Origin: Roseibacillus sp.
GTDB taxonomy: Bacteria; Verrucomicrobiota; Verrucomicrobiia; Verrucomicrobiales; Akkermansiaceae
Assembly (NCBI GenBank): GCA_965242925.1
Contig: CBDEUM010000014.1
Location: forward strand, 160,001 to 224,000
Length of the DNA: 64,000 nt
Direction: 5' to 3'
The notes beneath the pieces were generated by a model, which was not told the DNA's origin, did no database searches, and was given only the letters and a program-made list of their open reading frames with translations. Shown one piece after another: positions 1 through 64,000 of the stretch; the first letter of the stretch is position 1; every line of letters starts with the position of its first letter. Both the position numbers and the translations under genes were made by a program.

Positions 1-1
1 T

Positions 2-997
2 GAAGCGCTGGGTCGCTGGCCCGACGGCGCAGGGAGCGGCACCCTCGTCAGCATGACCGCCAACACCCTCGGATCCGCCAATGCCGCCGCCCAGATTGGC
101 CCGGTGGTCATTTCAGAAGTGATGTATCACCCAACTGCGACCCCGGAGAACAGCTACGAATACGTCGAAATCCGCAATTCCGGCTCCCTCCCCGAAAGTC
201 TCGTCAACTGGAGGCTGCGTGGTGGCGTTGATTTCGATTTCACCACTGCCCACTCACTCTCAGCAGGAGAAAGTCTCCTCGTGGTGGGCTTTGATCCGGT
301 AGCTGACCCGGTGAGCACAAGTAACTTCCGTTCCCACTACGGAATCGACGCCGGGGTCCTCCTCCTCGGCCCATGGACCGATGGCCCCCTGCGCAATGAC
401 CACGGCACCGTGCGCCTGCAGCGACCCGACACCCCTCTCCCGGCTGATCCGGCCTTCTACCCACAGGTCACCGAGGACGAAGTGCAGTATCTCGCCATCG
501 CTCCCTGGCCTACCAGCCCGGCCGGCGGGGGGCAGTCCCTGCAACGGCTCAATTCCTCCCTGTTCGGCAACTTTCCCTCCAGCTGGGTCGGGAAAGAGCC
601 CTCTCCCGGCACCGGCGCCCAGCAAATGTCGTATGCTGACTTCCGCGATCTCACCTTCGGCCCCGGCTCCCCTCCCGGGTCGGGCGAACTGGAGGACTTC
701 GACCTCGATGGATTCCTCAATATCGTGGAATATGCCCTCGGACTGAATCCTCTCCTCTCTGACGCCGCCCTCGCGCCCTCACCCGTGGTGGACGGTGGCG
801 AACTGACCCTGACTTTCCCGAAAAACACCCTCCTCAGCGACGTCCGCTGCGTGGTGGAGTTTTCCGCCGACCTCATCACCTGGACGCCCCTCGTCGATGT
901 CGCTGTGTCCTTCGACAACTTCATCGAAGTGCGCAAGGCCAGCATCACCATGGCTCCCTACCCCCGGCTTTTCCTGCGGATTGCCGTAACGCACTGA
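2..997 (+). CDS. 5'-truncated secreted lamin-tail-domain (LTD) protein with PVC-type C-terminal domain
   Basis: Frame is open from the window edge (EALGRWPDG...). LTD motifs VVISEVMYHP...YEYVEIRN and L.N.G.TVRL; DxDxDG motif; ends ...SADLITW...RLFLRIAVTH. Confidence 0.8.
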   Translation, partial: EALGRWPDGAGSGTLVSMTANTLGSANAAAQIGPVVISEVMYHPTATPENSYEYVEIRNSGSLPESLVNWRLRGGVDFDFTTAHSLSAGESLLVVGFDPVADPVSTSNFRSHYGIDAGVLLLGPWTDGPLRNDHGTVRLQRPDTPLPADPAFYPQVTEDEVQYLAIAPWPTSPAGGGQSLQRLNSSLFGNFPSSWVGKEPSPGTGAQQMSYADFRDLTFGPGSPPGSGELEDFDLDGFLNIVEYALGLNPLLSDAALAPSPVVDGGELTLTFPKNTLLSDVRCVVEFSADLITWTPLVDVAVSFDNFIEVRKASITMAPYPRLFLRIAVTH

Positions 998-1043
998 CGC
1001 CTCTGGGGAAGAGATCTTCGCTCGGGGTCTCCCCCCAAAGGCG
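998..1043 (+). terminator. GC-rich imperfect hairpin just after the stop codon (possible terminator or mRNA stabiliser)
   Basis: Arms cgcctctggggaagagatc and ggtctccccccaaaggcg pair imperfectly; no clear U-tract. Confidence 0.35.
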
Positions 1044-1253
1044 CGAAGCCACATTGGCTCCCGGGGCCTGGTCCAATCTTTTGGACCGCCAGATTCTCCG
1101 TATCTATAGATCTTATTCTCCCCCACTTCGCCTTGTCACGATTCTGGCCCCCTCTATGTTTGCATGAAATTCGCGACCTGAAGGGTCCACAACCAACGAC
1201 CCCGACATCAGTAGCTCAGCGCTCCAACAAACCTCATCAAACCCACGACCACC

Positions 1254-3869
1254 ATGAAACCCACTCGCCAAGTTCTCCTGACGATCGCGGCCGCCGCCAT
1301 CCCCCTCGTCTTTTTCCCGACCGGCGCAGGCGCCGCGAATATTGTCTGGATCACTGAGAACACCGACGCCGCTAATCCACCCTCTCCCGACGACGTCGGC
1401 TGGACCGACCTCTTGACCGCCAATGGCCACACTGTCGTTCGGCGGGATGTCAGGGACCTCGATGTCAACCCGGGCGCGGTGACGGATCTCAATGCCGCCG
1501 ACCTGGTCATCGTCAGCCGCGACACCAATAGTGGAAATTATAACAACGGCGGCGCAGGCGGCGTCGAAGCAACCGCCTGGAACAGCCTCACCTCGCCGCT
1601 CATCCAGATGAGCTCCTACCTCGTGCGCTCCAGCCATTGGAAGTGGTTCAACAATACAGGCAACCCCACCCACAGCGGGAACATGGATGTGCTCGACCCT
1701 AGGCATGCGATTTTCGCGGGCATCACCCTCGATGCCAACGACGAGTTTGCCGCCATTGAGTCCGGGAGTGTCAACCTGACCGGTTCCCCACTGGCTTCCG
1801 CCGGAAACGCCACCGTCCTGGCAACCGCGCCCAACGGCGGCAACATCTGGATTGCGCTTTTCGACGCCGGAGTCGAGTTTTACGCCGGATCCGGCCAGAC
1901 GCCTGCCGCGACACGAATGTGGTTCTCCGGGGGCATCACCAACAACAATCCCAAGGGTGCCGAAAACTTTAATGCCGACGGAGAAACCGCTTTCCTCAAT
2001 GCCGTGACATTCCTGACGGGACCTCCCATCGCCGACAACGACAGCGACGGCGACGGGATGGATGACCAATGGGAGATCAACAACTTCGGAGACCTCTCGC
2101 GCGACGGCCTCGGCGATGAAGACAACGACGCAGCCACCGACAGGCAGGAGCACGACGCCGACTCCAATCCGAACAATACCGATACCGATGGCGACACCCT
2201 CACCGACGGCGCCGAAATCAATACTCACGGCTCAGACCCCACCATGGCTGACACCGATGGCGATTCCCTCACCGACGACGCCGAGGTCAACACTCACGGC
2301 ACCGATCCGAGCCTCGCCGACACCGACGACGACGGCCTCAGCGACAGCGAGGAGATCGACGAAGATAACGGTTTTGTGACTGATCCCACCAATGCTGACA
2401 CCGACGGCGACGGCGTTGATGACGGAAACGAACTCGCCGGGGGGAGCAATCCCACCGATCCCAACGACGCCCCTGAGGTGGGCTTGACTATTCTGTTCCT
2501 TGGAAATGCAGCCGGTCCTACCGCGGGCGCGGACGGCGCCATCATGACTTTTCTACAGGACTCCTACGGCACCCAGAACGTCACCTACCTGCAGTCCAGT
2601 GTAGCCCAGCCCGGTGACGAGCTTGGCTTTGGGGCTCTCCTGCTCTCCTCCACTTTCGGCTCCGGCAGCGCACGGGGCAAGTTTCAGGACTCTCCCGTCC
2701 CGATCCTCAACTGGGAAGAGGCCCTGGCCCGAAATGCCGGGGGCGAATTCGCCGTCACTGACGGGCGCACCAAGGAAACCGCGTCCCATTCCATCACCAT
2801 CAATGTGGAGCATCCCATCACCGCGGGGTTCCAGGCCGGACAACGCGTCCAGATGACCACCGGCGCCGCCGAGTTCTGGTGGTCCACCGGCCTGCAGGCC
2901 CCCGGCGCCGTCTCCCTTGCCAGTGACGACACCAGCCCCACAAACGGCTTCCTCACCATCGTGGAAGCAGGGGATGAACTGCTCACCGGTCAACCGGCCC
3001 CCGGTCGCCGCATCATGCTCGGCATCACCGACAACACCTTCAACTTCTTTACCGACGACGCCAGGACCCTCTTCGCCCAGTCCATCGACTGGCTCCTGGG
3101 ACTCAGTGACGACGCCAACCGGTTCCAGCTCACCGAAGTCTCCCATGACCCGATCTCCAGCGTCCTGGCCATCAGCTGGGAGAGCAGGGCTGGAAAGCTC
3201 TACAATCTCCGCAGCATCCTTGACCCGGGCTCCGCGACTCCCCTGGAGTGGCCGGTCTTTGGCGGGAATATTGATCTCGTGGCTACTCCCCCGGAGAACA
3301 CCCTGACCATTCCCCTGCCCGATGAACAGTCCCGGTTCTTCGTAGTTGAAGAGTTCAATGCACCGCCCGTGATCCTCTTCGCGGACGACCTTGAGTCGGG
3401 AGCCGAGGGCTGGGCCACCGTCGTGAACGATGCAACCGGAAACACCCGGTGGGAACTCGGATCACCCTCCGGTTCCACCGGACCCCTCACCGGCGCCGGT
3501 GACTCCGCCACTGCGTGGTCCACCAATCTCGGCGACTACGGTCCGGACTCCGACATTTCCCTGCGTTCCCCCGCCTTCGACCTGAGCGGTGTGGCCAGCG
3601 CGGAATTAACCTTCAAGGCCTTCCGCGATGCCGACGGATTTGGCGACTCCGCGGCGGTGCGTTTCCTGCGTGCTGCCGACCTCCTGCAACTGGGCGCGGA
3701 AACGGTGATCGACATGACAGTCTTTGATCCCGACTACACGAGCCTCAGCATCCCGATCGTTCCGGAGGCCCTGGGCGAGAACGTGATCATCGAGTGGACT
3801 TTCGTGAGCGACGTCAGCGCGGATGCCTTCAGTGGACTGACCATTGACGACATCGAGGTGATCGAATAG
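1254..3869 (+). CDS. Secreted modular protein: two GATase-I/ThuA-like alpha/beta domains, thrombospondin type-3-like Ca-binding repeats, C-terminal MAM-like beta-sandwich
   Basis: Signal peptide MKPTRQVLL...AGA. Repeated D-T-D-G-D-x-L-x-D-x-x-E units. Two domains end in similar helices (ETAFLNAVTFL / RTLFAQSIDWL). C-terminal FADDLESG..GW...SLRSP...GL.ID module. Confidence 0.75.
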   Translation: MKPTRQVLLTIAAAAIPLVFFPTGAGAANIVWITENTDAANPPSPDDVGWTDLLTANGHTVVRRDVRDLDVNPGAVTDLNAADLVIVSRDTNSGNYNNGGAGGVEATAWNSLTSPLIQMSSYLVRSSHWKWFNNTGNPTHSGNMDVLDPRHAIFAGITLDANDEFAAIESGSVNLTGSPLASAGNATVLATAPNGGNIWIALFDAGVEFYAGSGQTPAATRMWFSGGITNNNPKGAENFNADGETAFLNAVTFLTGPPIADNDSDGDGMDDQWEINNFGDLSRDGLGDEDNDAATDRQEHDADSNPNNTDTDGDTLTDGAEINTHGSDPTMADTDGDSLTDDAEVNTHGTDPSLADTDDDGLSDSEEIDEDNGFVTDPTNADTDGDGVDDGNELAGGSNPTDPNDAPEVGLTILFLGNAAGPTAGADGAIMTFLQDSYGTQNVTYLQSSVAQPGDELGFGALLLSSTFGSGSARGKFQDSPVPILNWEEALARNAGGEFAVTDGRTKETASHSITINVEHPITAGFQAGQRVQMTTGAAEFWWSTGLQAPGAVSLASDDTSPTNGFLTIVEAGDELLTGQPAPGRRIMLGITDNTFNFFTDDARTLFAQSIDWLLGLSDDANRFQLTEVSHDPISSVLAISWESRAGKLYNLRSILDPGSATPLEWPVFGGNIDLVATPPENTLTIPLPDEQSRFFVVEEFNAPPVILFADDLESGAEGWATVVNDATGNTRWELGSPSGSTGPLTGAGDSATAWSTNLGDYGPDSDISLRSPAFDLSGVASAELTFKAFRDADGFGDSAAVRFLRAADLLQLGAETVIDMTVFDPDYTSLSIPIVPEALGENVIIEWTFVSDVSADAFSGLTIDDIEVIE
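2030..2470 (+). repeat. Intragenic TSP3-like (DxDGDGL) acidic repeats
   Basis: DSDGDGMDD, DTDGDTLTDGAEINTHGSDP, DTDGDSLTDDAEVNTHGTDP, DTDDDGLSD, DTDGDGVDD. Confidence 0.8.
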
Positions 3870-4093
3870 CCGCCGGCAGGGCTGGCTCCTGCGTAGAAGG
3901 AACACACTTCCTCCGCTCCATGGCACAGGCCACTCAGCCCCCGGGATGATCCGGGGGGGACCCCGTCTTGCGCCCCCTCCTTGCTGCCCTCCCGCTCCCT
4001 GTTTCCCAGATTCCAGATCGCATCGGGTGAGGAGGAACGCCAGCTCGGGATGCACCCTTGTAACGACCAGGAATCGATAGGATTCTTGCAGGC

Positions 4094-5092
4094 ATGAAGG
4101 CTCTCGTTCTGACCTCTACCGATGGCACCCTCGAATTCACCAGCATGGAAGAGCCGGGGGCCGGCCCCGGACTGGCGGTGATCCGTCTCCAGGCCGCCGC
4201 CCTCAACCGGCGCGACTTCTGGATCACACAGGGCGGTTATCCGAATATCCAGGCTCCCTGTATTCTGGGATCCGACGGAGCCGGGATCGTGGAAACCGTG
4301 GGCGAGGGCGTCGATCCTTGCTGGCTGGGAAAGCAGGTCGTGATTAATCCCAGCCTCAACTGGGGTGACTCACAGGAGGCCCAGGGTGAGAACTTCCGCA
4401 TCCTGGGAATGCCCGATCACGGTACGTTTGCTGAGAAAATCGCCGTTCCGGCGTGCCAACTGGTCGAGAAACCCGCCCACCTCACCGTGCATGAAGCAGC
4501 GGCCCTGCCCCTCGCCACTCTGACGGCCTACCGGGCCCTCTTCCCGCAGGGCCGGTTGCAGTCCGACGAATCCATTCTCATCACGGGAATTGGCGGAGGG
4601 GTTGCCACCGTGGCCCTCAAGATCGCCCATGCCATCGGTAGCCGGGTGCTGGTCAGCTCTTCCTCAGAGGACAAACTGGCCCGCGCGATCTCTCTCGGCG
4701 CATCCGCCGGAGTAAACTACACTGGAAAAAACTGGTCTGAGCGCTTTCTTGCCGCGAACGGATCCGTCGACCTCGTTCTCGATAGTGCAGCGGGCACTGG
4801 ATTTGGTGACCTGCTTCCACTGGTCCGCCCCGGGGGGCGGGTGGTCAGTTACGGAGGCACTGCTGGTCCGGCCGTCACCTTTCCCATCCGCTACCATTTC
4901 TGGAATCAACTCCAGCTCATCGGCTCTACCATGGGATCGCCCGCCGACTTCGCAGCCATGATCGCCTTTGCGGAGAAGCATGAACTGAGGCCCGAAATTG
5001 ACTCGATCACTCCCCTCGCGGAAGGCGCAGGTCTCATCCAATCGATGACCGGATCCCCCCAGTTCGGGAAACTTGTTCTGGAGATTGCCTGA
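4094..5092 (+). CDS. MDR-family NAD(P)H:quinone oxidoreductase-like (zinc-binding dehydrogenase family) protein
   Basis: AALNRRD, GSDGAG, EAAALPLATLTAYRAL, GIGGGVA nucleotide-binding loop, GSTMG, C-terminal GKLVL. Confidence 0.88.
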   Translation: MKALVLTSTDGTLEFTSMEEPGAGPGLAVIRLQAAALNRRDFWITQGGYPNIQAPCILGSDGAGIVETVGEGVDPCWLGKQVVINPSLNWGDSQEAQGENFRILGMPDHGTFAEKIAVPACQLVEKPAHLTVHEAAALPLATLTAYRALFPQGRLQSDESILITGIGGGVATVALKIAHAIGSRVLVSSSSEDKLARAISLGASAGVNYTGKNWSERFLAANGSVDLVLDSAAGTGFGDLLPLVRPGGRVVSYGGTAGPAVTFPIRYHFWNQLQLIGSTMGSPADFAAMIAFAEKHELRPEIDSITPLAEGAGLIQSMTGSPQFGKLVLEIA

Positions 5093-5142
5093 CCATCAAC
5101 CCGCGAAAACTGCTGCGGGCGATCTTCCGTCACCCCGGGAGA

Positions 5143-6591
5143 TCAAGTTGTGGCAGGCAGGCCCTCGTCACCGAGGAGCGCCAGCGTCTCAGGCGTGAGG
5201 TCCAGTCCGTGCCCAAAGGGCGCCTCTCCCGGCGAACTGGTCGAGACCTGACCCCCCTCAATGCGCAGGGAGGCGTAGCCTTCCGGCCTCATCTCATAAA
5301 GATCGGGGTGTCTCTCACACACCATCTTCTGCAACTCCTCAGGGAACATGCTCAACCCTGCAAAGTAGTGATGCCCGTTGCGCTCCACGTCTTCGATCCC
5401 GAAGACTGCCATTGCTGCGAGATCATTGAGCAGGGCCACGGGCCCGACATTGGCAAGGTCTTCACCGCTCATCAGCCAGGGACCCTCATCCGGACGATGA
5501 CGGCGGTGCCACTCAATCAGGCACCGGTTGGCCAGCCCCTTGATCACCCCCTTGCAATTCTTGTGACTGGTCCCCCGGTAGCCCAGCGCGAGGGCTTGCC
5601 TCATGCTGTCCAGCTCGCCGTCCGACTCGTCAATGATCATGGGCGGTGCTTCGGCCCAGGCCGCCAGTTCATCCCGGACCCTCTCCGCAAGAGCCACGTC
5701 CCGATGCAGGGGTTGTTCGACAAAAAGCAGTCTGTCGCCCTCGAACAGGACCGCCAGCCCCGGCTCCGCACGATAGGCCTCCCAGTGTTCACGGAAGGTG
5801 GCGATGTCCCGAAACTGCTCGTTGCCGTCCAGGGTGTAACGAAATTCCGGGGATGCTTCCGACAGCACCGCCGCCACATCCTTCAGGCGCGGGACATCGA
5901 CTTCCAGATCACCGCAGACCTTGATCTTGAAATGGGTCAACCCGTATTGACGAATTGCCTCAAGCAGGGCGTGGGGCAGGCCATCGTCAACGCGTTCATC
6001 CTCCGGAATATCCCCGGCCCGCAGGGGATCGCCGAGTCCCACCGTGTGGCGCACGATAATGGATTTCCCTGGTCGGGTCAGCCATTCGCCGGGTTCCGTG
6101 CCGGCCAGTTCGGGGTGGAGACCCCCGAGATCGATTCCGAAGGAGTTCGTGCCCACCGCCTCCGGAAAGCTCAGCCCCGCCCCCCGACAAAAGCCATCGA
6201 TGAGCATTCGCTCGGTGAAGGCTGTCCCCAGGTGCGCCAGAAGCGGCGGATATCCCTTTTCCCGTGCCCAGCGATCCTGTTCCTCATGAAGCGAGCGCCA
6301 GGCCGCAAAGACTGACTCATGGGTCGAGTTCACCGCAAGATCGGATGCATGCTGAAGACTCTCCACCATGGCGGGAAGATCCTCCTCGAAACATGTGTCC
6401 GGGTTCTTGGTGAACCACTTGGGGGGGAGTCCCTCCGAGGCCAGGCCACACCAGGGCGCACCTCCCAGGCTCCCTTCCGCCACTCCAAAGACATGCGGCA
6501 GCTCGGTCATGGCCGCGATCCCGTATCTGAACGGAAAGCGCGTCTGCATCCAGCGGGTGTGGAAGGAAATCGAGTCAACGGAGAACGACAT
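5143..6591 (-). CDS. Enolase-superfamily (mandelate racemase/MLE-like) enzyme, substrate unknown
   Basis: HFKIKV (KxK), LDGNEQ, FVEQP and IIDES metal ligands, SHKNCKG; N-terminal TRFPFRYG capping domain. Start placed at ATG 6591. Confidence 0.75.
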   Translation of the reverse strand: MSFSVDSISFHTRWMQTRFPFRYGIAAMTELPHVFGVAEGSLGGAPWCGLASEGLPPKWFTKNPDTCFEEDLPAMVESLQHASDLAVNSTHESVFAAWRSLHEEQDRWAREKGYPPLLAHLGTAFTERMLIDGFCRGAGLSFPEAVGTNSFGIDLGGLHPELAGTEPGEWLTRPGKSIIVRHTVGLGDPLRAGDIPEDERVDDGLPHALLEAIRQYGLTHFKIKVCGDLEVDVPRLKDVAAVLSEASPEFRYTLDGNEQFRDIATFREHWEAYRAEPGLAVLFEGDRLLFVEQPLHRDVALAERVRDELAAWAEAPPMIIDESDGELDSMRQALALGYRGTSHKNCKGVIKGLANRCLIEWHRRHRPDEGPWLMSGEDLANVGPVALLNDLAAMAVFGIEDVERNGHHYFAGLSMFPEELQKMVCERHPDLYEMRPEGYASLRIEGGQVSTSSPGEAPFGHGLDLTPETLALLGDEGLPATT

Positions 6592-6701
6592 CGCGGTGAC
6601 CACTGAACCGGAGAACTCGCAGCCGAACAAGCGCGTATCCAAAACCCGACGCTACATTTGCGGTCGACAGCCCCCACCTCTCTCCGCTGAGATAGCTGTC
6701 C

Positions 6702-6911
6702 GTGACCAAGGGCCACCTTCTCTCCGCCATCTTCCTTCTCGCGCTGGTTCTTGGCCCGGGCCCCGGGGCCACCCTGATCGACGGCACTCCGGAGGAGCCA
6801 AATATCTGGTTCGGCATTCCAGCGCTCTACCTGTGGGTTGTTTTTTGGTTTCTGGTCATGGCGGGCTGCATCATCACCGCAGCTCGGACGGTGTGGAAGG
6901 ATTCTGACTAG
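6702..6911 (+). CDS. Small two-TM membrane protein (DUF3311-like), partner of the SSS transporter
   Basis: 69 aa with two hydrophobic segments and FGIPALYLW..FW; ends 4 bp before the symporter start. Confidence 0.75.
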   Translation: MTKGHLLSAIFLLALVLGPGPGATLIDGTPEEPNIWFGIPALYLWVVFWFLVMAGCIITAARTVWKDSD

Positions 6912-6915
6912 GCCC

Positions 6916-8574
6916 ATGATCCCCTTATTCGCCCAAACCGAGGCGCCCTCCCTGGGCAACTGGCCTTATATTATTCTCGCCTGCTATCTCGTTGGCCTCC
7001 TCGCCCTCGGCATCATCAGCCTCCTCAAGAGCCGCCGGGCCGCGCACGCCGAAACCGATTACTATCTCGCGGGCCGCGGACAGGGCGTGCTCGTCACTTC
7101 CCTCACCATCATGGCGACCTACTTTTCGGGCTTCGCGATCCTCACCTTTCCCGGCTGGATGTACGAGGGTGGCATCGCGCCCATGCTCTATGCCCTGAAT
7201 CTTCCGGTGGCTGCGGGCGCGATCTATATCCTCGGCAATCGCATTCGCAGAATCGGACGCAAGCGCGGATACATCACCCCCGCCGACATGATCACCGACT
7301 ACTACGGCGACTCCCCATGGATCCGCATCCTGGTAGCACTCACCGGCGTGCTCTACGTCATCCCCTATGTCGTAATGCAGGTGAAAGCGGGCGGTCTGCT
7401 TGCCGATGGACTCTTCCGCGAAGTCGAACACATCACGATGTTCGGACTGCAGATAAGTATGGAGGACTTCGGAGTAGGTGCCCTCTCACTCGTCACAATG
7501 GTCTATGTCATTATTGGAGGGATGCGCTCGGTCGCCTGGACCGATGTCATGCAAGGACTCATCCTCCTCACCGCGATGTTGCTCTCCGGCATCGCCGTCA
7601 TCTATGCCCTCGAAGGACCTTCCGGTTATTTTTCGCGGGTTTCCTCGGAACTCGGTGGCGAACTGCTCACCGTTGCCGAGGCACCGGGAAAACACAACGC
7701 CTGGAAGCTCCTCACCTTCTGCGCCTTTGCCTCCCTTGCCAGCATCATTCAGCCAGCGCAGTGGATGCGCTTCTACGCCGCCCGCGATTCCGCCACCCTG
7801 CGCCGTTCTGCAATCGCGTTTTCCACCATCCTCCCCATCTGTTTCATCTTCGGAGTCTTCCTCGTTGGTCTTGGCGGGCGTGTTCTCTATGAACCGATCG
7901 AGGCAGCGAACGGCGCGCTTCGTCTTCCCAACGGAGACAAAACGGATCAAATCCTCATTCATGTGATTCAGGACTACTTCCCCGTCATGTTCGGGGGGAT
8001 CGGCGTGATACTCGTTTCCCTGATCCTGGTCGCGGTGATGGCGGCTTCCATGTCCACCGCCGATTCCAATCTGCACGCCCTCAGTGCGGTCGCCACCCGC
8101 GATGTCTATCATCCCCTCCGCCCAAAGTCCGGAGAGCAGGAGCGCACCTGGATTGGACGCATCGTCATCATCGTCGCAACCCTGGCCGCAGCCCGCATCG
8201 CCATCGTCGGTGGGAACTCCGAAATTCTGAATACCATCACCGCCTTCTTCGGCCTCGCGATGGCCTTTTCGGCCCAGATGCTCCCGATCACGGTCGATCT
8301 GCTCTTTTTCCGGCGGGGAAGCCGCGCGGGCGCCATCGCGGGATTGGCGGCCGGAATCCTCACCGTCTGCCTCTTTCCTCCCCTCGGCAGGATGATCCTC
8401 GGAGAAACCAGTTCGCTGCTCAAAGGCACCTCCAACCTGAAAGCACTCTTCGATGTCGGCATGTGCGGGATTATCGTCAACGCTCTCGTTTTTGCTTTGG
8501 TGAGCAGGTTCAGCCCATCCCCGGACAAGGCCCATCGCGAAGCCTTTGCCCGCGACCTCAAAGACGGATCATAA
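6916..8574 (+). CDS. Sodium:solute symporter (SSS; PutP/PanF family)
   Basis: DYYLAGR, ATYFSGF, GGMRSVAWTDVMQG, AASMSTADS; many TM helices. Confidence 0.92.
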   Translation: MIPLFAQTEAPSLGNWPYIILACYLVGLLALGIISLLKSRRAAHAETDYYLAGRGQGVLVTSLTIMATYFSGFAILTFPGWMYEGGIAPMLYALNLPVAAGAIYILGNRIRRIGRKRGYITPADMITDYYGDSPWIRILVALTGVLYVIPYVVMQVKAGGLLADGLFREVEHITMFGLQISMEDFGVGALSLVTMVYVIIGGMRSVAWTDVMQGLILLTAMLLSGIAVIYALEGPSGYFSRVSSELGGELLTVAEAPGKHNAWKLLTFCAFASLASIIQPAQWMRFYAARDSATLRRSAIAFSTILPICFIFGVFLVGLGGRVLYEPIEAANGALRLPNGDKTDQILIHVIQDYFPVMFGGIGVILVSLILVAVMAASMSTADSNLHALSAVATRDVYHPLRPKSGEQERTWIGRIVIIVATLAAARIAIVGGNSEILNTITAFFGLAMAFSAQMLPITVDLLFFRRGSRAGAIAGLAAGILTVCLFPPLGRMILGETSSLLKGTSNLKALFDVGMCGIIVNALVFALVSRFSPSPDKAHREAFARDLKDGS

Positions 8575-8634
8575 CTTGCAACTTCAGGTGCAGAACTTGA
8601 AACTCCGGCCGCAACGAATCATCTGCGGTCACGT

Positions 8635-9660
8635 ATGAACACGATCACTCCTCTTCCCGATGAGCCGGGCATCCTGACCACCACGGTCGGATCCTATCCC
8701 GTGCCCGACTGGCTGAACGCTCTCCCCTCCGAACAGGCCGTCACCGATGCCACCCGGGTCATCTTCGACACCCAGCGCCAGGCCGGGATCGACCTGCCAA
8801 CCGACGGGGAGCTCTACCGCTTCGACATCAACCACCCGGACACCAACGGGATGATCGAGTACTTCGTCTCTCCCATGGGTGGCTGCGATACCACCATCGG
8901 CCGGAGCGAAGCGGAAGCCTTTCACGCCAACCAGAACATGGGCTTCCGTGCCAAGCCCGCTGCCGTAGTGCGTGAAGCACTGCACGGCGGCGGACTCAAC
9001 CTGATCGACGACTGCCGCCGCGCGGCCAATCTCGCCGGGGGAGCCTTCAAGTTCACCGTTACCAGTCCCTACATGCTGGCCCGCACTCTCCTCGATCAGC
9101 ACTACCATGACTTCGCAGCCCTGACCCTCGCACTCGCAGACGTCCTTGCCGCCCAGGTCTCGGGTTGTCCGTGTTCCTGCCTGCAGGTCGATGAAGCCAA
9201 TATTCCAGGCAACCCGTCCGACGGCCCCCTTGCGGCCGAGGCCATCAACAAGGTCCTCGATGCCTTCGACGGTCCCACTGCGGTGCACTTCTGTTTCGGA
9301 AATTATGGAGGGCAGACCATCCAGGCCGGCAAGTGGAAGCCCCTCCTGGAATTCCTCGACTCCCTGCATGCCGACCACCTCGTCCTGGAACTCGCCCACC
9401 GTCCCAAGGACGACCTGGAGGCCATCAAGGATCTCGACGGGAAAACTGGAATCGGCCTCGGGGTGGTCGACATCAAGGTCAATGAGGTCGAAACCGCGGA
9501 AGACATCGCCAGATCCATCGAGGAGGCCGAGAAGGTGATCGGACCGGGACGTGTCAAGTATGTCCATCCCGACTGCGGGTTCTGGATGCTCAAGCGTTCG
9601 GTGGCAGACCGCAAGATTGCCGCCCTCGCGATAGGACGGGATCTCTTCCTCGGTAAGTAG
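8635..9660 (+). CDS. Single-domain cobalamin-independent methionine synthase II family (MetE C-terminal-like) Zn enzyme
   Basis: TTTVGSYP, GIDLPTDGE, QVDE, VHFCFGN (HxC), LVLE, HPDCG; 341 aa, so it lacks the N-terminal half of full-length MetE. Confidence 0.88.
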   Translation: MNTITPLPDEPGILTTTVGSYPVPDWLNALPSEQAVTDATRVIFDTQRQAGIDLPTDGELYRFDINHPDTNGMIEYFVSPMGGCDTTIGRSEAEAFHANQNMGFRAKPAAVVREALHGGGLNLIDDCRRAANLAGGAFKFTVTSPYMLARTLLDQHYHDFAALTLALADVLAAQVSGCPCSCLQVDEANIPGNPSDGPLAAEAINKVLDAFDGPTAVHFCFGNYGGQTIQAGKWKPLLEFLDSLHADHLVLELAHRPKDDLEAIKDLDGKTGIGLGVVDIKVNEVETAEDIARSIEEAEKVIGPGRVKYVHPDCGFWMLKRSVADRKIAALAIGRDLFLGK

Positions 9661-9665
9661 GCACC

Positions 9666-11063
9666 ATGCGCAGCTTCCCTCTCCTCCTCACTGCCTGCTT
9701 TCTTCTGCAGCCCGGTGCCCTCACGGCGAACACCGGGAAGAACGCACCCAGGCCAAACTTCCTCTTCCTTCTGGTCGATGACCTCGGCTGGGCCGACCTC
9801 GGCTGTTACGGATCCACCTTCCACGAAACACCGCACCTCGACCGCCTGGCGAAGGAGGGCGTTCGTTTCACTGACGCCTACACCGCTGCCTCCATCTGCT
9901 CCCCCACCCGGGCCTCAATCATGACCGGCAAACACCCGGTCCGGGTGGATATCACTGACTGGATCCCGGGGAGCAGCGGCCAGGGTCGCAGGATGAAAAC
10001 CCCCCGGGACACCCACCAGCTTGCGCTGGAGGAGGTCACCATTGCCGAGGCCCTCAAGGAGGGCGGCTACTCCACCTTCTACACCGGCAAATGGCATCTC
10101 GGAGGAAAAGCCTTCAGCCCGGACAAGCAGGGGTTTGATGAATACTACGATCCCCACCACGACCCTTCCAAGGGATCACCAGGCAAAGGCAGGACCACCG
10201 GACGCAAGCACGCTACGATCGACCTCACCCGGGAAACGAAGAGTTTCATCCGGCGGAACAGGGACAGCCCCTTTTTTGCCTATCTCGCCTACTACGACAT
10301 CCACACTCCCATTATCCCTGAGAAGAACTACCAGGAGCACTACACCAGGAAAGCGGCCCTGCTGGGTCCCTCCCCCAAGCCGATCAGGGAACATGACGGA
10401 GTGAGCCGTCCCCGGCAGGACAATGCCGCCCTCGCCAGCATGGTGCAGGCCGTCGACGACTCAGTAGGGGAATTGGTGGCGCACCTCGGTGAGCTGGGGA
10501 TCCTGGAGAACACCTACATCTTTTTCTTCTCCGACAATGGCGGCCTCTGCACCAAGAACACGGTGGGCCCCGGATGCAACCTTCCCCTCCGGGCCAGCAA
10601 GGGATGGCTCTACGAAGGCGGCATTCGCGTCCCTCTCATCGTGCGTCAACCCGGAAAGAAGAATGCGGGCGCACAACCCACCGACTATGTCTTGAGCACA
10701 GACATCTATCCAACTCTTCTCGCTCTCGCCGGACTCCCCCTGCGCCCCGCCCAACACGCCGATGGCCGGAGCTTTGAGGACATCCTCGTGGACGGGAAGA
10801 CACGCGAGCCTCCCCGCCGTCTCTACTGGCACTACCCCCACTATCATGGCTCCGCCTGGACCCCCGGGGCAGCCATCCGTGATGGAGACTGGAAGCTCAT
10901 CGAGTTCTACCACTACGGCAACATGGAACTCTACAACCTGAAAGACGACCCGGGGGAGGCGAAGGACCTCGCTACGCGGTTTCCCGGACGCACGAACGAA
11001 CTTCGCCAGCGTCTCAGGGACTGGCAGGAGAAAATGGGCGCCAAGATGCCAACGCCCAGATAA
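9666..11063 (+). CDS. Secreted Cys-type (formylglycine) sulfatase
   Basis: Signal peptide; DDLG, CSPTRASIMTG, GKWHLG, SDNGG, KGWLYEGGIRVP. Confidence 0.95.
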   Translation: MRSFPLLLTACFLLQPGALTANTGKNAPRPNFLFLLVDDLGWADLGCYGSTFHETPHLDRLAKEGVRFTDAYTAASICSPTRASIMTGKHPVRVDITDWIPGSSGQGRRMKTPRDTHQLALEEVTIAEALKEGGYSTFYTGKWHLGGKAFSPDKQGFDEYYDPHHDPSKGSPGKGRTTGRKHATIDLTRETKSFIRRNRDSPFFAYLAYYDIHTPIIPEKNYQEHYTRKAALLGPSPKPIREHDGVSRPRQDNAALASMVQAVDDSVGELVAHLGELGILENTYIFFFSDNGGLCTKNTVGPGCNLPLRASKGWLYEGGIRVPLIVRQPGKKNAGAQPTDYVLSTDIYPTLLALAGLPLRPAQHADGRSFEDILVDGKTREPPRRLYWHYPHYHGSAWTPGAAIRDGDWKLIEFYHYGNMELYNLKDDPGEAKDLATRFPGRTNELRQRLRDWQEKMGAKMPTPR

Positions 11064-11075
11064 TGGCCTGCCGAC

Positions 11076-13205
11076 TTACGGATCGATTCCGATCACCTGC
11101 AGGAAGACCTTGGGCTCAAGCTCCAGACTTTCCGGAACCCGCAGCGTCACGGGCGAAGCAACCAATCCAACCGCAGCGGTCACGGGAAGAACGTTGTCCT
11201 GTGGGTCAATTGCTTCCAGATCCTTCGCCGAACCCATCTGGATGCTGAATGGCCCGGGAAGAGCACCGTCCCAGTCCACCGTAAACTCATTGGTGGCCGG
11301 GTTGAAGGTGAGGCTCGTGATCTGGATACGGGCAGGATCATTGCCCCCACCGTTGCCGGGATCTCCCACCTCGAAGCGAAACCAGTCCGGCTTGTTCGAT
11401 TCGAGCACCATCGGCACGATCCCGTTGGGATGGGTCAGACTGTAGGATCCTCCTGCCGCCCCCGCAGTCACCTCAAAGCCATCGAGGAACGTGGAAGGAT
11501 AACCGCCCACCACTGCAAACCACACCCCTTCCGTAAGTCCCTCAGGAATATCAATCAGACTCTGCAGGGTGCCGCTCGCGTCATCATTGTAATACAGGAA
11601 GTAGCCAAACTCATCATAGATCGCGAGTTGGGTATCGACCAGGGACTCGAGGGTATGAAGTTGCAGGGGGACTCCGGGATCGGCGATCTTACCCAGATCC
11701 ACAAACTCACGGGGAGGACCGAGAGAAATGGCGAACTCAAACCACACCGTCTCCGAGGCTTCCGTCCCTGTCGATGTCGTCGTCGTAGCTGTCCTCGCCT
11801 CGGGCCCAAGATTGGGATTGGAGGGATAATTGAAGACCACATCCCCCACTGCCCCACCGGTCGTGGTGATCGGCCCGAGATCGAAGATCGCCCCGGCTCC
11901 CGCCACCACCGCGATGTATGTTCCGGTATCCAGTCCCTCCGGAAGCGAAACCTGACTCTGCAAGCCTTCGCCTGCGTTGTCATTTTCCTGAATGAGATCG
12001 CCATCAAAGGAAAAGATCGCCAACTGGGTATCGAAGCCGGATCCGAAGGTATCAAAGGTGAGCGGACTGCCTTCGCCTCCAATAACCCCCAGATCAATCT
12101 TCACCTCGTCCGGAAAGAGAGCAGGCAGCACGTTGAGATTCAGGGAAAACGTGGCATCGCCCTGATTGACCGCTCCGTCAAAGCCGACAAAACTCTCCAC
12201 CACCAGATAGTAGGTGCCCGTCCGGAGAACCAGTGAGTCCTGGTCCGGAGCCAAAGCGTCAAAGAAATTGTACCAGATCCCTTCCTGGGCGACAATTTTC
12301 CCAAGATCCACGTCAAATTCCGTGCGCAATCCCTCCACCAGGAAAAAATCGGGATCACCCTCGGCAAACTCGCTGTCCTTACTGAAGGTCAGGTTCGCAG
12401 GCTCGGCGAGAGTGAACTGGATGACATACTCGTTCCCCCAGTTCCCTGCCGTGTTAAGATCCAGACCTTCTCCGGCCACGAGGTCCGCATTGTTGCGCCC
12501 ACCCGTCATGACCGCCAGATTGAAGGAAAACGAGTCGATGCTGGAGGAGGTTACTGCACCTTGGTTTCCGGATTCCCGGCTGTAGAAGCCCACGAGATTG
12601 CCGGGGGCAAAGGTTGTTTCCGCGGTCAGTTCAAGGGTGCCGTCGATCCAGAGTTCCAGCGAAGACCCAAGATCACGGATCGTCAGGTCGTAGTATTGAT
12701 CCGTGTCCAAGGGGTAGGTCCTTGCGGCAAGGAGAAACGGATCATCGTCACCCATTTCGTGGAAGGAGATCTGGTTGTCGTCATTGGAGAAGGTAGCAAC
12801 GAGCCCCCGCCGCTCGCCGAATTCCAAGGCCTCCATGGTCGATCGGAAGGCAATCTTCAGGTGTTCGGAGTCCGAGTTCAACTTGGCGCGCAGGTTGATT
12901 TCTAACGAGCCCTCAAAGCCTTCCAGGGTGTGAAGAACACCGCGGCCGGTTGTGGTCACAGTCCCTCCTGCCTCTACCACGGTCCCTCCCCCCGTCGTGG
13001 TCCAGACCAGTGGATCCAGAACCCCATCATCGAAGTCATCGGATAATTCCGCCGGGGGGCTAAGATCACCCACCAGCGCGGTGGTCCCGGAAATTTCCGT
13101 GTTGCCTTCGGGCAGCGGCCCAAGATCAACATCAACCTCGTAGTCAGCGACAGCGGGAAAAGTCGCGGCGAACGTAATAAGCAATCCCTGTAACGCAGGT
13201 TTCAT
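11076..13205 (-). CDS. Secreted acidic protein with a lectin-like beta-sandwich and two PPC/DVUA0089-like repeats
   Basis: Signal peptide MKPALQGLL...AVA. Repeats DTQLAIF..DG.LI.END...LQSQV..PEGL..GTY and DTQLAIY..G.....NDD...LQSLI..PEGL..GVW. Confidence 0.65.
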   Translation of the reverse strand: MKPALQGLLITFAATFPAVADYEVDVDLGPLPEGNTEISGTTALVGDLSPPAELSDDFDDGVLDPLVWTTTGGGTVVEAGGTVTTTGRGVLHTLEGFEGSLEINLRAKLNSDSEHLKIAFRSTMEALEFGERRGLVATFSNDDNQISFHEMGDDDPFLLAARTYPLDTDQYYDLTIRDLGSSLELWIDGTLELTAETTFAPGNLVGFYSRESGNQGAVTSSSIDSFSFNLAVMTGGRNNADLVAGEGLDLNTAGNWGNEYVIQFTLAEPANLTFSKDSEFAEGDPDFFLVEGLRTEFDVDLGKIVAQEGIWYNFFDALAPDQDSLVLRTGTYYLVVESFVGFDGAVNQGDATFSLNLNVLPALFPDEVKIDLGVIGGEGSPLTFDTFGSGFDTQLAIFSFDGDLIQENDNAGEGLQSQVSLPEGLDTGTYIAVVAGAGAIFDLGPITTTGGAVGDVVFNYPSNPNLGPEARTATTTTSTGTEASETVWFEFAISLGPPREFVDLGKIADPGVPLQLHTLESLVDTQLAIYDEFGYFLYYNDDASGTLQSLIDIPEGLTEGVWFAVVGGYPSTFLDGFEVTAGAAGGSYSLTHPNGIVPMVLESNKPDWFRFEVGDPGNGGGNDPARIQITSLTFNPATNEFTVDWDGALPGPFSIQMGSAKDLEAIDPQDNVLPVTAAVGLVASPVTLRVPESLELEPKVFLQVIGIDP

Positions 13206-13311
13206 GATTTGCACTTCGAGTTAGGGCGTGGAGGGGCACGCTGCATCCTTCCCCCCATGCCTGCAAGCCTGCTTTTCCCAAAGAAATTGCAGTGACAGGA
13301 TCTCCGGACGG

Positions 13312-13346
13312 GGGCTGTTCCCCTGGGGGAGCAGGGAAAACAGCCC
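13312..13346 (-). terminator. Hairpin directly after the stop of the cytochrome c gene
   Basis: Inverted repeat gggctgttcccctg / cagggaaaacagccc. Confidence 0.45.
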
Positions 13347-16300
13347 TACTTCCTGATGTTGTAGACCGAATTGTGGATCTCCCGTACCACCTCCACCCCA
13401 TTGTCACCACGGGTCTTGCAGCGAATGGACATCCCCCAAGTGGGAGCCAGTTCCGGCACCGTCAGCGTCACAGACCTGCCGTCCGGACTCAGGGCGGCCT
13501 TGCTCACTTTCCAGGGTCGCTGGTCATAATGACGCGATCCATAGTTCCTGGTCCGCTTGAGATCCCAGGCCTCAATGGCCCAGGCCCCAGCGTTCTCGGT
13601 GGCGGCCTTGTCGAGGGGATCGCTGAACGTCACCTTCACCGTCTGCGGTGCGGTGTCCAATCCCACCGGCACATGTGCCGGCTCTCCGGTCGCGCGCACA
13701 CGATAGAAGCCACCGGCCTGCCGCTGGTTGCCGGCCCAGGCGAACATCCCGCAGGCGTAGAGCTGACCGTCACCGGGATGAAAGCGTCCCCGCATCACCC
13801 CGGTCGGGAACTGCTTGAAGGGAAGCTGGCACATGCCGCCCTGTACCTGCCCGTTCACTTTTTCATGAGGGACGACGTAGATCTTCCCGTAGCCGTAGGA
13901 GAGATTGAGGAGAGAACCGCGCAATGACGTCCAGGCCGAGTCCTCCGGCACCCAGAGCAACTCGGCCGGGGAACGGTCGAATCCGTTGGTGATCCAGCAC
14001 AGGGGCGCCGTCATGGCCGAGTCCGAGGAATCGGTGATGCTGTGGTAGCCGAACATGTTCCCGTAAAAGTCGTTCTTGCCCGTCCCCTTCACCCAGTTGA
14101 TGCGGTTCTTGGGATTCCAGTGGCCCTCCTGGTCGGTGACGATGAAGGTCCCGTCCGGATTGAGACAGACCCCGTTGGCGGCGCGGAAACCGGTGGCCAG
14201 GATGTCGGTCTTACTGCCATCCCTGCTCACCCTGAGCAGCGTACCGTGGTGCGGGACCACCGCGGTCAGGGCATGCCGCGCCGACTTGGCGTAGTAAAAG
14301 TTGCCGTCGTCATCGGTCTGCAGGCCCATGGCGAACTCGTGGAAGTGTTCGGTGACCTGGTGGTCATTGTTGAAAACCTCCACGTAATCGGTCTCGCGAT
14401 CACCGTTGTGATCGCGCAGGAGTGCGATCATGTCACGACAGCCCACGTAAATCCGGCCGTCCACGATCCGCAATCCCAGCGGCTGGAAGAGCCCCGAGCA
14501 GATTCGCTGCCATTGCAATATGCCCTCGCTCTGGTCGATGCCATCCACGATCCACACGTCACCGTTCCAGGTGCACACCGCCGCACTCTTGCCGCCCTCG
14601 AAATAGTCAAACCCGGACGTCCGCATCCACGACTGCCAGGGATTTTCAGCAGGTGGGGGCGTGTGCAGCACGTCCACCGCGAAGGGGCCGTCATCCGCAC
14701 CCCGTGCGATCCTGGTCACCAGTCTCCCCTGGAAACGCGGCGCGGGTTTCCGTCCAAAGAGTTCCTCGTCCCCCGCGCGCGCCGCCCGCACCTCAATCCC
14801 CTCACCGATTACCACCCGGTAAATCTGCGCCACCTTGCTGGCCGGGAAGACATGCTCCTTCCCGGCATTGAGCCGCATGCGCAGGGCCTTCCCGCCCGGA
14901 CCGATCTTCATGACCCGCACGAAGGACTGCTCTCCACCATCCCATTGGGGCACTTCCTGGATCTCCGTCTCTCCCACCGTGTAATCGATGACCGCCTCCC
15001 CACCCGCATACTGAAGCCCCCGGAACTTCACCCATTTCCCGGGCAGAGGACCGTAGGGCTTGTTATCGCGCCCCAGGATACGCGAGTCCTCGTAGCCGCC
15101 CTCCACCGGGTTGGCCCACATCGGCACGTTGGGAAAAACAAACTTCTTCTCTCCCACGATGCTGGTGTGCGAGCCGTGGGACCCATCAAAGGCGATCCCC
15201 CTCCAGTCGACAAACTTGTCCCCCGTCCACGCCGCCGCCAGCCGCATCGTGTCGTGGTCGTAGAGCATCCACGCCTTGCCATTTGCCACGCCGCCCGGGC
15301 CGTCGTCCACCCGCACCGTCATGCCTTTCTGCGCGATGTTTCCACCCTCGACCTGCATGGTCCAGAAGAGGACGTTTCCGTAGTCCTGGAGGACATACTG
15401 CGGGGCCTTCCTGGGCCCCTTGCGCTCCTCCACCGTGCTCATTCCGCGCGGCAGGCGCTCCAGGTAATCCGCGTTCACAGCGGAGAGCTGGTCTTCATTC
15501 CTCCCCTTGAGGAAGGTCTCGCGCACATAATGGATCACGTCGTACTTCTGCGCGGTGGTGTATTGCGGCTGCGGCACCATGAGCCCGTAGCCACGCTCCA
15601 AGGTCTGGAACATGCGATAGGGATCGTTTCCATTCTTGAACTGTCCCTGGTGGAACCGCAGGGCGGTCGGAAGCGATCCTTCCTTTTCAATCGTTCCATG
15701 ACAGGTCACGCAAAGCTGCCCGTAGACCGCCTTGCCCCGGGCCAGGCTTTCCCCGTCCCAACCGCGCACCAGGGCGGCATGGTCGGCCCTCTCCAGCGGC
15801 TGTATCCTCGCCCTTCGCAGGCTGAAGCCCGCCCCGGCCTTCAGTTTCACCCTGCTACCGTAGCCCGGAAGGCGACCGTATTTCACTTCCGTCAACCTGC
15901 GCGGCTTGGTTTCCGGTTTGGGCTCCCCACCGGGCTTCCAGTTGTAGTCCGGGGTGTTGACGGTATCCTCCCGACCGCTTGAGAGCGACTTCACCTCCGC
16001 CAGACTGAGGGCCCGCTTCCACCAGCGCACATTGGCAATCTTCCCGTCCCAGCGACCCCCGAAATCAGCGGATCCCGCCCCGATCTTGAAGACGTGGCTT
16101 TCCACATCGGGACGCTTGAATTCCCGGTTGGCCGCCTCCAGACCGCCATCGACAAAAAGGCGGGCGGTCTTGCCGTCCATCTGCAACACCACCACGTGAT
16201 CCTTGCCATCGTTGACCCTCTTGCTGCCCTCAATGTCACCGAGCCACCCCACATCGTAGGCCAACTTCCCATCACGCAGGAAAAGCATCTTGCCGTTCTC

Positions 16301-16837
16301 CACCCACTTCCCTGCCGCAGGAGCCTTGGCCACCAGTGGGCCATTCCCTCTGGTATTGAACTTCACCATCACGGTAAAATCGCGGTCAAAGCGGAAGGTT
16401 CCTTTCGAATCAGCAGCGTTGGCCACCACCGCTGCGCCGGCAACCTGTCCCGCCGGGGCCGAATTCTCCAGGTCCTCCTCGCTGACCAGTTTACCCTCGT
16501 GCCAGACCCGCACCCGCGCCGACTGTCCGATGGCATGCTCGCAGACCACTTCCACCCGTCGCTGTCCCCCCGCCGGCAGGTCCACCGCATGATCTCCAAA
16601 GACAAGCAACCGGGCCTTGGAGGACTTGGTGGCATCATAATCGAGAAGCACCCGGAAGTTGGAGTAGTCCTTCCCTGACTCAAGCGTGCAGGGACCTGTC
16701 GTCTCCGGAAAGAGAGTCTCCAGGGTCTTTTCCAGAGGAAGGGAGGTCGGCGCGCTGGGAACCTGGGCCCAGAGGGCCGCGGACAGCGCAAGGGTCGAAA
16801 GGGAGATCGGAAGGAGGGGCGACTGGGAATGATTCAC
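13346..16837 (-). CDS. Secreted PVC-type multidomain c-type cytochrome (LamG + CxxCH cytochrome c + DUF6797-like region + sorbosone-dehydrogenase-like beta-propeller)
   Basis: Signal peptide. LamG (NDGKDHVV...LFVDG...WDGKIANVRWW). LCVTCHG with distal Met (GLMVPQ). LYDHDTMRLAAAW; GLFQPLGL, FHEFAMGL, TGFRAANG, DQEGHW propeller blades. Confidence 0.8.
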   Translation of the reverse strand: MNHSQSPLLPISLSTLALSAALWAQVPSAPTSLPLEKTLETLFPETTGPCTLESGKDYSNFRVLLDYDATKSSKARLLVFGDHAVDLPAGGQRRVEVVCEHAIGQSARVRVWHEGKLVSEEDLENSAPAGQVAGAAVVANAADSKGTFRFDRDFTVMVKFNTRGNGPLVAKAPAAGKWVENGKMLFLRDGKLAYDVGWLGDIEGSKRVNDGKDHVVVLQMDGKTARLFVDGGLEAANREFKRPDVESHVFKIGAGSADFGGRWDGKIANVRWWKRALSLAEVKSLSSGREDTVNTPDYNWKPGGEPKPETKPRRLTEVKYGRLPGYGSRVKLKAGAGFSLRRARIQPLERADHAALVRGWDGESLARGKAVYGQLCVTCHGTIEKEGSLPTALRFHQGQFKNGNDPYRMFQTLERGYGLMVPQPQYTTAQKYDVIHYVRETFLKGRNEDQLSAVNADYLERLPRGMSTVEERKGPRKAPQYVLQDYGNVLFWTMQVEGGNIAQKGMTVRVDDGPGGVANGKAWMLYDHDTMRLAAAWTGDKFVDWRGIAFDGSHGSHTSIVGEKKFVFPNVPMWANPVEGGYEDSRILGRDNKPYGPLPGKWVKFRGLQYAGGEAVIDYTVGETEIQEVPQWDGGEQSFVRVMKIGPGGKALRMRLNAGKEHVFPASKVAQIYRVVIGEGIEVRAARAGDEELFGRKPAPRFQGRLVTRIARGADDGPFAVDVLHTPPPAENPWQSWMRTSGFDYFEGGKSAAVCTWNGDVWIVDGIDQSEGILQWQRICSGLFQPLGLRIVDGRIYVGCRDMIALLRDHNGDRETDYVEVFNNDHQVTEHFHEFAMGLQTDDDGNFYYAKSARHALTAVVPHHGTLLRVSRDGSKTDILATGFRAANGVCLNPDGTFIVTDQEGHWNPKNRINWVKGTGKNDFYGNMFGYHSITDSSDSAMTAPLCWITNGFDRSPAELLWVPEDSAWTSLRGSLLNLSYGYGKIYVVPHEKVNGQVQGGMCQLPFKQFPTGVMRGRFHPGDGQLYACGMFAWAGNQRQAGGFYRVRATGEPAHVPVGLDTAPQTVKVTFSDPLDKAATENAGAWAIEAWDLKRTRNYGSRHYDQRPWKVSKAALSPDGRSVTLTVPELAPTWGMSIRCKTRGDNGVEVVREIHNSVYNIRK

Positions 16838-16946
16838 AATTGATGGGATCTGGTTCCCCGCCCCTTAGCGGAGATCGTCCCCCCCGCCAATGCGATTTCC
16901 AGCGCACCCGGATCACGTTTACGTGATCTCAACACTGATCCGCGGT

Positions 16947-18182
16947 TCATGGCACCGTTCCGGCTGCTCTCACCCGCATCACATGCACCTTGTTGAGGTC
17001 ATTCCTCCGTTTGCCGAGCCGGAGAAGCCCCTCCCCGCAGGTAATCCAGATCTGGTGGTCACTGATGCGGCAAACCCCGGAATTGCCCAGCGTCGCTCCT
17101 TCATCTGGCAGCAGGATCCGTTCCGTCCTGCGCATCACGCAAAGGCGCCCGGGATCAACCTGCCCGATGAAGAGCGGGGCCCGATGCCGGAAAACATGGT
17201 CATTTCCCGCTCCCCGGCGGGTATAGATCAGAAAGAGCCCTTCTCCAATCCTCGCCCAGTGCTGCTGCGTGTTGTAACTGCCCAGGGGTTCCCCGTCCTC
17301 AAAGGTCCACTCCCGGACCTGCTCGAAAACCAGTCCATCCCGGCTGCGCGTCACATAGCCACTGTGATCCGCCCGCAAGGTAAGATAGAACCACTCCCCG
17401 TGCTGGATGAGGGAGGGTTCGTAGAGCCCACGTCCCTCTGGAATATTGAGCTCCGTTCCATGTTCCACGTAGGAAATCCGTTCGCCGTCGAACCGGCACC
17501 GCACCACCACGCTCGTATAATTGAATTTCTTCGCATCCGCCATGTAGCGGACCGGCAACAGGATCTCACCATTGGGCAGGTCCACCCGTTGCGTGTTGCC
17601 CGCATTGGCCGCCGTGATGGCATGTCCCCCATGATCTTTTCCAGGCATGTCCAGAAATCGCAGAGAGCTCCAGGAGCCATCCGCGGGATTCATCACGGCA
17701 TAAGACACCTTCTCCCTCCGCCGGTTCTCCTTGGTTCCTCCCTCGAAGTTGAACGTCTTGCCGGTAGCAATCACCTTCCCCGACCGGGCATGATAGGTCG
17801 GCCATAAATCACCCGCGCAAACCTCGTATCCGCCCTCTTGCCTTGTCCTCTTCAGGGACGGAATAACCTTCGGGATGCTCCAGGTCTTTCCTCCATCCCG
17901 GCTCACTGCCTGGTAGATGTCATGAAAATTGTGCACCCCTCCTCGCCCCGTCTCTGACATGGTGGTGATCCACCTCGGCCTGCTCCCCTTCCCTGCTTCG
18001 GATGCCGGCACAAAAGCCGTCCGCGCCTGCCACCAGTCCCAATCCCTGTCCCGCCCGGGGATGGTGGTCAGCGCCTCAATCTCCAACTGGACCGGCTTCA
18101 CCTCCCGGGCAACAATCGTTCCTGCTGTCACTGACAGAAACAACGCCCCCGGGAGAACGGACAGCAGCAATCGAAGAGACAT
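16947..18182 (-). CDS. Secreted BNR/Asp-box (sialidase-like) beta-propeller protein
   Basis: Signal peptide from ATG 18182; Asp-boxes SRDGGKTW and SRDGLVF; RGLYEPSL; RHRAPL. Confidence 0.75.
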   Translation of the reverse strand: MSLRLLLSVLPGALFLSVTAGTIVAREVKPVQLEIEALTTIPGRDRDWDWWQARTAFVPASEAGKGSRPRWITTMSETGRGGVHNFHDIYQAVSRDGGKTWSIPKVIPSLKRTRQEGGYEVCAGDLWPTYHARSGKVIATGKTFNFEGGTKENRRREKVSYAVMNPADGSWSSLRFLDMPGKDHGGHAITAANAGNTQRVDLPNGEILLPVRYMADAKKFNYTSVVVRCRFDGERISYVEHGTELNIPEGRGLYEPSLIQHGEWFYLTLRADHSGYVTRSRDGLVFEQVREWTFEDGEPLGSYNTQQHWARIGEGLFLIYTRRGAGNDHVFRHRAPLFIGQVDPGRLCVMRRTERILLPDEGATLGNSGVCRISDHQIWITCGEGLLRLGKRRNDLNKVHVMRVRAAGTVP

Positions 18183-18460
18183 GGCGGAATTCTGATTACA
18201 GCAGGCACACCCCTTGGCCCACCTAAAATATTCAATCGCCTGTTCCCACCTGCAGGCCTGCCGTCGGCCTCCTTGAAACATGACCCCGTTAAGGGAACCG
18301 GAAAATCACTGGTCAGGGAACCGTCTGCCGCGATCCGGACGGGAACCCGCCGGGATCGAATCCCCGGTGGACGATTCGGATTTGACCAGGAGGATGGTAT
18401 CGCGGACCCTTAACACTGAACAAACCCCATCGGATTGGATTGGTCCGACCACCCTCTTCC

Positions 18461-21400
18461 ATGAAACCCAGGATTCTTTTTTCGGCGGGCATCCTCGCCC
18501 TCGCCTCCCTTCCCCTCCACGCCGTCCAGTACGGTCCCCAGGTCTTTGACCAGCCCGACGGCACCACCAACCTCGGTGACGGCACCACCCTTGCCAGCAG
18601 TGATGATTCCGCTGCGGTGGAGGGCGGCGCCCTGATCCTCACCAGGGACGGGACGGCCAACACCCATGCTTCACTGCGCATCCCCGCCCAGGCCGCCTCC
18701 GCCCAGGGCTGGACCGCTTCCTTTGAATTCACCCTGGCAGACCAGCCCGGAGACGACCCGGGAGAGGGCTTCTCGTTCTCCTATGGGGCAATCCCGGCCT
18801 TCAACAACGGACAGGGTGATCCCACTGAGGCGGACGCCCACGGTGCCGCCGAAGAAGGATGGGGCGCGACCACCCCCCACCTCGCCTTCGGAATCGACAC
18901 GCGTGACAACGGGGCGGTCGAGCAGGGCCTCAACATCTCACGCGACGGAACCGACCTCGCCTTTGAGAATCGCACGATTCTCATCGACGGCCAGACCCTC
19001 AGCGGATCGATCTGGCTCTCCTGGCATCCCGCCAACGGCGCGAGCATGAGCGTTGACCTCGGGGAGGGGTTGTCGCCGGTCTTCACCAACGTGGCCACCC
19101 CGGGCTTCGTGGGAAACAACAGTCATGTTTTTGCCCTCAGTGCCCGGACGGCCAGCGCGACCCAGCGCCTTGAAATCGACAACCTGCAGGTCACCACCAT
19201 CCCGCCCGGCTTTATCGTCCTGCCCAACCCCATTATCTCGGAATTCATGGCGGAAAACGACACCACCCTGGAAGACGAGGACTGCCGAACTTCGGACTGG
19301 CTGGAAATTTTCAATTCCACTGCCACTCCCATCAACCTCGAGGGCTGGTATCTTACCGACGACCCGGACGAGCCTGCCAAGTGGCCTCTTCCGGACCTCC
19401 CCCTCGACGCCAATGAACGCACGATCATCTTCGCCTCCAACCAGGACCGGATCGAGGGCGAGTTGCACACCGATTTCCGCCTGGACAGCGACGGGGGCTA
19501 TCTGGCCCTGGTCAAACCAGATGGCCTGACCGTCGCCTCCTCCTACCTCTACCCACCCCAGATCGGGGATATCTCCTACGGGACCCTCGGCCTGGAACAG
19601 ACCGAAGGATCCTTCCGCAATCCCACCCCGGGCGATCTCAATGTCGGACCCCAGGGTGACTTCCTGCTGGAAAAGGTCATCTTCTCGCAGGAGAGCCAGG
19701 TCATCACTGAACAACTGGACCTGGAACTGAGCAGCCCGCTCCCGGGAACAACCATCCGCTACACCACCAACGCCACGTCCAACAATCCCACCTGGCGGAC
19801 CTATACCAATCCCATCCGCATCGATGAAACCACCCGCGTGACCGCCCGCCTTGAGCAACCGGGAAAGGAGCCCGGCCCCCTGCGTGACCGCACCTTCATC
19901 AAGCTCGCCTCCAACATGCAGAACGTGCGTTCGCCCCTGCCCCTCATCATCATCGACTCCTTCCGCCGCAACATCGATGCTGAGTCGAGTTCCAACTCGC
20001 AGAACCCCAAGCGCCCGGTCCACGGGATCTTCATCGACGTGGACCCCGCCAGCGGAGTGGCCCGACCAACCGACCTTCCCGACTTCGAGGGACGGGGCGG
20101 CATGCGCGTGCGGGGACAGACCTCGTCCGGATTCCCCAAGAAGCAGTACTCCTTCGAGACCTGGACCAGCGAAGGAGATGACAAGAACGTGAGCATCTTC
20201 GGATTCTCCGAGGAATCGGACTGGGTGATCCACGCGCCCTACTCGGACAAGTCGCTCATGCGCAACAAGATCGTCTACGAGACGAGTCGGGAGATAGGCT
20301 ACCCCGCCAGCCGCACCCTCTTCTGTGAGCTCTATTTCAACACCAACGGAGGGGATGTCTCCAGCGCCGACTACCGTGGGATCTACGTCTTCATGGAGAA
20401 GATCAAGCGGGACGACAACCGCGTGAACATCAAGGAACTGCAGAACTGCGACAACGGCCGGTCGAAGGTGACCGGAGGCTACATCTTCAAGAAGGACAAG
20501 GGCCAGTCCGTGGACGTCACTTTCAACACCAGGAGGGAAGGCCACTCCCTCGCCTTCGTGGAACCCGATCAACCGACCCAGACCCAGCGGGAATGGCTCG
20601 ACGCCCACGTCGACCGTTTCGAGGACGCCCTCTGGGGAAGCCGCTTCGACCATCCCACCCGCGGCTACCGCACCTTCATTGACGTGCAGTCCTTCATCGA
20701 CACCCACATCTGGGTGGAGGTCTACAAGAACATCGATGGCTACCGCTTGAGCAGCTACTTCTACAAGGATCGCGGACGCAAGATCGTGGCCTCTCCGGTC
20801 TGGGACTATAACCTCTCCCTGGGGAATGCGGACTATCTGCAGGGTGAGTTTCCCAACGGCTGGTACTACACGCAGCTCAGCAACAATGCCTATCCCTGGT
20901 ACGGCCGCCTTTTCCTTGATCCTGAATTCAACCTCCATTACTGGGACCGCTGGTTCGAATTGCGGGAAGGCATCTTCGATACCGAAGCCATGATGGCGCG
21001 TATCGACAACTACGTGTCCCTGCTCAATGCGCCGGCCCGACGCAACTTCCAGAAGTGGCGCATCCTCGGCAACCACCTCTGGCCCAACGCCCAGAGCTGG
21101 ACTCCCCCGGCGCCCCTGCCCGGGAGCGACCGCAACCTTGCCGGAGCCCGCAACCGGCGGGCCTACCGTGATGAAACCGACTGGATGAAGGGCTGGCTGA
21201 CCGCCCGCCTGGCCTGGATCGACGACCAGAGCGACAATCCGCCCGTCTTCAGCCAGGACGGAGGGGTGATTTCCCCCGGAACCAGCCTCGCCATCACCAA
21301 TCCGAATGCCGGAGGGGGGCAGATCTACTACACCACCGACGGCAGCGATCCCCGCCTGCCCGGCAATCAGAACGTGACCGCCCTGCTGCCTGCGGAATCG

Positions 21401-22945
21401 CAATGCCGTTACACCATCCCGGAGGCGGAAATCCCGGGCTGGAACACGGTGGACGGCCCCGCCGACCTGGCAGGCTGGAACACGGGGCCGGCCGGGCTGG
21501 GATACGAGAGAACCCCGGGACCCTACGCCACCCTGATCAACACGAACCTGCCCGCCGGGACCACCAGCGCCTACGCCCGTTTCGAGTTCGAGATCACGGA
21601 GCAGTCCACCCTGGACGCCCTGGCCGCAGTCAACCTGCGCCTGCAGTATGACGACGGATTCGACGCCTATCTCAACGGAGTGAAAGTCGCGAGTGCCAAC
21701 GCCCCGGACATCCCGGCCTGGAACTCGGTGGCCACCAACACCCGCGAGGGCGAGGTCGGCACCAGCATCCACACCCTCAGCCTCACTTCCTTCAAGAGCG
21801 ACCTGCTGATCGGAACGAACGTCCTGGCCATCCAGCTCCTGAATACCGGGATCACCAGCACCGGCCTGCTCTGCAGCCCGGAAATCCAGGCCAGCAGTTC
21901 GGATGATGCGCCCTCCTCCAGGGCCCGCCTCTACCGCCAGCCCGTCCCCCTCGACAGCTCGCAAACGGTGCGGGCCCGCGTAAAGACCTCCTCGGGATGG
22001 TCCCCCCTCCAGACGGAGGCCTACCTCGTCAACGGCGCACCGGCCGGACCGGCCAACCTGGCAGTAAGTGAGCTGAACTACCGCCCCTCTCCGGGCATCT
22101 CGGAGGCGAGCCGGGGCTTCGACGCGCGAGTCGACTTCGAGTATGTCGAGGTGATGAACATCTCGGACGTGGACGTGGACCTGAGTGGCGTGGCCTTCAC
22201 CAGCGGCATCGAGTTTAAGTTCGATCTCGGAGAGGTGCGCTACCTGGCCCCGGGTGAACGGGTGGTGGTGGTTTCCAATCGCGATGCCTTCAGCCTGCGT
22301 TACTCCCGCCTGGCCTCGGCCGTGCGCATCGCCGGCGAGTACAGCCAGAATCTCAGCAACGACGGGGAGACCATCATCCTGAGCGCGGTGGACGGATCCG
22401 ATATCCGCAACTTCACCTACAACGACAAGGAGCCCTGGTCCGAACTGGCCGACGGCGACGGACTCTCGCTGGTGCTGCGCAATCCCCTCGACAATCCCGA
22501 CCACTCAGACCCTCTCAACTGGCGCTCCAGCACCATCGTCGACGGCGCCCCGGGCAGCAGTGACGGCAGCGAATTCACAGGCGACCCGGATCTCGACAGC
22601 GACGACAACGGGATCAACGACTTCCTCCAGTATACCCTCGCCCCGGACGAAACCACCCCCACCCTGCCCTCCATGGCGATCCAGACCTTCAACCTGGGAG
22701 AGGAAGGGGACAGCGGGGACTTCATGACCTTCAGTTACACCCGCAACCGTATCGCCGACGACGTGAACTACACCGTGCAGCAGAGCCCCAACCTGAGGGA
22801 CTGGTCTCCCGGAACGGCCGAAACGATGGAGCTTATCGAACGCATTGAAAATGAGGACGGCACCGATACCATCAGCTTCCGCCTCAAGGAAGAGGTGACG
22901 GAAGCGAAGGAGCTCTTCCTCCGGTTGGCCGTTGAGAAAGACTGA
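18461..22945 (+). CDS. Secreted CotH-family kinase with lectin-like N-terminus, lamin-tail domains, Fn3-associated domains and C-terminal domain
   Basis: Signal peptide. LTD IISEFMAEN..SDWLEIFN. CotH motifs RGQTSSGFPKKQYSFE, DKSLMRN, YRGIYVFMEKIKRD, NIDG, PVWDYNLSLG. IYYTTDGSDPR; second LTD VSELNYRP. Confidence 0.88.
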   Translation: MKPRILFSAGILALASLPLHAVQYGPQVFDQPDGTTNLGDGTTLASSDDSAAVEGGALILTRDGTANTHASLRIPAQAASAQGWTASFEFTLADQPGDDPGEGFSFSYGAIPAFNNGQGDPTEADAHGAAEEGWGATTPHLAFGIDTRDNGAVEQGLNISRDGTDLAFENRTILIDGQTLSGSIWLSWHPANGASMSVDLGEGLSPVFTNVATPGFVGNNSHVFALSARTASATQRLEIDNLQVTTIPPGFIVLPNPIISEFMAENDTTLEDEDCRTSDWLEIFNSTATPINLEGWYLTDDPDEPAKWPLPDLPLDANERTIIFASNQDRIEGELHTDFRLDSDGGYLALVKPDGLTVASSYLYPPQIGDISYGTLGLEQTEGSFRNPTPGDLNVGPQGDFLLEKVIFSQESQVITEQLDLELSSPLPGTTIRYTTNATSNNPTWRTYTNPIRIDETTRVTARLEQPGKEPGPLRDRTFIKLASNMQNVRSPLPLIIIDSFRRNIDAESSSNSQNPKRPVHGIFIDVDPASGVARPTDLPDFEGRGGMRVRGQTSSGFPKKQYSFETWTSEGDDKNVSIFGFSEESDWVIHAPYSDKSLMRNKIVYETSREIGYPASRTLFCELYFNTNGGDVSSADYRGIYVFMEKIKRDDNRVNIKELQNCDNGRSKVTGGYIFKKDKGQSVDVTFNTRREGHSLAFVEPDQPTQTQREWLDAHVDRFEDALWGSRFDHPTRGYRTFIDVQSFIDTHIWVEVYKNIDGYRLSSYFYKDRGRKIVASPVWDYNLSLGNADYLQGEFPNGWYYTQLSNNAYPWYGRLFLDPEFNLHYWDRWFELREGIFDTEAMMARIDNYVSLLNAPARRNFQKWRILGNHLWPNAQSWTPPAPLPGSDRNLAGARNRRAYRDETDWMKGWLTARLAWIDDQSDNPPVFSQDGGVISPGTSLAITNPNAGGGQIYYTTDGSDPRLPGNQNVTALLPAESQCRYTIPEAEIPGWNTVDGPADLAGWNTGPAGLGYERTPGPYATLINTNLPAGTTSAYARFEFEITEQSTLDALAAVNLRLQYDDGFDAYLNGVKVASANAPDIPAWNSVATNTREGEVGTSIHTLSLTSFKSDLLIGTNVLAIQLLNTGITSTGLLCSPEIQASSSDDAPSSRARLYRQPVPLDSSQTVRARVKTSSGWSPLQTEAYLVNGAPAGPANLAVSELNYRPSPGISEASRGFDARVDFEYVEVMNISDVDVDLSGVAFTSGIEFKFDLGEVRYLAPGERVVVVSNRDAFSLRYSRLASAVRIAGEYSQNLSNDGETIILSAVDGSDIRNFTYNDKEPWSELADGDGLSLVLRNPLDNPDHSDPLNWRSSTIVDGAPGSSDGSEFTGDPDLDSDDNGINDFLQYTLAPDETTPTLPSMAIQTFNLGEEGDSGDFMTFSYTRNRIADDVNYTVQQSPNLRDWSPGTAETMELIERIENEDGTDTISFRLKEEVTEAKELFLRLAVEKD

Positions 22946-22993
22946 GGCCGTCATTCTCGCCAGCAGGGAGCTCCCCGGCACCCGCGAGCGCCC

Positions 22994-23024
22994 CTTCCTG
23001 CGGTAGCAATCCAAGCGGACGCCC
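22994..23024 (+). repeat. Direct repeat copy A (displaced copy of the 3' end of the 25888..27177 gene)
   Basis: cttcctgcggtagcaatccaagcggacgccc versus cttcctgcggtagcaatccaggcgggcaccc at 25891-25921: 28/31 identical, first 20 bp exact. Confidence 0.8.
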
Positions 23025-23092
23025 CTGTCATGTCAGCCCGCGGGGGCTGCCTTCCAGAGAGCGATCAATTCCGGCTACAGACCGGGGGGACC

Positions 23093-25723
23093 CTAGGGGA
23101 TCTGCACGTTCACGTTGTCAAGGCAGAGTCCGCTAAAGGCATCAGCACTGCCATCACTGACAAAATTGAATTCGATGAGAACAGACTCTCCGATCGCGAT
23201 CGCGGGAACGGGAACTTCAGTAGTGACATAATCCAGATCGAAGACCGTCATGTCGATGGGAACGTCCACCCCCAGCTGGGTCTGGTCGCTGGAGCGCAGG
23301 AAGCGCACGGAGGCGGTGTCGCCAAACCCATCTCCATCCCGGTAGGCATCGAAGCTGAGCTGGGCGGCGGCGATCCCGGTGAGATCGATGACCGGCGTGC
23401 GCAGGGAGATATCGGAGTCGATTCCAAAGTCCCCCAGGCTGGTGCACCAGGCATTGGCTGACTCATCGGCCCCGGAGAGAGGGCCGGTCGAGCCATTAGG
23501 AGAACCCAGCTCCCACTCCGTATTTCCGAAGGCATCATTGACGACCGTCGTCCAGCCTGCCGCCCCGGTCTCCAGGTCATCCGAGAAAAGGGGCGGCGGA
23601 TTTTTCTCCCGAACCGCCACGAACCCCTCTCCTAGGAAGGGCAGGGCAATGACCAGGGTATGGGCACCGGAGGGATCGGCCGCAATGTCCTGCGCGTCGA
23701 CAAGCCCGGCCCAGGACGCCCTCGGTGAAGACAGGTCGGGACTGACCAGAATATCATAGAGTTTACCCAGGGTGCTCTCCCAGGACAGCTCCAGCTCCCC
23801 ACCGGGAGCAGGCCGCACCGCCAGGCCAAGGGGATCCACCCCGTCAACCGGGCCAACCGGCGCTCCCTCGGCAAGCGCCTCGATGCGGGCTGGCGAGAGG
23901 GGAAGATCAAACACCGCCATCTCGTCGATGCGTCCTCCAAAGCTGTTGTTCAGGGTGTTGCCCTCCGCCCCGATGGTCACCACCCCGTTGAAGGCGTCGA
24001 GGGGTTCTCCCCCTGCCGCATCCGCCACCTTGACACCATCCACCCAGATTTCCCGGTGGCCCTCGTCATCCCGCTGGAAGACAAAGTGCTGCCACTGGTT
24101 GAGATTGACCGCCCCGCCCACCGTGAGGCGCTGCGGGGGCTCACAGCACCCGGACTGGTCAAAGTAGACGGTTCCGTTGCCCCAGGGCGTATGAGCCTGA
24201 AAGCCGCGCTCGCCCCCGGTTGCCCCGGGTGAGTGAAGCCAGAACACGCTCGAGTTGCCGACCTGGATATTGAATTGCCAGAAGCTCACCGCCATCGCGT
24301 TATTTTCAAACGCGGAATCAAAATAGGTTCCCGGCTCGGTGATCGCTGCTGCTCCGTTTTGGTTAGCCCCGAGATCGAGCGACTGGCCATTGCCGAGGTG
24401 ACCATCCCCCACCGAGGAGAGGACCGCTGGTCCAATCAGGGTGGTGTCAGCACCATTGCCGCTCTGATCCTCCGTCTGGCCCTCGAAATTCCAGTAGGCC
24501 AGAAGGGTCGGTTCCGGCACCGGGGGAATACTGTTGGGGTCGGTCGGGTCAAACAGAGCATCGATTTCGTCTCCATCGTCAAACCCGTCACCATCGCTGT
24601 CGGGATCAAGGGGGTCGGTTCCGGTGTCGCTGGCACTGACAAAGGCACCCGTTCCGGACTCCACCCCGTCGAGAAGGCCGTCACCATCGCTATCGGGATC
24701 GGAGGGATCAGTGCCGATAGTAGCTTCATTGCCGTCACTGGAGCCGTCGTCGTCCGAATCGGAATCGAGGGGATCAGTCCTGGCGGCGTATTCCTCCGCA
24801 TCGCTCGATCCGTCGTTGTCAAAGTCACTCGTGACCGGCGCGTCATCGGGGCCCGCGACATCATCCAGGCCATCGACCCCGTCATTCGCATCGGCATCGA
24901 TGATCCTCTGCTCGAAGGCATCCGGCAGACCGTCGGCATCGGTATCGGCAGGTGGAATAATCAGACCCGACGGACGAAGGCTGCCCTCCGCCAGGCTGGC
25001 GATCTGGTCCGGGGTCAAGGCGTCATCGTAGACCGCAATATCGTCAATGAGACCGGAAAAGCTGTTGTTCAGGCTGTTGTCGGCTCCGATGGTCAGGATC
25101 CCATTGAAGGCGTCGAGGGCTTCGGCTCCGCCTCCACTGGCGGCAAGGGCACCATCAACCCAGATTTCACGATTACCCGCAGCGTCCCGCTGGAAGACGA
25201 AGTGCTGCCACTGGTTGATGGTGACCACCCCACCCACCGTGAGGCGCTGCGGGGGATCGCAGCACCCGGACTGGTCAAAGTAAACGGTTCCGTCGCTCCA
25301 GGGCGTGTGGGCCTGGAAGCCGCGCTCGCTCCCGGTTGCCCCGGGTGAATGAACCCAGAACGCGCTGGAGCTGCCGATCTGGGTGTTGAACTGCCAGAAG
25401 CTCACCGCCATGGCATTGTTATTGGCAGCCGCATCAAAGTGGCTGCCAGCCGGAACTATCGCAGCCGCACGGTTATTGAGCGCCCCAAGATCAAGAGCCC
25501 GGTCACCCGCCACGCCCGTTACTCCGCCCGCGGCGGCAGTAAAGACGGCCGGCGCACTCAATACGGCGTCGGGGGCATTCCCCGAGACGTCCAATGCCAC
25601 CGTAGGATTGCTGTCGTCATCGAAATCAAAGTAAGCGAGCAGATCCAGAGCATGGACCCGCTGGATACTCAGGGAACCTGCGAACAGGACTAAGGCCAGG
25701 AGGAACGAGGCTTTCGTAGACAC
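23093..25723 (-). CDS. Secreted protein with two LamG/concanavalin-like domains, TSP3-like repeats and C-terminal MAM-like domain
   Basis: Signal peptide. Duplicated LLAY.DF...NQWQHFVFQRD...EIWVDG...F.G.ID..AV.D domains; DSDGDGLLD repeats; C-terminal module homologous to that of 1254..3869. Confidence 0.82.
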   Translation of the reverse strand: MSTKASFLLALVLFAGSLSIQRVHALDLLAYFDFDDDSNPTVALDVSGNAPDAVLSAPAVFTAAAGGVTGVAGDRALDLGALNNRAAAIVPAGSHFDAAANNNAMAVSFWQFNTQIGSSSAFWVHSPGATGSERGFQAHTPWSDGTVYFDQSGCCDPPQRLTVGGVVTINQWQHFVFQRDAAGNREIWVDGALAASGGGAEALDAFNGILTIGADNSLNNSFSGLIDDIAVYDDALTPDQIASLAEGSLRPSGLIIPPADTDADGLPDAFEQRIIDADANDGVDGLDDVAGPDDAPVTSDFDNDGSSDAEEYAARTDPLDSDSDDDGSSDGNEATIGTDPSDPDSDGDGLLDGVESGTGAFVSASDTGTDPLDPDSDGDGFDDGDEIDALFDPTDPNSIPPVPEPTLLAYWNFEGQTEDQSGNGADTTLIGPAVLSSVGDGHLGNGQSLDLGANQNGAAAITEPGTYFDSAFENNAMAVSFWQFNIQVGNSSVFWLHSPGATGGERGFQAHTPWGNGTVYFDQSGCCEPPQRLTVGGAVNLNQWQHFVFQRDDEGHREIWVDGVKVADAAGGEPLDAFNGVVTIGAEGNTLNNSFGGRIDEMAVFDLPLSPARIEALAEGAPVGPVDGVDPLGLAVRPAPGGELELSWESTLGKLYDILVSPDLSSPRASWAGLVDAQDIAADPSGAHTLVIALPFLGEGFVAVREKNPPPLFSDDLETGAAGWTTVVNDAFGNTEWELGSPNGSTGPLSGADESANAWCTSLGDFGIDSDISLRTPVIDLTGIAAAQLSFDAYRDGDGFGDTASVRFLRSSDQTQLGVDVPIDMTVFDLDYVTTEVPVPAIAIGESVLIEFNFVSDGSADAFSGLCLDNVNVQIP

Positions 25724-25887
25724 GGTATGGATTTTTGGTTGAACGCCAAAATACAGGTTTTATTTCCCCCGCCTTGTCCAGCAAAAGCAAAACATTTGCT
25801 CCTTCCCCGGCGTGCTGGGATCCCTCGCCCTGTTGAATCTGTCCCCTGCAATTCCCCTGCGAAGGGGCGCCTCACCACCGTTCCGGC

Positions 25888-27177
25888 CTACTTCCTGCGG
25901 TAGCAATCCAGGCGGGCACCCACCCGCAGATAGAAGCTGTTGTGAGCTACCGCCGGACTGGCATCCACCCAGGTCACTTCATCTCCCGGCCTGAGATCCG
26001 AGATGGCCAGCACGCGTGCCTCCTTGTCCACCTCGATGGCGTAACCCTCGCCGTCCCGCGAAAAGCAGAAAAGCCTGCCACCTATGAGGAGCGGCGAGGC
26101 ATAGAAGTTGCCCTGGAACTTCTTCTCCCACTTCGATTGCCCCGAGCGTGGGTCGACCGCCTGCAGCACCCCCCGGTCAGACAGCACAAAGAGGGTTTTC
26201 CCATCCGACACCGGGGTCGGGACGTAAGGGGCATGGTTCTCCAGCTGCCAGACCACCTCGGCCTTCCCTCCACTGGCATCGGGCGGGCGTACCGCCAGGA
26301 AGACGTTGTTGCCGCCCTCCCGCTTGCAACCAACTGTGAGAAGCGAATCCTTCTCCCCACTCCCAGCCAGGATATCAACCGGCGAGACGATGCAGCGCTC
26401 GTCGAAGAGGTCGGGCAGGGACCACAATTCCAGTCCATTCTCAACGTTCAATCCCCGCACTCCGATGCTGGTGCTGCTCACCACGACTTCATACTCCGGG
26501 CCATCGGCACCGTGACGCCTGCGGATGAGCGGGGACATGTAGGTCGTCTTGGGACTCGGACTGGGATACATTCTCTTCCATTCGGGTTCGCCTGTCTTTC
26601 CGTTCAGGGATGCCACGTATCCTCCGCGCTGATGCAGGTGGGCGATGATCACCGAACCCTCGTGAATAACGGGAACAATGTTTAAACCGTGAGCTCCCTT
26701 GAACTCCCCGATGTCGTAGTCCCACAGGTCCTTGCCGTCGTGGGAGCAGGCCGAGAGGACCGCCACCTTGCGGCTGGAATCATACCAACTGAAGACCACC
26801 AGGTCCTCAGCCAATGCCGGGGTGGCCGCCGCCGCGTTGTTCATCTTGTGGGTGCGGTAGGCTCCAACCTTCACTTCCTTGTGCCAGAGCGGCGTGCCAG
26901 TCTTGGCCTCGTAGCAATGCAGCCCAACAAGCCCCCTGGCACGATCTTCCGAGGTCACAAACACGCGATTGCCCCAGACCACGGGCGAACTGCTTCCCGG
27001 ACCGGGCAGGGACACGGACCACGCCCGCGTGCTCTCGCCCAGTTTGAGAGGGACTTCCTGCCCGGCCGCCACCCCCGATCCATCGGGACCCCGGAAACGG
27101 GGCCAGTTCCCGCCCTCACCGGCGGCACTTTCTAACAAAAGAAGGCTCGCCCATGAGATGATCGCAATTCCTTTCAT
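25888..27177 (-). CDS. Secreted PQQ-like (BamB/PQQ_2) beta-propeller protein
   Basis: NWPRFRGPDGSG, GSSSPVVWGNRVFV, YVPTPV, FYASP; repeated xxTGxxxW blades. Start placed at ATG 27177. Confidence 0.85.
   Translation of the reverse strand: MKGIAIISWASLLLLESAAGEGGNWPRFRGPDGSGVAAGQEVPLKLGESTRAWSVSLPGPGSSSPVVWGNRVFVTSEDRARGLVGLHCYEAKTGTPLWHKEVKVGAYRTHKMNNAAAATPALAEDLVVFSWYDSSRKVAVLSACSHDGKDLWDYDIGEFKGAHGLNIVPVIHEGSVIIAHLHQRGGYVASLNGKTGEPEWKRMYPSPSPKTTYMSPLIRRRHGADGPEYEVVVSSTSIGVRGLNVENGLELWSLPDLFDERCIVSPVDILAGSGEKDSLLTVGCKREGGNNVFLAVRPPDASGGKAEVVWQLENHAPYVPTPVSDGKTLFVLSDRGVLQAVDPRSGQSKWEKKFQGNFYASPLLIGGRLFCFSRDGEGYAIEVDKEARVLAISDLRPGDEVTWVDASPAVAHNSFYLRVGARLDCYRRK
25891..25921 (+). repeat. Direct repeat copy B (encodes ...GARLDCYRRK of the PQQ-like gene on the minus strand)
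   Basis: Matches copy A at 22994-23024. Confidence 0.8.
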
Positions 27178-27394
27178 CGTTCTGCAGCGTGAATCTTTCA
27201 GCAGTCCTGACAGCACGTCACGCTGTCGCATTCTCGTCCCCGGGTCAACCACCCGCTGAATCCGCATCCCACCCACCGCATTTGACGGACTTGCCTTGTT
27301 GAATTAGAGTCCAGTCAGGGTAGAGCGTCCCCCCCACGCCAGCGTGCAGACTTGCAAGCCCGTGTCGCACTCCCTATCCCTGTCCCCCCCCAAC

Positions 27395-30300
27395 ATGGAA
27401 TTCCCAAAAACCCATTCCGCAAAGGGACTCCTTTTCAGCCTGTTCCTGCTGGCAGGATCCCTCCCCTCCCCCGCCGCCCCCATCATTTCCGAAATCCTCG
27501 CCGACAACGAGTCGGGTCAGCGGGACGAGGACGGTGACTGGGAGGACTGGCTGGAACTCTACAACCCCGATCCGGATCCGGTTGACCTCGGTGGCTACTT
27601 TCTCACTGATAGCCCGGAAAACCTTCCCAAGTGGCGCATCCCCGACAGCACCGTCCTCCAGCAGGGGCAGTTCCTTCTCCTCTTCGCCTCGGGCAAGGAC
27701 CGGGCGGTGGCCGGCCAGCAACTCCACACCAGTTTCAAACTCGAGAACAACGGCGAATACCTGGCCCTCGTCGGACCGGATGGAGTCGCCATCATCCATG
27801 AGTTCTCTCCCACCTATCCTGTCCAGTTCAACGATGCGTCCTACGGCGTGGAACAGGAACCTGTCACCGCGGAGGATATCCTGGTCGACGTGGATGCAGC
27901 CTGCTCCACCCATGTCGCCCCCGACAACAACCTCGGGATCAGCTGGACCCAGATCACCTTCAACGACAACCTGTGGACCGCAGGCTTCTTGGGAGCCGGT
28001 TACGATCGCGGCATCGGTTACGGCGACCTGATCAACGCGGATCTTGAGCAAGTTGCCTTCAACCAGAGCCCCTCGGTCTATATCCGGGTTCCGTTTGACC
28101 TTGATCGTACCGACAACATCATCAGCCTCGCCCTTGACCTGCAGTATGACGACGCCGTGGTTGCCTACCTCAACGGCGTGCGGGTCACTTCTCTGAACGC
28201 ACCCGGCTCTCTTGGTTTCGATTCCGTTGCCCTGAGTGACCGGCCGGATGCGGAGGCCCTCGACTTCCAGGCTATCCCGCTCAACAACCACCTCCACCGG
28301 CTGCGGGTCGGACAGAATGTCCTGTCCCTCCACCTCATGAACTCGGCCGCCGACGACGACGACCTCCTCGTCCGGCCCCAGCTCAGCGCTATCAGGGTGA
28401 CCGATCTCACCCTCGGCAACCTGGCTTACTTCGCCACCCCCACCCCGGGACAGCGAAACGGCAGCCAGGAGCAGCTCCCCACCAGTGAGGTGATCTTCTC
28501 CCACCGCAACAGAACGTTCAGCGACGACTTCGAGATCACCCTCGCCAGCACCTTTCCCGACGAGGAGGTCCGCTACACCATCGACCGCTCGGAACCCGAC
28601 GCGACCTCTCCCCTCTACACCAGACCCATCACGATCACCGATTCCATCCAGATCAGGGCACGCGTCTTCGGTGAGAACAATGCGGCCGGACCCATCAAGA
28701 TGCGAAGCTTCCTCAAACTGGGCGACGCCAACCTTCAGCAATTTAACTCCAATCTGCCGATTGTCATTCTGGAAACCTGGAACCGGGGAGATCCCGGGGG
28801 TGGCAATCCCCTGGACGGGTTCATGGCCATCATCGAACCCGACCCCGAAACCGGTCGCGCCAGGATGACCGATGAGTTTGACACCGATACCCGGGTGGGC
28901 CTCAAGCGCCGTGGTTCCTCGTCCTTCGGCTGGCCCAAGTATTCCATGACCGTGGAGGCCCGGGACGAAGAGGGTCTCGACAAGGGGATCACCCCCATCG
29001 GCCTGCCCCGTGAATCCGACTGGGTTCTGAGCGGACGCTACCAGTTCGACCGCGCCCTCATGCGCAACGATCTCATCTACGAACTGAGCCGTCAGACCGG
29101 AGAGTATGCCACCCGCACCAAGTTCGTGGAAGTCATTCACAACGTCCGCGGGGGTCCCCTCACCTATGCCGGGGACTACTTTGGCGTCTACTCCCTGACG
29201 GAGAAGATCAAGCGTGATGACAGCCGCGTCCCGGTGGCCCGTCTGGATCCCCGTGCTTCGCGGGAACCCACCATCTCGGGTGGCTACGTGTTCAAGAAGG
29301 ATCGCCTCGACCCGGGAGACGGCGGATTCAGCGTGGGCGGCCTGGGCCGGCTGGGCTGGGTGGAGCCAAAAGAGCGGGAGGTCTCCGGCCGGCAACGAGC
29401 CTGGTTGGTGGCGCACATGAATGAGGCCAACGCCGCCATCAGCGCGGGGGATGGAGTCAATCCGACCACCGGCAAGCACTTCACCGAGTACCTCGACCAG
29501 TTTTCATGGCTCCGTCATCACTGGCTCAACACCCTGGCCATGAACGTGGACGGTTTCCGGCTCAGTGGTTACTACTACAAGCACCGCAGTGACACCAATG
29601 GGGGAAAGATCGGAGCGGGACCGATCTGGGACTTCGACCGCACCATGGGCTCCACCGACGGCCGGGACGATAATCCCTCCCAGTGGGACGGCTCCGGCGA
29701 TTCCAGCCGGACATGGAGTGACAGCCGCTACATCTGGTGGGGCCAGGTCCTCGCCAACCCCGATTTCCGGCAGGCTCACACCGACCTCTGGCAGGAACTA
29801 CGCGAAAACGTCTTCTCCACCTCCAATATCGAGTCGGTCATCAACGACTTTGCCCGGCAGGTGGACGGACGGGATCCACTCGGAGCAAATGCTCCGGCCC
29901 TCGGACGCAGCCCGGCCGAACGCAACTTCACCAAATGGGGCAATGCCAGCCACCGCAACGAGGTCCGCATCCTCAAGACCTGGCTGCGGACGCGGGTTGG
30001 CTGGATCGACCGCCAGTATACCGCCAAGCCGCTCTTCAGCGCTCTCAACGGCATGAAGCGGCCGGGCCTCGTAGCGGCCGGGGACGAGTTCTCCTTCGTG
30101 GGCGACGGGACGATCTTCTACACCACTGACGGATCGGACCCCCGGGCATCGGGTGGCAATTCCTCCCGCACAGCACTCCCCTCCAATTCGAACGACTCGA
30201 TTGAAATCGAGGGCACCACCACCATTACCGCCCGAGCCCGCAACGGTCGTGGTCTCACCGCATGGAGTGGCCCGGTGACCGCCCACTTCCTGATCGGGCC

Positions 30301-31216
30301 CCTTGCAGACGCCTCCAATCTGGTGGTAACCGAGGTCCACTATGCACCCCTGCCGCCCGAGACCTCCGAGGAACTTGCCGCCGCCAATGACGCCTCGGAT
30401 CTCGAGTTCATCGAGATGAAGAACATCAGCACCGAAACCATCAATCTCACCGCGGTGAAATTTTCCGAGGGCCTGGACTTCGATTTCACCTTCTCCGACG
30501 TAACCTCCCTGGCACCCGGCGAGTTCGTGCTGATCGTCCGGAACAAGGCCGCCTTCGAGGCCCGCTATGGAACGGCTCACAGCGATCGCATCGCGGGCGA
30601 ATACGCTCCCACCCGACTTGAAAACGCGGGCGAACAACTGCATCTGGTGGACGGAATAGGAAACACCATCGCGAACTTCCGCTACAGTGACGCCTCCCCC
30701 TGGCCCGAACCGCCCGGCAAGGATGGTGTCAGCATGGTCCTGGATTCCTCCGCCCTCCCTGGTCCCGATTATAATGAAGCCGGGAACTGGATCAGCAGTG
30801 TGATTATCGGTGGAACACCCAACGCCGACGAGGTCATCAGCGGATTCTCGGGCCAAGCCAATGTCGACGACGATGGCGACGGTTATCCCAGGCTCATCGA
30901 GTATGTCCTCGGCACCAGCGACAACGACCCGGACGACACCAAGGGCAGGATCTCCACCGAAATCAGGAGCATGGAAGGACATGACGTCCTCACCATGAGC
31001 TTCCGCCGGATCAGTGACACAGTGAATGTGAATCTGATTCCACAGTTCAGCCTCAACCTCGAAAACTGGTTCGGGGGAGAGGAATTCGTCCCGCTCCTCT
31101 CGGAAGAAACCCAGGGCGACGGGACCACCATCGTGACCTATCGTGCCTCTCCGCCGCAGCAGGAGGGCGTCCCGCGACTCTTCATGCGCCTGCGAGCCGA
31201 GGTCGTGCAACCCTAG
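27395..31216 (+). CDS. Secreted CotH-family kinase with lamin-tail domains and C-terminal domain
   Basis: Signal peptide; IISEILADN..DWLELYN; RRGSSSFGWPK, DRALMRN, YFGVYSLTEKIKRD, NVDG, GPIWDFDRTMG; IFYTTDGSDPR; VTEVHYAP. Confidence 0.88.
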   Translation: MEFPKTHSAKGLLFSLFLLAGSLPSPAAPIISEILADNESGQRDEDGDWEDWLELYNPDPDPVDLGGYFLTDSPENLPKWRIPDSTVLQQGQFLLLFASGKDRAVAGQQLHTSFKLENNGEYLALVGPDGVAIIHEFSPTYPVQFNDASYGVEQEPVTAEDILVDVDAACSTHVAPDNNLGISWTQITFNDNLWTAGFLGAGYDRGIGYGDLINADLEQVAFNQSPSVYIRVPFDLDRTDNIISLALDLQYDDAVVAYLNGVRVTSLNAPGSLGFDSVALSDRPDAEALDFQAIPLNNHLHRLRVGQNVLSLHLMNSAADDDDLLVRPQLSAIRVTDLTLGNLAYFATPTPGQRNGSQEQLPTSEVIFSHRNRTFSDDFEITLASTFPDEEVRYTIDRSEPDATSPLYTRPITITDSIQIRARVFGENNAAGPIKMRSFLKLGDANLQQFNSNLPIVILETWNRGDPGGGNPLDGFMAIIEPDPETGRARMTDEFDTDTRVGLKRRGSSSFGWPKYSMTVEARDEEGLDKGITPIGLPRESDWVLSGRYQFDRALMRNDLIYELSRQTGEYATRTKFVEVIHNVRGGPLTYAGDYFGVYSLTEKIKRDDSRVPVARLDPRASREPTISGGYVFKKDRLDPGDGGFSVGGLGRLGWVEPKEREVSGRQRAWLVAHMNEANAAISAGDGVNPTTGKHFTEYLDQFSWLRHHWLNTLAMNVDGFRLSGYYYKHRSDTNGGKIGAGPIWDFDRTMGSTDGRDDNPSQWDGSGDSSRTWSDSRYIWWGQVLANPDFRQAHTDLWQELRENVFSTSNIESVINDFARQVDGRDPLGANAPALGRSPAERNFTKWGNASHRNEVRILKTWLRTRVGWIDRQYTAKPLFSALNGMKRPGLVAAGDEFSFVGDGTIFYTTDGSDPRASGGNSSRTALPSNSNDSIEIEGTTTITARARNGRGLTAWSGPVTAHFLIGPLADASNLVVTEVHYAPLPPETSEELAAANDASDLEFIEMKNISTETINLTAVKFSEGLDFDFTFSDVTSLAPGEFVLIVRNKAAFEARYGTAHSDRIAGEYAPTRLENAGEQLHLVDGIGNTIANFRYSDASPWPEPPGKDGVSMVLDSSALPGPDYNEAGNWISSVIIGGTPNADEVISGFSGQANVDDDGDGYPRLIEYVLGTSDNDPDDTKGRISTEIRSMEGHDVLTMSFRRISDTVNVNLIPQFSLNLENWFGGEEFVPLLSEETQGDGTTIVTYRASPPQQEGVPRLFMRLRAEVVQP

Positions 31217-31222
31217 CCCCTG

Positions 31223-32635
31223 CTACTTTTTCCCCTTCAACCGGCCCTGGTACTCAGGCCGGTTTCTCCACTCCCTGAAGTAGGGCCGGTAGGCTTCCAG
31301 ATCCGTCCAGAAGATCCGGGGCGGCTGGCGAGAATCAACCTTGCCGGAGGGATAATCCTTTCCCGCCACACTCGCATCGACCGTCGCGTTCCATTTTTGG
31401 AAGGCCTTGCGAAGGCGCTGAGCCACCTCCGGGTGCTTGGCTCTCACATCCTCCTTCTCCGCTGGATCGTCACCCAGGTGGTAGAGCTCAAAGTCTCCCT
31501 TGCTCACGTTCTTCGAGTAGAGCTTGAACTCGTTGTCGACCAAGGCGCCCCGCACCGCGCTCCGAAACCCGATCGGCTTGCGGCGCGGACCCAGCTCCCT
31601 CTCGAAGAGCGGACGCAGACTCTGTCCGTCTTGCGGCTGGAGCATGGAGGCAGCGGGGAGCCCCGCCACTTCCGCCAGGGTGGGAAAGATGTCCATGGTG
31701 GCGGCCGGAAAAGAGGTCACCCGTGGCTTGGTGATTCCCTTCGGCCACTCGATGACTCCCGGCACGCGCAGGCCACCCTCGAAGAGCGATCCCTTGTAGC
31801 CCCGCAGTCCGCCCACCGTGTCGGGCTTGAATCCCGCAAGCCCCCCGTTGTCGCTGCAAAACCAAACCAGGGTGTCGGGGCCGATTCCAATCTCGCGCAA
31901 TCCCGCCCGCAGGGTTCCGAGACTGCGATCCATGGCCGCTAGTTCCGCGTAGTGATGCTGCGACCTCTTATCGAGATTCGCGAAGAGCTTGAGATCCCGT
32001 TCCAGGCCCATCCACGGGCTGTGCGGGGTGCCGAACCAGATCACCGTAAAGGAGGGTTTCTCCGCCTTGGCCTGCGCACCGATGAACTTGAGCGCTTCCG
32101 CCACGATGACTTCCGAGGAATCGCCCGTGAACTCCTCGAACTTCCCCTTCCGGCTCATGACCGGATCCTTGTCGAAGAAATTGGTGACCGAGAGCCACTC
32201 GTCGAATCCGAATCCGCCCGGGCCGTGGGTGTCTTCCTTCAGGATGGGAACTCCCGGCCCACGCAATCCGTTGAGGTGCCACTTCCCGAAATGTCCGGTG
32301 GCATAGCCCGATCCTCGGAGCGCTACCGCCAGGGTCTTCTCCTGCTTGCGCAAGGCAAAACCGTGGCTCTGCACTCCGGTCCGGTTGTGCGTCCGCCCGG
32401 TCAGGACCGTCGCCCTGGTTGGCGAACACACCGGACCTCCCGCATAGAACCGGTCGAAGCGCAGCCCGCCCGCCGCCATCGCATCGAGGTGCGGGGTCTT
32501 GAGCACGGGGTGGTTGTAATACCCGGTCTGTCCCCAACCCATGTCGTCCGCCATGACGAGGACGATGTTCGGTTTTTGCGCGTCGCAGGGGATAAACGCG
32601 ATGAGCAGGAAGAAGGCTGGAAGGAGGATCCTCAT
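31223..32635 (-). CDS. Secreted Cys-type sulfatase
   Basis: ADDMG, CSPTRATVLTG, GKWHL, SDNGG, KGSLFEGGLRVP. Confidence 0.95.
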   Translation of the reverse strand: MRILLPAFFLLIAFIPCDAQKPNIVLVMADDMGWGQTGYYNHPVLKTPHLDAMAAGGLRFDRFYAGGPVCSPTRATVLTGRTHNRTGVQSHGFALRKQEKTLAVALRGSGYATGHFGKWHLNGLRGPGVPILKEDTHGPGGFGFDEWLSVTNFFDKDPVMSRKGKFEEFTGDSSEVIVAEALKFIGAQAKAEKPSFTVIWFGTPHSPWMGLERDLKLFANLDKRSQHHYAELAAMDRSLGTLRAGLREIGIGPDTLVWFCSDNGGLAGFKPDTVGGLRGYKGSLFEGGLRVPGVIEWPKGITKPRVTSFPAATMDIFPTLAEVAGLPAASMLQPQDGQSLRPLFERELGPRRKPIGFRSAVRGALVDNEFKLYSKNVSKGDFELYHLGDDPAEKEDVRAKHPEVAQRLRKAFQKWNATVDASVAGKDYPSGKVDSRQPPRIFWTDLEAYRPYFREWRNRPEYQGRLKGKK

Positions 32636-32747
32636 GAATTGATCTGGCTAGGGGAGGCATCCCACCATGCTTCCCCCGGCGTGGCAACTCATCACGATCC
32701 GCAGCAGCTGCGGCGTATCTCCCCGGACATGGAGCCTGTCCAACCGG

Positions 32748-34238
32748 TTACTTTTTGAGCGCCGTCACCTTGTCAGCCCACGCGATATCCCGGTCAAAGA
32801 ACACTGCGAACGGCTTGTAGTTGTGATACGGCACCGCGTCCTGCTGCCATTGCTGAACGATGCCGTCGTAGCTGCGCCGCATCCTCTGGAGGAGTTCCCC
32901 GTGCTCCTCCGGGAGACGAGCGAGGTTTTCCAGCTCCAGGGGATCCTGTTCCGTATCGTAAAGTTCCTCCACCGGCTCAAAGCCCTTCCCGCTCCAGGGC
33001 CAGTAAATGTATTTCGTCTCCCTCGTGACCACCGCCAGGCTGTGCACTTCGGCCGGTCCCCAGACATTGATGAGGGGCAGCGCTGTTCGGATCCTGCCCT
33101 TCGGGTTCTCATAGAGCGGCAGGATACTGTGCCCATCGATCCCCTCCGGACGCTCCACCCCGGCCAGCTCCAGGATGGAAGGCATGAGATCTATGTTCCC
33201 GGTCAGGGAGTCACAGCGCAGCTCCTTCCCGCTGTTGGAGTGGCGCGGATCATGGATGATCAGGGGGACGCGGGATGATTCCTCGTAGGGCAGCACCTTG
33301 GACCCGTAACCGTGCGACCCACACAGAAATCCATTGTCCGAGGTGAAAATCACAACCGTGTTTCCTGCCACCCCGTTCTTCTCCAGGGCTGACCGGATCA
33401 TTCCTACCGCCACGTCTACTGCGTAAACCTGTTGATGATACGTGGCCATCACTTCGTCGTACTTGGTCGCGTAGTTCCAACCGTAAAACCGCTCATACTG
33501 GCGCCCCTGGCGGCTCTGCCTGGCAAAATGCAGACCATACTCACGACCAAAGTTCCTGGGCTTGGTAAAGGTCCTGCCGGCGTAGACCGCCTCGTCCAGT
33601 GGATCGGGAGTGGCAGGTTTGTGGGGAGCCTTGAAGCTGACGGAGAGGCAAAAAGGCTTCTCCGCCTTCGCCGCCTCCGCAATGAAATCCGCCCCGAATG
33701 CCCCGTAGGAGCGCGAGGAATGCGGATACTTCTCTGCATAGGCCGCCATCGATTTGTTCCTCGCGGTCTGGTAATGCGTCTGTCCCGGCCCCGCCCCCCA
33801 TCTGTCAAAGTCACTCGTGGGCAGCGCCCCTTTCCTTTCCGGTTTCGTCGTGACCACCAACCCTATCTTACCCGCCATGGCGGTCAGGTAGCCCGCCTCC
33901 CTGAGCAGGACCGGATAGGAATTGGCCCAGTGTGAGCTATGGAGGGCCCCATGCTCAAAATTGCATCCGTGCCTGAACTCAACCTTGCCCGTCAGGATGT
34001 TGGCCCGGCTCGCCATACAGATCGCCGTGCTGACATAGTGGCAATCGAAGACCATCCCATCCTTCGCGAGGGCATCGAGGTGCGGGGTCCTTACCTCGGC
34101 ATTTCCGTAGCACCCCATCGAATAGCTACACTGGTCATCAGTGAGCAGAAAGACGATGTTGGGCCTTTCCCCTCCGACGGGAAGAGCCGCGACCGGAAGG
34201 CAGGAGATGCAGGCCAGCAACATCAAGGGAAACTTCAT
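32748..34238 (-). CDS. Secreted Cys-type sulfatase with CxAxR motif
   Basis: TDDQ, CMASRANILTG, KAPH, SDNG, YEESSRVP. Start placed at ATG 34238 (signal peptide). Confidence 0.93.
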   Translation of the reverse strand: MKFPLMLLACISCLPVAALPVGGERPNIVFLLTDDQCSYSMGCYGNAEVRTPHLDALAKDGMVFDCHYVSTAICMASRANILTGKVEFRHGCNFEHGALHSSHWANSYPVLLREAGYLTAMAGKIGLVVTTKPERKGALPTSDFDRWGAGPGQTHYQTARNKSMAAYAEKYPHSSRSYGAFGADFIAEAAKAEKPFCLSVSFKAPHKPATPDPLDEAVYAGRTFTKPRNFGREYGLHFARQSRQGRQYERFYGWNYATKYDEVMATYHQQVYAVDVAVGMIRSALEKNGVAGNTVVIFTSDNGFLCGSHGYGSKVLPYEESSRVPLIIHDPRHSNSGKELRCDSLTGNIDLMPSILELAGVERPEGIDGHSILPLYENPKGRIRTALPLINVWGPAEVHSLAVVTRETKYIYWPWSGKGFEPVEELYDTEQDPLELENLARLPEEHGELLQRMRRSYDGIVQQWQQDAVPYHNYKPFAVFFDRDIAWADKVTALKK

Positions 34239-34392
34239 CGTATGGGAGATGGTCGACAGTATTGCCGCGGAAGCGATCAGGAACTCGCTGTTTCTCCTCC
34301 CCTTCCATGCCGTCACTTCCCACAAGGGGGTTTTAAGCCTTGAAGCTACCAAATAACTCCCCTAAACCCCGCCCCCGAATTCATGCCAAACC

Positions 34393-35901
34393 ATGTCTGA
34401 CACTTCCTCCGATATCGGACTCGTAGGCCTTGCGGTCATGGGTCAAAACCTCGCCCTGAACATAGCTGACCACGGCTTCAGGATTTCCGTTTACAACCGC
34501 ACCACTTCCAAGACCGACAAGTTTGTGGCCGCCAATCCGGACACTCCCGGCGGGGTGGTGGGCGCAACGACCCTTGAGGAGTTCGTGCAGTCCATCAAGC
34601 GTCCACGCAAGATCATCATCCTGGTCCAGGCCGGCGGCCCCACCGACTCGGTAATCGACGGACTGACCGAACTGCTCGACCCCGACGACATCATAATCGA
34701 CGGAGGAAACGCACTCTGGACCGACACCATCCGCCGGGAAAAGGATCTCAATGAAAAGGGCTTCCGGTTTGTTGGTTCCGGGGTCTCGGGCGGAGAGGAA
34801 GGTGCGCGCTTCGGCCCGGCCCTCATGCCCGGCGGGAAGGAGAGTGCCTGGCAGGAACTCAAACCCATCTGGGAAGCGATTGCAGCCAAGGTCGACGAAG
34901 AAACCGGCAAGCCCCTGGAAGGCGCCGAAGCGGGAAAACCCATCGAGGGTGGTGTCCCCTGCGCGACATACATCGGCGAAAATGGTGCGGGCCACTATGT
35001 CAAGATGGTCCACAACGGCATCGAGTACGGCGACATGCAGGTGATCTGCGAGGCCTACAATCTGATGGGGAATCTCCTCGGCATAACTCCCGGGGAAATG
35101 AGCGCGGTCTTCGGGGACTGGAACCAGGGCGTCCTGGATTCATTCCTCATCGAGATTACGGCCGACATTCTCGGTCAGAAAGATCCCGAAACCGGTCAAC
35201 CCTTCGTCGATATCGTGCTCGACACCGCCGGCCAGAAGGGAACCGGCAAGTGGACCTCCATCAACGCCCTCGACATGGGCATCGCCGCCCCCTGCATCGC
35301 GGAGGCTGTCTTTGCCCGCTGTATCAGTGCCCTCAAGGAAGAACGGGTTGCCGCTTCCCAGGTGATCACCTCCAACCTCGAGACTTTCGAGGGCGATCGG
35401 ACAGAGTTCGTGCAGGCCATTCACGATGCGCTCTACTGTTCCAAGATCTGCTCCTACGCCCAGGGCTTTCAATTGATGCGTGAAGCACAGAACGAGTATG
35501 GCTGGCAGCTGGATTTCGGCCAGATCTCCATGATCTGGCGCGGTGGATGTATCATTCGCGCCCGCTTCCTCCAGAAGATCTTCGAGGCCTACCAGGCCAA
35601 CCCCGAAATTGCCAATCTCCTCCTCGATCCCTACTTCAAGAGCGAAATCGACCGCTGCCAGGCCAACTGGCGCAAGGTGGTGGCCACCGCGGCCCTGCAC
35701 GGCATCCCCATTCCCTGCTTCAGTTCGGCGCTCTCCTACTACGACAGCTACCGCAGCGCGCGCCTCCCGGCCAATCTCCTGCAGGGACAGCGCGACTTCT
35801 TCGGAGCCCATACCTACGAGCGGGTCGACAAGGAGCGGGGTCACACCTTCCACATCGACTGGCCCGCCCCCGACCGGCCGCAGATCCAGATCCAACCGTA
35901 A
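34393..35901 (+). CDS. gnd: 6-phosphogluconate dehydrogenase, decarboxylating (NADP+)
   Basis: [67 protein letters not shown]. Confidence 0.98.
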
Positions 35902-35906
35902 CCGGC

Positions 35907-37310
35907 CTACTTCCCGCCCTTCGTTCCGATCGCGATCAGTTTGAACCGCGTACGAAAGAAGAGCATCCCCCCGGCCAGAGCCGGTGAGGCCAGGCAGGTA
36001 TCGTCCAGCTCATTCTCAGCTACCACCGAGAATTCATCACCCGCCTTCACCACGAAGACCTTCCCGGTTTCTCCTGCAAAGAAGAGGTGCCTGCCATCGG
36101 AAACAGGTGAGGCGCTGAATCCTCCCCCACCCTGCCCGATCCGCTCGCGGTAGTGGATCTCGCCGGAGACCGCATCGAAGCAGGTCAGGACACCCCCCCC
36201 ATCGCAACTGTAGAGGTTCTTCCCCACCACGATGGGCGTGGCCATGTAGGCCCCCTTGCGCCCATGAACCCAGGGGATGTGCTCGCTGGTATCGTCAACC
36301 TTCCGGAGCGTAATCTCACCCCGGGCGCTCAACCTGACTGCGCGCATGGGGCTGTGCCTGCCGTGCGCATTGCTCAGGAAAACGTTCCCGTGGGCAGTGA
36401 CCGGAGTAGGCACCGGGATGTCACCACCTCCCTGGAGCTTCCAGATCTCTTCGCCGCTCTCGAAATCGTAAGCCCCGGTGTGATGCCAGCCATTAACGAG
36501 AATCTGAGTCTTCCCCTCGTGCTCCACGATGGTGGGCGTCCCCCAGGTCGGGACATCTTTCCGCTCTCTCTTCCAGAGTTCCTTGCCGTCCTCAAGCCGG
36601 TAGACCGCGAGAAACGATCCCTCCTGCACATCGCAAAGAACCACGACCTTGCCGTCGTGAATGACCGGTGAACTCCCAAATCCCCACTGGGCGGTCTTTA
36701 CCCGGAACCAGCCCGCATCCATCGGCCCAAGATCCTTCCGCCAGCGCAACTCTCCCTCCATGTCAAAACAGAAGAGGCCCTCTGATCCGAAAATGGCTAC
36801 CAGGTTCTTCCCATCCGTGGTGGGTGTTGAATTACAATGGGTGGCCTTGGTGTGGCGCTTGACCTTTGGTTTCCCCTCGAACCCCACCTTGTTGAAGAGA
36901 ACCGCTCCCGTCGCTTTGTCGATGGCGAGCAACCGCCATTGCTGCACGCCATTATCGCTGGCGGATCCGACATCACCTCTGACCTTCACATCCAGTTCCT
37001 GCACCCCCCCGGTGACCGCGGTGGCCAGATAGACCCGATCGCCCCAGACAATGGGGGAAGCATGCCCAAGGCCCTTGATCCCGGTCTGCCAACGCACATT
37101 TTCCTGTTTTCCCACGTGCCAGCGGGTGGGCAGTCCGGCTCCTGCCAGGAGTCCACTCGCACGGTGACCCCGGAACTGGGACCACTGTCCCGCCGGGGAC
37201 AATCCCGGGGCGGGTAGAGCAGCCCTGGCGGTCTCTTCAGCTCCCTCAGGCCCAGCTGCAGTCGAGCTGATCATTACTCCGGCGAGGAGGTGGGGGAAGA
37301 ATCGTCGCAT
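35907..37310 (-). CDS. Secreted PQQ-like (BamB/PQQ_2) beta-propeller protein
   Basis: WSQFRG, GHASPIVWGDRVY, WGFGSSPV, WGTP, PVPTP, FSASPV. Confidence 0.87.
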   Translation of the reverse strand: MRRFFPHLLAGVMISSTAAGPEGAEETARAALPAPGLSPAGQWSQFRGHRASGLLAGAGLPTRWHVGKQENVRWQTGIKGLGHASPIVWGDRVYLATAVTGGVQELDVKVRGDVGSASDNGVQQWRLLAIDKATGAVLFNKVGFEGKPKVKRHTKATHCNSTPTTDGKNLVAIFGSEGLFCFDMEGELRWRKDLGPMDAGWFRVKTAQWGFGSSPVIHDGKVVVLCDVQEGSFLAVYRLEDGKELWKRERKDVPTWGTPTIVEHEGKTQILVNGWHHTGAYDFESGEEIWKLQGGGDIPVPTPVTAHGNVFLSNAHGRHSPMRAVRLSARGEITLRKVDDTSEHIPWVHGRKGAYMATPIVVGKNLYSCDGGGVLTCFDAVSGEIHYRERIGQGGGGFSASPVSDGRHLFFAGETGKVFVVKAGDEFSVVAENELDDTCLASPALAGGMLFFRTRFKLIAIGTKGGK

Positions 37311-37397
37311 GGTAGCACTCCCGACAGATTACCAGTAAAACCGTCCTCCGCCCAGAGCAGGATGTCAAGTTGCGGGGAGGGCCTGCCTGTGCGTTCC

Positions 37398-38588
37398 TCA
37401 ATCGTCCAGATCGACCATCGGGTCAACCTCCTGATCGTAGTCGACACCCGGAAATCCAAAGCCGAAAAGCTTGAGAAACTCTTCCTGGTAATTGTTGAAG
37501 TCCGTAATTTCCCGGAGGTTCCCGGAGGTCACCAGGGGCCAGATCTCCTTCACCCTTTCCTGGATGGCCGGATCCATCTCCCAGTCATCGATCCGGATGA
37601 GCCCCTTGTCATCGAATTGCGGCACGTTGTTGTTGTAGAGGTGCGTGGAAAAGAGCCGCTGGATCTGCTCGATCGTTCCCTCATGATTTCCCTTCTCCTT
37701 CATCACGCGATAGAGGATGGAGATGTAGAGCGGCACAACCGGGATAGCCGAGCTGGCCTGCGTCACCAGTGCCTTGTTGACAGAGACGTAGGCACCTCCA
37801 TCGCCGTTCGCCTTGAGCAGAGCATCGATTTGCCGGGCCGCATTCCGCAGGTCGATCTTGGCACGTCCCATCGTCCCGTTGGTGTAGACCGCCCAGGTCG
37901 CTTCCGGGCCTATATAGTCATATGCCACCGCAGTCGTACCCGGTGCCAGCACTCCCCCCTCGTTCAGAGCTTCCATCCAGAAGCTCCAGTCCTCGCCCCC
38001 CATCACTGCCACCGTGTCGGAGATTTCCTGCTCGGTGGCTGATTCAATGGTCACCTCGCTCACCATCCCCTGATCGGTATCCAACGTCTTGGAGGTGTAG
38101 TTCTGACCGATCGGTTTCAAGGTCGACTTGTGAATCTTGCCCGTGCGCGGATGCTCCCGCCGGGGCGCCGCCAGGCTGTAGACGACCAGATCGATCTGCC
38201 CGAAATCGGCCTTGATGGCCTCCACCACCTGCGTCTTCATTTCATTGGAATAGGCATCGCCGTTAAAGCTCCGTGCATAAAGGCCCTCCGCTCCAGCGGC
38301 CCGGTGAAAGGCGGCGGAATTGTACCATCCCGCCGTGGCACACTTTATCTCCTCGGGAGGACGCTCGAAAAAGACCCCCATCGTCCTGGCTCCGCTTCCG
38401 AAGGACGCCGTGATCCTGGACGCCAGGCCGTAGCCGGTGGAGGCGCCAATAACGAGAACGTTCCCTGGTCCGTTCTCAATGGCACCCCTCGCCTTCACGT
38501 AATCAATTTGTTCCTGCACGTGAGCAGCGCATCCCGTGGGATGGGCAGTGAGGCATACAAATCCCCGCACTCTCGGCTTGATGATCAT
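37398..38588 (-). CDS. fabV: Enoyl-ACP reductase FabV / trans-2-enoyl-CoA reductase
   Basis: MIIKPRVRGF.C.TAHP.GC, GASTGYGLASRI, YSLAAP, VMGGEDW, Y-x8-K (YTNGTMGRAK), KALVTQASSAIP. Confidence 0.95.
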   Translation of the reverse strand: MIIKPRVRGFVCLTAHPTGCAAHVQEQIDYVKARGAIENGPGNVLVIGASTGYGLASRITASFGSGARTMGVFFERPPEEIKCATAGWYNSAAFHRAAGAEGLYARSFNGDAYSNEMKTQVVEAIKADFGQIDLVVYSLAAPRREHPRTGKIHKSTLKPIGQNYTSKTLDTDQGMVSEVTIESATEQEISDTVAVMGGEDWSFWMEALNEGGVLAPGTTAVAYDYIGPEATWAVYTNGTMGRAKIDLRNAARQIDALLKANGDGGAYVSVNKALVTQASSAIPVVPLYISILYRVMKEKGNHEGTIEQIQRLFSTHLYNNNVPQFDDKGLIRIDDWEMDPAIQERVKEIWPLVTSGNLREITDFNNYQEEFLKLFGFGFPGVDYDQEVDPMVDLDD

Positions 38589-38725
38589 GAGGCGAACTCT
38601 CCGGACGCCACCCACGCCGGTCGAGCAAAACCTGTCCCTGCCGGTCATTTTGGATCCTGGTGGGTGGCCACTACCATACCATCAGGGACTAGACAGTCTT
38701 CTCAGCAGGATTCATACCCATTCCC

Positions 38726-39430
38726 GTGAATCTCACAGGAAAGCGTGCGGTCGTCTTTGGGGGCACTTCAGGGATCGGACTCGCTACAGTCCGGCAACTG
38801 GCCGCCGCAGGGGCAAAAGTTGTCGCCGCGAGCCGCTCCGCGGAAGAGCAGCCGCCACCCGCCGAGGGGGTGTTTCGGCGATCAGTGGATATCCTCGATC
38901 GAGAGGCCCTCACTGCCTTCTACAAAGAAGCCGACCCATTTGACCTGGTGGTGAACACTGCCGTGCCGGCCGGGCGGGAGCAGGGCCCCTTTCCCGGGAT
39001 GAACCTCGACGGCTTTCAGGCCACCTTCAACAAACTGTGGGGCTACGTGAACACGGTACACCTGGGGCTTCCCTATTTCACGGATCAGGCCTCCATCGTA
39101 CTGGTGAGCGGATTCCCGGCCCGCAAGTGCAAACCCGGGGCTTCCGCCATCTCGACGGTGGGCCACGCGGTGGAGGGGTTCGTGCGTGCCATTGCCCCCG
39201 AGATCGCCCCCAGGCGGATCAACATCGTGTCGCCCGGCATCATCGACACGCCCCTCTTCCCACAGCAAGGCGCGGAGCGGGAAGAGTTTTTCCAGAAAGC
39301 AGTCGGCGACCACGCCATTCCCCGCCCCGGCCGGGCCGAGGAGGTAGCACAGGCGATTCTCTTCCTCCTGCAGAACGACTTCACCACCGGCACCGTGGTC
39401 GACGTCGATGGTGGTGCCTCCTTACCCTGA
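38726..39430 (+). CDS. Short-chain dehydrogenase/reductase (atypical active site)
   Basis: GGTSGIG, RINIVSPGIIDTP, TGTVVDVDGG; no YxxxK at the expected position. Confidence 0.88.
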   Translation: MNLTGKRAVVFGGTSGIGLATVRQLAAAGAKVVAASRSAEEQPPPAEGVFRRSVDILDREALTAFYKEADPFDLVVNTAVPAGREQGPFPGMNLDGFQATFNKLWGYVNTVHLGLPYFTDQASIVLVSGFPARKCKPGASAISTVGHAVEGFVRAIAPEIAPRRINIVSPGIIDTPLFPQQGAEREEFFQKAVGDHAIPRPGRAEEVAQAILFLLQNDFTTGTVVDVDGGASLP

Positions 39431-39527
39431 CCTGCTGCAGGGTCTTCTCTGCACCCATGCTAGGACACATGCCAGCGGACCGCGGTTCCTCCCGCCCGAT
39501 CGTCACCGCCTTCCCTGGAGCAGGACT

Positions 39528-40604
39528 CTACCGCTGCACCCGGGCATTGCCCTTCCAGATACTCCAGACCTGGTCTTCGTCGGCGGGCTGGCCATAGTCG
39601 GTGAGAAGGGTCGCGGCCAATGCTCCGCTGGCCCAGCCGAACTGGGCACACTTCTCACCTTCCCAGCCGCGCAGGATGCCATACAGCAGTCCGCCCACGA
39701 AACCGTCTCCGCCGCCAATCCGGTCGAGGACCCCGATCTCACGGGGCTCAATAACGTGCCAGTCATCTCCGTCGGCCACGATGCCGCCCCATTCGTGCAG
39801 GTTCACGCTGATCACTTCCCGGAGGGTAGTGGCGTAGACCGAGGCGTTGGGGAACTGCTCCTTCACCCGGTTGATCATCTCCTTGAAACTGTCGATCTTG
39901 CCGGCGATATCCTCGCCTCCGGCTTCCGGCCCTTCCACTCCGAGACAGAGCTGGAAATCCTCCTCGTTTCCGACAAGGACATCCGCAAGGGTCCCAATTT
40001 CGTGAAAAGCTTCACTCAGTTCCTCCTCCCGTCCCTTCCAGAAGGTGGCCCGATGATTGAGGTCGAAGGAGATCTTGGTGTCGTATTTCTTGGCCGAGCG
40101 GGCCACATCCAGGCAGAACTGGGTCGAGTCTGGCGAGAGCGCAGCGATCAGGCCCGACATGTGGACGATCTGGGCACCCTCTTCTCCGAAGATCCGCTCA
40201 AGGTCGAAATCCCCGGCCTTGAGGTCGCAACCTACTTCCCCAGCCCGGTCATTCCAGACCCGGGGTCCACGCGAGCCCGTCCCGCTGTCCGCCATGTTGA
40301 TCTGGTGCCGATAACCCCAGGGACCGCCTTGCTCGATATCAGGCCCCTCGTAGTCCATATGGCGACCGGCCAGGTTGTCCTTGATGAAGCGGGAAACCGG
40401 GCTGTCCTTGATGAACGCGGTCAGAATCTTGACCGGGAGTCCGAGATAGGAGGAGACGCTGCCCACATTGGATTCCGCACTGCTGGCGGTCAGTACGAAG
40501 TTGTCCGAACAGTGAAAGGGCTGACCGTTCACCGGGGTGAGGCGTGTTCCCATCGAGGTGGGAATCACCATCGCATACTTGCAGTCGGGCTTGAGGGCGA
40601 TCAT
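39528..40604 (-). CDS. PfkB-family sugar kinase (2-keto-3-deoxygluconate kinase-like)
   Basis: AESNV, SFDLNHRATFW, GNEEDF, DRIGGGDGFVGG anion-hole motif. Confidence 0.88.
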   Translation of the reverse strand: MIALKPDCKYAMVIPTSMGTRLTPVNGQPFHCSDNFVLTASSAESNVGSVSSYLGLPVKILTAFIKDSPVSRFIKDNLAGRHMDYEGPDIEQGGPWGYRHQINMADSGTGSRGPRVWNDRAGEVGCDLKAGDFDLERIFGEEGAQIVHMSGLIAALSPDSTQFCLDVARSAKKYDTKISFDLNHRATFWKGREEELSEAFHEIGTLADVLVGNEEDFQLCLGVEGPEAGGEDIAGKIDSFKEMINRVKEQFPNASVYATTLREVISVNLHEWGGIVADGDDWHVIEPREIGVLDRIGGGDGFVGGLLYGILRGWEGEKCAQFGWASGALAATLLTDYGQPADEDQVWSIWKGNARVQR

Positions 40605-41230
40605 GGCGTAAGGTGGCAATAAGGTTGTTCGCTAGGTGTCGGGCAGGTAGCAGGATTGCCCGGCCACGGCAAGCCCTACACGGCGCTCCGCCTGGACCAG
40701 AAAGAAGGCCCGGCCAAAGAGAGTCACTGCCTTGGTGCCCGGTCGCTCTTGCAGAACACCCGATGCCATCAGCTCCGCTCCCCACCCGGACCACCTCATG
40801 AACGGCAAAACCACCAGCGATCGGGGTAAGCCGAGATGTGCGGCGTGACAGATCGACCGGACCTGACCTGATCGCCGTTCATGATTGATACCGTAAAGCC
40901 CCCCCGGGCACTGCCTTCTGAAACAAACTTGAATGGAAGATTCTCCGGGAAATTCATTCAGATATCCTAACTACCAAGGGAGCCTTCTCCATCCACTTCA
41001 TTTACCATCATCCATTGAGCTGAAGTTGTTGCCAAGTTATCCGCCGGTCCTCCATGGCCATCGCTCTTTCGTGTGTCCCCTTTTCGTAAATTTCTAGCTT
41101 GTTGGATTCCGGATCTTTGGTTGTAGATCACCCCTGACCAATTCTCATGGGCTTACCCGGCGCCAAAGGCGGACACCCATGAATTTCCTCCGGGGACCAC
41201 AATACAACGAAGCTCACCAGACGGTAAACC

Positions 41231-42370
41231 ATGGCAAAAAAAACAACCAAGAAGAAGAATACGGCAAAACGTTCCAGTGATGTAGCAGCCGCGGAGAAAT
41301 TGGCGGCAACTGCAAAAAAATCGATCATCAAACCCGATCAGGATGGTGCAATCGACGACGTAGCCGCAGTCAAGAAACTCAATGATGCCCGCGACGCGAT
41401 CGTGGCCGAATTGCGCAAGAGCATCGTGGGGATGGACCAAGTCATCGACGAAGTTCTCATTGCCATCTTTTCCCGCGGACACGGGCTTCTCGAAGGGGTT
41501 CCCGGACTGGCAAAGACCCTTCTGGTCAGCTCCATCGCCAAAACGCTTTCCCTCTCCTTCAAGCGGATCCAGTTCACCCCGGACCTGATGCCTTCTGACA
41601 TCACGGGCAGTGAACTCCTCCAGGACGACCCGGAGACCCGGGAGCGCAAGTTCATGTTCACCAAGGGACCGATCTTCTCCAACCTCGTCCTCGCGGACGA
41701 AATCAACCGGACACCCCCCAAGACCCAGGCAGCCCTTCTTGAGGCCATGCAGGAAAAAATGGTGTCTGCTGGCGGTGATGACTACGTTCTCGATGCCCCA
41801 TTCTTCGTACTGGCCACCCAGAACCCCCTTGAGCAGGAAGGAACCTATGCTCTTCCGGAAGCCCAGCTTGACCGGTTCATGTTCAAGATCCATGTGAGCT
41901 ATCCATCCCAGCAGGAGGAAATCGACATCATGCGCAGCGTAACCGGCAGCGGTGGTGGCTCCCCCCAGCAAGTGATTGGCAAGGAGGACATCCTTGCCCT
42001 GCAGGATCTCGTCACCCGGGTTCCCGTCGCGGACCACATCTTCCAGTATGTTGCCGCACTCGTCCGGGCCACCCGGCCCGCCGAGGACAACGCTCCCGGA
42101 TTCGTCAAGGACTTCGTCTCCTGGGGTTGTGGCCCAAGGGCCTGCCTGAACCTGATCACCGGTGCCAAGGCCCGGGCTATCCTGCGCGGGCGCTTCGGCG
42201 CGTCTCTTGAAGACGTTCAGGCCCTCGCCGGCCCCGTTATGCGCCACCGCATGGGACTCAACTTCGCGGCTCAGGCCGAGGGTGTTGATGCCGATCACGT
42301 CATCGGTCGTCTCCTTGAGGAGATCCCCAGCGACAAGGAACTCTACGAGAAGACAGCGGCCTCAGCCTGA
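41231..42370 (+). CDS. moxR: MoxR-family AAA+ ATPase
   Basis: Walker A GVPGLAKT, RIQFTPDLMPSD, Walker B LADEINRTPPKTQAALLEAM, ATQNPLEQEGTY.LPEAQLDRF. Confidence 0.96.
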   Translation: MAKKTTKKKNTAKRSSDVAAAEKLAATAKKSIIKPDQDGAIDDVAAVKKLNDARDAIVAELRKSIVGMDQVIDEVLIAIFSRGHGLLEGVPGLAKTLLVSSIAKTLSLSFKRIQFTPDLMPSDITGSELLQDDPETRERKFMFTKGPIFSNLVLADEINRTPPKTQAALLEAMQEKMVSAGGDDYVLDAPFFVLATQNPLEQEGTYALPEAQLDRFMFKIHVSYPSQQEEIDIMRSVTGSGGGSPQQVIGKEDILALQDLVTRVPVADHIFQYVAALVRATRPAEDNAPGFVKDFVSWGCGPRACLNLITGAKARAILRGRFGASLEDVQALAGPVMRHRMGLNFAAQAEGVDADHVIGRLLEEIPSDKELYEKTAASA

Positions 42371-42403
42371 TCCAATCCGGTCGGCCGGCTGCCCACCCCG
42401 GCT

Positions 42404-42446
42404 CTCATCTTCCTCCCCCTGCCCAATCGCCCGGGGGAGGGATGAG
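42404..42446 (+). other. Intra-operon stem-loop between moxR and the DUF58 gene
   Basis: Inverted repeat ctcatcttcctccccc / gggggagggatgag. Confidence 0.45.
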
Positions 42447-42559
42447 GCTTCCCGGAAGCACTGAGCAGAGCCCGCCACGGCAGGTGAAACGAATTCATGC
42501 CGAACCGGCCAACGTAAAGAAAAACGAGAAAGCAGCGAAACGCTCTCTCAGCACCAGAC

Positions 42560-43513
42560 ATGCCTGAAGCGACCACTCCATCCAGCGAGCCCTCCCCGGA
42601 GGTCTCCAACAAGCCACGCGGCCCCAAGTATCTCGATCCGGAAACCCTGTCCCAGATTGGCTCCCTCGAGGTCGTGGCGCGCCGGGTTGTGGAAGGGCTG
42701 AGAATCGGCCAGCACAAGAGCCCCAGCCGGGGCATCAGCTCGGAATTCACCGCATACCGGCAGTATTCCCAGGGCGATGAGACACGCAACATCGACTGGA
42801 AAGCCTACGCCCGCTGTGACCGGTATTACATCAAACTCTTCGAGGCGGAGACCAATTTCATCTCCAACATGCTCCTCGATGCGAGTCAGTCGATGACCTA
42901 CCAGTCCGGCAGGATCTCGAAGATCGAATACGCCAAATACCTGGCGGCCTGCCTGTCCTATCTCGTCATCGACCAGGGAGACTCTGCCGGGATCGGCATC
43001 TTCGACGGGAAACTGCAGAACTACATTGCCCCCAAGAGTCACATGGGGGTCCTCCATGACATCTCTGCAGAACTGGAGAAGGTCAATCCCGTCCCGCGCA
43101 CCAACGTGGGCGCGGTCCTCCATGACTTCGCCCACCGCATGACCCGACGGGGCTTCGTGATGCTTTTTTCCGACCTCTTCGATAACACCGAGGAGTTCAT
43201 CGAAGGACTCAACCATCTCCGTTACGGGGGACATAACGTCATCCTGTGGCACATCATGGACCCCTACGAGATCGAGTTCCCACTCAACGGCATGTGGAAA
43301 TTCATGGGGCTGGAGGGCGAAGGCGAAGTCATTACCCAGCCCGGAAGGGTCCGGTCCAACTACCTTGAGGAACTCGAAAAATTCGTCACCGACATCAAGA
43401 AGGCCTGCAACAAGGTCGGCGTCGAACACGTGCTGGTAAACACCAAGACCCCCATCGAGCAGACCATCAGCAACTATCTCCTCCAGCGCTCCGCGCTGGC
43501 CAAGGCTAAATAA
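42560..43513 (+). CDS. DUF58 (VWA-like) MoxR-associated protein
   Basis: G.HKSP.RG.S.EF..YRQY..GDE.R.IDWK.YAR; DASQSM MIDAS; follows moxR. Confidence 0.93.
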   Translation: MPEATTPSSEPSPEVSNKPRGPKYLDPETLSQIGSLEVVARRVVEGLRIGQHKSPSRGISSEFTAYRQYSQGDETRNIDWKAYARCDRYYIKLFEAETNFISNMLLDASQSMTYQSGRISKIEYAKYLAACLSYLVIDQGDSAGIGIFDGKLQNYIAPKSHMGVLHDISAELEKVNPVPRTNVGAVLHDFAHRMTRRGFVMLFSDLFDNTEEFIEGLNHLRYGGHNVILWHIMDPYEIEFPLNGMWKFMGLEGEGEVITQPGRVRSNYLEELEKFVTDIKKACNKVGVEHVLVNTKTPIEQTISNYLLQRSALAKAK

Positions 43514-43538
43514 TAATACCAGGCCCGCAGGAAGAATC

Positions 43539-45419
43539 ATGACGACGTTATCCCTCTCCACAGTGACCCGGACCCTCGCTTGCCTCACGGCGGCGGCGTT
43601 TCCGGTCCTGGCCCGGGGAGAAGCCGTCGTGATCAGCTCCGAGAATCACCCAGCTCTCCAGCGGGCCCTGAGCGAGACTCCCCAAGCCGACAAGGATACC
43701 AACGGGCAACTCTCCCTTGAGGAGTATGTGGAACTCCTGCCTCAGCAGCGCCCCAATGACCCCGAGAATCCCAAGGCCCCGCTCCTCCCGGTGCGCCCCA
43801 ATGGGGACCTTGTGATCCACGAGTTCGAGGACAACAATCTCGGACAGAACCCCAAGTGGAGTCCGGTCCATGCTACGCCTGTCAAGGACAGCACACTGGG
43901 CAATCTCGGCGGAAACTGGCAGAGGGAGGGAGATGCCTTCAACCGGGATCTCCAGTCCGGGACCAAGATGATGAGGCGCCGCGTCGGCCCGTTCGAAGGA
44001 AAGCTCTTCCTCACCACCATCGGCAACAGCCAACGAGCCGTTGGAAGCCTCCGTTCTCCCATCTTCCTGATCGAGCAGGACTACATTCTCATCCGGATGA
44101 GCGGAGGCGGCCACCCGGGGCGGGTCTGCCTCAATCTGCACACCAGCCAGGGCATTGTTCGCAGTGCCACCGGCCACAACGACGACTATTTTGAAAACGT
44201 CGCGATGGATGTCCGGGAGTTCCGCGGGCAATTCGTACGCCTTGAACTGCTCGATCAGCACCGGGGGATCTGGGGCCATCTCAACGTGGACGAGATTCTC
44301 ATGACCTCCAAACACGAAGAGGCCCGGGTGGTTAACAAGCGTCCCCCGCCACCCATTCCCACCGGCGGACTGATCGTCTCCGGGGGCGGCCGCGACCAGG
44401 GAGTGCTCAAACTGGAGAACGGTCAACTCTCCTGCGAGGACAAGCCCCTCGTCGGCGAAGCCTTCCTCGCGATCAACCCCATGCCGGAAAACGCCCCCCG
44501 GTTACCCGGCTCCGTTCACCTTCTGAATGGCGAGGTCTGGAACGCCGAGGTTCTCACCGTCGAAGGCGCAGGCCGGAAAAAAATCCTCAACATCCGAAGC
44601 CAGATTTTCGGCGCTCAGAAGATTCCGCTTTCCACCCTCTCCAGCATGGAGTTCGTGGCCGGGGCCCCCGGCGACCCGCGGGAACCGGGCACCTTCTACC
44701 GCAAGGATGGCGAGCCCCTTCCCGGCAGCCTGATCTGGGTCCGAGCCAAGGATATCGCCATCCGCTCCCCCCTCGGCGTGATTCCGGTCCCCCGTGCAGC
44801 GGCCCTGCGCTTCGTTCTGGCAAGGCCGCAGCCACCGGCCCAGAGATCCGGTGACGAGATCGGCCTGACAGACGGCAGCCTGCTCTTCGGCACCACCAGC
44901 TTCGAAGGCAACCAGCTTCTCATCCAGCATGAAACCCTTGGAGAGCTGAAGCTGGCATGGAACGCCGTCCACTACCTGCGACGCAACCTTCCCGGACTCA
45001 CCTGGCTCGATAACGTCCCGCGAACCGTCATGGAAGCCATTGGCCCGGCTCTCCCCCCCCCCGCCCCCAGGCTCTCCACCAAGGTCAATGAGAGCCACGC
45101 GCGCTCCCTGCGCATCATGCCCCATACCGTTCTCCGGTTCGCTCTTCCCGCCCCGCACGGTCCAGCCCTCTTCCGGGGCCAGCTCCACCCCGTTCCCGGC
45201 AACCGGGCCCGGTTGGAAGTCACCGTCCTCGATGGAGACTCCCCCGTCTGGTCAAGCAAGGTCGAAACCGCCAGCGGTCCCATCCCCCTCGCCCTCAGCC
45301 TCCCCGGAGGCGAGGAACTGACCATCAAGGTCGCATTTGACGGCCCCCTGACCTTCCCCTGCGGGGTGGACCTGCGGGACGCACACGTGATCCGGACAAC
45401 CAATCTCAAACCCGAATAA
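43539..45419 (+). CDS. Secreted protein with an EF-hand, a GH32-associated-type beta-sandwich and a C-terminal NPCBM-like domain
   Basis: Signal peptide; DKDTNGQLSLEE EF-hand; GSLRSP.F.I...GG.H...VRSATG...LLD...WGHLNVD; C-terminal W.S...P..L.L.GGEEL.I.V...LRDAHV. Confidence 0.6.
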   Translation: MTTLSLSTVTRTLACLTAAAFPVLARGEAVVISSENHPALQRALSETPQADKDTNGQLSLEEYVELLPQQRPNDPENPKAPLLPVRPNGDLVIHEFEDNNLGQNPKWSPVHATPVKDSTLGNLGGNWQREGDAFNRDLQSGTKMMRRRVGPFEGKLFLTTIGNSQRAVGSLRSPIFLIEQDYILIRMSGGGHPGRVCLNLHTSQGIVRSATGHNDDYFENVAMDVREFRGQFVRLELLDQHRGIWGHLNVDEILMTSKHEEARVVNKRPPPPIPTGGLIVSGGGRDQGVLKLENGQLSCEDKPLVGEAFLAINPMPENAPRLPGSVHLLNGEVWNAEVLTVEGAGRKKILNIRSQIFGAQKIPLSTLSSMEFVAGAPGDPREPGTFYRKDGEPLPGSLIWVRAKDIAIRSPLGVIPVPRAAALRFVLARPQPPAQRSGDEIGLTDGSLLFGTTSFEGNQLLIQHETLGELKLAWNAVHYLRRNLPGLTWLDNVPRTVMEAIGPALPPPAPRLSTKVNESHARSLRIMPHTVLRFALPAPHGPALFRGQLHPVPGNRARLEVTVLDGDSPVWSSKVETASGPIPLALSLPGGEELTIKVAFDGPLTFPCGVDLRDAHVIRTTNLKPE

Positions 45420-45431
45420 GGACTCAACCTC

Positions 45432-47642
45432 ATGGGAACACTCAATTCACTCGGACTGTGGTCAATCATCGGCGCACTGGGCATCGCAGTGCCAATCATC
45501 ATCCACCTCCTCTACCGGAAGCACCGCCGCCAAACGGACTGGGCTGCCATGGAGCTGTTGCGCAGGGCCCTCGTAACCCGTTCCGGCCAGGTCAAGATCG
45601 AGGACCTGATCATTCTGCTCCTGCGCTGCCTCGCCCTTGCCCTCCTGGCCCTTGCCCTGCTGCGCGTTACCCTGGACTCCAACTCCGTTCTCGCCGACGA
45701 AAAGATCGGAATGGTGGTGGCCATCGATGCCTCCTACAGCATGAACCACGGCGAGTTTTCCCGCTTCGACAGCGCAATCGACAAGGCCCGTGAAATCTTT
45801 GGACAAACTGCCAAGGAGGGGGACCCCGTGAGCCTCGTGCTCATGAGCAGCCGCCCCGAGGTTCTCCTGCGCAGTGCCCGGTATGATCCCGCCACGGTGA
45901 CAGAGATCCTCGATGGACTCGATTCAGCGGGACCGAATTCCCTGAACCTGGAGACCAACATCGAGCTCCTCGATGAGCTGGTAAAAGAGCTGAAGACTCC
46001 CGGGAAAGAGTGCTTCCTGATCACTGATTCGCAGGAAATGGACTGGGCTGAACTCCCCCAGCGGACCCGGAATACCCTTGAGCAGCTGCAGGAAGAGAAA
46101 AATGTCAACATCTTCATCGTTCCCGCCAGCAATGAGGGAGAAGACAACCTCGCCATCGAAAGCCTCAACTACACCTGGGGCTCGCTGCGGAAATCAGGTG
46201 AAGCCCGCTTCACCGCCCTCGTCCGTAATACCGGACGCAGTTCCGAGGAAGGAGCAACCCTTGAGTTCTCGGTCGACGGGAACCTGACCAAGCGGGTGGC
46301 GGTCGGCAGCCTCGCTGCCGGTGAGTCCCGCCCTCTTGAGTTCACCACCCAGTTTGACAAGGCCGGTGATGTCACCCTGCAAGCGGAACTGAGCAAGGAC
46401 GACCTTGCCGACGATAACGTCCGCCATGCTGTTGCCCGTATCCGCCCCGGCATCCGGGTCCTCTTCCTTGAGGGAGATATCGAGAACACCGCAGGAAATC
46501 GCGGTGGCAGCTACTACGCGAAGGCGGCCCTGCGCCCCCAGGACAGCGACAGTGAGGAAGGAGTGGTTGTCAACGAAATCGATCCGGCCGATTTCGGCCT
46601 TGAGAAACTCAATGCCTTCGATGTCGTGATCATGAACAACGTGCTCTCGGTCTCCTCCGACACGGCCAAGCGCCTCAAGCGTTTCGTCAACGAAGGCGGG
46701 GGGCTCATTGTCTTCGCTGGCGACCGGGTGGAGGCCTCGGAATACAATCAGAGTCTCGGCGATGGCGAGGGTGGGGAAGGAATTCTTCCTGCCCAGCTTG
46801 GCGCAATTGCGACCAGCGAGAACGAAGAAGGCTGGGCCCTCGAAGCCTCCAAGTCCGGCCACCTTCTCGCCCGCCTCACCGCCCGCTACCCGGAAAAGCT
46901 TCTTGATGCCATCCGTATCACGAGACAGATCGAGGCCACCCCGGCAGAAAACAGCGAAACTCTCATCACTTCCCAGTCAGGAAACCCCGTTCTCCTGAGC
47001 CGTTCCACCGGATCCGGCACCGTTCTCCTTTTCACCACTACCGCCAACCAGCGCTGGAACAACCTCCCACGCGAGCCACTCTATGCCATCCTGCTCCAGC
47101 AGGCCGTCACCATGCTCACCAGTGATCCCGGTCGCCTGCAGCTCACGGTGGGCACAGATGCTTCTCTCCCCTTGGCCAAGAGAGAAGCGGGAGAATTTGT
47201 CGCCCTCCGCACCCCGGGTGCTGAGAATGCTGAAGACGTCAGGGTCACCCAGGACGGCGACCAGCTGGTGGCTGAAGTCTCCCTGACCGAGCACGGCATC
47301 TACGAGATCGAAGCCGAGGACGATAAACCCGGAATGGTGGTTGCGGCCAACGTCAATGCCCGTGAATCCAACGTCCGGGTGGTCGAAGGTGCCGCGCTTG
47401 CCAATAGCCTGGACGACACCGGGGTCAAGGTTCTCAACCGGGCCGGCTCCATGGCTGATGCCATCCAGGCTGAACGCCGGGGAAGCGAGTTGTCCAGCCG
47501 TCTGCTCCTCGCCGCCATAATCGCCTTCATCCTGCAGAGCATCCTCGCCCGGCGCTTCACCAACCGCATCAACCGGGAGGATACAACGGACCTTTCCACC
47601 ATCCTGCAAATGAGCCAGGTCGCCGCCGCCCGCCGCAGCTAA
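45432..47642 (+). CDS. BatA-like N-terminus + VWA + CARDB + GATase-like membrane protein
   Basis: AVPIIIHLL.RK....DWAAME.L and LLLRCLAL (BatA double-TM); IDASYSM MIDAS; LITDSQ; DDLADDN; GGGLIVFAGD; C-terminal TM. Confidence 0.88.
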   Translation: MGTLNSLGLWSIIGALGIAVPIIIHLLYRKHRRQTDWAAMELLRRALVTRSGQVKIEDLIILLLRCLALALLALALLRVTLDSNSVLADEKIGMVVAIDASYSMNHGEFSRFDSAIDKAREIFGQTAKEGDPVSLVLMSSRPEVLLRSARYDPATVTEILDGLDSAGPNSLNLETNIELLDELVKELKTPGKECFLITDSQEMDWAELPQRTRNTLEQLQEEKNVNIFIVPASNEGEDNLAIESLNYTWGSLRKSGEARFTALVRNTGRSSEEGATLEFSVDGNLTKRVAVGSLAAGESRPLEFTTQFDKAGDVTLQAELSKDDLADDNVRHAVARIRPGIRVLFLEGDIENTAGNRGGSYYAKAALRPQDSDSEEGVVVNEIDPADFGLEKLNAFDVVIMNNVLSVSSDTAKRLKRFVNEGGGLIVFAGDRVEASEYNQSLGDGEGGEGILPAQLGAIATSENEEGWALEASKSGHLLARLTARYPEKLLDAIRITRQIEATPAENSETLITSQSGNPVLLSRSTGSGTVLLFTTTANQRWNNLPREPLYAILLQQAVTMLTSDPGRLQLTVGTDASLPLAKREAGEFVALRTPGAENAEDVRVTQDGDQLVAEVSLTEHGIYEIEAEDDKPGMVVAANVNARESNVRVVEGAALANSLDDTGVKVLNRAGSMADAIQAERRGSELSSRLLLAAIIAFILQSILARRFTNRINREDTTDLSTILQMSQVAAARRS

Positions 47643-47683
47643 CCAGTTCCAACCCGAAGTCAACCACTACTGCCCCTCACGCC

Positions 47684-50078
47684 ATGCTCAACAAACTGCT
47701 GGGACTCGACCCTTCACAGGAAATCGATAAGTGGGACCTCGCCTTCCGGGGCGGCTCGCTCATTGGCCTTCTCCTCATCGTAGCAGCCATCTCTTTCGCG
47801 ATCTTTCTCTATCGTAGCGAGCAGCTGGTCACCAGCAGGCGACGCATAACCATGATTGCCCTGCAGGGGGCCGCCCTCCTCACCCTGATCCTGATCCTGA
47901 TGCAGCCCTATGCCAGGATCAAGATGAGCAAGGAATCCAAGAGCTCCATGATCGTCATGCTCGACACCTCACGCAGCATGTCCATCGAGGATCCCCGCAC
48001 CGCTGCTGAAGATATAGAGGAAGCCGCCAAGGTGCTTGGCAAGAGAGCCCTGGATGCTCCCGCCCTGGGCTCCGATGATGCAAGGAATCTGCAACAGGAA
48101 CTCGGCTCCGCCCGCCGGATCGACCTCGCCCGGGCCGCCCTTGAGCATGAGGACATGAAACTCCTCGACCAGCTTGAGGAGACTTACGACCTTCGGTTCT
48201 TCACCTTCGACTCCCAGCTGCGTGGAGAGGACCCACGGACCACCCCGGGAAGTGCCTCCGGGGATGATCCGGAAAGCGCCTCCCTGCCCGTGGCAGAGGG
48301 CACCTCTTCCCAGATCGGCAACGCTATTGAAGATGCCGTGGATCGTTTCTCGGGACAGCCGCTTGCCGGTGCCGTGGTCATCAGTGACTTCGCCTGGGTC
48401 GAGGGCAAGGATCCCGTCGACGTGGCCCGCAGGCTGAAGGAACGCCGCGTTCCCCTCTACACTGTTCCGGTCGGACTTCCTGCCCCACCCGACATTCATG
48501 TCCGTGGGGTGATCGCCCCGGAGGTGGTATTCAAGGGAGACCGCGTCCCCCTGCGGGTCAAGATCGAGTCCCGTGGCTTCGCCGGCAAGGCCGTCCAGCT
48601 CTACTTCCGGGTTAACGAAGACGAGAAGGAGAGCAAGCAGGTCACCCTCAAGGACGGAGTCCAGTTCGAGGAATTCATGTTCATCCCGGAGGAGGAATCG
48701 GGCACCTTGAAGCTCAGCTTCGAGATCAACCTGCAGGAAGGCGAGATTTCGGAGGTCAACAACTCCACCAGCCACAACGTCCGCATCCTCGATGAGAAAA
48801 TCAAGGTTCTCTATATCGAGGGCATGCCCCGGTGGGAATTCCGCTACCTGCGCTGGGTCCTCCTGCGCGATCCCCGCCTCCAGGTTCAGTTCCTCATGAC
48901 CCAGGGAGATCCAGCCCTCGCTGGCTCCTCTCCCCTGCACATAGGCCGCTTCCCGGAGGACCCCAAGGTCGCCCTGCAATACGACCTGATCATTCTCGGT
49001 GATGTCGCGTCGTCCTATTTCAATGCCGCCCAGACCCAGTTGATCGAGAAGCTCGTCCGCGAACGCGGGGGCTCGCTCCTGATGCTGGCTGGCCCCATGG
49101 CCGCTCCCTCCACCTATCGTGATAATCCCATCGGCGATCTCCTCCCCATCAATATCGGCACCGGAGGCACCTTCAATCCCGGCATCAACGTCTCCCCGGA
49201 GGTCACCGAGGACGGACAGAAGAGCCTCGCCACTTCCCTTTCCCTCGCGCCGGACGTAAGCGCGCGTATCTGGAGAAACGTCAAGTTCATGTCCCTCCCC
49301 CAGATCGCAGGAGCGAAATCAGGGGCCACCACTCTCCTGCGCCTGCCCAAGGCCAACGAGATTGATGCCGACTATCCGCTGGTAGCCTGGCACCGCTACG
49401 GGACCGGCAAGAGCCTCTTCGTCGCAACCGAGGACCTCTGGCGCATGCGTCTTGAAGTGGGCGACCGCTTCCATGCCCGCTTCTGGGGCCAGACCATCCA
49501 GTTCCTCACCCTCTCCCGTCTTCTGGGGGCCAACAAGCAGATCAGCATCGAGACCGATCGCAGCAGTTACAGCGCAGGAGACCAGATCCGCGTGTTCGCC
49601 AACGTCCTCACCGAATCATTTGAACCGGTGGAGGGTGAAAGTTACGAAGTGGTCCTCGAGGAGAAGGACAACCCGGACTCCTCCACCACCATCGAGATGA
49701 CCGCGGTGGAGAGTACTCCGGGCCTCTATACGGGTTCCTACCTCGCCAGCAAGGATGGCAACTTCGAGGTAAGTACCCAGCCTGAGGACGCCGATATTTC
49801 CAACACCGCCGAGTTCTCCGTCTCAACCGTCGACATCGAGGACCGGGAAACCTCCATGCAGACCGATGTCGCCAGGCAGGCCGCCGAGATTTCCGGAGGA
49901 CGTCAGTTGAGCCTGGCGGGACTCGGGGAATTTCCTGCCAGCCTTCCTCCGCGAGGAAACTACCGATAGTATCATCACGATCGAGAGGGAACTTTGGGAT
50001 ACGCCCCTGTGGTTTATCCTCATCGTCGCCTTCGCGGGCACCGAGTGGTTCCTGCGGCGCAAGGACAACCTCGTATAA
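47684..50078 (+). CDS. VWA + GATase1-like membrane protein, with a +1 frameshift near 49950
   Basis: N-terminal TMs; LDTSRSM MIDAS; VLYIEGMPRWEFRYL; GGSLLMLAG; FWGQTIQFL. ORF stops at 49969, but the family-typical TM tail ELWDTPLWF...EWFLRRKDNLV* is in the +1 frame and ends at 50078. Confidence 0.8.
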
Positions 50079-50113
50079 CAGAGAATCGAACCATTCACCA
50101 ACTGACCAGACCC

Positions 50114-51916
50114 ATGGCCGAAGGACACGACAGCAGTATCGAAGACAGGCTGCGACAAGCCCACCGGGAGGAGCGAAAGTGGTATAATATCCGTGGAGCT
50201 TCCCGGCTCATTCTATGGCTCATCGCCCTCCTCGCCGTCGACTTCCTCATCGACTGGGGCCTCTTCGCCAAGACCCAGATGTCCGGTGCGACCGGCCTGT
50301 CTCTCCTCCTTGTGAACATAGGAATCCTGGGATGGGTCGGCTGGCGCGAATGGTGGCGCCACCTGAGAAGTTACGACGCGCTCACCACCGCCCTCGAGGT
50401 GGAGAAACGTCATCCCGGCCTCAGCTCCCTCCTGGTCTCCTACATGCAGCTCGAGGACGGCCCTGCCGCGGACCAGGGTAATGTTTCGCAGGCCCTGATC
50501 AACGCCATGCGTGACCAGGCCATCGAGCTGAGCCGTCCGATCAACTTCCGGGACATCGTGGACCTCGGCCAGCTCCGCAGGATCGGTGGCGTGGCTGTTG
50601 TCATCTTCCTGGCCTTTGCCGTTCTCGGAATCTTCAACAAGGAACATGCCGCAACCCTGCTTAATCGTCTGGCCGGGGGAGACGCGGAATACCCCACCCA
50701 GACGATCATCACCAGTACCAGCCAGGATTCCGTCATCCGGATCGGGGACGAACCCGTCATTACCGCAACAGTCGACCAGAATGGCGAAGTCCCGGAAGAG
50801 GGGAAGCTCTTCATGAAGGAAAAGGGCTCGGACGACAATTGGAAGGACGTTCCCATGCGACCGGGCAGAAAGTCCGCCAACGAGTTCTCCTTCCAGCTCA
50901 AGCCGGTCGACCGGGACACGCTCTTCTACATCAAAATTGGTGATGACCGCAGTGACGAATACACCATTGATGTGATCACTTCCCCGCGAATCACGAAGTC
51001 CGATCTCGTCCTCCAGTATGCCGAATACATGAACCGGGAAGACGGCAGGAGCGATCAGCTGAACCTCGAGGTCCCGGAAGGTACTACCCTGAAATGGACC
51101 GTCTCCTGTGACACCCCGGTGAGTTCATGGGAAGTCTTGGTCCCCTCCGACTGGGGAGCTCCTGAGGCGGAGGAGGAAGCTGCTCCCGCCCCGGAATCCG
51201 AACCCAAACCCGAGTCCGGACAGACTGCTGACTCCGTCGAGGGCGAAGAGGCTCCCAGATTCCGCTCCATCCCCGCCGATCTGGACGAGAACGGAACGAC
51301 CGCCACCTTTGAGATTCCCATCGAAAAGGCCCTCAGGTATTCCTTCCGATGGACCGAAAAGGCAAACGGCTTCAGTTACGAGGACGTCCAGTATGGCGTC
51401 AAGGTCACCAGCGATGGACTTCCGGATGTTGACCTCCTCCAGCCCCGGGAGGTCGGATATGCCACCCAGACGAAGGTGGTGAAGATGCAGGCCAAGGGCA
51501 CCGACGATATCGGCCTCGACAAGGCCTGGCTGGTGTATTCTCTCAACGGGGCGGACGAAACCAAGGTCGAGATTTTCAATTTCGAGGGGGATATCAATAA
51601 AACCTTCGATTACAGCTGGAAACTGGCGGAAAGCATCAAGGAACTGAAGCCCACTGATCGCATATCCTTCGCGATTGAGGTGGCTGACCGGCATCCCGAC
51701 CGGGAAATCCACCTGCGACGCACGGCCCCGCGACAATTGACTATCGTTACTCCCGAAGCTTATCTAGAATGGTACCGAGCAGAGTACGGGTCGCAGATCG
51801 AAGAACTGAAGCGTTCCCGTAACCAGGAGCTGGCGGCCCAGAAGGCTGTCACCCAACTCCAGACCGAAGAAGGCATCGAACCCGAAAAAGAAGAAGATGA
51901 TGAAAGCGAAGAATAG
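50114..51916 (+). CDS. DUF4175-like membrane protein (N-terminal TMs, Ig-like domains)
   Basis: Three TM helices; A..VE..HP.L...LVS..QL motif; D..P.V.L..P...TDDIGL; ends by overlapping the next start codon. Confidence 0.7.
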   Translation: MAEGHDSSIEDRLRQAHREERKWYNIRGASRLILWLIALLAVDFLIDWGLFAKTQMSGATGLSLLLVNIGILGWVGWREWWRHLRSYDALTTALEVEKRHPGLSSLLVSYMQLEDGPAADQGNVSQALINAMRDQAIELSRPINFRDIVDLGQLRRIGGVAVVIFLAFAVLGIFNKEHAATLLNRLAGGDAEYPTQTIITSTSQDSVIRIGDEPVITATVDQNGEVPEEGKLFMKEKGSDDNWKDVPMRPGRKSANEFSFQLKPVDRDTLFYIKIGDDRSDEYTIDVITSPRITKSDLVLQYAEYMNREDGRSDQLNLEVPEGTTLKWTVSCDTPVSSWEVLVPSDWGAPEAEEEAAPAPESEPKPESGQTADSVEGEEAPRFRSIPADLDENGTTATFEIPIEKALRYSFRWTEKANGFSYEDVQYGVKVTSDGLPDVDLLQPREVGYATQTKVVKMQAKGTDDIGLDKAWLVYSLNGADETKVEIFNFEGDINKTFDYSWKLAESIKELKPTDRISFAIEVADRHPDREIHLRRTAPRQLTIVTPEAYLEWYRAEYGSQIEELKRSRNQELAAQKAVTQLQTEEGIEPEKEEDDESEE

Positions 51917-53747
51917 CCTATTACCCTCCCTGGCCATCGCCGCCACGGGCCTTCTGGCCTTTCCGGGCCTTGCCCAGGAGGAAGAGGACCGGGCCGACAG
52001 CATCGTAGGGACCAAGCAGCGCCTTGGGTCCGAGGTCAATCGGCAGAACGGCGTGGGCCGTCGTATGAATTCCGTTGTCCGGCGCCTCAGCTTTCTCCTC
52101 GAGGACCTGCAATCCAATGGACTCGCCGAGGAAGGCGGAGCAAACACCCTTAATGAAACCCGCAACTCCCTGGGGGGACTTCGCACCAAGAAGGTGGTGA
52201 CTGCCCGCGATGAGCTCGCCAATGCCCGTGAGAAGTTCCGCCCCGGTAAACCGGAGAACTCCCACCCTCATCTCGCGGAAGCGGGCAAGACCATTGAGGA
52301 AATCGTGGAAGAGCTCGGCAAGATCATCTCCGGCGCCAACACTGTCCTGGTCGACGATCTCCTCGTGAAGCAGGTCCGCGAGATCATCAAGACCGAGGAG
52401 TTCATGCAGCGCCAGACCAAGCAATGGGGGATCGAGGCCTACAGGAACAAGGATGCCGCCAAGGTTGACCAGGCTCGCCTGGGCCGCGCCCAGCAGGCGG
52501 TCATTGATCGCTACGGACAGTTTTTCCAGACTCTCGTGAAGGCCCGTAAGGAGGCCGTAGACGAAGAGACCCTGAGCCGGTTTGGAAGGGCTGAGCTCTC
52601 CCTCCTTGAGAGCAAACCCGTCCCGCACATGGCCCGTGCCATCGAGCAGATCGCCCAGACCAAGGCTGCCGACGCGGTGACGGACCAGGAGAAGGCTCTC
52701 GAGGCCCTCCGCGAGGCGGAGAAGATCCTGGCCGCGGAGTCCAGCGGAATGTCGGACCTCGTGGCGGATATCGCCCAGATCCTTGCCGACCAGAAGGATC
52801 TGCAACAGGATACCGTGCAGGCTGAGGGTGAGGTCTTCAAATCCGAGCAAAGCCAGCTGGAAGCCCGTCAGCTTGAGATCGGCATCCAGATCGAGGAAGT
52901 GGCCGAAGAACACCTTACGGAAGAAGCGACTCCCGATGCCGAGGATCCCCTGCGCGACGCCCTGACCGAGGCTGGCGAACACGTGGCTGTAGCGGCCGCC
53001 GAGATCAATACCGGCAACAAGGACGGCGGAATCAAGGCCCAGAGCGATGTCATCGCGGCCCTGGAACAGGCTCTCGCCGCTGCCGAGGCCGGGGCCGAGG
53101 CCGAACTCGGATCCGGTGATGGCCTTTCCGACGATGGAGGAGCCGGCGACGATGGATTTGGCGACGATGGATTTGGCGACGATGGATTCGGCGACGATGG
53201 ATTCGGCGACGATGGATTCGGCGATGATGGATTTGGGGCCGACGGAGCTGGGGCCGGAGCAGATGCTGGTGCCGGAGCTGGTGCCGGAGCTGGTGCTGGT
53301 GCTGGTGCCGGTGCTGGTGCTGGAGCTGGTGCTGGAGCTGGAGCCGGAGCTGGTGCTGGAGCTGGAGCTGGAGCTGGAGCCGGAGCTGGAGCTGGAGCCG
53401 GAGCCGGAGCTGGAGCCGGAGCTGGAGCTGGAGCTGGTGCTGGAGCCGGAGCTGGAGCTGGTGCTGGTGCTGGTGCTGGAGCTGGGGCCGGACAGGGCAG
53501 CGGACAGGGACAGGGACAGGGACAGGGTGGAGGGCAGGGGAAAGGTAATCCCCTCGACCTGCAGGAAAGTTCAGCAGCCGGAACCTCCTCAACCGTAGCC
53601 CAGGGAGACGCGGTGGCCCGCACCCGGCAATCCAGCAATTCTCTCACCCGGCGCAGACGCTCTGCTGCCATCCAGAATTATGTGCAACCTCTCCCGGCAG
53701 AGTTTCGGAAGATGGTTGCGGAGTATTATGAAGCCCTTGAGGAATGA
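51897..53747 (+). CDS. Exported coiled-coil protein with (GDDGF)6, (AG)38 and GQ low-complexity tracts and a DUF4175-type C-terminal helix
   Basis: Signal peptide MKAKNSLL...GLA; helical Q/E/A-rich body; repeats; C-terminal LPAEFRKMVAEYYEAL. Confidence 0.75.
   Translation: MMKAKNSLLPSLAIAATGLLAFPGLAQEEEDRADSIVGTKQRLGSEVNRQNGVGRRMNSVVRRLSFLLEDLQSNGLAEEGGANTLNETRNSLGGLRTKKVVTARDELANAREKFRPGKPENSHPHLAEAGKTIEEIVEELGKIISGANTVLVDDLLVKQVREIIKTEEFMQRQTKQWGIEAYRNKDAAKVDQARLGRAQQAVIDRYGQFFQTLVKARKEAVDEETLSRFGRAELSLLESKPVPHMARAIEQIAQTKAADAVTDQEKALEALREAEKILAAESSGMSDLVADIAQILADQKDLQQDTVQAEGEVFKSEQSQLEARQLEIGIQIEEVAEEHLTEEATPDAEDPLRDALTEAGEHVAVAAAEINTGNKDGGIKAQSDVIAALEQALAAAEAGAEAELGSGDGLSDDGGAGDDGFGDDGFGDDGFGDDGFGDDGFGDDGFGADGAGAGADAGAGAGAGAGAGAGAGAGAGAGAGAGAGAGAGAGAGAGAGAGAGAGAGAGAGAGAGAGAGAGAGAGAGAGAGAGAGQGSGQGQGQGQGGGQGKGNPLDLQESSAAGTSSTVAQGDAVARTRQSSNSLTRRRRSAAIQNYVQPLPAEFRKMVAEYYEALEE
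53145..53234 (+). repeat. 15-bp tandem repeat x6 encoding (GDDGF)6
   Basis: ggcgaYgatggattY units at 53145, 53160, 53175, 53190, 53205 and 53220. Confidence 0.95.
53265..53492 (+). repeat. Degenerate 6-bp tandem repeat encoding (Ala-Gly)38
   Basis: 228 bp of alternating GCT/GCC and GGA/GGT/GGG codons, in frame with 51897..53747. Confidence 0.95.
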
Positions 53748-54805
53748 ACACCCGACCACTTCGCACAACCACCGTGGCTGCCCTGACCGCAGCCTCCCTG
53801 ATCACCACCACTCTTCCCCTTGCCCGCGTCCAGGCACAGGATGAGGCCGCGCCTACCCAGACCGTTGGGGTAGCCCGGCTCACCCCTGAGGCCGAAGCCG
53901 CCATCACGAAGGGGCTGGCCTATCTCGCCAAGGACGGGACCCAGAACCCCGATGGCAGCTGGGGAGGATCCGGCAACCCGGTGGCAGAAACTTCCGTGGG
54001 ATTGATGGCCTTCATGCTGAAGGGCTATGTGCCGGGCCGTGGCGAGTATGGACGCCTGATGGACAAGGCGATCTCCTACCTCATCAACAAGGGCCGGGAG
54101 CAACGGGGCTTCATGGGGACTCCAAACAACCATGCCGGCATGTATGAACACGGACTTGCCGTTCTCGCCCTCTCCGAGGCCTGGGGTCAAAGCAAGAATC
54201 CCCGCCTGAAAACCGCCCTGCGCCGTGCCGTCGACATCATCCTGCGGGCCCAGAATGCGGAAGGAGGATGGCGCTATAACCCGGAACCCCGGGACGCCGA
54301 CCTCTCCATGACCGTCATGCACGTGGTCGCCCTGAATTCCGCCCGGGAAGCTGGCATCTCCGTCCCGGATGCCACCATCGAGAAAGCCACCAAATACGTC
54401 CTCTCCTGTCAGGATGAGGACAGCGGGGGCTTTCGCTACCAGCCCGGCGGCGGGGAACCCGGATTTGCCAGAACCGCAGCCGGGGTCATGTCCCTCATCA
54501 TGTGCGGGCAGCTCCGGCACAAGGCCACCCAGCGTGGGCTCGCTTTCCTCAAGGCCTATCCCGACCGTAAATTCGACAAGAACTATCCCCGTTTCCACTA
54601 CTCCCACTACTACGCGGTCCAGTCGATGTACCAGGCCGGCGAATCCGACTTCCAGGCCTGGTACCCGAAGATTGCGGCTACCATCGTCTCCAAACAGCAG
54701 CAGGACGGCAGCTGGGGCGGAGCTCACGGCACGGTTTACGGAACCGGATTTTCCATCCTCATTCTGGGAGTGCCTTACCGCTACCTTCCCATCTACCAGC
54801 GCTAA
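53744..54805 (+). CDS. Exported prenyltransferase/squalene-oxidase-repeat (alpha/alpha toroid) protein
   Basis: Signal peptide; QW-type repeats QNPDGSW, QNAEGGWRY, QDEDSGGFRY, QQQDGSW; MYEHG, DADLSMT, YLPIYQR end; ATGA overlap with the upstream stop. Confidence 0.85.
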   Translation: MNTRPLRTTTVAALTAASLITTTLPLARVQAQDEAAPTQTVGVARLTPEAEAAITKGLAYLAKDGTQNPDGSWGGSGNPVAETSVGLMAFMLKGYVPGRGEYGRLMDKAISYLINKGREQRGFMGTPNNHAGMYEHGLAVLALSEAWGQSKNPRLKTALRRAVDIILRAQNAEGGWRYNPEPRDADLSMTVMHVVALNSAREAGISVPDATIEKATKYVLSCQDEDSGGFRYQPGGGEPGFARTAAGVMSLIMCGQLRHKATQRGLAFLKAYPDRKFDKNYPRFHYSHYYAVQSMYQAGESDFQAWYPKIAATIVSKQQQDGSWGGAHGTVYGTGFSILILGVPYRYLPIYQR

Positions 54806-54886
54806 CGGTGAGTCCCTCCCGGCCGACGGGATTCACGGTTCCGGGGCAGACCGGAATCCATAGGGCCTGAGCCGCATCAGTCGCAT

Positions 54887-56791
54887 ATGATCCGCCTCCC
54901 TCACAGCGTCGCCATCGGCCTTCTCGCCGGTGCCTGTGCCTGGCTCCCGGCCGCACCACCACCGGCCGGAGCTGGCCGGATGCTACAGCAACTCGAGAGC
55001 GAGAGTTGGATTCAGCAGGCCGAAGCCCTCCACTATCTCGGCGAACACCGGGTGGAGCTGGCCGCTGATGACGTCCGGGCTCTGCTCAACGACAAACCCG
55101 TCCATTCCTGGATTCGTGGACGCGCCCTGCTCGCCCTGTCGCAGATCGAGAACGGGGTGAATCCCGGTGAATTCGGCAAGTGGGTCGCCCACGACCAGGG
55201 CGCTCTCCGCGCGGCCGCCGCCGAGGTGCTCGAACTCCACGGAGGCAACTCCGCAACGACCTGGATCGGGATCCTCCTGAAAGATGCCGATCCTGCCGTC
55301 AAGTGCCAAGCTGCCGCTGCCCATGCACGCCGGAAGAAGGGGGACGCCTGGGCGGTGGTCGATCAGCTCACCACCACACCAGACCCAACCCTCGCCCGGG
55401 CCTCGGCCCGGGCCCTGGCCTTCACCGGCAACGAGGCCGCCCTCACCCGTCTGGCCAAACAACTCGCCACCCCCGGACTGATCCGCGAGTCGCTTCGTGG
55501 GATCAGTGATATCCAGAGCGCCCCCCTCATTCCGATTCTCCTCAATCTCCTCCCTGACCTCGAGGAAACCGACCTCAACTACGCCGCAATTCTTACCGGA
55601 CTGCAGAATCAGGAATGGAAGAAGGTCACCGCTGGCATGGCTGATTTCATCAAGAGCGGCGACGAAAAACGCGTGCGTAGCGCTGCCCGCCTCATAACCA
55701 CCCTCACGCGTTCCCCGGAACTCGGTCCCCCTCTTCGCGAAGCCCTTGCTGAGGCCACCCAGACCGAGACGATCGAGGCGGGCCTGATCGCCCTCGGTTC
55801 CGCGGCCATGAATCCTGACGAGCACCACCAGTTCTTCGGCAAAACCCTCAAGCACGAGGAATCCTCCATCCGCTCCCTCAGCATCCGCTGCCTGGCCCAT
55901 TGCAAGGAAATCAACCACTACGACATCCTGCGCGAGAGTCTGGTCGACGAGGATCCCGAAGTGATCCGGGCCGCTCTGAGCGCACTCAAGCGCCAACCGG
56001 CCGTGAACGCCCCCCAGGGCAGGCTCGTGGCCTACCTCGAAGCTCCCCTCTCCAGCGACGACGAGACCGTCCGCGCCCTGGCCTATGAAGTCCTCGCCCA
56101 CGCAGGAAGTGAAGCGGACTTCCGCCCCGCTATGGCCGCGTTGGAGGAACTCCTGACCGGCAAGGATGAGATCCTGCGTGCAGCCGCAGCCAAGGCGCTC
56201 GGCGCTCTGGCCCCGGAAGACCAGATCGGAGAAGTGGTGGCGGCCCAGGGATATCTCGCCCACTGGATGGTGATCGGCACCTTCCTCAATGACAAGGAAC
56301 ACAAGGCTTTCCACGAAGTACACGAACCGGAAAAGGAAATCGACTTTGAGAAAAGCTACAAGGCGACCTACATCTGGCTCCTCGAAGGCCGCAGCGACAA
56401 GCCCATTGAGCGCGAGGTCACCTGGGGCGAGGGCATCGTCGACCGGACCGACGGCAAACTTGCCATGTCCTCCCAGCTTCCCCCACCCGGATCATTCGCG
56501 GTGGGCTACGCGGTAGCCGACATCCACGTGGACACCGCGAGGGAGGTCACCCTCGACGTTGACGGTGACGACGCTTTCCGCATCTGGCTTAACGGTGAGA
56601 AAATCTCGGAGAAGATCGCCCCCTACCAGCACCGCAAGGACTGCATCGCCGAACACAAGGGCCTGCAGGTCAAGCTCGTGGCCGGAACCAACCGCTTCAT
56701 CGTCAAGTCCGCCAATGTGGACTATCGTTGGTGGGTGCGCCTCCGGCTCACCGATTCCAACGGGATCCCGATTCCCTTCCGAACACCATGA
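54887..56791 (+). CDS. Exported HEAT-repeat protein with C-terminal PA14-like jelly-roll domain
   Basis: Signal peptide; repeated D.D..VR.AA..AL helices; WMVIGTF.N...DDAFRIWLNG...L..G.NRF.VK. Confidence 0.78.
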   Translation: MIRLPHSVAIGLLAGACAWLPAAPPPAGAGRMLQQLESESWIQQAEALHYLGEHRVELAADDVRALLNDKPVHSWIRGRALLALSQIENGVNPGEFGKWVAHDQGALRAAAAEVLELHGGNSATTWIGILLKDADPAVKCQAAAAHARRKKGDAWAVVDQLTTTPDPTLARASARALAFTGNEAALTRLAKQLATPGLIRESLRGISDIQSAPLIPILLNLLPDLEETDLNYAAILTGLQNQEWKKVTAGMADFIKSGDEKRVRSAARLITTLTRSPELGPPLREALAEATQTETIEAGLIALGSAAMNPDEHHQFFGKTLKHEESSIRSLSIRCLAHCKEINHYDILRESLVDEDPEVIRAALSALKRQPAVNAPQGRLVAYLEAPLSSDDETVRALAYEVLAHAGSEADFRPAMAALEELLTGKDEILRAAAAKALGALAPEDQIGEVVAAQGYLAHWMVIGTFLNDKEHKAFHEVHEPEKEIDFEKSYKATYIWLLEGRSDKPIEREVTWGEGIVDRTDGKLAMSSQLPPPGSFAVGYAVADIHVDTAREVTLDVDGDDAFRIWLNGEKISEKIAPYQHRKDCIAEHKGLQVKLVAGTNRFIVKSANVDYRWWVRLRLTDSNGIPIPFRTP

Positions 56792-59700
56792 GGCCGGGAC
56801 TGCGAACGCTCTTCTGCTGTCTGCCTTTTCTCGGTGTTCCACTCTTTGCCGCTGCGGAGGTCCCGATCTCCGACCCCCGCTGGGCCAAGGCCCAGAGCGC
56901 CTACGACGCCGGTCACAAGGATGAAGGTCACAGCCTCCTGATCGAACTCGCGGAGTCTCATCCCGGCCACCTCGATCTCGCGGTGGCCTGCTACTCGACC
57001 ATCCTTGAGGAGGAAGGGCGGCTCCTGAAATCCAATCCATGGATTGATCTCGCCGCTGGACGTCTCGTCGCCCTCGAACAGGTTGGCGCAATCTCTGCAA
57101 ACACCCGCTCCATCCACGAGGCCGTCCCGCGGTTTATCGACAAGGCCCTGCAGGACGGGCAACAGCTCGAAGCCCGCGAAACAACCGACCGCCTCTATCG
57201 GGAGAATCCCAATGACCTCTATTGGCGCATCCGTCAGGCCTATAATTACCGCCGCATGGACCTGCTGGACACCCTTCCCCTCTACCAGAAACTCAAGGAA
57301 GACCTCGACCCCGATCACCCCCATCCCTACACCCGCGAACTCTGGAGCTGGATGGACAACGAGTTGAAGATCATCGAGAAACTGCCCCATCCCATCTACC
57401 CCCTTCCAGAGGGCACTCCCCTCGCCCTCATGTCCCCCGACGACCCGGATGGCTACTGGCGGACCGTTCTCGACCGTTCCCCCGCCGATATCCCAATCCA
57501 GGTCGATCGTGTCGCCGCCCTTGCCCGCAACCAGATCATCCCCTGGCAGGATCAGACGGGCCTCACCGATCCCCTCCGGGCTCTCGACCTCCACCTGCAG
57601 TCCAAGCCTGCCGCCGAACTTGCCGCGCTGCGCACGCTCCAGGATGATCTCTTTGCCCGGGAGAGGCTGCCAAATCAACCGAAGGAAGCCGATCTGCTCT
57701 CCCTGAGTCGCCGGTTTGCCTGGTCGGCTGAAGTCCACAGAAAGCTGCTCGCAGTAGCCAACGAGGCCCTCTGGGAAGGCCGGTCCGAATCCGCCCTGCG
57801 TAGCTTTCGTGAAATTCTCACCCACTCCGCTGACCCGGCCCTGAGGGATGCCGCCCAGGTGGGAGCGTGGACGGCTCTCAAGCTGATCGGAGCATTCGGC
57901 GAGCTGCGGGCCTTCGCTGACGCCATCGACCCCGGCAAGACGTATCCCTGGATGGGCAAAACTGCCAAGGGAGCACAGATCAGGGCGGAGCTTCGCAAGG
58001 GAGTTCCCACCCCCCCTCCGACCCAGGCGCCTTCTCTCAAGGGGCTGAGCCAGCACGTCCTCCAGCTCCCTCCAGTTTCCCCCTGGCCTACCGACACCCC
58101 TGCCATCGGTTTTGGGATCGATCTCCAGATCGCTGGATCGCAGATCATCGCAAGTGGCCGCAACCTGCTGGTGAGCTACGATGCAAACGATCCGGGAACT
58201 CCTCTATGGTCCCATCTTCAACCCCATCCGATCGAACATCATCGCCACACCGGATTTCACCCCGGCTACTTCCGTCCGCTCATCCTCGACGACACCCTCT
58301 ACACCCGTTGGGGTCTCACCTCCCTCCCCAATGGGATTGCAGCCTTCGAACTGGCCGGGGGTCAACCTCTCTGGTCCTACGGCTACGACCGCGGCAGGTC
58401 TCCCTATTCAAGCGGGGTCCCCATGGGCGACCCTGTGGCTGCGGACGGCGGCCTCTTCTATCTGCAGTGGCATACCCCCGGTGGTGTCACCGACCGCAAC
58501 CGGACCGTGAGTCTCATCCATTTCGATCCCAACGAGCGGCGACCCCGCTGGTCGGCTGATCTCGTCAGAGCGGGCCGGGCCGCCGATATCAGCGGGAGCA
58601 TGCAACAGTCTGCCCCACAAAATACCATCTATGGGAATGCCGTCACCGTTCATCGGGGGGCCGTCTACTGCAACACCAACGCCGGCATGATCATCCGCTG
58701 TGACGTGCGCGACGGTCGCGTCGACTGGATTCACAATTACCGCCGGCAGAACTCCAGCCTCGTCCCCGAAAACCTGGGCGCGAAACCGATTATCAGCGGC
58801 AGCATGGTCATCTGCATGCCCCGGGATGATGGGCGGATCTTCGCCCTCGACCAGGACACCGGTCTTCTCGTCTGGGACAATCCCCTCGTGATGGGAACCG
58901 AGATGATCGGAGTCTCCGGGCACACCCTCGTCGTGCGAGGCGCAGGAGTCCTCTCCGGGCTGGACATCAAGACCGGCATAGCCCGCTGGTTCCGTCCTCT
59001 CCCCCTGGGGGCTCTCGGACGCGCACTTCTTCGGGGGGATTCTGTCTACCTCGGATCAGTCAGCGAGGTGACGCGCATCGAGGCCCTTACGGGCAAGGCG
59101 CTGGAGCGCCGCCCCTGGGCCCTCGGCGAGGCCCGGCCTCTGGCATTCACCATCGCCCACAACAGGATCTTCGTGATGAGTGACAATCCTGCCCCAGACC
59201 GCAGACACAACATCGGCGAACCCCTGGCCCGTATCAAGGTGTCACCCGCCTCTCTCAAGCTCCCGCTCCGACGCACCTGGAGCCTCACCCGCAGCGATGC
59301 CCGGATCGCCCTCGCCCCAGCCTCCTCGGGATTGCGGGACACCGCCTACCTTCTCTCCGGCGGCATCCTCGAATGTCTCGACCTCAGCCCCAGCGGATCG
59401 ATCAAATGGCGCCGCTTCGTGGACGCCCACAATGCATCCCTGTCCTTCGTTGGCGAAAAGCTCTTCCTCGTGGGAAACGGACGTTCGCGCCGCGGTCGTA
59501 ACCGGGCCGTCGCCCTCAGCGCCAGAAACGGACGTTTCCTCTGGGAGGCTCCTGTTCCCTCCGCCCTCGGAAATCCCTTCTTCTTCGGAACGAGGATCAT
59601 GTACCACGACCGCCGCGGCAAAATGGTGGTCCTCGACCACGAGAACGGAACCCAGGCCTGGGAACGCACCTTGAACGAGGGACATCTTGTCGATCCCTAC

Positions 59701-60933
59701 TGGGACGGCCAGAACCTGAATATCTTCCATGCCTCCAAGTGGCACGGACCTCACCACCTTGTTCTCGATCCCGCCACCGGTCGGACCATCCGGCGTAATC
59801 GTATCATTGTTGCCAACACTCCCTCTGCCAACCTGGCCCGCCCCCTGGAAAATGGATGGTTTGAAGTACGCTTTCCCGCTCGAACCGCCAGCTGGGTTCG
59901 GCTGACCGCCCTTTCCGAAGTCAATGGTGGAGGCTGGGCCTCCGCAGCGGAACTGCACGTTCTCGATGGGGACGGCAAACCTCTTCTCCGGGACAAGTGG
60001 ATCATCGAGGCAGAACACGAACGCAACAATGGTCTCCGGGCCCTGCCCCCCAATCTGGTTGATGGTGACCCCGCCACCTGGTGGCACTCGCCGTGGAAGC
60101 ATCCCGACAAACCCGCCATTGGAAAGATTGTTCCGCACCCCCATTTCATCCACATCAACCTCGGCGCACCCCAGCGCGTCAGCGGGTTTCAGTACCTGCC
60201 CGCCAAGATCAATAACAACAACGGCATGATTCGTGACTATGAGTTTCATGCACGGGTGGACCTTGACCGGGACTGGGGCGACCCGGTCGCCGCCGGAATT
60301 CTTGTCAACCGCCTTCACGTCAATCGTAACCACTTCGGTCCCGGTGCCGTATTCTTCGATGCCCGTAATTACCCTGGAAACAAACAGACTGTCTTCCGCT
60401 ATAATCTGGACGGCCAAGCCGCCCAGCCAGTCGAAGAAGAGGGCCATCTCCTTTCCACGCACGGACGCTATGCCCTCATCACCTCCAAGAATAAGCTCAT
60501 CCTGCGACGGTCCGATGATCCAAACTACCGCTTTGAACTCACACCCCACATCGAGCACGGACGCCACGGTGACATTGTCATAGAGGGTGACCGTCTCATC
60601 ATGGGGCGCCATAAGATCGCGATCGCCGACCTCAACGCCAAACGCTTCCTTGAGATCCCCGAGGATCCGAAATCACGCCGTCACCAGAATGGCAACTTTG
60701 TCCGCCTGCAGGATGGGCACTTCCTCAAGATCGTCCACCACGGCAACAAGCAGGAACTCGCCCTCATCAACATGACCACCGGGCACATCACGGAGGGAGT
60801 CCTGGAGACGCAGGTCGAGCGCTTCACCGAAGACCGCTTCCTCAAGCCCCCCCGCCAACGCCTCCTCACCTTCGACCGGACTCTCCTCTTCTACGACAAC
60901 TCAACCCTGAGTGCGTGGGTGGCTGCGAATTGA
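56788..60933 (+). CDS. Large exported protein: helical N-terminus, PQQ-like beta-propellers, permuted F5/8 type C (discoidin) domain
   Basis: ATGA overlap; signal peptide; blades ALDQDTGLLVW, GLDIKTGIARW, ALSARNGRFLW; DGDPATWWHS..PH...NLG...SGFQYLP. Confidence 0.78.
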   Translation: MRPGLRTLFCCLPFLGVPLFAAAEVPISDPRWAKAQSAYDAGHKDEGHSLLIELAESHPGHLDLAVACYSTILEEEGRLLKSNPWIDLAAGRLVALEQVGAISANTRSIHEAVPRFIDKALQDGQQLEARETTDRLYRENPNDLYWRIRQAYNYRRMDLLDTLPLYQKLKEDLDPDHPHPYTRELWSWMDNELKIIEKLPHPIYPLPEGTPLALMSPDDPDGYWRTVLDRSPADIPIQVDRVAALARNQIIPWQDQTGLTDPLRALDLHLQSKPAAELAALRTLQDDLFARERLPNQPKEADLLSLSRRFAWSAEVHRKLLAVANEALWEGRSESALRSFREILTHSADPALRDAAQVGAWTALKLIGAFGELRAFADAIDPGKTYPWMGKTAKGAQIRAELRKGVPTPPPTQAPSLKGLSQHVLQLPPVSPWPTDTPAIGFGIDLQIAGSQIIASGRNLLVSYDANDPGTPLWSHLQPHPIEHHRHTGFHPGYFRPLILDDTLYTRWGLTSLPNGIAAFELAGGQPLWSYGYDRGRSPYSSGVPMGDPVAADGGLFYLQWHTPGGVTDRNRTVSLIHFDPNERRPRWSADLVRAGRAADISGSMQQSAPQNTIYGNAVTVHRGAVYCNTNAGMIIRCDVRDGRVDWIHNYRRQNSSLVPENLGAKPIISGSMVICMPRDDGRIFALDQDTGLLVWDNPLVMGTEMIGVSGHTLVVRGAGVLSGLDIKTGIARWFRPLPLGALGRALLRGDSVYLGSVSEVTRIEALTGKALERRPWALGEARPLAFTIAHNRIFVMSDNPAPDRRHNIGEPLARIKVSPASLKLPLRRTWSLTRSDARIALAPASSGLRDTAYLLSGGILECLDLSPSGSIKWRRFVDAHNASLSFVGEKLFLVGNGRSRRGRNRAVALSARNGRFLWEAPVPSALGNPFFFGTRIMYHDRRGKMVVLDHENGTQAWERTLNEGHLVDPYWDGQNLNIFHASKWHGPHHLVLDPATGRTIRRNRIIVANTPSANLARPLENGWFEVRFPARTASWVRLTALSEVNGGGWASAAELHVLDGDGKPLLRDKWIIEAEHERNNGLRALPPNLVDGDPATWWHSPWKHPDKPAIGKIVPHPHFIHINLGAPQRVSGFQYLPAKINNNNGMIRDYEFHARVDLDRDWGDPVAAGILVNRLHVNRNHFGPGAVFFDARNYPGNKQTVFRYNLDGQAAQPVEEEGHLLSTHGRYALITSKNKLILRRSDDPNYRFELTPHIEHGRHGDIVIEGDRLIMGRHKIAIADLNAKRFLEIPEDPKSRRHQNGNFVRLQDGHFLKIVHHGNKQELALINMTTGHITEGVLETQVERFTEDRFLKPPRQRLLTFDRTLLFYDNSTLSAWVAAN

Positions 60934-61003
60934 ATCGGGCAGGAGGCCCGGATGAATTCACCGAAGGTCTTTCCAAACCCTTCCCTGGATCATAAGGAAG
61001 AGA

Positions 61004-62915
61004 ATGCGAATGTTCCTCGCCCTCCTCGCCGCCTGCCTCGGATTCACCATCGCTGCCCCGGCCAGGTTGCCCAATATCGTCTACATCATGTCCGATGAGC
61101 TCGCCTACTACGAGCTCGAGCACATGGGAAACCCCTACCTCAAGACCCCGCGAATTGATGGCATGGCGAAGGATGGCATCCGTTTCACCCACGCCTTTGC
61201 CGCCGCCCCGGTCTGCGCACCCCTGCGCTGCAACCTGATGACCGGCAAACATGCCGGTCATGCCTCGGTCCGTGCCAACGACGGCGGCACGCCCCTGCGC
61301 GCCGACGAAGCCACCATCGCTTCCCTGCTCAAGGAAAAAGGCTACGCCACCGGAGGGTTCGGAAAGTGGGGTGCCGGTGGACGGGACTCCACCGGTGTGC
61401 CGGAAAAACACGGGTTCGACCTATTCTTCGGTTACTACGACCAGGTCCACGCCCACTCCTTCTATCCACCCTATCTCATCCGCAACAGCGAGGAAGTGAA
61501 GCTGCCAGGCAACGAGGGCGGACGGACGGGCCAGACCTACTCCCACTACGCCATCATGGAGGAAGGCCTGAAGTTCATCCGCACAAACAAGGAGAACCCC
61601 TTCTTTTGTTACCTCCCCATCACCCCGCCCCACGGCATGTACGACATCCCCCGAGACGATCCGGCCTGGAAACAGTATAAGAACGAAGACTGGATCAGGG
61701 ATGAGAAGATCCCGCAGGACGTGAAGAACTACGCCGCCATGGTCACCATGGTGGACAACAACGTCGGACAGGTCCTCGACCTCCTTGAGGAACTCAAGCT
61801 CACCGACAACACCATTGTCTTCTTTACCGGCGACAATGGCGGCCAGGACCGCTTTCGTTCCGGCGACCATCCCCGGGGATTCTTCAGTCCCAACAAGGAC
61901 CCCGAAACGGGAGTTGAATTCCGGGGCGGCAAGGGAAACCTCTACGAGGGGGGCCTCCGTATTCCCTTTCTTGCACAATGGCCCGGCAGGATCAGAGGCG
62001 GGCAGGTGAGCCCTCTCATGTTCGCCCAGTACGACATCCTCGCCACCCTCACCGGGCTCGCAGGGGCCCGCACACCCAAGGACACCGATGGCATCTCAAT
62101 CCTGCCCACCCTCCTCGGGGAGGAGGCCGCGGGACACAAACAGGCAACCCATCCTCACTTCTACTGGGAGTTCGGCAACATGCAGGCCGTCCGTATCAAC
62201 AACTGGAAAGGCTTGCATATCCGCAACAAGAAGAGCTGGGAGCTTTACGACCTGAAGGAAGACATCAGCGAAACCACCAACCTCGCCAGCAAACACCCCG
62301 AAGTCATCGCCCGGATGAAGAGGATCATTGCCGAGAGCCACGAACCCGCCCGCCCCGGCAGCTACACCACGCGGGAGCGACACGAGCGGGACCGCTGGGC
62401 CAAGTGGGCAACCTCGCGCCCCCAGCCCTCGCCCCGCGTCGCCCGCATGAAGCGCATCAAGGACAGGAACCTCGTTCCCTTCGAGAAGATGAAACTGGTA
62501 AGTTTCAGCAGCGAGAACCCGTCCAATAACCGCAAGGCGATCTTTGCCATCGATGGTCGACCTGACACCGTCTGGCACTCCAACTGGTCGGATGGCCTGA
62601 GAAAGCATCCCCACGAACTGGTCATCGATCTTGGCGCCATCTACAGCATCTCCGGCTTCCGTTACCTCGCCCGGCAGGACGGAGGCTGGAATGGAGCCTT
62701 CGCCAAAACGGAGTTCTACGTGGGCAATTCCCCGGACTGAGTTTCCTTCCTGCGCTGCCAAGGCCACCTTTACCAAAGACAGGAAGGCGCAGTCCGCCAC
62801 CTGCGGGAAACCCGTCCGGGGGCGCTACGTCAAGGTCCGCGTCCTCTCCGAAGTCAATGGAGAAGCCTGGGGCTCCGCGGCCGATATCGGGGTAATCGGG
62901 AAGCCCGCAAAATAA
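61004..62915 (+). CDS. Secreted Cys-type sulfatase with C-terminal F5/8 type C domain, +1 frameshift near 62737
   Basis: CAPLRCNLMTG, GKWG, GDNGG, KGNLYEGGLRIP; AIDGRPDTVWHS..PHELVIDLG. ORF stops at 62740; the domain end GRYVKVRVLSEVNGEAWGSAADIGVIG is in the +1 frame to 62915. Confidence 0.88.
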
Positions 62916-62925
62916 CCTCGCCCGG

Positions 62926-64000
62926 TCAACACTCCTCCAGCGCTGCGTAGTCAACCGGCCGGTGGCAGTCGAGGGCCGCGGTGACAGGCGGCATCTCGTA
63001 TTTCAGCCCGGTTGCACAGTTGAACAGCACCACTGAGTCCTCGACGCCAACCCGCCCGGCCGCCAGTTCCTTCTTGTAGGCGGCATAGGTGGCCGCGCCC
63101 TCCGGGCAGAGAAGAATTCCCTCCAGATCGGCCATCTCAGCCCAGGCCTCTTCGATTGCGTCGTCGTCGACCGCGGTTGCCAAGCCATTGGTGGAGCGTA
63201 CGCCCCGCAGAATGAGGAAGTCTCCCACCGCGGTCGGCACCCGGATGCCTGCCGCCATGGTGTGAGCGTTTTCCCACGCCTCGGCATGCTCCGCACCTTC
63301 CTCCCAGGCCCTCACGATGGGGGCACATCCGCTGGCCTGCACCGCCACCATGCGCGGCCGTTTCGAGCCGATCCACCCCATCGCTTCCAGTTCATCGAAG
63401 GCCTTCACCATTCCGATCAGGCCCGTCCCCCCCCCGGTGGGATAGAAGATAACATCCGGCAGCTGCCAATCGAACTGTTCCGCCAACTCAAGTCCCATCG
63501 TTTTCTTACCCTCGATGCGATAGGGTTCCTTCAGAGTGGAGACGTCAAACCAGCCCATGGTCTCCACGCCCTCACGCACGATCCTGCCGCAATCGTGGAT
63601 CAATCCGTTGACCCGCCATACGCGCGCGCCCTGCATCGCAATCTCACGCAGGTTGGTCTCCGGGGTATCCTCGGGACAAAAGACAAAGATCTCCATGCCG
63701 GCCCGTCGTCCGTAGGCTGCCATCGCCGCGCCGGCATTCCCGTTGGTCGGGATGGCCAACTTGGCGAGGCCCAGTTCCTTCGCCATCGAAACCGCCAGGG
63801 CCAACCCGCGCGCCTTGAAGGATCCGGTCGGCAAGCGCCCTTCGTCCTTCACCACCACCGGGCCACCACCCAGTAGCGCCTGCACCCGGGGCACCGGTTG
63901 CAGGGGCGTGGTCACTTCCCCCAGCGTCACAATGTTCCGCGCCTGCCTGACAGGCAGAAACTCACGGTAGCGCCAGAAGTCCGCAGGTCGCCTCCGCAAG
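62926..64000 (-). CDS. thrC: Threonine synthase-like PLP enzyme (5'-truncated by the window edge)
   Basis: WRYREFLP, LGEVTTPL, KDEGRLPTGSFKARG (PLP Lys), EPYRIEGKKT, PTGGGTG, CPEGAA, CATGLK. Confidence 0.8.
   Translation of the reverse strand, partial: LRRRPADFWRYREFLPVRQARNIVTLGEVTTPLQPVPRVQALLGGGPVVVKDEGRLPTGSFKARGLALAVSMAKELGLAKLAIPTNGNAGAAMAAYGRRAGMEIFVFCPEDTPETNLREIAMQGARVWRVNGLIHDCGRIVREGVETMGWFDVSTLKEPYRIEGKKTMGLELAEQFDWQLPDVIFYPTGGGTGLIGMVKAFDELEAMGWIGSKRPRMVAVQASGCAPIVRAWEEGAEHAEAWENAHTMAAGIRVPTAVGDFLILRGVRSTNGLATAVDDDAIEEAWAEMADLEGILLCPEGAATYAAYKKELAAGRVGVEDSVVLFNCATGLKYEMPPVTAALDCHRPVDYAALEEC

Follow-up and report, generated by a model that had tools for sequence, protein, structure and literature searches.

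A strictly alternating Ala-Gly tract in a predicted exported protein of a MoxR-DUF58-BatA/VWA operon in a Roseibacillus-like Verrucomicrobium

The window analyzed here is a stretch of 64,000 nucleotides from a marine Roseibacillus-like Verrucomicrobium. It contains an operon on the plus strand. The first gene encodes a MoxR-type AAA+ ATPase (41231..42370; Pfam AAA_3, 6.2e-60, AAA_lid_2 and bpMoxR), followed by a DUF58 protein (42560..43513; Pfam DUF58, 2.6e-39), a 626-aa protein with no match in Pfam or NCBIfam (43539..45419) and a BatA-type double-transmembrane VWA protein (45432..47642; Pfam BatA, VWA_2 and CARDB; TIGR02226, 1.6e-15). In the BB0173 paper, a BatA-type VWA domain is placed in the periplasm. 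Further downstream are a membrane protein of 761 aa, whose matches to MG2 and DUF7408 are weak and fall under the curated cut-offs (47684..49969), and a 640-aa transmembrane protein that we assign as the N-terminal half of a split DUF4175-type protein (49994..51916). The gene of the latter overlaps by 20 nt that of the protein studied here, P0001 (51897..53747). Immediately after it lies the gene for a predicted exported 353-aa alpha/alpha-toroid protein with prenyltransferase / squalene-cyclase-like repeats (53744..54805; Pfam SQHop_cyclase_C and Prenyltrans). A homologue of the 640-aa protein is found directly upstream in 24 of 28 metagenome loci, and a homologue of the alpha/alpha-toroid protein directly downstream in 14 of the 28, with 93-98% identity in the long matches.

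P0001 is a 616-aa protein for which homologues were found. Its N-terminus, MMKAKNSLLPSLAIAATGLLAFPGLA followed by QEEE, looks by inspection like a Sec signal peptide (aa 1-27, 51897..51977): the n-region is basic, the core is hydrophobic, and G-L-A precedes QEEE. The pLDDT of this putative signal peptide is below 50. It is followed by a helical-bundle body (aa 28-405, 51978..53111), in which AlphaFold2 predicted 11 helices, mostly with pLDDT above 90. The repeats are located C-terminal to the body. The first is an acidic-aromatic block of six GDDGF units (aa 417-446, 53145..53234), identified by a script count and by Tandem Repeats Finder. A transition, GADGAGAGAD in the translation (53235..53264), leads into 76 residues of strict alternation, (Ala-Gly)38 (aa 457-532, 53265..53492), which were also identified by both means. 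Next to the tract is a GQ/GS/GK block, QGSGQGQGQGQGGGQGKG (aa 533-550, 53493..53546), seen in the translation and by Tandem Repeats Finder. The protein ends with a conserved module (aa 551-616, 53547..53744), which is predicted to contain two helices and terminates in the family motif, here RRRRSAAIQNYVQPLPAEFRKMVAEYYEALEE.

Tandem Repeats Finder reported a period-15 array in the GDDGF region (53144-53233, 6.0 copies, 96%), a period-6 array over most of the Ala-Gly tract (53244-53485, 40.3 copies with 84% matches and a score of 295) and, at 53490-53527, a GGACAG array that also has period 6. These arrays are beyond what chance can give. The acidic block beside the Ala-Gly tract contains 17 Asp in 51 residues. 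The codons of the tract are GCT (28), GCC (10), GGA (24), GGT (13) and GGG (1), and every codon difference is at a third position. The initial annotation had described the 76-residue alternation, the six GDDGF units before it and the GQ repeats after it, codon variation that is synonymous only, a signal peptide, a long helical body with a conserved C-terminal helix, and a MoxR operon. All of these were recovered in our analysis, the signal peptide by inspection: the alternation is exact to the base, AlphaFold2 gives the helical body and two C-terminal helices, and the MoxR (AAA_3) and DUF58 genes are located upstream on the same strand.

An ORF of 267 aa on the minus strand (52868..53671) reads the tract as (PA)n. 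Its wobble positions coincide with those of the plus frame, so the synonymous-only pattern alone cannot tell the strand. We rejected it as the coding frame because only the plus frame runs into conserved flanks with low dN/dS and has homologues across phyla.

The AlphaFold2 model of P0001 was calculated with an alignment of 36 sequences. The C-terminal helices (585-596 and 601-615) have pLDDT values of 74-81. Between them and the body, about 175 residues (aa 407-583) show no secondary structure at pLDDT 33-45, which is not itself evidence of disorder. A complex prediction with four copies of aa 447-545 scored 0.00, a value that has no bearing either way. In a Foldseek search of the model against the PDB, no structure matched at E up to 0.001; the best-ranked entries were the helical bundles of vinculin and alpha-catenin with TM about 0.2, which we regard as a generic helical likeness. 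A PDB sequence search with the repeat region returned compositional matches only, such as the circumsporozoite protein repeats, and thus no meaningful relative. No Pfam family, the Ca-binding ones included, matched P0001 at E up to 10, and its sole NCBIfam match, NF033849, is compositional (18.7 bits against a cut-off of 650). The GDDGF block itself has no match among curated Ca-binding families such as RTX and EF-hand in Pfam or NCBIfam. In the protein atlas, the nearest clusters are unnamed Verrucomicrobiota and Planctomycetota proteins, and one cluster is 22% DUF4175, which we take as a lead only.

Family relationships were found with a profile of P0001 relatives, which retrieved 170 proteins among 1.84 billion representatives. 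Nine of 13 members tested match PF13779 (DUF4175) at E up to 0.01, six of them above the cut-off; P0072 and P0033 score 100.6 and 44.0 bits, respectively, compared with a gathering score of 27.3 bits. The Pfam model finds no match in P0001 even at E 10. In a six-frame scan of the P0001 genome, PF13779 matches only a paralogous locus (contig C42). The link to DUF4175 was seen in profile comparison: hhalign of the family alignment A2 with the DUF4175-positive paralogue gave a probability of 97.8% (E 7e-13, 255 columns). In P0039 the product of the upstream gene is fused to a P0001-like part, and the 640-aa protein is 34% identical to the N-terminal part of this fusion over 586 aa (E 6e-97). The 640-aa protein also matches a paralogous 573-aa protein (BLASTP E 1e-13), which in turn matches DUF4175 positions 187-386.

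DUF4175 proteins share with P0001 a gene neighborhood of MoxR, DUF58 and BatA / TIGR02226 VWA genes. They also share the order of a helical region, Gly-rich low complexity and a C-terminal motif of the LPxEYRxLLxxYYExL type. Unlike the single polypeptide of DUF4175 proteins, the transmembrane and helical/low-complexity parts are here encoded by two overlapping genes (49994-51916 and 51897-53747), and the G/Q-rich linker of DUF4175 proteins is replaced by (GDDGF)n and then pure (AG)n. On these sequence grounds, we assign P0001 to a divergent DUF4175-type protein that is split in two, with P0001 as its predicted exported half; both halves are encoded in the MoxR-DUF58-BatA/VWA operon. The alphaproteobacterial equivalent of DUF4175 proteins is TIGR02302, 'aProt_lowcomp'. 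The papers found to mention DUF4175 do not treat the P0001 protein type and offer no function that could be applied to it.

The C-terminal motif is present in 71 of the 158 family proteins collected, and all 71 have a G/P-rich low-complexity linker at the position of the tract (median 55 aa, maximum 184). The compositions of these linkers in the wider family include GK, GQ, GE, PGPPM, MPGMQ and DPNAS. In sister lineages the position is occupied by (GAGE)n and (GQ)n. The genome of P0001 itself (G000) carries a paralogous pair on the minus strand of contig C42 (29959-34852), with the genes in the same order: a BatA-like protein, the transmembrane half, the exported helical half and the alpha/alpha-toroid protein. 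The two halves are split there too, and a (Gly-X)n repeat precedes the C-terminal motif. The paralogue differs from P0001 in its linker, (GEGQGQ)10, in the absence of the GDDGF block and in a much longer helical part (ORF of about 1100 aa). The 18-base array that encodes its linker has a 99% match, which indicates that the array is young. Gly at every second residue is common to the lineages with (AG)n, (GAGE)n, (GQ)n and (GEGQGQ)10. These comparisons mark the position of the linker as a hot spot of low-complexity repeats.

The linker compositions also bear on a reading in which the Gly-Ala run is a 'slippery' element on which an AAA+ motor or a translocase would lose its grip, like the repeat of EBNA1; the candidates are the MoxR of the operon, cytoplasmic proteases such as ClpX or FtsH, and SecA. 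A MoxR AAA+ ATPase is encoded in the operon. According to PMC9531181, the EBNA1 Gly-Ala repeat impairs AAA+ unfoldases, and GAr sequences impair ClpX-dependent degradation of some substrates. However, the equivalent linkers in relatives are GQ-, GE-, GK- or Pro-rich, the signal-peptide-like N-terminus predicts that P0001 leaves the cytoplasm, where MoxR and ClpX act, and nothing in the analysis ties the tract to a motor. We consider such an element very unlikely.

Close orthologues retain the tract. Nine complete orthologues on metagenome contigs have strict Ala-Gly runs of 28-78 residues, and five complete loci in genome assemblies have runs of 40-67 residues. The GDDGF block is retained as well, with 5-8 copies in the orthologues. 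A lineage with 42% identity in the body has ten GDDGF units and then an AG run. Up to 11 G(D/E)(D/E)GF units were counted in Verrucomicrobia lineages, and the block is also found in a Planctomycetia MAG. The GADGAGAGAD transition recurs in three orthologues (L025, L026 and L080); in most others it is shorter, for example GADG or GDDG. When the 77 C-terminal residues were searched against proteins of 338-1078 aa, only P0009-P0011 were found, and hence no complete close relative exists in that collection.

Assembled tract lengths differ even between near-identical strains. L029 and L040 have bodies that are 99.9% identical and runs of 62 and 28 residues, while L036 and L037, also 99.9% identical, have runs of 66 and 68. 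These are lengths in metagenome assemblies, which can collapse repeats. The 38 units in P0001 are likewise an assembled count, and no contig among four runs from four studies spans the tract: the Logan contigs from these runs match up to 53258 and from 53536 with zero differences, and 53259-53535 is masked as repeat. Many short-read contigs terminate inside the tract. Among the MAG and metagenome assemblies covered, many have contigs that stop in the repeat region, which often leaves only a truncated gene in the annotation.

The length of the tract, or the tract itself, might be an assembly artefact. No read or contig examined spans it, the assemblies of congeners break in it, and two contigs (L084 and L086) run past it into unrelated sequence. 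Against this, the fourteen complete orthologues come from separate assemblies with runs of 28-78 residues, and one of them (L042, 78 residues) exceeds P0001. The contigs of the four studies agree with our sequence as far as the borders of the tract. All 41-mers in 53101-53560 are unique, which means that the tract can be assembled, and the contig is 646 kb long without N in an assembly that resolves arrays of up to 1.1 kb. An artefact is extremely improbable, and the comparison of assemblies indicates that the tract is not peculiar to one of them.

We analyzed selection on the tract within the genus. In 12 tracts the alternation is kept at 693 of 694 core codons; the only change is one Ser, and there is no Ala-Gly swap. 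Of 16 possible synonymous GCN-GGN unit types, 14 were seen, as opposed to one non-synonymous type (rough binomial P about 6e-6). Because of this difference, the Ala-Gly peptide can be assigned, from its codons, as being under purifying selection. The bodies of nine orthologues differ from P0001 at 19-39 of 378 residues (dN 0.03-0.07 versus dS 0.37-1.85) and their C-terminal modules at 2-9 of 72 residues. The Ala-Gly tract is thus conserved more strictly than the folded body. Selection on the peptide had been proposed in the initial annotation and is strongly supported by these data, with the alternation kept and wobble positions that vary widely. As to conservation of the Ala-Gly preference and of length among orthologues, which it had also raised, the preference holds within the genus, which keeps pure AG, but assembled length varies and the linkers of the wider family are arbitrary. 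A genome-wide habit of coding (AG)n was considered separately and rejected; outside the genus, (GCNGGN)10 arrays sit in short ORFs without P0001-like flanks.

The same data weigh on the possibility that replication slippage in a permissive linker left the tract as a harmless by-product without function, kept pure by fast repeat turnover and not by selection. The genome contains 219 tandem arrays, many of period 6, 12, 15 or 18, and (GCNGGN)n arrays also occur outside genes here and in 8 genomes from other genera. The tract has the codon use of an amplified unit: GCT accounts for 28 of 38 Ala codons and GGC for none of 38 Gly codons, compared with 10 of 69 and 13 of 30, respectively, in the rest of the gene. 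Linker composition is also arbitrary across the family. Turnover, however, would homogenize the wobble positions too, in conflict with the excess of synonymous unit types. In addition, the array matches its consensus at 84%, compared with 96-99% for most other short-period arrays. Together with the unique 41-mers, this points to an old array whose degeneration is confined to silent sites. Lineages with saturated synonymous sites keep the tract as well. We regard a pure by-product as rather unlikely.

What is selected could be the alternation itself. As in silk fibroin, Gly occupies every second residue of the tract and the partner is small over a long run. Ser and Tyr are absent, and the tract lacks a hexapeptide periodicity of the GAGAGS type. 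Such a tract could form an antiparallel beta-sheet, within or between molecules, with Ala on one face and Gly on the other; the sheet would be self-assembling or mechanically resistant, and the acidic (GDDGF)n and GQ flanks would keep it soluble until needed. The 76 residues of strict alternation, the near-absence of replacements while wobble positions vary freely, the stricter conservation of the tract than of the body, and the order of GDDGF and then AG that persists at 42% body identity are consistent with this reading. The C9orf72 Gly-Ala dipeptide repeat forms amyloids, according to a title in the reference list of PMC9531181. In contrast, silk-type sheets would not be expected of the (GAGE)n, (GQ)n and (GEGQGQ)n repeats that sister lineages and the paralogue have at the same position, nor of the Pro-, Lys- or Met-rich linkers of the wider family. 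The assembled length ranges from 28 to 78 residues, and AlphaFold2 predicts no strand, which is a weak argument. The initial annotation had given, as one of its two alternatives, a fibre- or amyloid-forming segment beside an acidic, possibly Ca-binding block; it gained no support from these results, which do not contradict it either. On balance, a silk-like block seems doubtful. In a bolder form, marine Verrucomicrobia would make a silk-like block in which the selected pure (Ala-Gly)n beside the acidic (GDDGF)n switches between soluble and beta-sheet states; copies of the envelope protein would be zipped together as a scaffold in the periplasm or at the surface, or the block would serve as an elastic element that bears load, with hexanucleotide slippage tuning its length between strains. 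This is speculative, and we think it quite improbable.

The explanation that we favor, as probable but well short of certain, is that slippage resizes the Ala-Gly run, which forms the core of a highly flexible tether. This low-complexity tether, about 145 residues long and inside the approximately 175 residues without predicted structure, would link the helical body to the two-helix C-terminal module. In-frame slippage of 6- and 12-base units would build and resize the tract, while purifying selection would purge amino-acid changes and thereby hold Gly at every second position and keep its partner small. The codon use of the tract, which departs from that of the rest of the gene, and the unequal assembled runs of near-identical strains point to such slippage. 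The resulting uncharged, presumably very flexible spacer may give the helical body and the acidic (GDDGF)n freedom of movement relative to a C-terminal anchoring module in the periplasm, and its exact length would be of little consequence. The initial annotation had offered, as an alternative, a length-variable spacer in place of the G/Q-rich linker. The (GEGQGQ)10 of the paralogue, the (GAGE)n and (GQ)n of the sisters, the G/P-rich linkers in 71 of 71 motif-bearing proteins and the differences in assembled length argue for it. One observation runs counter to a tether: in a simple spacer, Ser, Thr, Glu or Gln would be expected to be tolerated, and other lineages do have such residues. Within the genus, one Ser and no Ala-Gly swap in 694 codons amount to a constraint beyond the tether model, as would be expected if the alternation had a structural role of its own.

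Silk and the disease-linked C9orf72 poly-GA are the best-known examples of long, strict dipeptide polymers. In P0001 such a polymer lies in-frame in a predicted bacterial envelope protein, and our literature search found no paper describing a bacterial case of a long strict Ala-Gly polymer. The orthologous (AG)14-39, (GAGE)n, (GQ)n and (GEGQGQ)10 form a natural series in which the requirements on the composition and length of a Gly-X linker can be studied. The case also draws attention to (GDDGF)n as a conserved acidic-aromatic block and to a split pair of DUF4175 type in MoxR / BatA operons.

The tract can be compared with three known systems. In the fibroin heavy chain of Bombyx mori, GAGAGS repeats form beta-sheet crystallites. 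Like P0001, fibroin has Gly at every second residue, Ala as the partner and a long uninterrupted run. Unlike fibroin, P0001 has no Ser/Tyr periodicity, and the two are not homologous; the bacterial tract forms one block, 28-78 residues long, in a predicted envelope protein of 600 aa. The EBNA1 repeat of Epstein-Barr virus is irregular, with GGA and GA mixed, and is cytosolic or nuclear. It shares with the P0001 tract its long run, a composition of Gly and Ala only and a variable length, whereas the P0001 tract alternates strictly and is located in a protein predicted to be exported. C9orf72 poly-GA is the same strict dipeptide polymer, a likeness in sequence. It arises by aberrant translation of an expanded non-coding repeat, whereas the P0001 tract is in-frame in a conserved gene, is under purifying selection as judged from its codons, and is flanked by a strongly acidic block.

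P0001, the 616-residue, predicted exported protein encoded at 51897..53747 on the plus strand, contains six GDDGF units (residues 417-446, nt 53145-53234). They are followed by 76 residues of strict Ala/Gly alternation (residues 457-532, nt 53265-53492) and a GQ/GS block extending to nt 53546. The GDDGF units and the Ala-Gly (AG) tract were located by script, and Tandem Repeats Finder found period-6, period-15 and period-6 arrays at the repeat sites. The AG tract is encoded by 28 GCT, 10 GCC, 24 GGA, 13 GGT and 1 GGG codons. The coordinates and counts in the initial annotation, and its statement that the codons vary only synonymously, were exact. A 267-residue ORF on the minus strand (52868-53671) crosses these repeats as (PA)n. 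It has the same wobble sites, so the synonymous pattern alone cannot tell the strand; the conserved flanks of the plus frame rule it out as the coding strand. The repeat creates this frame incidentally, and gene callers could take it for a gene.

Repeats of this kind could arise as assembly artefacts, and none of the Logan contigs spans the P0001 tract, the repeat being masked in mapping. Several observations argue against an artefact. Every 41-mer of 53101-53560 is unique, the 646-kb contig contains no N, and the assembly resolves arrays of up to 1.1 kb. The same tract is also found in other assemblies. Among 18 translated metagenome loci, nine are complete, with strict AG runs of 28, 34, 50, 56, 60, 62, 66, 68 and 78 residues; the 34-residue run belongs to a 53-residue tract with one Ser. 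The other nine run off the contig, eight of them inside the GDDGF or AG repeats. The closest genome loci are titled Roseibacillus sp. in their records, and complete genome loci have AG runs of 66 (G100) and 53, 61, 67 and 40 residues (L077, L078, L090 and L091, respectively). The 76-residue run falls within these lengths. In the congeneric genomes G020 and G053 the gene is broken over two contigs inside the AG run; in congeneric G043, which has a (GEGA)n run, the break falls at the GQ block that follows this run. At L084, on a G053 contig, and at L086, a short AG stretch runs directly into unrelated stop-rich sequence; these are probably chimeric joins formed at the repeat.

The core tract, defined as the region after the last Asp up to the first GQG, was compared in 12 sequences: the window, the nine complete metagenome orthologues, L026 and L031. 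The comparison left out the genome loci and seven contigs that stop short of the tract or barely enter it. Strict alternation is kept in 693 of the 694 core codons, the sole exception being one Ser, and no Ala-Gly swap occurs among them. All four Ala and all four Gly codons are present. Fourteen of the 16 possible synonymous GCN-GGN unit types were seen, versus one non-synonymous unit. Such a unit has 18 possible single-base changes, 12 of them non-synonymous, and on this basis a rough binomial test gives P of about 6e-6, taking unit types as events and ignoring mutation bias. Between the window and the orthologues, the body (residues 28-405 in P0001) shows 19-39 differences in 378 residues, with dS of 0.37-1.85. 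At the body rate, the tract should show about 43 replacements in the nine non-independent pairwise comparisons taken together, and one was seen. Selection for pure alternation is stronger than a plain spacer needs. For this reason a silk-like or otherwise structured state of the tract is kept as a candidate, and we consider it rather improbable.

The length and codon use of the tract point to a second process. GCT accounts for 28 of 38 Ala codons in the P0001 tract versus 10 of 69 elsewhere in the gene, and GGC for none of 38 Gly codons versus 13 of 30. Such a codon bias is the mark of an amplified unit. Higher-order units of 12 bases are found in several orthologue tracts. Bodies that are 99.9% identical carry AG runs of 62 versus 28 and 66 versus 68 residues, differences to be read knowing that assemblies can collapse repeats. 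These features indicate that slippage shaped the tract. The window's genome contains 219 tandem arrays in all. Long arrays of GGN-GCN-type units with periods of 6, 12 or 24 are located at C29:402006-402328, C30:178373-180079 and C7:12536-12623. All three forward frames stay open through these arrays, which lack a convincing gene around them and seem to be related to the DNA repeat of the tract but non-coding. (GCNGGN)10 arrays are present in 13 of 121 genomes of the family, outside the genus never in P0001 orthologues. G055, a complete genome of another genus, contains two nearly pure (GGTGCR)n arrays (C1:509823-510101 and C1:4207127-4207492) that would encode (AG)43-46. With no P0001-like flanks around their short ORFs, they resemble young microsatellites, quite unlike the wobble-degenerate P0001 tract.

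Scanning species-representative genomes with the DNA of three GDDGF units yielded 20 loci, 18 of which are P0001-type. By record titles, their hosts are Roseibacillus, Verrucomicrobiaceae or Verrucomicrobiales MAGs and one Planctomycetia MAG. The GDDGF block is followed by (AG)n in 10 of the 18, by (GAGE)n and then long (GQ)n in five, and by GE/GQ and then (GQ)n in one; the contig is cut inside the block in two. A lineage at 42% body identity has ten GDDGF units and then an AG run up to the contig end, and P0009-P0011 have an imperfect GA/GV/GE stretch. The GDDGF-bearing clade has Gly at every second residue in common, with a partner residue that differs between lineages. Two homologues at 36-37% identity, L051 and L052, have an extra acidic-aromatic insertion, DPFADDDPFADDDPF, in the helical body and at a large distance upstream of the GDDGF block, which suggests that Asp-Phe motifs matter in their clade.

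No Pfam model matched P0001 even at E 10. A profile of its relatives retrieved 170 proteins among 1.84 billion representatives, and a C-terminal motif of the type LPxEYRxLLxxYYExL is present in 71 of 158 stored family proteins. In all 71, the C-terminal module is preceded by a G/P-rich segment of widely varying composition and a median length of 55 residues; that of P0001 is the second longest at 160. Outside P0001, their longest strict GA run is 7. Tandem repeats are also evident in the linkers of P0059, P0029, P0105, P0022 and P0047, for example of the ADPNASPN, MEPGEPQDM, DGKGK, PGPPMPG and MPGMQPG types, so repeat-driven linker turnover is a trait of the whole family.

PF13779 (DUF4175) was matched by nine of 13 tested members at E up to 0.01, six of 13 above the cut-off. 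The 1082-residue P0039 is a homologue of the upstream 640-residue protein (E 6e-97) fused to a P0001-like part. A paralogous locus on contig C42 of the same genome (about 28919-37219, minus strand) has the gene order of the P0001 locus, and both its halves match PF13779. It encodes a BatA-like 786/788-residue protein, a 573-residue transmembrane half, an exported helical half of ~1100 residues and an alpha/alpha-toroid protein. Its exported half aligns with the P0001 family at 97.8% probability (E 7e-13, hhalign), and the transmembrane halves of the two loci match at E 1e-13. By these relationships, the locus encodes a divergent DUF4175-type protein split in two, with P0001 as the exported half. 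The helical half of the paralogue has a (GEGQGQ)10 linker, from an 18-base array at 99% match.

Upstream of P0001, the plus strand encodes a MoxR AAA+ ATPase, a DUF58 protein, a 626-residue protein without known family, a BatA/TIGR02226 double-transmembrane VWA protein, a 761-residue membrane protein (47684-49969) with a weak MG2 match, and the 640-residue transmembrane protein, which shares the last 20 nt of its gene with P0001. Downstream is an exported, prenyltransferase-like alpha/alpha-toroid protein (53744-54805), the best conserved gene of the locus (93-98% identity over long matches in orthologous loci). A toroid together with an MG-type domain would recall pieces of alpha-2-macroglobulin-like proteins. 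In 28 metagenome loci, homologues of the 640-residue protein and the toroid are found in 24 and 14, respectively, several of the remaining loci having little or no flank on that side.

By inspection, the P0001 N-terminus resembles a signal peptide. AlphaFold2, with 36 aligned relatives, predicted helices in residues 28-405 (pLDDT mostly >90), no secondary structure in 407-583 (pLDDT 33-45) and two C-terminal helices (585-596 and 601-615, pLDDT 74-81). A Foldseek search of the PDB with this model yielded no structure at the threshold of E 0.001, the weaker matches being generic helical bundles. The AG tract occupies the position at which members of this family always carry a Gly-rich linker of low complexity, made up of repeats. 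The most likely role is that of an extremely flexible tether, which would have the helical body and acidic block on one side and the C-terminal module on the other. In PMC5700661, a periplasmic location is assigned to the VWA domain of a BatA-type protein, so P0001 and the operon's VWA protein would share a compartment. As speculation, the acidic GDDGF units might bind metal or the VWA site.

We found no open-access paper or preprint on a bacterial poly(Ala-Gly) tract or this protein type. The tract could alternatively be a motor-resistant element like the EBNA1 repeat (PMC9531181); this is unlikely given that P0001 is predicted to be exported. Compared to known systems, the low-complexity linker of DUF4175-type proteins is familiar, and what is new is a linker that is a pure dipeptide polymer, kept by selection and variable in length.
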